Source: an uncultured Actinomycetes bacterium (GTDB lineage: Bacteria > Actinomycetota > Thermoleophilia > RBG-16-64-13). Taken from it: a DNA stretch of 28,278 nucleotides. The notes under the pieces were generated by a model. The model was not told the origin of the DNA. It did no database searches and saw nothing but the letters and a program-made list of their open reading frames with translations. The stretch lies in the NCBI GenBank assembly GCA_963706025.1, contig CAVPLM010000015.1, forward strand, positions 1 to 28,278. The letters run 5' to 3'. The position numbers and the translations under genes were made by a program. Below, one piece after another: positions 1 through 28,278 of the stretch; within the stretch, counting starts at the first letter, position 1, and each line of letters opens with the position of its first letter.

Positions 1-893
1 CAGGCTGATCGCCATCACGGCCATCCCCGCCACCAGCCCAAAGAGGCTGTCGTGGCCCTTGCCGTAGGCCCGGCTCGTCGGCAGGAGCTCGTCGAGGCTG
101 ATGTAGACCATGATGCCGGCCACCCCCGAAGAGGATCCCCATGACCTGGGGGGGAAGGAACCACCGTCCGCCGCCGAGGAAGAGCGCGGAGGACCAAATA
201 GGCGATACCGGCGCCCACCGGTTCGGCCAGGCCGCTCAGGACCGAGTAGATGAAGGCCTTCCTGCGGTTTCCGGTGGCGTAGAAGATGGGCACGGACACG
301 CTTATCCCCTCGGGGATGTTGTGCAGGGCGACGGCGATGGCGATGGCCAGCCCCAGGGTGGGATCCTGCAACACGGCCAGGAACGTGGCCAGACCCTCGG
401 GGAAGTTGTGGATCCCGATGGCGAGGGCGGTGAACAGCCCCATGCGCATGAGCTTCTTGTCCACCCGGCCGTGGTCGTGCACTCCCCCCGAATGGGGGCC
501 TCCTCCCACGGCAGCCTCTGCCGAGGCGAAATCCGGCAATGGGGCCGAAGGGTCGCGCAGGGGGGCCAACTCGGATTCCGGATGGGTCTCGTGCGGGTTC
601 TCGGCTGCCGGGATCAGCTTGTCTATCAGACCCATAAGGAAGATGCCACCGAAGAAGGCGCCGACGGCTATCCAACTGCCCAAACGGACTCCGTAGCTCT
701 CTGTCAGCGCGTTGGATCCTTTGAAGAGGATCTCGACGAAGGACACGTAGAGCATCACTCCTGCCGAGAAACCCGTGGCCACAGAGAGGAAGCGGTAGTT
801 CGTCCTCTTGGCCGTGAAGGCGATCAGACTGCCGATGGCGGTCGCCAGCCCGGCGAAAGTGGTAAGCGCGAGGGCAAGCCATACGTCGTTCAA
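1..893 (-). CDS. zupT: ZIP-family zinc/divalent metal transporter ZupT (3' end beyond window; frameshift near 140-180)
   Basis: TTG start at 893 after GGAG. ZIP motifs [24 protein letters not shown] and SGLAEPVGA, plus a His-rich loop. The C-terminal [13 protein letters not shown] is in another frame at about 75-125. Confidence 0.9.
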
Positions 894-900
894 TGCCGGC

Positions 901-3594
901 TCACTCCGGTCGTTCCTCCGGGTCCAACTCGAGGTGCTCCTCCGCGTCGACTCCGGGCGTCCCTCCGGGTCCAACTCCGAGCGCTCCGCCGGGCCCCATC
1001 TGCGGGGCCACCAGCTCCAGCGGCCCAGCAGCACGATGATGGCCGGCACCAGGGTGGTGCGGACCACGAAGGTGTCGAGCAGCACGCCGAAGGCGACGGC
1101 GAAGCCGATCTGCAGCAGCCCCAGGAGGCTGGCGCTCATCATGCTGGCGAAGGTGCCGGCCATGATGATGCCGGCCGAGGTGATGATGCCGCCGGTGCGG
1201 GCGAGGGCCAGCCGGGTGCCGTCCCGGGTGCCGTGCGCGGGCCACCTCCTCCTTCACCCGGCCGATCAGGAAGATGTTGTAGTCCATGCCCAGGGCCACC
1301 AGCATCACGAACATGAACATGGGCACCCACCACATGATGCCGGCGGCGCCCAGGATGTCGACGAAGAGCAGGCGCACGACGCCCAGGGTGGCGGTGTACG
1401 AGAGCAGGATGGTGAGGATCAGGTAGATCGGGGCCACCAGGGCCCGCAGCAGGAGGATCAGGACCACGAAGATGCCCGCCAGCACGAAGATCATGGCTCG
1501 GGTCATGTCGCGGTCGGAGGCGTCGCGCAGGTCGAGGAGCACGGCGGAGCTGCCCTCGACCACGCCCTTGGAACCCGCTGTCGCTCAGGGCTGCGCGCAT
1601 CGCCTGCACGGTGGTCCAGCGCTTCCGGGCTGTAGGGACCGGCGTCGAGGACCACCTGCAGGCGGGTGGCGGTGCCGTCGTCGGAGAGGTAGGCGTCGCG
1701 GAGGGCTTTGAGCCCCTCGTTGCTCTTGAGGTAGAGCTCGGGGAGGAGGATGGCGTCGGGCCGGGCGGCGAACGGTTCCCTGGAGCTGCTCCAGGCCCTC
1801 GGCGAGGAGCGCCGAGTTGCGTGAGCGCCTGCTCGAGCACCGCTGCCGGCTGGGCAGGCGTCGTTCGCCGGCCGGAGTGCCTGGCGCCAGCTCGCGCCAG
1901 CTCGGAGAGCGCGCCGACCGCCTTCTGGTAGCCTGGGTCCTGCAGGACCTCCGGGTAGCCCTGGGCCAGTTGGAGCAGATACCCGTAGACGTCGGTCAGG
2001 CCGGCGGCCGCCTCTTGGAACAGGCGGCCAGCTCCGAGTCCGACCTGAGCTCGCCTGCGTCGAGCTCCACCGCTCCGGTGCTGCGGCCTGCTCCAGGTTC
2101 GCCATCCCGTCCCGCACGCCTTCGCCTGGACCGCCAGCTGGTCGGCGACGCTCAGGGTCTTCTGGTCGGGCAGCGATCCCGTGAAGCTGCGCACCGTGGT
2201 CACGTGGGGCAGCGCCGGCCAGCGTCGTCTGCAGCTCCTTCATGCTCGCCAGTCCCTGGGCGTGTCGAAGCCGGCCGGGTCGACCGCCACCACGTTGAGC
2301 GGCTGCATGGCGCCGGGGCCGAGGTGGGTCGGCCAGCACGTCGAAGCCCTCGCGGCCGGTCGTCCTTGGGGAGGTCGCCCAGCAGGTCGAAGTCGCGGGC
2401 CAGCCCGGCTGCCGTAGACGGCCAGCGGCACCAGCACGATCACCGGCACCACCAGCGCCACGATCGGCCGTCCCACCACCTGCCCGCCCAGGCGTGCCAG
2501 AGACCGGCCTCCTTCATGTGCCGGGCCTTGCGCGGCCAGAAGGCGTGGTCGCCCAGGATGGTGAGCAGCGCGGGGGTGAGGGTCAGGCCGGCCAGCAGGG
2601 CGATGGCCACCCCGATGGCGATGCTGGGTCCGGTGGTGTTGTAGAGGCCCAGCTCGGCCAAGGCCATCATGGCCAGGCCCACGATCACCGTGCCGGCGCT
2701 GGAGGCGATGGTCTCGCCCACGGCCCGCACCGTGGTCTTGACGGCCGGGGCCGGCGTGCCGACGTCGGCCATCTCCTCGCGGAAGCGGCTGATGAGGAAC
2801 AGGCAGTAGTCGGTGCCCGCTCCGAACAGCACCACGATCAGGAAGACGTTGGTGTACATGGAGATGGTGAGCGCGTGCGCGCCCAGGAAGGCCACGACCC
2901 CCCGGGAGATCAGGTAGGCGAGCGCGATGGTGACCAGAGGGATCATGGGGCTCACCGGCGAGCGGTAGATCACCAGCAGGATGACCACCACCAGCAGGAT
3001 GGTGATCCAGGTGGTGGAGTCGATGCTCCCTTGCGAGCTGCTGTTGTAGGCGGCGAGGATGGGGCCGTCGCCGGTCATGTAGGCCTGCACACCGGCAGGA
3101 GCCTGGTCCAGCGCGGGCCTGGATGGCGGCCATGGCCTCCTTGGTGACCGGCTCGGTGCCGATCGCGTTGAAGCGCACCAGGACGAGCGCCACCTGCTTG
3201 TCCTCGCTGGTCAGGCCGGCCCTGGTCTGCTCGTCGCCCAGGGTCGGGAGACCACACCTGGTCGACCGCCGGCGGGCGCCTCGGCGCCGCTCAGCCAGTC
3301 GGTCAGCTCGGCCACGAACTCCGCCGCCGGCTCCCTCGTCGGCGCGGCCACCCGGCGCCCGGCGTCGACCACCAGGACGGCGCTCGAAGGCGAGACCCGG
3401 TCGGGGAAGTACTTCTTGACCGTCTCGTTGGCGTCGAGACTGGGCGCGGATGAGGGGAGGAAGGCCCGCTGGTCGCTGACGGCCACATCGTTGATGTTGG
3501 GGGCCACCAGGGTCAGCACCACCGCCGCCACCACCCAGGCGGCGATGATGAGCCAGCGGAAGCGGACGGCGAACGAGCCTAGGCGGGCGAACAT
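901..3594 (-). CDS. MMPL (RND superfamily) membrane transporter, multiple frameshifts
   Basis: ORF pieces 3211-3594, 2440-3090, 901-1563 and 15-1163 carry MMPL signatures: [56 protein letters not shown] and [23 protein letters not shown]. Confidence 0.88.
903..977. repeat. 28-bp imperfect direct repeat encoding a duplicated ELDPE(G/E)RPE tail of the MMPL protein
   Basis: actccggtcgttcctccgggtccaactc (903-930) vs actccgggcgtccctccgggtccaactc (950-977), 26/28 identical. The 47-nt period implies a 1-nt loss between the copies. Confidence 0.85.
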
Positions 3595-3595
3595 C

Positions 3596-3621
3596 GTCGG
3601 CTAGGCGTCATTCTGAAACGA
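3596..3621 (-). repeat. Isolated copy of the MITE left-end sequence
   Basis: Minus strand tcgtttcagaatgacgcctagccgac vs plus 8449-8474 tcgtttcagaatgacgctttgccgac: 24/26, with the first 17 nt identical. Confidence 0.75.
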
Positions 3622-5045
3622 CCTGTTGGAGCCTGGCGGGCATGGTGGCATGGGCCTCGTCCCGCGAGCCGTTATGCGCGGGCGGATCTTCTTGCGCCGT
3701 TTGTAGGTCTTGGCCAGCTCGAGGAAGATGCCCACGTCGCGGTCGAGGTCGCTGTGGGTGCCGTCGAAGTAGAAGACCCGGATGGGGATGTTGTCGTGGT
3801 CCCGGCTCACCCGGGGATAGATGGCCTCGGTCACGATGCCGTTCATGCAGGTGAAGGGGCTGATGTCGACGATGCCGTCGGCTCCCTGGTGGTAGAAGTA
3901 GATGGCCCCGCCGGTGGAGAGCACCATCTCGCCCAGTGCCCCCTCCTGGGGCAGGTAGGGGTGGGCGTACTCCAGTATCTCGTTCACGTGCGGTTCGGGG
4001 TGATGGGCGAACACGTCGTGGAAGTCCTCCATGAGGGCCTTCTCGTCCCTGTGCATGATGCGGGAGGTGATGAACGTGCTTGAGCCAATCCTTGCTCACC
4101 CGCCGCTTCTCCTCGCGATGACGGCGGAAGGCCTCCGTCGTTCGTGTACCAGACCCACTCGCCGACGCCGGCCAGCCAGCACTCCCCGCCCTGAGCCTCG
4201 ATGTGGCGGATGAGCTCGTTGTTGGCGAAGGTGTTCAGCCGGCAGAAGATCTCGCCCACCACGCCGATGAGAGGCCGGTCCTCGTCCTTGACCGGGATGG
4301 CCAGGAAAGCCTTCTTGACCCGCCGGAGGCCGGCTTGGAGGTCGGCCATGCGCTCCTTGTTCGTGATGCCCTGCCGGGCGACGATCTCGGACATCAGATC
4401 GAGGCAGTCGAGGTAGACCTCGTCGGTCTGGCCCGGGTTGACCTCGTAGGGCCGGGTCTTGAGCAGCAGCTTGAGCAGGATGTCCTGCACCACCACGGCG
4501 CGCCAGGCCGTGCGGATGAGCTCTCGGGCCTGGTCGCCCACGCCCGCGTAGCCATCGGCGGAGGTGAACGAAAGGATGGGGACGTTTTCGTAGCCCTGGT
4601 CGTCGAGGATGCGGCGGAGCAGGGCGACGTATTGGCCGAAGCGGCAGGGCCCGTTCGCGGTGGGGAGGAGGAAGGCGGTCTTCTCCGGATCAAGCTTCTC
4701 GTCTTCGACGAGCTTCATGTAGTCGCCCAACACTATTCGTTGGGGATAGCACTCGTCTCCCGAGGTGTACTTGCCTCCCAATTCCAAGGTGCGGGAGTCC
4801 TCTTCCGGCGTCACCCGGGTGTCGAAACCGATCGATCGGAAGGCGCCGGCCAGCATGCGCGAGCCGCCGTAGGGCATGCGACAGAGCCACAACACCCGGG
4901 TCTTGAAGTCGACATCGGCCTTGACCGTGGGGCTGGTCTCGGCGCCATAGGCGGCCACCGGCTTGGGGAGCGCGCCCAGGGCCGACTCGGCCGCCGCCCG
5001 GCTGCCCTTGCCGTTGCCGCTCTTGGTGACGGTCTCGGTGTCCAT
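3601..5045 (-). CDS. 2-hydroxyacyl-CoA dehydratase-like reductase subunit (PlsR-like), frameshift near 4130; exact stop uncertain
   Basis: Motifs GDECYP, GPCRFGQY, IGVVGEIFCR, GEMVLSTG and PFTCMNGIVTE across ORFs 3984-5045 and 3601-4056. It starts immediately after the stop of the activase gene. Confidence 0.8.
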
Positions 5046-8000
5046 CTAGGTCTCCCTCACCGGCTGTTTCGCCCTGTCCTCGCGGGCCCACCAGCGTAGG
5101 AACCCCTTGCTGTCCAGATAAGCCTCGCAGCGGGTCATGGCCCCGGCGTCGTTGGTGTGCTCGTCGAACTGCAGGACCAAGAAGGGGTCGGGTGAAGCCG
5201 GGCCGATGTAGTGCTTGATGTACGAGTCGGGTCCGCACTTGAAGTTGGTCAGGTAGATGATGTGCAGATTGGGATGCTCCGACACCACCCGGGCCGCCTG
5301 CAGGATCTTGCGCCCGTAGTTCCAGAACATGTTGGGGGTCACCGTCGCGTGTCTCTCTTCCCCACAGAGGCAGGAAATCGATCGGGATGAGGTTGACCCC
5401 GTAGTAGCGGCGGAGCTTGGCCGGGATGTCCATGTTCACCCCGGAGTCGTAGATGTTGTAGGGGCGGCCCACCAGGACGATCCCCAGCTCGCCGTCCTCT
5501 TCCAGGGTGGCCAGGGCGTCGGCGCCGGCCGCCATCAGGCGCCCGCGGAACTCGGCCTGGGCTTCGTAGGCCTCGTTCAGGGCCTCGTCGACCACGCGCG
5601 CCGGCACGGAGAAGGCCCTCATCGCCACGCGGAGCGATTGCCGCATGTATTCCGGGCCGCGGCGGAAGTGCAGGGTAGGCGCGAAGAACCGGTCGCTGTA
5701 GGCGTCGAAGTGCGGGGCCAGCCGGATCACGTGGGGGAGAGTCTGACCCCAGGGGCAGGCGTGAGACTCGATCTCCGGGTGGTCGGTCTCTTCGTTCAGG
5801 TGGTTGGGGATGAAGACGTAGTCCGCCCCTTCCTCGAGGAGTTCGGCCACGTGCCCGTGGGCCACGCGGATGGGGAAGCAGGGTTCGGCCACGGACCCCT
5901 CGATGCCCATCTCCCGGATCTTCTTGTCGGTCTCGCGGGAGAGCATGATGTCGAACCCGCAGGCCTTGAAGAAGGTCGCCCAGAAGGGAAGCCGGTCGTA
6001 CGTGTACATGGCCCGGGGGATGCCCATGGTGCCCCGAGGAGCGTCGGTACCGCTGCGAAGCAGGGTGGAGGTGTCTTCGGCCTCGGTCACGTAGGAGTAG
6101 AAGAGAGCATCCCGGAACCCGACCAGGTCGCGGATGATCGGCTCCTTGTCGACCTTGGCCCGTTTCCGGTAGCGGTCGGAGCACTTGTCGCCCCAGTAGG
6201 TCTTCTCCTCGCCGATGGTGAACTGGCGGATGTCGCATTCGTTGCTGCAACCCTTGCAGGTGAACTCCCGCATGGTGTAGTCGACCTGCTCCAGGTCCCA
6301 ACCCCGGAAGCGGGAGGGAGTCTGGGTGGCCGACATCTTCTCCCGAGCCAGCAACGCCGCCCCGATGGCGCCCACCACCCCGTTGTACGGGGGCACGATG
6401 ATGTCTTTGTCCAGGATCATGCTGAAAGCGGCTGCCACCGAGTCGTTGTAGGCGGTGCCACCCTGGAAGTAGATGGTGTCGCCGATATGGCGCCGGCCTA
6501 CCAAGCGGTTGAGATAGTTGTAGGCGATAGAGAACGCCAGTCCGGCCACGAGAGCCTTCTTGTCCGCACCGCGCTGGAGGTAGGAGTTGACGTCGCGCTC
6601 CATGAAGACGGTGCAACGCTCGCCCAGACGGACCGGCGCATCCGAAGACAAGGCCAACTCGGCGAACTCGCCGATGATGTTGATCCCCAGTTTCTCGGCC
6701 TGCTCTTCCAGGAAGGAGCCGGTCCCCGCCGCGCAGGCCTCGTTCATGGCGAAATCGACCACCACGCCGTCCTGAAGGCTGATGAACTTGGAGTCCTGCC
6801 CGCCGATCTCGAAGATCGTGTCGGGCACTCGGTCGATGAGCTTGCGCCCGATGGCGGTGGCTCCGGTCTTGTGGGCGGTGATCTCGTCGTTGATGGTGTC
6901 GGCTCCGATAAGCTCGCCGATCAACTCCCGGCCCGAGCCGGTGGTGGCGACCCCGAGGATGTTGAGGCGGGGGCCCATCTCGCTCCAGATATCGGCCAGA
7001 CCCTTGTTCACCACTTCCACCGGGCGACCGTCGGTCTTGACGTAGATCTCCTTGACCACCTCGCCGTCCTCGTCGAGCACCACCAGGTTGGTGGAGACCG
7101 AGCCCACGTCGACCCCCAGGTAGGCGTCGATCTGCCCTTCGGGCGGGAACCGGTAGGGCTTGACCCGGTCGCGGAGGAGGATGACCCGCTCCATGGACAG
7201 GGCGTCGCTGGTCTCGAAACCGGCGGATTGACCCCCCTGCAGCCGGTCCGGGTCGATGGTGACCATCTCGACTCCCGCGCTCTCGTCGGCGGCGGTCAGC
7301 GCGCTGCCTATGGCGCCCATCCAGGCGTAGTAGGCGGGGACGATCAGCTGGTCCTCGGCCATGTCGAAGGCCTCGCGTAGAGCGGCGACGGCCCCCTTGT
7401 TGGCCGCCACCCCGCCGATGAAGGCCACCCGGTCGCCGATATCCTTGCCTTTGGTGATGGTGCCCCGGTAGTTCCGCACCACCGCGTTGCAGAGGCCCTT
7501 CAGCACCTCCGGCGGTTGGTAACCCTTCTGCTGAGCGTGGATCATGTCCGACTTCGCGAAGACCGAGCAGCGACCGGCGATGGACGCCGCTTTGCCCGCT
7601 CCTCTCACGATGTCGCCCACATCCTCGATGTCGTAGAGCAGCCGGCTGGCCTGCTGGTCCATGAAGGAACCGGTGCCCGCCGCGCAGTCGCCGTTGGTGC
7701 CGTAGTCGGCGATACCCACTCTACCGGAGATCTCGTCGGTCTCCAGGCGGATGAACTTGGAGGTCTCACCGCCCATCTCGAAGACCGTGGTCACCTCGGG
7801 GTGTAGCGCTCCCACCGCCCGGGCGATGGCCTTGAACTCGTTCTCGTACGGGATGTCCAGCATCTTCCCGACCAGACGACCCCCGGTGCCGGTCACCCGC
7901 ACGTCGGTGATCAAGCCCTCGGGCAAGACGGCCAACACCTGGCCGAGGAACTCCCGGGCCGTTTCGGTCGGACTACCTTTGATACGCCGGTAGACCGTGG

Positions 8001-8178
8001 CCAGGATGGGCGGAGCGCCCGAATGGGGGAGGGTCATGTCCTCCGTGCCGGTGTGTGACGGATCAAGAAAAAGGGCGGACCCCGAAGCCAGAGCCCGAAA
8101 CGACTCCTGGTCTTCAGGTCCACCCACAACAGCGATCTTCACGCTGATGCAGCCGATATCAATGCCAAGCGTAGCCAT
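5046..8178 (-). CDS. Double BadF/BadG/BcrA/BcrD ATPase activase plus DUF2229-type domain (PlsA/Ger-like), frameshift near 5345
   Basis: Two activase domains (GIDIG..MGGETSK..CAAGTGSF..RCSVF; GVDVGS..IGGQDSK..CAAGTGSF..RCTVF), a CKGCSNEC linker, then CFPIRVAHGH, CP, GRPYN and NFKCGPDS (last in ORF 5046-5342). Confidence 0.88.
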
Positions 8179-8444
8179 CGTCTGTGTGCAGCCTCCGCAT
8201 GGGGTGGTCCCCGGTCCCGCCTCCGGGCGACACCCGTCGGCCGATCGTCCCCCACCCGCTCTCGGGGAGAGCAGCCAGGGGGGCAGTACACCGTTGATGC
8301 GCGCTTTCTAGAGAGTCCCGGCGCCATGGAGGAGCCGATTTCACCCCGGATCGCAGCCCGGATAGATTACCACGTGAGCCGTCTCTGGGGCCCGGTCTCC
8401 GTGGCGTCCGGCGCCCAAGCCCGGCGCTCCGGGCCGGCGCCTAA

Positions 8445-8564
8445 GAGTTCGTTTCAGAATGACGCTTTGCCGACAGGGTGCGATCGGCGCGAGTGAGGCG
8501 AGGACGATGGATCGCTCCGCCCAGCGCGGACGAGGCGGCCGAGACTTCATTCTGAAACGAGTTC
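8445..8564. mobile_element. Putative 120-bp MITE with IS5-family-like ends
   Basis: 18-bp terminal inverted repeats gagttcgtttcagaatga (8445-8462) and tcattctgaaacgagttc (8547-8564), 16/18 match. Flanked by TAA on both sides (8442-8444, 8565-8567). No transposase inside. Confidence 0.65.
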
Positions 8565-9895
8565 TAAAGGAAGAACACCGCCGTCACCACCGCGAAGATG
8601 GGGACGAGGACGGCCACGGAATAGCCCATGTAACCGAAGAAAGACGGCATCTTCAGGCCGGAGTGATCGGCTATTGCCTTCACCGCCAGGTTGGGGGCGT
8701 TACCGATGTAGGTGTTGGCGCCCATCATGACCGCTCCGCAGGAGATGGCGGCCAGGAACTCCGCCGGGGAGAAGCCCATCCCCGGTACGATCTGGGTGGA
8801 AGTGAGATCTCCTATGGTGGCCGCCCCCATCTGGCCTTGGGCCGTGGCCGTGAAGACCAGGTAGGTGGGAGCATTGTCCAGGAAAGACGACGAGCCTCCG
8901 GTAGCCCAGAAGTAGTGCCAGGGCCGGCTGAGACCGATGGTCTCCCCGTTCGCCTCGAGGAGGGCAAGGGCCGGGATCATGGTCGCGAAGATCCCGGCGA
9001 AGAGTACGGCCACCTCCACGATGGGAGCCCAGCGGAAGTGGTTTGCCGCCCGGGGTCCTCGGGGCCCCAGCCTGACCGAGAGGATGGCGAGGACGATCAA
9101 GACGACCTCACGGACGAAGGGGAAGTGGACGGTCTCACCGATCCGTGCGAGCGCATCGGAGAAGAGGATCGTGATGATGACCAGGGCGAAGAAGAGCAGG
9201 TTGATGGTGCCCTTGATCCTTATGGGCACGTAATCGGCCTCGTCCCATCGCCTGGCCACGGCCGGCTCGCGCCGATATTGGCGGATCTCGATCATCAAGT
9301 AGACCATGAGGGTGAGGCCCAGCGACAAAAGCCATTGGGGCCACAGACTCAGCGTCCAAGCGAACGGAACTCCCCGCAGAAAGCCGAGGAACAAAGGAGG
9401 ATCGCCCAAAGGGGTGAGCATCCCACCGATGTTCGATACCGCGAAGATGAAGAAGACCACCGTGTGCCGGGTGTGGGTCCGCTCGGAATTGGCCCTCAGC
9501 AGAGGGCGGATGAGGAGCATAGAGGCGCCCATCGTGCCGACCAGGCTGGCCAGTAGCCCTCCTATTACAAGGAAGGTGAGGTTGGTACGAGGCGTGGCCA
9601 CCAGGTTCCCGGTGAGGTAGACGCCTCCGGAGATGGTGAAGAGGGCAAGCAGCAGGACGATGAAGGAGATGTATTCCTCGGCTGTGTTCGCCGCCACGTG
9701 CAGGCCGAGGCTGCCGAACCGGGCGAACAGATAGACCACGGTGGGAACGCCGAGGACGGCTGCCACGATCCCCTTGTTGCGGTTCGAGTGGAACCACTTC
9801 TCGGCCACCAAGGGCAGAACGGCGATGGCTATCAGCATGCACGCGAACGGCACGAGCGCCCAGGGACTGAGTTGTTGGCCGAGTTCGATGCTCAT
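8564..9895 (-). CDS. Ion-transporter (IT) superfamily protein, putative Na+/H+ antiporter or carboxylate transporter
   Basis: Intact polytopic membrane ORF with SNIGGMLTPLGDPPLFLGFLRGVPF, SSFLDNAPTY and GANTYIGNAPN. Likely start is the ATG at 9895 (MSIELG). Confidence 0.85.
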   Translation of the reverse strand: MSIELGQQLSPWALVPFACMLIAIAVLPLVAEKWFHSNRNKGIVAAVLGVPTVVYLFARFGSLGLHVAANTAEEYISFIVLLLALFTISGGVYLTGNLVATPRTNLTFLVIGGLLASLVGTMGASMLLIRPLLRANSERTHTRHTVVFFIFAVSNIGGMLTPLGDPPLFLGFLRGVPFAWTLSLWPQWLLSLGLTLMVYLMIEIRQYRREPAVARRWDEADYVPIRIKGTINLLFFALVIITILFSDALARIGETVHFPFVREVVLIVLAILSVRLGPRGPRAANHFRWAPIVEVAVLFAGIFATMIPALALLEANGETIGLSRPWHYFWATGGSSSFLDNAPTYLVFTATAQGQMGAATIGDLTSTQIVPGMGFSPAEFLAAISCGAVMMGANTYIGNAPNLAVKAIADHSGLKMPSFFGYMGYSVAVLVPIFAVVTAVFFL

Positions 9896-9994
9896 GGGAA
9901 TCCAGGGTTCCAGCTTAACACGGCGCCGGTCCATAGCCGCGCGCCGTTACCGCGGATCACCTGGCCCGTACCGATGTCCAATCTGGGTGCCCGA

Positions 9995-10003
9995 TGGTAT
10001 CGT
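9995..10003 (+). promoter_or_regulatory. Possible extended -10 element for the PucR-family gene
   Basis: TGgTATCGT ends 10 nt before the ATG at 10014 and there is no Shine-Dalgarno, suggesting a near-leaderless transcript. Confidence 0.35.
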
Positions 10004-10013
10004 GCGTCTCATC

Positions 10014-11666
10014 ATGCCGGTCACAGTCGCGCAGATACTCGAACTCGACGTGCTCAAAGAAGCGCGCCTGCTGGCCGGCGCGGCCGGACTGGACCGGAGG
10101 GTGAGCTCCGTGACGGTGGGAGAAGTCCCCGACATCGCGGATTGGCTTTCCGGGGGAGAGATGGTCCTCTCCACCATGTACGCGGTCAGGGGCAATCTGG
10201 AGCGCCAACGGGAGTTCTGCCGGCGGGTGATGATGGCGGGTGCCGCCGCCCTGTTCGTCAAGACTACCCGCTTCGTCGAGAGCGTGCCCGCAGACGTCAT
10301 CGCACTGGCCGAGAAGCGCAAGTTCCCCATCATCGAGGTCCCTCAGGGACTGCGCTGGACCCGACTCATGCAGGACGCCGCGGAAGTGATCATCAATCGC
10401 CAGGCTTCGCAGTTGGAGCAGTCGCACGCGATACACCGCAGTCTCCTGGGGGTGGTGATCCGCGGAGGAGGCTGGCAGGAATTGGCCGACGAGGCAGCTC
10501 ACCTCTTGGCGAACCCGGTCGTTATCCTCGACATCTCTCTGGAAGTGTTGGCCGTGTCGGAGGGTCTTCCGCTCGCGACCGCCGACCTCGAGCTGCGACT
10601 AGGGAAGCCGGAGGTGCGTGAACGCTTCAACAGCGCGGCCCGCGAGGACAAGCTCTTCCGCGTCCAGGAAGGGGACCTCCCCACGATGTTCGTGCTACCG
10701 ATCGTGGCCAGTCACAAGCGACTGGGCTACGTGTGCGCTCTTAGTGACGCCCCGGACCTCTCGTCGATGGAGACGTTGGCGCTTGAGCATTCTGCCACCA
10801 TAGCCGCCCTGGGGATGGCTCAGGACAGGGTGCGTTTCGAGACGGAAGTCCGTCTGAAAGGGGATTTCGTCGACGACGTCATCAACGGGGGGGAGCCGGG
10901 TGGTGATTCCCTCCTGCGCCGGGGCGCCTTCCTGGGGTGCGATCTTGGCCAGGGAGCTACGGTCATGCTCCTGGGGGTCGATGAGTTCGACGGGCTCGTC
11001 GCCCGGAAGGGCTTGGACCAGGAGGCACTCGACAAGGCCGTCGAGCGCTTCTTCTCGTTGTGCTCTCGCTTCCTGTCGTCATCCGAGCCGTCTTCGCTCG
11101 TCAGCCTCAAATCGGGACACGTGGTGATCTTCGTATGCGGCAAGACCGCCCACGATACAAACGCTTTGGGGCGTTTGGCCGCGGTGTTGCAGGGTATGGG
11201 TCAGAAGGCAGGAGGACTGAGCATCTCCATCGGCGTGGGGGGGGTCGCTCCTGACTCCGCGCAGATGGGCAGGGGCTACCAGGAAGCGCTTGTGGCTCTC
11301 AAGGTAGGGCGGAAGCTGAACGGTCCCGGAAGCGTGCTTCATTTTCGCGACGTGGGAACGTACCGGCTTCTTTTGGACATATGGGAGAGAGATCCCGATG
11401 AGGTCCGTCATCTGTACGAGGAGACCATCGGACCGGTGGATCGGTACGACCAGGCGAACGGGACCCAACTCACCCAGACCCTGCTTGTGTTCTTCAGGAA
11501 CAACGAGAGCCTCACCAAGACGGCGGCCGAGCTCTACGCTCACCGGCATACCATCCGCTATCGCCTGGAGAAGATCGCTGAGATAAGCGGGCTGAGCGCG
11601 TTCCAGACCGAGCACAAAGAGCGCCTCGGCCTGGGCCTAAAGGCTCGGAGCCTGCTTACCAGCTAA
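10014..11666 (+). CDS. PucR/CdaR-family transcriptional regulator
   Basis: N-terminal PucR ligand domain (LLAGAAGLDRRV..EVPDIADWLSGGEMVLST), central GGDEF-like region, and C-terminal HTH (SLTKTAAELYAHRHTIRYRLEKI). Confidence 0.92.
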   Translation: MPVTVAQILELDVLKEARLLAGAAGLDRRVSSVTVGEVPDIADWLSGGEMVLSTMYAVRGNLERQREFCRRVMMAGAAALFVKTTRFVESVPADVIALAEKRKFPIIEVPQGLRWTRLMQDAAEVIINRQASQLEQSHAIHRSLLGVVIRGGGWQELADEAAHLLANPVVILDISLEVLAVSEGLPLATADLELRLGKPEVRERFNSAAREDKLFRVQEGDLPTMFVLPIVASHKRLGYVCALSDAPDLSSMETLALEHSATIAALGMAQDRVRFETEVRLKGDFVDDVINGGEPGGDSLLRRGAFLGCDLGQGATVMLLGVDEFDGLVARKGLDQEALDKAVERFFSLCSRFLSSSEPSSLVSLKSGHVVIFVCGKTAHDTNALGRLAAVLQGMGQKAGGLSISIGVGGVAPDSAQMGRGYQEALVALKVGRKLNGPGSVLHFRDVGTYRLLLDIWERDPDEVRHLYEETIGPVDRYDQANGTQLTQTLLVFFRNNESLTKTAAELYAHRHTIRYRLEKIAEISGLSAFQTEHKERLGLGLKARSLLTS

Positions 11667-11674
11667 TACCGCTC

Positions 11675-11702
11675 AGCTCTGGGGCTTGTTCAGCCCCGGG
11701 CT
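11675..11702. terminator. Hairpin between the convergent pucR and ybjQ genes
   Basis: Core ggggct-tgttc-agcccc (11681-11697) with an imperfect extension; no U-tract. Confidence 0.4.
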
Positions 11703-12031
11703 CATTCCGGCTCGACGATGGCGGCGGTACCGTAGGCCAGCACCTCGGTCATGTTGTTGCCGAGATCGGTCGCGTCGTACTTGACGGCTATGACGGCATT
11801 GGCGCCCATTTGCTCGGCATGCTGCACCATCCAGGAGAAGGCTTCGGCCCGGGTCTGCTCGCACAACTCGATGTACTCGGGGATCTGGCCTCCGCCCAGG
11901 GTGCGCAGGGAGGCGGTGATCTGGCTGCCGATCCAGCGGGCCCGTACCGTGACTCCGCGTACGACTCCAAGGGTGTGGACCACCCGGTAGCCGGGGATCG
12001 TCAGGCCTGTGGTGGTCAAGCGGTGATCCAT
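11702..12031 (-). CDS. ybjQ: YbjQ / UPF0145 family protein
   Basis: 109 aa with TTTGLTIPGYRV..LGVVRG, GGQIPEY, GANAVIAVKYD and EVLAYGTA. Strong RBS AGAAAGGA. Confidence 0.92.
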   Translation of the reverse strand: MDHRLTTTGLTIPGYRVVHTLGVVRGVTVRARWIGSQITASLRTLGGGQIPEYIELCEQTRAEAFSWMVQHAEQMGANAVIAVKYDATDLGNNMTEVLAYGTAAIVEPE

Positions 12032-12046
12032 GATTTGTCCTTTCTT

Positions 12047-12342
12047 GTGTTGGGACTACGCACCGCTTCCGGCTGCGCGATAGCGTATCGCGACTCCTCC
12101 ACCGGTGCGTAGCCCCAGCACCCGCATGTCGGTCGGAACGGATAGGTGTGACTTTAGCGCTAATCGGAGCTGCATACCGGTTCCGGCTGCGCGATAGCAT
12201 ATCGCGACTCCTCCACCGGCATGCGCGCCCGCAACCGGTGTCTCAGTACCAGATGGCTGAGGGATGGGGCATCGCGACTCCTCCACCGGCACGTAGCCCC
12301 GTCGCTCACTGTGTCGGTCTAAGTCAGGTGTGACTTTAGCGC
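12047..12342. repeat. Tandem imperfect repeat region with nested stem-loops
   Basis: 39-nt core at 12067-12105 and 12181-12219 (38/39), a partial third copy at 12271-12300, and a perfect 17-nt repeat aggtgtgactttagcgc at 12144-12160 and 12326-12342. Confidence 0.9.
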
Positions 12343-12376
12343 GAAAGGCCCCCCGGCGAACGCCGCGGGGCCTTTC
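12343..12376 (-). terminator. Probable intrinsic terminator downstream of glnA
   Basis: gaaaggcccc (12343-12352) pairs with ggggcctttc (12367-12376), with an inner cggc/gccg stem. Confidence 0.6.
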
Positions 12377-12403
12377 TGAGCTTGTGCGCCTGGCTGGAAG
12401 GAC

Positions 12404-12431
12404 CCGCCCGGCGGCGGGGGCCGCCGGGCGG
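12404..12431. terminator. Perfect 12-bp GC hairpin just after the glnA stop
   Basis: ccgcccggcggc-gggg-gccgccgggcgg. No U-tract, so it may stabilise the mRNA rather than terminate it. Confidence 0.5.
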
Positions 12432-12447
12432 ACAGCAGGGTGGCTGT

Positions 12448-13779
12448 CTAGAGGATCGGGAGGTACCGCGATATCTCGTAAGGGTTGATGAGGGTCTTGT
12501 ACTCGTCCCACTCCGCCCATTTGTTGCGGATGAGGTAGTCGCATACGTGGTTGCCCAGGGCCTCACGCACGAAGCTCGACTTCTCGAACTCCTTGATCGC
12601 CTGATAGAGGTCCTCGGGCAGAGAGTCGATGCCGGCAGCGGCGCGCTCCGCCTCGGTCATCTCGTAGATGTTGTTGCTTGCCTCGGGAGGAAGCTCCATC
12701 CCTTTCTCTATGCCGTCCAGGCCGGCGGCCAGCATGGCGGCGAAGGCCAGGTAGGGGTTGCAGGCAGGGTCGGGGTTGCGTAGCTCCACCCGGGTGGCGT
12801 TCTCTTTGCCCGGCTTGTAGAGGGGCACGCGCACCATGGCCGAACGGTTCCGGCGCGACCAGCAGATGTAGACCGGGGCCTCGTAGCCCGGCACCAGCCG
12901 CTTGTAGGAGTTGATCCACTGGTTGGTGACCAGGGCGATCTCCTTGACGTGAGCGAGGAGACCGGCCACGTACGACTTGCCGACCTTCGACAGGTTGTAC
13001 TCGTCGCTCGCGTCGAAGAAGGCGTTGCGATCGCCCTTGAACAACGACTGGTGCACGTGCATCCCCGAGCCGTTCACCCCGAACATGGGCTTGGGCATGA
13101 AGGTGGCGTAAACCCCCTGGGCCTGGGCGATCTCCTTGACCGTGAGGCGGTAGGTCATGACCTGGTCGGCCATGGTCGTCACGTCTTTGAAGCGGAGGTC
13201 GATCTCGTGCTGGGAAGGGGCGACTTCGTGGTGCGAGTACTCCACCTGGATGCCGAGAGCGTGCAGGGCGTTGATGGTGTCGCGCCGCAGATCACTGCCT
13301 GCGTCCAGAGTGGTGAGGTCGAAATAACCGCCCTGGTCGAGCACGTCGGTGCCGAGGCTGTCCCGAAAGTAGAAGAACTCCAGCTCCGGCCCGACGTTCA
13401 TGGTGTAGCCCATGGCTTCGGCCTTGGCCACCACGTTCTTCAGCACGTTGCGGGGATCGCCGTCATAAGGTTCCCCGGAGGGCTGCTTGATGTCGCAGAA
13501 CATGCGGGCGGTGCCGCCGGCACCGGCCCGCCAGGGCAGCACGGCGAAGGTGCTCGGATCGGGCCAGGCCACCATGTCGGACTCCTCGATGCGGGCGAAG
13601 CCCTCGATCGAGGAACCGTCGAAGCCCATGCCCTCTTCGAACGCGCCCTCGAGCTCCGCGGGGGTGACGGCGAAGCTCTTGAGGAAGCCGAGGACATCGG
13701 TGAACCAGAAGCGGATGAACTTGATCTGTTTCTCTTCGACGATGCGGAGGACATCTTCCTTGGTCAGTTTCTCCGCCAT
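12448..13779 (-). CDS. glnA: Glutamine synthetase type I (alpha-like, about 443 aa)
   Basis: FDGSSIEGF, GPELEFF, HHEVAPSQHEI, FMPKPMFGVNGSGMHVHQS, SYKRLVPGYEAP and RVELRNPD. RBS AAAGGAG precedes the ATG at 13779. Confidence 0.97.
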   Translation of the reverse strand: MAEKLTKEDVLRIVEEKQIKFIRFWFTDVLGFLKSFAVTPAELEGAFEEGMGFDGSSIEGFARIEESDMVAWPDPSTFAVLPWRAGAGGTARMFCDIKQPSGEPYDGDPRNVLKNVVAKAEAMGYTMNVGPELEFFYFRDSLGTDVLDQGGYFDLTTLDAGSDLRRDTINALHALGIQVEYSHHEVAPSQHEIDLRFKDVTTMADQVMTYRLTVKEIAQAQGVYATFMPKPMFGVNGSGMHVHQSLFKGDRNAFFDASDEYNLSKVGKSYVAGLLAHVKEIALVTNQWINSYKRLVPGYEAPVYICWSRRNRSAMVRVPLYKPGKENATRVELRNPDPACNPYLAFAAMLAAGLDGIEKGMELPPEASNNIYEMTEAERAAAGIDSLPEDLYQAIKEFEKSSFVREALGNHVCDYLIRNKWAEWDEYKTLINPYEISRYLPIL

Positions 13780-13830
13780 CAACTGCTCCTTTCACAGTAG
13801 GCGCGTGGGTGGACTTCGTGTTTGTGGACG

Positions 13831-14724
13831 CTAGTAGACATACAGCCTGCCATATGGCCTCGAGGTATAGGGATAGATCTTGACGAAAGGCGCCTCCAAG
13901 ATCGGCTCTGGGTCCAGGTTCATCACCCGGGAGTAGTCGGTGACGATGTCCCGCAGGCGCGCTCGGTCGGCCTCGTCCGGCTCGGCGATGCGCACTTCCT
14001 TGCCCAGTTGATGCTCGGCCACCTCGCCTCGGACGTACATCACGCCCGCGTGCATGCCGGTGCCCACGTAGGAGCCCACCACGCGGCCGCCGTCTCCCCC
14101 AGACCCAGCAGCACGATCTCGCCGCCCGCCATGTACTCGCCGAAGAAGTCGCGCGCGCGGCCGCCCACGACGATCACCGGCCGGCTGTCCCCGTAGGCCT
14201 TCATGTGGATGCCCACCCGGTAGCCCACGTTGCCGCGCACGTAGACCGGCCGCCGCGCATGCCGTAGCCGAGCACGTCGCCGGCGTCGCCGTTGACGATG
14301 ACCAGGCCCGGTTCATGGTGTTCGCCATGCCGTCCTGGGCGTTGTCGTTCACCACCAGCGTGGGACCGTCCATGAAGGCGGCCAGGTCGTTGCCCGGGAC
14401 CCCGTTGATGGTCAGGGTCACCCCCGGGAAGGCGAGGCCGGCGCCGATGTAGCGCTGGCCGTTGACGTTGTCGAGGACGACCTCGGTGGCGCCCCGTTCG
14501 ATCTCCTCGCGGATCTGCTCGTTCAGGGTCTTGTAGTAGATGCCCTGGCCGTCGATGCGGGCGCGGCCGCCCTCGCGGGTGGCCGCACCCCGGTCGGTGC
14601 CCGGCTGGCCGGCCGCGATGCGGGCCGGCTCGATGCCGGTGGGGCCTCTGCGGGCGGGGCCGGTGGGCACGTTCCGGACCGTCGCGGAGTCGGGGGCCAC
14701 GGGCCTGTCCTCGTAGGCCGTCAT
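13831..14724 (-). CDS. gltB3: Split glutamate synthase GXGXG-domain subunit (GltB3-like), frameshifted
   Basis: NVNGQRYIG, GVPGNDLAAFMDG, GNVGYRVGIHMK, DFFGEYMAGG and YVGTGMHAG distributed over three frames. Confidence 0.85.
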   Translation of the reverse strand: MTAYEDRPVAPDSATVRNVPTGPARRGPTGIEPARIAAGQPGTDRGAATREGGRARIDGQGIYYKTLNEQIREEIERGATEVVLDNVNGQRYIGAGLAFPGVTLTINGVPGNDLAAFMDGPTLVVNDNAQDGMANTMNRAWSSSTATPATCSATACAAAGLRARQRGLPGGHPHEGLRGQPAGDRRGRPRARLLRRVHGGRRDRAAGSGGDGGRVVGSYVGTGMHAGVMYVRGEVAEHQLGKEVRIAEPDEADRARLRDIVTDYSRVMNLDPEPILEAPFVKIYPYTSRPYGRLYVY

Positions 14725-14736
14725 CGGCGATGCCCC

Positions 14737-16260
14737 TCACAGGCCGGCGGGCTTGACGCCCAGGATGTCGAGGGTGCTCTCGTCCAGGCCCAGGCCGCGG
14801 AGCCGCTCCCGGCTGCCGCGCAGGCTCTCGATGGCGTTGACGCCCAGGGCGCCCAGGATCTCGGCGATCTCGTGGGTCCAGGCGTGCACCAGGTTGACCA
14901 CCTGCTCGGCGCCCCACTCCGGGTCGAGCCGGCGGGTGAGCTCCGGCCGCTGGGTGCAGATGCCCCAGGAGCAGCTGCCGGTGTGGCACTTCTGGCAGAC
15001 GTGGCAGCCCAGGGCTACCAGGGCGGCGGTGCCGATGGCGCAGGCGTCCGCTCCCAGGGCGATGGCCTTGGCCACGTCGGCCGAGCTGCGGATGCCGCCG
15101 GCCGCCACGATCGAGGCCCGGTTGCGGATGCCCTCGTCGCGCAGGCGCTGGTCGACGACGGCGATGGCGATCTCGATGGGGATGCCCACGTGGTCGCGGA
15201 TGATGGTGGGGGCGGCCCCGGTGCCGCCGCGGAAGCCGTCGAGGTAGACGATGTCGGCCCCGGCCCGCACCACCCCCGAGGCGATGGCGGCCACGTTGTG
15301 CACGCCGGCGATCTTGACCGAGACGGGCTTGTAGCCGGTGGCCTCCTTGAGGGCGTAGATGAGCTGGCGCAGGTCCTCGATGGAGTAGATGTCGTGGTGG
15401 GGGGCCGGCGAGAGGGCGTCGGTGCCCTGCGGGATCATGCGGGTGATGGAGACCTCTCGTCGATCTTCTCGCCGGGCAGGTGGCCGCCGATGCCGGGCTT
15501 GGCGCCCTGGCCGATCTTGATCTCGACGGCCGCGCCGGCCTGCAGGTAGCTCGCGTGCACCCCGAAGCGGCCCGAGGCGCACTGCACGATGATGTGGTCC
15601 TGGTAGGGCTCCAGGTCGGCGTGCAGGCCGCCCTCGCCGGTGTTCATGAAGGTGCCCAGCTCGGCTTGGCGGCCATGGCCAAGGAGCGGTGCACGTTGAG
15701 CGAGACCGAGCCGTAGCTCATGCCCCCGAACATGATGGGCGTCTCCAGCTGGAGCTGGCGGTCGAGCTCGGTGAGCAGGCGCAGGCCGCCGCCCGTTGCG
15801 CTCCGCGGCCACCTCGATCAGAGTCGGGCTTGCGGCCCAGGAAGGTGCGCAGCTCCATGGGCTCGCGCAGCGGGTCGATGGAGGGGTTGGTCACCTGGCA
15901 GGCGTCCAGCAGCAGGTGGTCGAAGATGCGCAGGTAGGGCTTGTCGTTGCCCATGCCGGTGAGCAGCACCCCGCCGGTCTCGGCCTGCCTCCAGATGGCC
16001 TTGCGCAGCTCCGGCGACATGCTGTCGGAGTCCTTGTAGGCCAGGGGGTTCTTCTCGATGGTGATGGCTCCGCCGGGCAGAAGGTCACGCAGCGGTGGCA
16101 GGCGGCGCACTTGGCGTGGTCGGGGATGGGTCGCCGTTCGCGCCTCGTCGAAGTGGTAGACGTTCCAGCCGCACTGCTGCACGCAGCGGCCGCACTTGAG
16201 GCAGGCCTCCCGGTCGATGCGCACCCGGAACTCGGAACGGATGAAGGTCGTGAGCGCCAT
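14737..16260 (-). CDS. gltB2: Split glutamate synthase FMN-binding subunit with N-terminal 4Fe-4S ferredoxin domain (GltB2-like), frameshifted
   Basis: [73 protein letters not shown] and [17 protein letters not shown]. Confidence 0.9.
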
Positions 16261-17542
16261 CACACCACCCCGGACACGGCGGCCTGCCGGGCCGCCCGCC
16301 CTGACCGGCGCCCGATGGGCCTGGGCGATGGCCTTCTGCCGGCCCTTCTCGCTGACGCGGGCGACCACCGGCTCGCCCGCCCGGGGCATCCAGCTCTTCT
16401 CGGGCTTGGGGCAGATCTCGCGGATGGCCGACTCCTCGCTGGCCACGTAGACCGATGTCGCCGTCGCGCGCGGCCACCAGCGGGCGCAGCTTGATGCGGT
16501 CGTTGAGGGCCACCATGCCGTCGCCCATGCCCAGCACCACGGCGAAGGGGCCGTTCAGGAGGGCCGGCCCGTAGACCATGCGCAGGGCGGTGTAGAGCCG
16601 GCGCTGCTCTTCGGGCATGAGGTCGATGTCCTTCCAGAAGGGGCTGGCCAAGGCCTTGCAGGCTATCTCCACCGGCAGGCCGTGCCGGCGCAGCATCAGG
16701 TCGAAGAGGTAGGTGACCACCTCGGTGTCGGTCGCAGAGAGCAGCTGTAGCCGAACCTCTCCAGGTAGCGCTGGTTGATGCCGTAGGAGCTGATCTCGCC
16801 GTTGTGCACGATGCTGTAGTCGAGCAGGGAGAAGGGATGGGCCCCGCCCCACCAGCCGGGGGTGTTGGTGGGGAAGCGGCCGTGGCCGGTCCAGGTCCAA
16901 CCCTGGTACTCGTCGAGGCGGTAGAACTCCCCGATCTCCTCGGGGAAGCCCACGCCTTTGAAGGCGCCCATGTTCTTGCCCGAGGAGGCCACGAAGGCGC
17001 CCTCGATGTGGGTGTTGATGTCCATGACCGCGTGCACCACGTAGTCCTCGGCGGTGAGCTGGGTCTCGGGCAGGCGCTCGTCCGCGATGTCCAGGAAGTA
17101 GCGCCAGAGGATGGGCTCGTCCTCGATGCCGCGGATGGGCTTGGTGGGGATGGGCTCGTCCATGACCACGCGAAGTGCTTCTGGAGGTAGTACTCGGTGT
17201 CTTCCTTGGCCACGTCGTCGTTGTAGAGCAGATGGAAGCAGAACAGGTGGGGAAGTCGGGGTAGATGCCGTAGCCGGCGAACCCGCCGCCCAGCCCGTTG
17301 CCGCGGTCGTGCATGGAGGCCATGCTGCGCACGGCCAGCTCGCCGCTCATGCGGGCGCCCGATTCGTCGCACACCCCCATGAGGCCGCAGCCGCCCAGGA
17401 TGCGCTGCTCGGCTTCCTCCCTGTAGCTCGGCCGGGGCGCGAAATGGCGCCCAAGCTCGGACCGGGCCACGGGCGCGGCCGCTCCGATCCGGCCGCTGTT
17501 ATCGCCGTCAAGGTCGCGCGGTCTCATCCCCGGCCCTGTCAT
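16260..17542 (-). CDS. gltB1: Split glutamate synthase class II glutamine amidotransferase subunit (GltB1-like), frameshifted
   Basis: GGCGLMG (Ntn Cys), [44 protein letters not shown] and DRIKLRPL. The ATG at 17542 overlaps the upstream stop (ATGA). Confidence 0.88.
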
Positions 17543-18870
17543 TCCCGGTCCTCTGTCTCTTCGAGGATCGTCCTCAGTTCGTCGAAGCCATTCCCGGGAA
17601 GGGAGGGGAGACCCAGCCTCTCTCGGGCGGTGGACCTGGGCGTGCCCAGCATCCCGGTGTCCGCGAAGGTCTGATAGTTGGAGCGGACGGCTACCGGGAC
17701 TTTGCCCTCTTCCTGGGCCAACCACTTGAGTCGCTGGAACACGTCCGCCATGCCCATGCGGCTGTGGCAGTGCTCGTAACAGGTCAGGCAGTCGGAGCAG
17801 CGCCAGATATCACCGCGCTCGAGGATCCCTTCCAGATCGCCGGCCAGAAGCTCCCCCATGATGGCCGAAGGCAGGAACCGGTCGTCGGAGCGGGCGACAG
17901 GGCAGTCGTCGTCGCAGGCCTTGCAGGCGGCGCAGGTCTGCAGCTCGGTCAGCTCGAAATCGCGGGAGACAGACTCTCGCTGAGCGAGCTTGAGCGGCCA
18001 TTTCTCCAGGAACGGCGCCACGCTCACCCGGTGCATGTCCAGCCCCAGCTCACTCGGATCCATGCCCAAGGCCAGAGCGATCAACTCCGTGATGTAGAAG
18101 ACCGGGACGCCTGCCTCTCCGGCCGCGCGCAGCTGGGTGGCCTGGTTGAGGTCGAACTGTAGGAAACAAGAAGGGCACGAGACCACCAGGGCGTCGGCCC
18201 CTTGGTCGCGGATATCGGAGAGCTTCCGCTCGCACATGTCCAGAGAGGCCTGGCGCTCTCCCACCCGGTCCAGGGCGTTGCCGCAGCAGTCCATCTTGGT
18301 CTCATAGTCGACCACGGTCGCTCCCAAAGCCCGTACCAACTGCTCGAACTTGGTAGGCGCGAGGGGACTATCCCAACGGATGGCGGGGCTGGGACGGAGT
18401 AGGTGACAGCCGTAGTGCACGGCGATCCGCATGCCCCAGAGAGGCTTGACCACGCGCTTGCTCAGGGCGGCCGGTCCCAGGTCTTCGCTCAGCCATTCCA
18501 CCAAGTGCCAGACGTCCGCGTCACCCCTGTACTGGACCCCGCCCGGGGCCAGACGGCGGTTCACGCTCTCATGCAGCCGCCAATCGACCTTGAGGGTGGA
18601 GATCACCGACTTGAAGGTGGAGTAGCATCCGTTGCAGGGGGTGAGCAGGGGATGGCCTTGACGCTCGGCTACGGCCAGATTGCGGGCCGCCGTCAGGTAG
18701 TAGGCCTCCTCGTCCACGGCCTTGACCAAGGTCGTCTCCGGGCAACAGGTGAAACCGTCGGCGTCCACCAGGTCGATCCCCAACTCGCGAACCACCAGGC
18801 GGGTAGCCTTTTCAATGAAAGGGAAGCGGGCAGGGATGGTGCAACCCCAGAACATGGTCATCCGTCTCAT
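17539..18870 (-). CDS. HdrB-like (two CCG domains) protein fused to a C-terminal HdrC-like 2x[4Fe-4S] domain
   Basis: Intact 443-aa ORF: FWGC..CCP..AARNLA..CNGC; HYGCH..CCG..CPSC..QFD; then [12 protein letters not shown] and [14 protein letters not shown]. Confidence 0.9.
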
Positions 18871-18960
18871 AGCGCGCTCACCACCCTGTGTCGCTACCAG
18901 TCAACCCTTGCCGGCCCCGCCTCAACGGGACGCAGGGAGAATAGCAACAGAAGAGCGTGT

Positions 18961-19018
18961 GTGGTCTATCCAGGTGGCCTATCTTTGGCCGGTCTGGATG
19001 TACAGTTGGATAGACCGC
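18961..19018. promoter_or_regulatory. Inverted repeat upstream of the hdrBC-glt-glnA operon
   Basis: gtggtctatcca (18961-18972) and tggatagaccgc (19007-19018), 11/12 complementary. Confidence 0.45.
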
Positions 19019-19037
19019 AGGCCGGCGGCGCCCCCGG

Positions 19038-20036
19038 TCAATCGCGCTCGAACGGTATCCCCAGACTTCGCGGTTGGACCACCCGCATCGAGCGGAGCAC
19101 GCGGGCTACCACCCGCCGGGATGGTTCAGGCAGGGCGGCCAGCACCTTCTCCACCCATTCGGCGTTGCCGATATTCACCAGCAAGAGCGCGAGGATCATG
19201 AGGGGGAAGGGCGCCACCTGCAGGACCTGGGACGGGATGCCCTGCAGGTCCGGTTGGAGCACTACGCTCAGCCACTGCAGGAATCCGAACAGATAGGCAC
19301 CGAGGGCGACGCGGACGGGGCTCCACGCCCCAAAGATGACGATGGCTAGAACGATCCACCCCAGTCCGTCCAGCCCCGAGATCGTCCCCTTCCAGCCGGC
19401 CTTGACACTGAGCGAGAACATGGGACCGGCCAGCCCGACCAGCGCGCCTCCCAGAGCGGTGTAGAAATAGCGGATGACGTTGACCCGGGCCCCGCGGGCG
19501 AAGGCGGCCTCCGGACGCTCTCCCACAGCCCGCAGAACCAGACCGGGCCGAGTGCGGAAGATCCACCAAGAGGCCACGAAGATCAACGCGAAGCTGAAGT
19601 AGGTCATGACGTCGTGCTTGAAGAAGAGCGTGCCCAGGATGGGTATGTTCTCCAGTCCGGGTATGGGCCGGAGCGAAAGCGTGGGGCCCTGTTCGCCCAT
19701 GTAGGGATTGCCCAGGAAGTAGGCCAGATCCCGACAGAAGAGCGTGAGCACGAAGCCCACGGCCACCTGCGATTGACGGAGGGTGATGCTGCCGAAGGCT
19801 ACCACCAGGGCCACCGCGGCCCCGATGACGCATCCGGCCAGGAAGCCGAGCACGAGGCTGTCGGTGGTGAGCGCCACCACGAAGCTGCCCATGGCCGAAA
19901 GGAGTATGGTCCCGTTCACGGAAAGGTTGATGATCCCGGCCCTCTCGGTCAGGGTCTCGCCGATGGCGGCCACCACGATGGGCGCCGCCGTCGCCAGCAC
20001 CCCCGCCAGACCTATGAGCCAGGTGGTGGCGTCCAC
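19038..20036 (-). CDS. Nucleoside/sugar (CUT2-type) ABC transporter permease
   Basis: GETLTERAGIINLSVNG, TRPGLVLRAVGERPEAA, GLGWIVLAIVIFGAWSP; hydrophobic throughout. Confidence 0.92.
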   Translation of the reverse strand: MDATTWLIGLAGVLATAAPIVVAAIGETLTERAGIINLSVNGTILLSAMGSFVVALTTDSLVLGFLAGCVIGAAVALVVAFGSITLRQSQVAVGFVLTLFCRDLAYFLGNPYMGEQGPTLSLRPIPGLENIPILGTLFFKHDVMTYFSFALIFVASWWIFRTRPGLVLRAVGERPEAAFARGARVNVIRYFYTALGGALVGLAGPMFSLSVKAGWKGTISGLDGLGWIVLAIVIFGAWSPVRVALGAYLFGFLQWLSVVLQPDLQGIPSQVLQVAPFPLMILALLLVNIGNAEWVEKVLAALPEPSRRVVARVLRSMRVVQPRSLGIPFERD

Positions 20037-20040
20037 GGGG

Positions 20041-21255
20041 CTACCCTGGGCTTCCCGGATTAGGGGTACCCACGCCCAGGCTGGCCGGCAGGTGCACCTC
20101 AGCCGGCTCCAGCAGCGCTTCCCCTCCCGTCGACGCCCCGGGCGGCGCCATCGAGGCGTCGGCGGCCCGCTTGCGGCGCAGGTAGCGCTGCCGCGCCCCC
20201 TCGACCAGGATCACGAAGAGCACCAACGCGCCCTGCAGCACTCCCGCGAGAGTGGAGTCGAGCTTGAGGACGATAGGCAACTGGATGCTGCCTATGTTGA
20301 GGGCGGCGAAGAACAGCGCCACCGGGGCTACCCATATGGCTCGGTACAAGATGAGCATCCCCACCATCAGGCCCAAGAACCCGTAGCCGCTCGAGATCGA
20401 GGGGATGAGACGGTGATAGACGCTCGTCACCTGGATGGCCCCCGCCAGACCGGCCAGCCCGCCGCAGAAGAGGAAGGCCAGCAGACCGTATTGCCAGGTA
20501 GGTACGCCCAGGAGGAAGGCGGCCCGGTTGTTGAGGCCCACCGCCTTCAGGCGCAGACCGAAGTAGGTGCGTTCGAGGAGGATGTAGACGACTATCACCG
20601 CCAGGATACCCAGCCCGAGCGACCACAGGCTGAGGCGCAGGCCGCCCACCGTGGGCAGAGACAGCTGGTCGGGGAAGGGTTCGGTGCCGCTCATCGAGCC
20701 GATCCCGGGTCGCTTCCAGGGTCCGAAGATGAGCCACAGGGTGAGAGCCGTGGCCACGTAGTTGAGCCCCAGGCCCCCGAAGATCTCGTTCACTCCGCCG
20801 AAGGTCTTCAGGATGCCGGCCAGTGCGGCCCACAGGCCTCCGCCGACGACGCCGGCGATCATGGCCAGCACGATGATGAGCGCGGGGGAGAGGGCCGTGT
20901 CCTGCAGCAGGCGCAAGACCCAGGTGGTGAGCACCGCGCCCAGGACGATCTGTCCTTCCACCCCGATGTTCCACAGGCCGGCCGCGAAGGTGATGAGGAC
21001 GCCGGCCGCCGCCAGCAGGAGCGGGACCCAGGCCACCAGGACGTTCGAGAAGCTGCTGAGCGAACCAACAGCCCCCTTGGCGATCTGCACGTAGGCCTCA
21101 AACGGTGGGGCTCCCGCCACCAGGAGGATGAGACTGGTGATCAGGAAAGCCAGTACCAGGGCGCCCAACTGTATGCCCAGATTGATCCAGGTCTGGCGGG
21201 TGAAATGGGCGCGGCCCCGGGCGTCCTGGGGAGAGTCCGGGGCCGTCTCAGCCAT
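20041..21255 (-). CDS. Nucleoside/sugar ABC transporter permease
   Basis: AGLWNIGVEGQ, GVNEI, TYFGLRLKAVGLN and GYGFLGL. Probable ATG at 21255 (MAETAP). It reads in frame with the ATPase in this assembly. Confidence 0.88.
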   Translation of the reverse strand: MAETAPDSPQDARGRAHFTRQTWINLGIQLGALVLAFLITSLILLVAGAPPFEAYVQIAKGAVGSLSSFSNVLVAWVPLLLAAAGVLITFAAGLWNIGVEGQIVLGAVLTTWVLRLLQDTALSPALIIVLAMIAGVVGGGLWAALAGILKTFGGVNEIFGGLGLNYVATALTLWLIFGPWKRPGIGSMSGTEPFPDQLSLPTVGGLRLSLWSLGLGILAVIVVYILLERTYFGLRLKAVGLNNRAAFLLGVPTWQYGLLAFLFCGGLAGLAGAIQVTSVYHRLIPSISSGYGFLGLMVGMLILYRAIWVAPVALFFAALNIGSIQLPIVLKLDSTLAGVLQGALVLFVILVEGARQRYLRRKRAADASMAPPGASTGGEALLEPAEVHLPASLGVGTPNPGSPG

Positions 21256-22754
21256 CCCCGCCCCCGGCGCCGCCTCTCGCCGAACCGCCTTCGAGGCGCC
21301 TCCTCCGATGAGCTGCCCCAGCTCCTGCACCGTCGTGGTAGCCGCGTCGAGCGGCCCCGATACGTTCCCGGCGAAGAACACCAGTATGCGGTCGCTGTAG
21401 CGGAGAAGCTCCTCGAGATCGCTCGACGCGAAGATGATGGCCCCACCTTGGTTGCAGCGGTCTTTGAGCTTGCTCCACAGGTAGATGACCGACTCGATGT
21501 CCAGGCCCCGGGTGGGGTGCTCGAGAAGCATCAACTTGGCCCCGGCTTTGACCAGGGCAAGCAGGGCCCGTTGCTGGTTGCCTCCCGACAGCGACTCGAC
21601 CTTGTTGGCGGGCGTTCCCCGTATGTTGAACTCGGCGATACGCTCCTGGGCCAGGCGGCGGCCCTTCTCACGGTCGATGAACAGACCGGGCTTCGGCTGG
21701 GTGAGCAGGAAATGGTCGGTCAGGCTGAGACCGGGGATCAGGCCCTCTTCCAAGCGGCTGGCCGGAACGTAGGCGACGCCCTTTCTCTTGAAATGACGGT
21801 AGTTCTTGCCGGTGAGATCGACGTTCTCGAACGACAAACGCCCGCCGGTGACCGGCACCAGCCCGGCACACGCCCGCAAGAGCAGGCTTTGGCCGCTGCC
21901 TTCCATTCCCGCGAGCCCTATGGTCTCGCCTGCGCGCACCTCGAGATCGACCCCGTGGATGCGGAGGCGACCGTGCTCGGCTTCCAGCGCGGACAGCCGC
22001 AGCAACGTCTCGCCGGGCGTGCAGGCTACCCGCTCTCCCGGAGAGATCTCGCGCTCGAACATCATGGTCACAAGTCGTTGCACTTCAAACGGGGGCAGCG
22101 CCTCCCCGACGAGGCGGCCCTGTCTGAGCACCGCCACCCTCGTGCACAGGTCCTGGATCTCGTCCAGTTTGTGGGACACGAAGATCACGGTCTTCCCCTG
22201 GGCGGCCAGGCGACGTAAGGTCTCGAAACAGCTCGGCCCTCTGCCGCGCGCTGATCCCGGTGGTAGGCTCGTCGAGGATAAGGACCCCGGCTCCCAACCA
22301 GAGGAGGCGGAGTAGTTCGAGCTGCTGCCGCTCGCCCACGGTCAGGGACGCGACCTCGGCCTTCAGGTCGATCGAGAGTCCGAGCGAACGCGGCCAACTC
22401 CTCGATGGCGGCGGTGGCCTCTGCCCGGCGGGGGACTATCCGGCCGGGCGCGCCGATGAGCAGATTGTCGACCACCCGCATGGGGGGGAAGTCGAGGGGG
22501 TCCTGGTGGAGCATGCCCACGCCGTGCCGGATGGCGTCTGCCGGGGTACGCATCGCCACCCTGTTCCCGTCCAGGAAGATGTGGCCGCTGTCTGCCGGCT
22601 GGAAGCCGGACAGGATCTTCATGAGCGTGCTCTTGCCGGCCCCGTTCTCTCCCAAGATCCCTTGGATCGTGCCGGCAGGCACGGTGAGAGTGATCCCGTC
22701 GTTCGCTTTGACGGGACCGAAGTGCTTGTGGATATCGGTCAGTCGGACTTCCAC
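21248..22754 (-). CDS. Double-domain ABC ATPase (nucleoside transporter), frameshifted
   Basis: GENGAGKSTL, LILDEPT, second domain LSGGNQQR, EHPTRGLD and SSDLEEL. Frame changes at about 22220-22390. Confidence 0.9.
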
Positions 22755-22793
22755 GTGTCAGGGATCCTCAGGGTCGTTTCCTAGGGGAACCAG

Positions 22794-22822
22794 AAAGGGG
22801 AGACCGGCACGGTCTCCCCTTT
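22794..22822 (-). terminator. Hairpin terminator/stabiliser after the BMP gene
   Basis: aaaggggagaccg-gca-cggtctccccttt perfect stem, in the usual position after a substrate-binding protein gene. Confidence 0.75.
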
Positions 22823-22854
22823 GCTGGATACATCCTTCGCCAACGTTGGCGTGC

Positions 22855-24179
22855 TTATTCGGATGCGCTCTGGCCTTCCATGCCCTCCAACAGTTGGGGC
22901 AGGTACCAGATCTGTTGGTCGGTGGCGGTCTCCCCGTCGGCGAGGTAGGCGGTGCCGTCCTGCAGGTTCAGGGGGCCCTTCCAGAGGTTCAGACCTCCGG
23001 CCAGAGCCGCGATGAACTCATCCACCTTTGTGGAGGCATCGGCCGACAATCCTTCGCCCTTCTTGAAGCCCACGATGGAGGTGTCCGGGTTGTTGATGTC
23101 GGTCCAGTCGGGGCCCACCCAGTTCCAGAAGCTCGTCCATTGCCCGTCGCGGGCGGCGGTGACGGCCTTCAGGTATTCCGGGCCCCAGTTGAAGTAAGGG
23201 ACACCCAGGGCGACCGTCGGGAGCTTCCTCCAGCGAGCCCACGAAGTCGTAGGGGATCGCCCACACCTGCTTGCCGGCGTCGGACAGCTTGCCGGCCTCG
23301 ACGAGGGCCTCGGTGGTGTCGATGCCGGAGATGACCACGTCATAGCCCTGATTGAAGAAGTTGTCGGCCACCTGGGTGGGATCGGAGGTGACGCCCGGGA
23401 TGTTGAACCAGAAACCGATCCAGTTGACGCTGAACTTCAGCTCGGCCGGGTCTTTCTTCAGATACTCGGTCCAGGCGTATCTAGCGCCCAGATAGACGGA
23501 AGCGGCCAGGCGGCGGGTCTCGTCGTTGATCAGCGGGCCCGAGATAGCCGATCTTGCCTGTCTGAGTGGTCAGGGCGGCGGCGACGCCGGCGATCATCTT
23601 GCCGTATTCCATCTTGCCCATGATGTTGCTCAGGTTGGGCAGGTCCTGGAAGTCCTTGCCGTCTTTCCAGGCGCCGTCGCCGGAGGTGTGGACGCACCGG
23701 GATGTCCGGGTGGGCCTTGGCGAAAGCGATGGCGCCGTCTTTCATGTCGTCAGAGGTGAAGAAGATCATCTTGGCGCCCTGGGCGAGCAGCTCTTCGGCC
23801 AGCTGCTCGACAGTGGTGCCCGGCCGGTCGGCGGAGTTGGCCTTGTCGACGTAGACCATCTTGGCGCCGGGGAGTTTCTCCTCGACGTAGAGGCCGCCTT
23901 CGTAGTTGGCCTGGCTCCAGCCGCTGTCGTTGTAGGGCCCCACGAGCACCATGCCGAAGGTGAACTCCTCGGGGGCCGGCTCGTCGGTGGTGGTCGTCGG
24001 CTGCTGCACCGACGGTCGTGGTGGTAGCAGGGGCGGCTGTGGTTGTGGTTTCGGTAGGGGCAGTGGTCGTCGTCTCTTCGGTGTCGTCGCCACACGCGGC
24101 GCGCGAACAGGCCGACGGCGACGAGTAGTATCACGAGTGCGCTGCAGATGAAGACGCGGCGTGATCGGGATGCGGGCAT
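22855..24179 (-). CDS. BMP-family ABC substrate-binding lipoprotein (purine/nucleoside type), frameshifted
   Basis: Signal peptide with a lipobox (..ACGDD after frame correction), Thr-rich linker, GMVLVGPYNDSGWSQANYEG, WIGFWF, YFNWGPEY and WYLPQLLEG. Confidence 0.88.
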
Positions 24180-24375
24180 TGCGGGGAGCACCTCACACTT
24201 CTTGTTCAGACTGACGCCCAACGGTCCAGCATGCGGAGAACCGCCGTCTGATGCTCGGTGTGACCTCCTTTCGTCCTCTCTCTCCAGCGCAGGCGCCCAC
24301 CGGCATGACGCCGAGGAACCTGAGCCATTCTAACCACTGGGGCCGCCGTGTTCCAGCGGTTGCCGGGTTCGGGGG

Positions 24376-25992
24376 TCAGAAGTCGATGATCTTCATCTCG
24401 TAGATCTCGTCCATCTCCAGACAGCGGTCGATGGCCTCCTGGGGCACGTCGTTGTCGAGCCCCAGGATCATGATCGAATCCGTGGAGACGTTGTCTATCG
24501 CCGCTCGAGGTGACCATCCGGGAGATGTTCACGCCGTACTCGCCCATGATGGTGCCCACCCGCCCGATGACGCCGGGGACGTTCCTGTGAGGGCGTAAGG
24601 CCAGCCTGCCCTCGGGCACGAAGGTGATGGGGAACTCCCCGATCTGCACGATGCGCGGGTGCCTGTGCTCCAGCACGGTGCCGGCGATGGCGAACTCCGG
24701 CCGTCGCCCTCGGTGACGATCATGCGGATGAGGTTGCGGTAGTCGCCGCTCTCCAGGGAGATGGTCTCGCTGCACCTCGATGCCCGATCTGCTCGGCCAG
24801 CAGGCCGGCGTTGACGAAGTTGACGGTCCGCGAGGCCATGCTGCCCTCGAGTATGCCCTTGAGCGCGACCAGCGAAAGGATCTTGGCGTCTTCCGGCTCG
24901 TCGATCTCCTTGCCGGCGAAGACGATCTCCACCCGCTTGACGCTTTCCCGCCGGATCTGCCGGTAGAGGATGCCCATCTGCTCGGCCAGCCGGATGAAGA
25001 CCTGCAGCTTGGCGAAGACTCCTCGGAGAGCGCGGGGATGTTGACGGCGTTCTTGACGATCTCGCCCTGGAGCCCGGCGATGACCTCGGCGACCACCTCT
25101 TCGCCCACCCGCCTCGAGGCCTCGAAGGTGGAGGCGCCCAGATGCGGCGTGCCCACCACGTGTCGAACTCGTAGAGCGGGTGGCTCTCCTGGGGCTCGTG
25201 CACCCAGGTGTCGACGCCCACGGAGGCGATGTGGCCCGACTTCAGCCCCCGGTAGAGGGCCTCCTCGTTGAAGAGGCCGCCGCGGGCGCAGTTGACCAGG
25301 CGCACGCCCGGCTTCATCAGCGCGATCTGCTCGTCGCTCGATCATGTTCAGGGTCTCTTTGGTGCGGGGCGTGTGGATGGTGATGAAGTCGGACTCGCGG
25401 AGCAGCTCCTCGAGCGTGGTCTTCTTCTCGACGTTCAGGTTGCGCGAAGCGGGAATCGGGGATGTAGGGGTCGTAGGCGATGACCCGCATGGCGAAGCCG
25501 CGGGCCCGCTGCGAGACCAACCCGCCGATGCGGCCCAGGCCGATGATGCCCAGGGTCTTGCCGTAGAGCTCGCTGCCCTCGAACTGCTTGCGGCCCCACT
25601 TGCCGCTCTTGATGAAGCGGTCGGCCCAGGGGATGTTGCGGCTGCTGGCCAGCAGCAGGCCCATGGTGTGCTCGGCGGCCGAGACGACGTTGCTCTCCGG
25701 CGTGTTGCAGACGATGACGCCCTTCTGCGTGGCGTAGGGGACGTCGATGTTGTCCAGCCCGGAGCCGGCCCTGCCCACGATGCGCAGGTTGGCGGCCGCG
25801 TCGAGAAGCTCCTTGTCGATGAGCGTCTCGCTGCGCACGATGATGCCGTGGTACTCGGGGATGATGGCGAGGAGCTCCTCGCTGAGTCAGGCGGTATCTT
25901 GACATCCACCTGGCAGCGGCCGACAGCAGAGCGATGGTTTCCTCGTCCATGAGTTCGGCGACGAGGACCTTGCATCTGCTGAGGTCTTCCAA
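24376..25992 (-). CDS. serA: D-3-phosphoglycerate dehydrogenase (long form with ASB and ACT domains), frameshifted
   Basis: TTG start after GGAGG. VRSET, GRAGSGLDNID, SAAEHT, GKTLGIIGLGRIG, NCARGGL, TPHLGAST, and ACT-like NVPGVIGRVGTIMGEYGVNISRM. Confidence 0.92.
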
Positions 25993-26103
25993 CCCGCCTC
26001 CGTCGCCGCGCGCGGCCGGCGCGCCGGGTTCACTTTGCGGCTCTAGGCTAGCACACGGCCGCGGCGTGCTTCCACAGGCTGGGGAGGCGGCAGAAGGGGC
26101 GGC

Positions 26104-26125
26104 GCGGCAGGCATACGCCTGCCGC
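26104..26125 (-). terminator. Hairpin downstream of the FTR gene
   Basis: gcggcaggc-atac-gcctgccgc perfect 9-bp stem; weak U-tract. Confidence 0.45.
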
Positions 26126-26158
26126 CCCCGCGCCCTCGAGAATCGAGTCCGATCCGAC

Positions 26159-26516
26159 TCAGGCGTCGCCGCCCGGCCAGTGCGAAGAAGAACTTCTCGG
26201 GCGGACGGCGCTCGGGCACCGTCACGTGGGGCACCGTCCCTTCGTTCCATTCCTTCGAGACATAGAGGTTGCAGTAGCAGCTGCCGTACTCCTTGACGTC
26301 GGCTTCGCGGTAGTCGCAGGGGCAGATGATGTCCTTGTCGGCTTCGCGGTCGCCGGAGGCCAGACGGCAGGGGCAGCACATGTAGCCGTAGCGTTCCTTG
26401 TTGGTGAGCAGACCGTCGATGAGCTCCATGATCAAATCATGGTTCTTGTTGAAGAAGTAGCCCTTGGGCTCGTTGACCTTCTTCAGCCGCTCGTAGATGT
26501 CTTCGACCGTGCTCAC
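26159..26516 (-). CDS. Ferredoxin-thioredoxin reductase catalytic subunit (FTR beta-like); stop approximate
   Basis: GLLTNKERYGYMCCPCR, DIICPC and YGSCYCNLYV give the CPC/CPC/CxC pattern. The GTG start overlaps the glutaredoxin stop (GTGA). Confidence 0.9.
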
Positions 26517-26766
26517 AGTCCCAACGCCTCCAGGATCTCGAGCTCGCGGTAACCGACGATCACCTTGTCGCCGATGAGGAGAGTGGGAAAGGACGCCTGC
26601 GGATTCACTTTGCGACTTCTTCGATGGTCTTGCCCATTTCGTCCCTGGGAAGAAGGTCCACGTCGACGAAGTCGTACTCGACGTTGTGCTCGTCCAGCAG
26701 CTTCTTGGCGTTCCTGCAGTGGCCGCAGGTGCTGAGCGCGTAAAGGAAGACCTTGGGTTGATCCAT
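26513..26766 (-). CDS. Glutaredoxin/NrdH-like protein (CGHC), frameshifted; not called by the ORF track
   Basis: Manual translation from the ATG at 26766: MDQPKVFLYALSTCGHCRNAKKLLDEHNVEYDFVDVD..SFPTLLIGDKVIVGY. RBS GAAAGG. Confidence 0.88.
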
Positions 26767-26795
26767 GTTCTCACCTTTCCGTTGTGACCGGGACC

Positions 26796-26824
26796 ACTAT
26801 ACCCGGTTATTGACAACATTGCGA
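26796..26824 (-). promoter_or_regulatory. Putative sigma70-type promoter for grx-FTR
   Basis: Minus strand TCGCAA-N17-TATAGT, 29 nt upstream of the ATG. Confidence 0.45.
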
Positions 26825-26866
26825 GAGGAGATACCCCAAGTAATCTTGAACGATGCCTCACGCAGC

Positions 26867-26895
26867 TTGACATATGGCCGTTGAAATATTAAGGT
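26867..26895 (+). promoter_or_regulatory. Putative sigma70-type promoter for the L,D-transpeptidase gene
   Basis: TTGACA (26867-26872)-N17-TAAGGT (26890-26895), followed by a GGAGG RBS and GTG at 26931. Confidence 0.7.
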
Positions 26896-26930
26896 GTCGG
26901 TTTCGTCCCATACGTGCCCGGGAGGGGATC

Positions 26931-28246
26931 GTGAACGGCCTTGCTAAGGCGCGGATACGTGTTTGGTTGATGGGGGTCCTTCGTCCTCGTCTTCGCCCTG
27001 GTCCGGGGGTTTTCGGCTGTCGCCGCCGCCCACCCGCGGATGTAAGGGGAGACCCGTGGTTGCCAAGGCAGTAGAGGCGTTGGCCGCGATGGGATCTCGC
27101 CGGCCGCGCCTCCGGCTCGTTCGTTCCCGCGGATCCGGTGACCCGGGCCCATTGGCAGACTTCTGGCCCGCACCCTCGCCTGCTGGCTTCGGGGGGACCC
27201 CGGTCTTCAACGACGTAGCCGTCGATGACTGGTACGCAGAGGCCGGTGGAGTCCCTGTACCGGGCCGGGATCGTGTCAGGCACCGGGGGGTCAGGCGGCC
27301 TTCTCTCCCTATGAGCCGGTCACCCGCGGGAGGACGCCATCGCTGGGTGGGTGGCCAGCGCTCAGAGAGTACCCGCGTGGCAAAGGACGCCGATTTCGTC
27401 GTGCCTTACCGGTTGCCACCGGTGCGAGCAAGGGGCTGTGGCTGGGCGGCTTCCGTGACCGCGCCATGATCAAGTCCAAGAACGCCTGGGCCGTCGCCAA
27501 CGGCTTTCGCCTGGGGATAACCAGTGGTGGAGCCTGACGGGTGGTTCTCTCCCCGACTTCGGCGCTCAGCCGGGCGCAGGGGCCGTGCTGATGCTCTACC
27601 GGGCCTTCGTGTTGCCCATCCAACCGCAGGACGCCGTCCCGGAGCCCGTGGAAGCCGAGTCCGGATACTCCCCGGTTTTGTCCATCGACTCAGAGCGGGC
27701 CGTTGGTGAGCTACGTGGAGTCCAGGCTGGCTGCCCTCAGCTACTTCCCCGGCGGGCCGTGGACGGGGTCTTCGACAGCCACACCCGCGATGCGGTGATG
27801 GCCTTCGAGAAGATCGAGAAGGGCTGAACAGGGATGGAGTGGTGGGGGCGGACGTCGGGAGCGTACTCCTTCGCCAACGCCTGGCTCCTCAAAACAAGAC
27901 TGCCGACGGGTGAAATCGGCATCGAGGTGGACCTCAACCCGGCCGGTGCTCATGCTTATTGACAACAACCAGGTCTGGAAGGTCGTGCACGTGTCCACGG
28001 GCAAGAGGGGCACCCGCACCGGACACTTCGCTTATTGAGCACCAAGATCCCGGGCACGGTCAAGCTGGTGACAACTCGTGGGGTGCATGTACTACCCTCG
28101 TACATTATGTCCCAGACGGCTATCCACGGATACCCGACGTCTCGCCCTGGCCCGCCAGTCACGGATGCGTCCGGGTGCCCGTGTGGATGGCCGAAGAGCT
28201 GTACGACGAGCTGCCCCTCGGGCTTCCGGTGGACGTGTACTACTAG
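26931..28246 (+). CDS. Secreted SLH-domain / peptidoglycan-binding L,D-transpeptidase (YkuD family), heavily frameshifted
   Basis: Signal peptide, SLH-like FNDVAVDDWYAEA..LYRAGIVSG, PG-binding-like VDGVFDSHTRDAVMAFEK, and YkuD catalytic motif SHGCVRV before the TAG at 28244-28246. Confidence 0.78.
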
Positions 28247-28278
28247 AGCCGAACTACCACGGTGGGACCACCAGAGCG

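Follow-up and report, generated by a model that had tools for sequence, protein, structure and literature searches.

The window, the whole stretch of 28,278 nucleotides that was analysed, is contig C15 of a metagenome-assembled genome (MAG), and carries the genes hdrBC, gltB1, gltB2, gltB3 and glnA in that order on one strand (Table 1). The TGA stop codon of hdrBC (17539-17541) overlaps the ATG start codon of gltB1 (17540-17542) to give ATGA, and the same overlap is found in the closest relative, G001. Further downstream, gltB1 and gltB2 overlap by one nucleotide (TGATG), gltB2 and gltB3 are 12 nt apart, and the gap between gltB3 and glnA is approximately 51 nt. Comparison of upstream sequences showed that the element AGGCCACCTGGATAGA/TGCTATTCT is common to close relatives and it may have a regulatory role; scanning with the sigma-70 consensus revealed no promoter.

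Table 1. Positions of the hdrBC, glt and glnA genes and of the upstream element in the window
Feature	Position	Strand	Description
conserved upstream element	18938..18980	(-)	AGGCCACCTGGATAGA, then, 18 nt downstream, TGCTATTCT (extended -10-like)
hdrBC	17539..18870	(-)	intact HdrB-HdrC fusion ORF, 443 aa; Pfam CCG x2 + Fer4_8
gltB1	16260..17542	(-)	class-II glutamine amidotransferase subunit; ~6 one-base indels break the frame here
gltB2	14737..16260	(-)	N-terminal 2x[4Fe-4S] ferredoxin domain + FMN glutamate-synthase domain; ~6 indels here
gltB3	13831..14724	(-)	GXGXG subunit; ORF open, stretch between three 1-nt deletions out of frame
glnA	12448..13779	(-)	type-I glutamine synthetase, intact; Gln-synt_C 1.3e-130, Gln-synt_N 1.1e-30

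The sequence-only reading had described hdrBC as an intact gene for two CCG domains and two [4Fe-4S] clusters whose stop overlaps the gltB1 start, and the open reading frame, the Pfam matches and the ATGA at 17539-17542 bear this out. Translation could also begin at the ATG codons at 18861 or 18855. The HdrB-like part of the protein spans approximately residues 1-291 and the HdrC-like part 303-426, the two CCG domains (E 6e-30) being followed by a Fer4_8/Fer4_10 dicluster domain (Fer4_8 E 6.5e-7). The CCG motifs are CX31CCX35CXXC (C10, C42, C43, C79 and C82) and CX39CCX35CXXC (C155, C195, C196, C232 and C235), and there are two CX2CX2CX3C motifs (C313, C316, C319 and C323; C358, C361, C364 and C368). 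All 18 cluster cysteines, ten from the CCG domains and eight from the dicluster domain, are invariant in 21 of 21 aligned orthologues, at identities down to 42%. The nearest PDB entries are HdrB 8rvu_b for the N-terminal part (residues 5-291, E 8e-63) and HdrC 9sfi_E for the C-terminal part (residues 303-392, E 4e-11). An AlphaFold2 model of the protein (pLDDT 83.7) gave Foldseek TMt values of 0.90-0.91 to HdrB and 0.52-0.58 to HdrC.

Among NCBIfam models, HdrB (TIGR03288) scores highest with 265.1 bits, ahead of SdhE (162), LdhH (64), TfrB (55.6; NF004898, residues 3-265, E 3.5e-15), GlpC (43) and GlcF (29.7). The protein nevertheless stays below the equivalog cut-offs for both HdrB (345.15 bits) and HdrC (TIGR03290, 46.9 against 160 bits, the HdrC part not being a separate polypeptide), and its substrate therefore need not be that of Hdr. 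In databases it is labelled 'heterodisulfide reductase subunit B/C', 'heterodisulfide reductase-related iron-sulfur binding cluster', '4Fe-4S dicluster domain-containing protein' or 'hypothetical protein'.

The three glt genes have the architecture of a split glutamate synthase (GOGAT), with a class-II glutamine amidotransferase (GATase II), a Fer4 plus FMN Glu_synthase subunit and a GXGXG subunit, intact in G001 and as fragments in the window. The G001 orthologue of gltB1 matches GATase_2/6/7 and that of gltB2 matches Glu_synthase (1.1e-138) and Fer4; single-frame searches with the gltB2 fragments of the window gave Glu_synthase (2.8e-85) and Fer4. The tight order and spacing of gltB1-gltB2-gltB3-glnA claimed by the sequence-only reading are confirmed, but it had missed that the glt genes are not intact. 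Compared with G001, where these genes are intact, and with the MAG's own second copy of the region on contig C16, C15 has approximately 15 specific indels whose lengths are not multiples of three, lying between 14094 and 17256. About six are in gltB1 (17256, 17172, 16733, 16453, 16311 and 16300), six in gltB2 (16140, 16077, 15823, 15798, 15668 and 15456) and three or four in gltB3 (deletions at 14310, 14248 and 14094), and none was found in hdrBC or glnA against either reference. The coding sequence of gltB1 runs across three frames, and no Pfam match to it was obtained in single frames of C15. The gltB3 frame stays open because its three deletions sum to three nucleotides; approximately 72 internal residues are garbled, and the GXGXG match is 43.5 bits, compared with 110.5 in G001.

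The broken frames are probably assembly errors in a contig that represents a strain variant. Short-read contigs from four runs carry an extra base at the three gltB3 deletion sites wherever these are covered, and over three studies the same four runs supply the frame-restoring base at all eight listed sites covered. It seems unlikely that gltB1-3 are true pseudogenes in the source strain, an explanation that would apply to C15 only, even though the 15 indels all fall in these genes and the 2.7 kb of hdrBC and glnA on either side are free of them. Lineage-specific frame-breaking indels are present in all three variants of the 6 kb at 21.1-27.2 kb (36 in C15, 27 in C17 and 15 in C16), the C16 copy of hdrBC is itself frameshifted, and frames of these genes are split in several other MAGs too. 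The contamination of the MAG is 7.3%, with two or three variants of the region co-binned. Substitutions summed over gltB1-3 can be read either way: C15 has more nonsynonymous changes of its own than C16 (50 against 6), but most of its changes are synonymous (78, against 77 in C16). Also on the side of pseudogenes, poor assembly is not general, as shown by intact rpoB and rpoC genes on the large contig C3.

To judge from the genomes searched, the association of hdrBC with gltB1 is constant. On the same strand hdrBC is followed by gltB1 in 13 of 13 relatives and in the second copy of the MAG, in 76 of 80 genome loci (the remaining four end at most 256 bp past hdrBC), and in all 68 metagenome loci where 500 bp or more follow hdrBC, another 12 being too short; these sets are related and partly overlapping, so that the counts are not independent. 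The neighbours of hdrBC are glt genes in all genome and metagenome loci. The adjacency is invariant across the Thermoleophilia-like and Coriobacteriia lineages, and the two genes are joined in all seven loci of a group with 44-46% identity, where glnA has been relocated upstream. A search for a single-protein HdrBC-GltB fusion found none, which is weak evidence against a link with GOGAT. Rarity of homologues beside glt genes, named beforehand as grounds for abandoning the proposal, was thus not what we found: gltB1 is next at every orthologue with downstream sequence. The best explanation is that hdrBC is the first gene of a conserved nitrogen-assimilation operon, hdrBC-gltB1-gltB2-gltB3 (with glnA), the genes of which would be co-transcribed. 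No description of this arrangement of hdrBC with a split GOGAT was found in the literature.

Other split-GOGAT loci indicate what stands in the place of hdrBC elsewhere. A phylum sample of 401 genomes was searched for the fusion and for split-type GltB2; 81 genomes contained split GltB2 and 17 the fusion, and the 17 best GltB2 matches were exactly the 17 fusion carriers. Eighteen split-GOGAT loci that lack the fusion were picked by hand: 14 contained Fer4_11 together with a Pyr_redox_2/Rubredoxin_C flavoprotein, one contained a GltD-like gene and three contained neither. Fer4_11, NAD(P)H flavoprotein and GltD-like genes were all absent from the 80 fusion loci. It therefore appears that hdrBC fills the reductant-input slot. 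In a GltB2 tree one label change suffices for the fusion-associated rows; the branch parting them from the GltD-type row L116 has an SH-aLRT of 40, and the clade of 31 fusion rows plus L116 has 99. The earlier suggestion of a dedicated electron-input subunit gains partial support from the constant adjacency to gltB1 and the mutual exclusion with flavoprotein, Fer4 and GltD-like genes.

As hdrBC always precedes the split-GOGAT genes, in the position of NAD(P)H-input genes, it probably feeds GOGAT, from an unusual reductant, in an anaerobic group of Actinomycetota. On sequence grounds it is likely to be a dedicated redox subunit of the split GOGAT, a putative fourth, reductant-input subunit that would join a physical complex with this GltD-less ('archaeal-type') glutamate synthase. 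Alternatively, hdrBC might act in an unrelated thiol reaction and do no more than share a promoter with the glt genes. We give such a functional separation very little credence, in view of an adjacency that is invariant across both lineages and outlasts the relocation of glnA, the mutual exclusion with known input modules, and the stop/start overlap.

The redox partners encoded in the window and in the rest of the genome were then compared. No match to the Fer4_20 (GltD-type) profile was found on C15, and the six Fer4_20 modules elsewhere in the genome lie within other fusion proteins. Pyr_redox_2, the profile for flavoproteins of the HdrA/GltD/NfnB type, has 51 matches in the genome and none on C15, and FrhB_FdhB_C (PF04432) has none in the whole genome, which is 92% complete. 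The window accordingly lacks GltD, an F420-binding subunit and HdrA, as had been noticed from the sequence, and the search for gltD and hdrA elsewhere that was proposed at the time revealed GltD-like and HdrA-like flavoproteins, which could serve GOGAT in trans. No other large GltB was found in the genome. These profiles argue against an NAD(P)H-GOGAT (GltB + GltD) with GltD encoded beside the synthase, a GltD-like gene being present at none of the 80 orthologous loci, and, in a genome that is 92% complete, against an F420-dependent GOGAT (FGltS). On gene context, an HdrB that reduces CoM-S-S-CoB with an adjacent HdrA was likewise disfavoured, as there is no Pyr_redox_2/HdrA-type gene on C15 and the neighbours are glt genes at all loci.

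Contig C3 carries an hdrC-hdrB pair followed by a 938-aa open frame with Pyr_redox_2, and the genome also encodes an HdrA-like protein that has an insertion of GltD type. Together with the three of 18 split-GOGAT loci that have no neighbouring input gene, where GltB2 may take free ferredoxin directly, these proteins would suit a GOGAT subunit without thiol chemistry at its CCG domains, which wires GltB2 to ferredoxin or to an HdrA/MvhD-type partner encoded elsewhere. The invariant synteny of hdrBC and gltB1 fits such a relay equally well. We regard it as improbable, however, because no aligned orthologue, even at 42% identity, has lost any of the ten CCG cysteines of the HdrB active-site clusters, and such conservation would be difficult to account for in a simple conductor of electrons when GltB2 has a ferredoxin domain of its own; moreover, the window contains no HdrA-type gene and the tested input genes occur at none of the 80 fusion loci.

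In the Coriobacteriia relatives an ANTAR-type leader precedes hdrBC and does not separate it from gltB1. Leaders of this kind have a pair of hexaloop hairpins in which loop position 1 is A and position 4 is G, and the second hairpin overlaps a terminator stem (PMC8934654). In 41 Coriobacteriia leaders the P1 loop has A1 in 29, G1 in 12 and G4 in all 41, and the P2 loop has A1 in 39 and G4 in all 41. Pairing is 96% in P1 and 98% in the terminator stem, with four covarying pairs in each, and all five genomes examined have a REC-ANTAR gene 1-6 kb upstream. ANTAR regulation of the leader is thus predicted in the Coriobacteriia relatives only, and the motif is absent from the region upstream of hdrBC in the window.

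Disulfide reduction is the normal activity of Hdr, and the synthase sites of GltS can oxidise glutamate with artificial acceptors; both count towards a reverse or regulatory role, with glutamate oxidised to reduce a disulfide or with the Hdr module sensing thiol redox state and gating GOGAT. Such a role is very improbable in our judgement, as the glutaminase subunit gltB1 and glnA are retained in the same operon and the leader in the relatives belongs to a type described for nitrogen and ethanolamine regulons (PMC8934654), which together favour assimilation.

We lean somewhat towards the reading as a whole, in which hdrBC is the subunit where electrons enter and a thiol is the favoured, though unproven, donor. 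A thiol or dithiol would donate electrons to the HdrB part at its two noncubane [4Fe-4S] clusters, and these electrons would travel by way of the HdrC part, with its two [4Fe-4S] clusters, to GltB2, entering at the N-terminal 2x[4Fe-4S] ferredoxin domain and reaching the FMN. There, iminoglutarate, from 2-oxoglutarate and ammonia released by GltB1, would be reduced to glutamate. Taken by itself, the assignment of the donor as a thiol/disulfide couple is tentative. The operon has no thiol carrier gene, and the genome encodes just one DsrC-family protein, with only one C-terminal cysteine. Slightly more tentative still is a fourth, thiol-driven class of GOGAT, in which HdrBC would run 'backwards' on a low-molecular-weight or protein dithiol and power ammonium assimilation in anaerobic Actinomycetota.

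The input might alternatively be linked to quinol, with hdrBC connecting GOGAT to membrane menaquinone in the manner of SdhE, GlpC and GlcF, CCG proteins that work with quinones or other substrates. The SdhE model (methylmenaquinol:fumarate reductase anchor) matches with E 2e-47 and the GlpC and GlcF models match weakly, but the likeness to HdrB is much higher (265 versus 162 bits; TMt 0.90 to HdrB structures). The potential of menaquinol, approximately -74 mV, is roughly that of the GOGAT couple, which we estimate at approximately -70 mV; this would leave little driving force, and we think a quinol-linked input quite unlikely.

Ammonium enters biomass mainly through GOGAT, for which NAD(P)H and ferredoxin are established electron donors and F420 is a proposed one. 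A conserved HdrBC subunit without flavin, standing where the donor module is expected, points to another class of donor. For bacterial Hdr-like proteins, few of which have a known substrate, it also provides a defined partner enzyme that is easily assayed (glutamine + 2-oxoglutarate to two glutamate). A thiol-driven GOGAT would link nitrogen assimilation directly to the thiol/disulfide pool of the cell. Since the operon occurs widely in uncultured Thermoleophilia-like and Coriobacteriia lineages of the subsurface and of sediments, it bears on the redox and nitrogen balance of these anaerobes.

Methanogens usually have separate hdrC and hdrB genes, and CoM and CoB are, to our knowledge, not expected in an actinobacterial host. 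The soluble HdrABC-MvhAGD complex (PDB 5odc, 8rvu, 7bkb and 9sfi) shares the CCG and CX2CX2CX3C motifs of HdrB and HdrC with hdrBC, whereas hdrBC is one polypeptide, B then C, with glt neighbours and no adjacent HdrA. The same domain families occur in the Fer4 and CCG fusions HdrD, GlpC and GlcF and in the CCG proteins SdhE and LutA, with likeness far below that to HdrB (SdhE 162, GlpC 43 and GlcF 30 bits, against 265). In HdrD the Fer4 domain comes first, and the matched profile positions give the same order for GlpC and GlcF, opposite to the CCG-CCG-Fer4 of hdrBC; since the GlpC and GlcF profiles also match in parts only, a fusion of this type was rejected.

In TfrAB of Methanothermobacter, an HdrB-like CCG module passes thiol electrons to a flavoenzyme that reduces a carbon substrate. 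NCBIfam NF004898 describes TfrB as the subunit of a CoM/CoB-dependent fumarate reductase with an HdrB-like domain. The acceptor there is fumarate reductase rather than GOGAT, and the CCG part of TfrB is C-terminal to an SdhB-like part, so the parallel may be drawn as a mechanistic analogy only. Split-GOGAT operons with Fer4 and flavoprotein genes or a GltD-like gene have the same GltB1, GltB2 and GltB3 (GltB2 identity 57-67%), and differ in that hdrBC, upstream of gltB1, replaces the Fer4_11 and flavoprotein pair or the GltD-like gene. For the split GOGAT of methanogens and ANME, two papers propose an FrhB-like 'subunit 4' (FGltS), unproven according to their authors (PMC3087415, PMC9012536). 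As described there, FGltS resembles the present system in that a split GOGAT cluster includes one additional redox subunit, other than GltD, which determines the electron donor; that subunit is FrhB-like (F420/FAD) in FGltS, and flavin-free and HdrBC-like here.

The window spans contig C15 from end to end; this contig belongs to a metagenome-assembled genome (MAG) of 30 contigs and 3.66 Mb (92% complete, 7.3% contamination). The layout described in the sequence-only reading, an HdrB-HdrC fusion gene (hdrBC) followed tightly by the three genes of a split glutamate synthase (GOGAT) and glnA, was borne out in coordinates, gene order and the ATGA overlap. The absence of a GltD, HdrA-type or F420 subunit noted there was also upheld: profile searches found neither a GltD-type Fer4_20 module nor a Pyr_redox_2 flavoprotein on C15, and no FrhB domain was matched in the whole genome, at 92% completeness. 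The N-terminus of gltB1 (17350-17542, minus strand) places about 60 residues ahead of the class-II amidotransferase GGCG cysteine. Indels in this stretch relative to G001, the closest relative, make a net in-frame change of -27 nt and are common to C15 and to the MAG's second copy of the region on contig C16; the stretch suggests a variable propeptide or a true start further on.

Features of the window, and the leader found upstream of hdrBC in other genomes
Feature	Position	Strand	Remark
MMPL C-terminal piece joined to ZIP transporter	15-1163	-	one ORF; coordinates by listed order
BcrAD_BadFG + DUF2229 CoA-enzyme activase	4690-8178	-	1162 aa
CitMHS_2 transporter	8564-9934	-	coordinates by listed order
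PucR-family regulator	9741-11666	+	coordinates by listed order
glnA	12448-13779	-	intact, downstream of gltB3
gltB3	13831-14724	-	12-nt gap after gltB2
gltB2	14737-16260	-	1-nt overlap with gltB1
gltB1	16260-17542	-	start overlaps hdrBC stop as ATGA
hdrBC	17539-18870	-	intact 443-aa ORF
FeThRed_B protein (ferredoxin:thioredoxin reductase catalytic chain)	26043-26873	-	276-aa ORF; domain match at E 6.5e-21; some 7 kb upstream of hdrBC
Leader	about 60-180 nt upstream of hdrBC in loci L047-L104 (e.g. L048:6876-6989, L094:6877-6990)		alignment A4

In C15 the glt genes themselves are disrupted. When the region was aligned with G001, whose fusion protein is 89% identical and whose five genes are all intact, and with the C16 copy, about 15 indels of lengths not divisible by three (non-3n) were specific to C15 between 14094 and 17256, giving at least five frame switches in gltB1; hdrBC and glnA contained none. 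The gltB3 frame is open because its three 1-nt deletions add to 3. We favour assembly error as the origin of these indels. Two or three variants of the region, at 90-98% identity, are co-binned in the MAG (C16, C17 and C11), and lineage-specific non-3n indels occur in all three contigs compared, numbering 36 in C15, 27 in C17 and 15 in C16 over the 6 kb at 21.1-27.2 kb. The C16 copy of hdrBC carries a frameshift of its own, split frames are seen in the same genes of other MAGs, and short-read contigs (four runs, three studies) have the frame-restoring base at each position they cover among 14094, 14248, 14310, 17171, 17255, 15666, 15796 and 15822. All of this weighs against real decay of gltB1-3 in the C15 strain. 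We consider decay unlikely but keep it in view, because the indels are concentrated in gltB1-3, C15-specific changes comprise 50 nonsynonymous vs 78 synonymous substitutions (6 vs 77 for C16), and rpoB and rpoC are intact on the large contig C3. A GC3-based fragment-length metric for frameshift load per contig was too noisy and was not used. Gene calls on the small contigs (C15 and its variants) are unreliable: an ABC ATPase and permease, for example, appear as a single 715-aa ORF (20041-22188), and the joined MMPL-ZIP ORF is probably another frame artefact.

Residues 5-291 of the fusion matched solved HdrB chains (E 8e-63) and residues 303-392 matched solved HdrC (E 4e-11). An AlphaFold2 model (pLDDT 83.7, pTM 0.80) could be superposed on HdrB with TMt 0.90-0.91 and on HdrC with TMt 0.52-0.58. 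The CCG motifs and the dicluster motifs, two of each, are all complete, and none of the 18 cysteines varies across 21 orthologues, whose identity falls as low as 42%. The best equivalog model was HdrB at 265 bits, with SdhE, LdhH, TfrB, GlpC and GlcF lower; as even this top score lies under the cut-off of 345, the protein is Hdr-derived yet cannot be classed as either HdrB or HdrC. Databases name it in generic terms only, and the ESM Atlas holds a cluster of the same architecture whose commonest known phylum is Methanobacteriota. A Rosetta-stone search, in itself weak evidence, found no longer protein joining the fusion to GltB; the sole longer protein returned was of 778 aa and covered 20% of the query.

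The nearest relatives are Actinomycetota, mostly Thermoleophilia or 'Gaiellales' MAGs, and more distant carriers are Coriobacteriia. Neighbourhood conservation had been singled out as a check in the sequence-only reading, and the adjacency of hdrBC and gltB1 held throughout. A full-length orthologue was present in 13 of 30 relatives, with the order hdrBC-gltB1-gltB2-gltB3-glnA in 13/13, although the gltB3 rows there are unreliable because the query was mis-framed. In the genome_contigs set, gltB1 directly follows hdrBC in 76 of the best 80 loci, and the other four end at most 256 bp further on. Among 80 metagenome loci, 68 have 500 bp or more of sequence beyond hdrBC, and gltB1 follows in every one of them; hdrBC-gltB1-gltB2-gltB3 is kept in 7/7 loci of a group at 44-46% identity. 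No exception was seen in relative, genome or metagenome loci with downstream room; these three locus sets partly overlap and are kin. What differs in the 44-46% group is the place of glnA, the order being glnA-hdrBC-gltB1-gltB2-gltB3 in its seven loci (L134-L140, from G233, G155, G115, G220, G128, G207 and G397).

Co-occurrence was examined in an evenly drawn phylum sample of 401 genomes. These take in 12 flagged as unpublished (G047, G171, G260, G247, G410, G114, G338, G356, G197, G363, G076 and G144), none of which is among the fusion carriers or split-type rows or contributed a locus. The fusion was carried by 17/401 genomes and a split-type GltB2 by 81/401 (rows counted at E <=2.5e-170); the 17 best GltB2 hits were precisely the 17 carriers. 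In 16 of these, a distance of no more than about 3 kb separates hdrBC from gltB2, and in the 17th hdrBC is at a contig end. Eighteen of the other 64 split-GOGAT loci, hand-picked across families and so not random, were used for comparison. In fourteen of them a Fer4_11 protein is encoded together with a Pyr_redox_2/Rubredoxin_C flavoprotein, the pair lying ahead of gltB1 in some and between gltB2 and gltB3 in others; one had a GltD-like gene and three had neither module. No Fer4_11, flavoprotein or GltD-like gene of these kinds was found within the flanks of the 80 fusion loci. On the GltB2 tree one label change suffices for the fusion-associated rows; SH-aLRT support was 99 for the 31 fusion rows plus a GltD-type row, and 40 for the split from that row. 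The synteny, together with the absence of input genes from the 80 loci, therefore indicates that the fusion stands in place of the reductant-input module of other split GOGATs. Overall, these comparisons of sequence and gene order point to a putative new input module in a split GOGAT.

Upstream of the window's hdrBC, at 18938-18980 (minus strand), lies the element AGGCCACCTGGATAGA; TGCTATTCT comes 18 nt further downstream. Both are common to the closest Thermoleophilia-like relatives, and are possibly an operator plus an extended -10. A promoter and terminator scan of 12000-19300 gave no promoter-like sites; it gave two terminator-like sites, where shuffled sequence would yield 2.6. Among the 20 datasets listed for 13800-18900, each with a small share (<=0.17), none is of RNA. 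No Rfam family reached its gathering score in the window, and nine Coriobacteriia loci gave tRNAs only. In Coriobacteriia, hdrBC is preceded by an extended -10-like box, TGnTAnnnT (TGCTAnAnT), and in L048-L104 (e.g. L063, L074) by GTTTC-n6-GTTTC repeats ahead of that box, which look similar to GlnR-type half-sites of actinobacteria in reverse complement. The leader that follows, of about 100 nt, folds into two hexaloop hairpins with a terminator overlapping the second. Over 41 leaders, pairing was 96% in P1 and 98% in the terminator stem, with four covarying pairs each, and the covariation score was reached by 0/500 shuffles. Position 4 of the hexaloop is G in 41/41 in both loops, and position 1 is A in 29/41 (P1) and 39/41 (P2). 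These features match the ANTAR dual-hexaloop signature described in PMC8934654. The leader is not present upstream of the window's hdrBC, where the different conserved element lies. In 5/5 genomes checked, the same strand encodes, 1-6 kb upstream, a REC-ANTAR regulator, which is the sole ANTAR match of its genome, and a PdtaS-like kinase. As the leader precedes hdrBC, the gene would fall within the regulated unit, and the Coriobacteriia hdrBC operon may be a target for a PdtaS/PdtaR-type system.

A search for gltD and hdrA elsewhere in the genome had also been raised by the sequence-only reading. Six GltD-type modules were found, each of them one part of a larger multidomain fusion of NuoF type or HdrA type. 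A standalone hdrC-hdrB pair lies on contig C3, and the 938-aa open frame after it matches Pyr_redox_2. Apart from the operon, Glu_synthase matched only a 564-aa FMN-protein homologue on contig C5, and this weakly (57.6 bits). A donor acting in trans from elsewhere in the genome is thus conceivable. Also on C3 (302899-305424, minus strand) is an 842-aa open frame with an HdrA-like N-terminus and an inserted Fer4_20 plus Pyr_redox_2 GltD-type module, its tail frameshifted in appearance; 'type III HdrA' of that kind is rare according to PMC12054007, with nine sequences from methane-metabolising archaea. Two candidate thiol partners were rejected. The sole DsrC/TusE-family protein has a single C-terminal Cys and is therefore not a dithiol. 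The FeThRed_B protein has a homologue some 6-7 kb upstream in four related loci only and none in the 7-kb flank of G001, an inconsistent linkage.

As the fusion lacks any flavin or nucleotide domain, electrons would enter either through another protein or at the noncubane clusters of its HdrB part. Because its similarity is much higher to true HdrB than to CCG proteins linked to quinones or lactate, and because its CCG cysteines are strictly conserved, we favour thiol chemistry in the oxidative direction, with a thiol as the putative donor oxidised at the fusion. The 2-oxoglutarate + NH4+/glutamate couple lies at about -140 mV, and the GOGAT couple at an estimated -70 mV or so once the free energy of glutamine hydrolysis is added. 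Disulfide couples, at -140 to -300 mV, lie below this and could drive GOGAT; with menaquinol, at about -74 mV, there would be hardly any driving force. Electrons would pass from the HdrB to the HdrC clusters, then to the N-terminal 2x[4Fe-4S] domain of GltB2, whose eight Cys are invariant in 16/16 sequences, and from there to FMN. Predictions of a complex between the C16 copy of GltB2 (alignment A2) and the fusion (alignment A3) scored 0.08 and 0.12, both under the mark of 0.32 needed for a verdict, and carry no weight for or against the pairing.

The B-then-C order of the fusion is opposite to that of GlpC and GlcF, and also to that of HdrD. Thiol chemistry likewise runs in the oxidative direction in TfrAB, thiol:fumarate reductase, and the NCBIfam label for TfrB is CoM/CoB fumarate reductase subunit. 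A full-text search, covering few subscription journals, found no paper that describes an Hdr-type subunit together with glutamate synthase. For the split-GOGAT clusters of methanogens, PMC3087415 and PMC9012536 give an FrhB-like 'subunit 4' as proposed in the same manner as the fusion is here.
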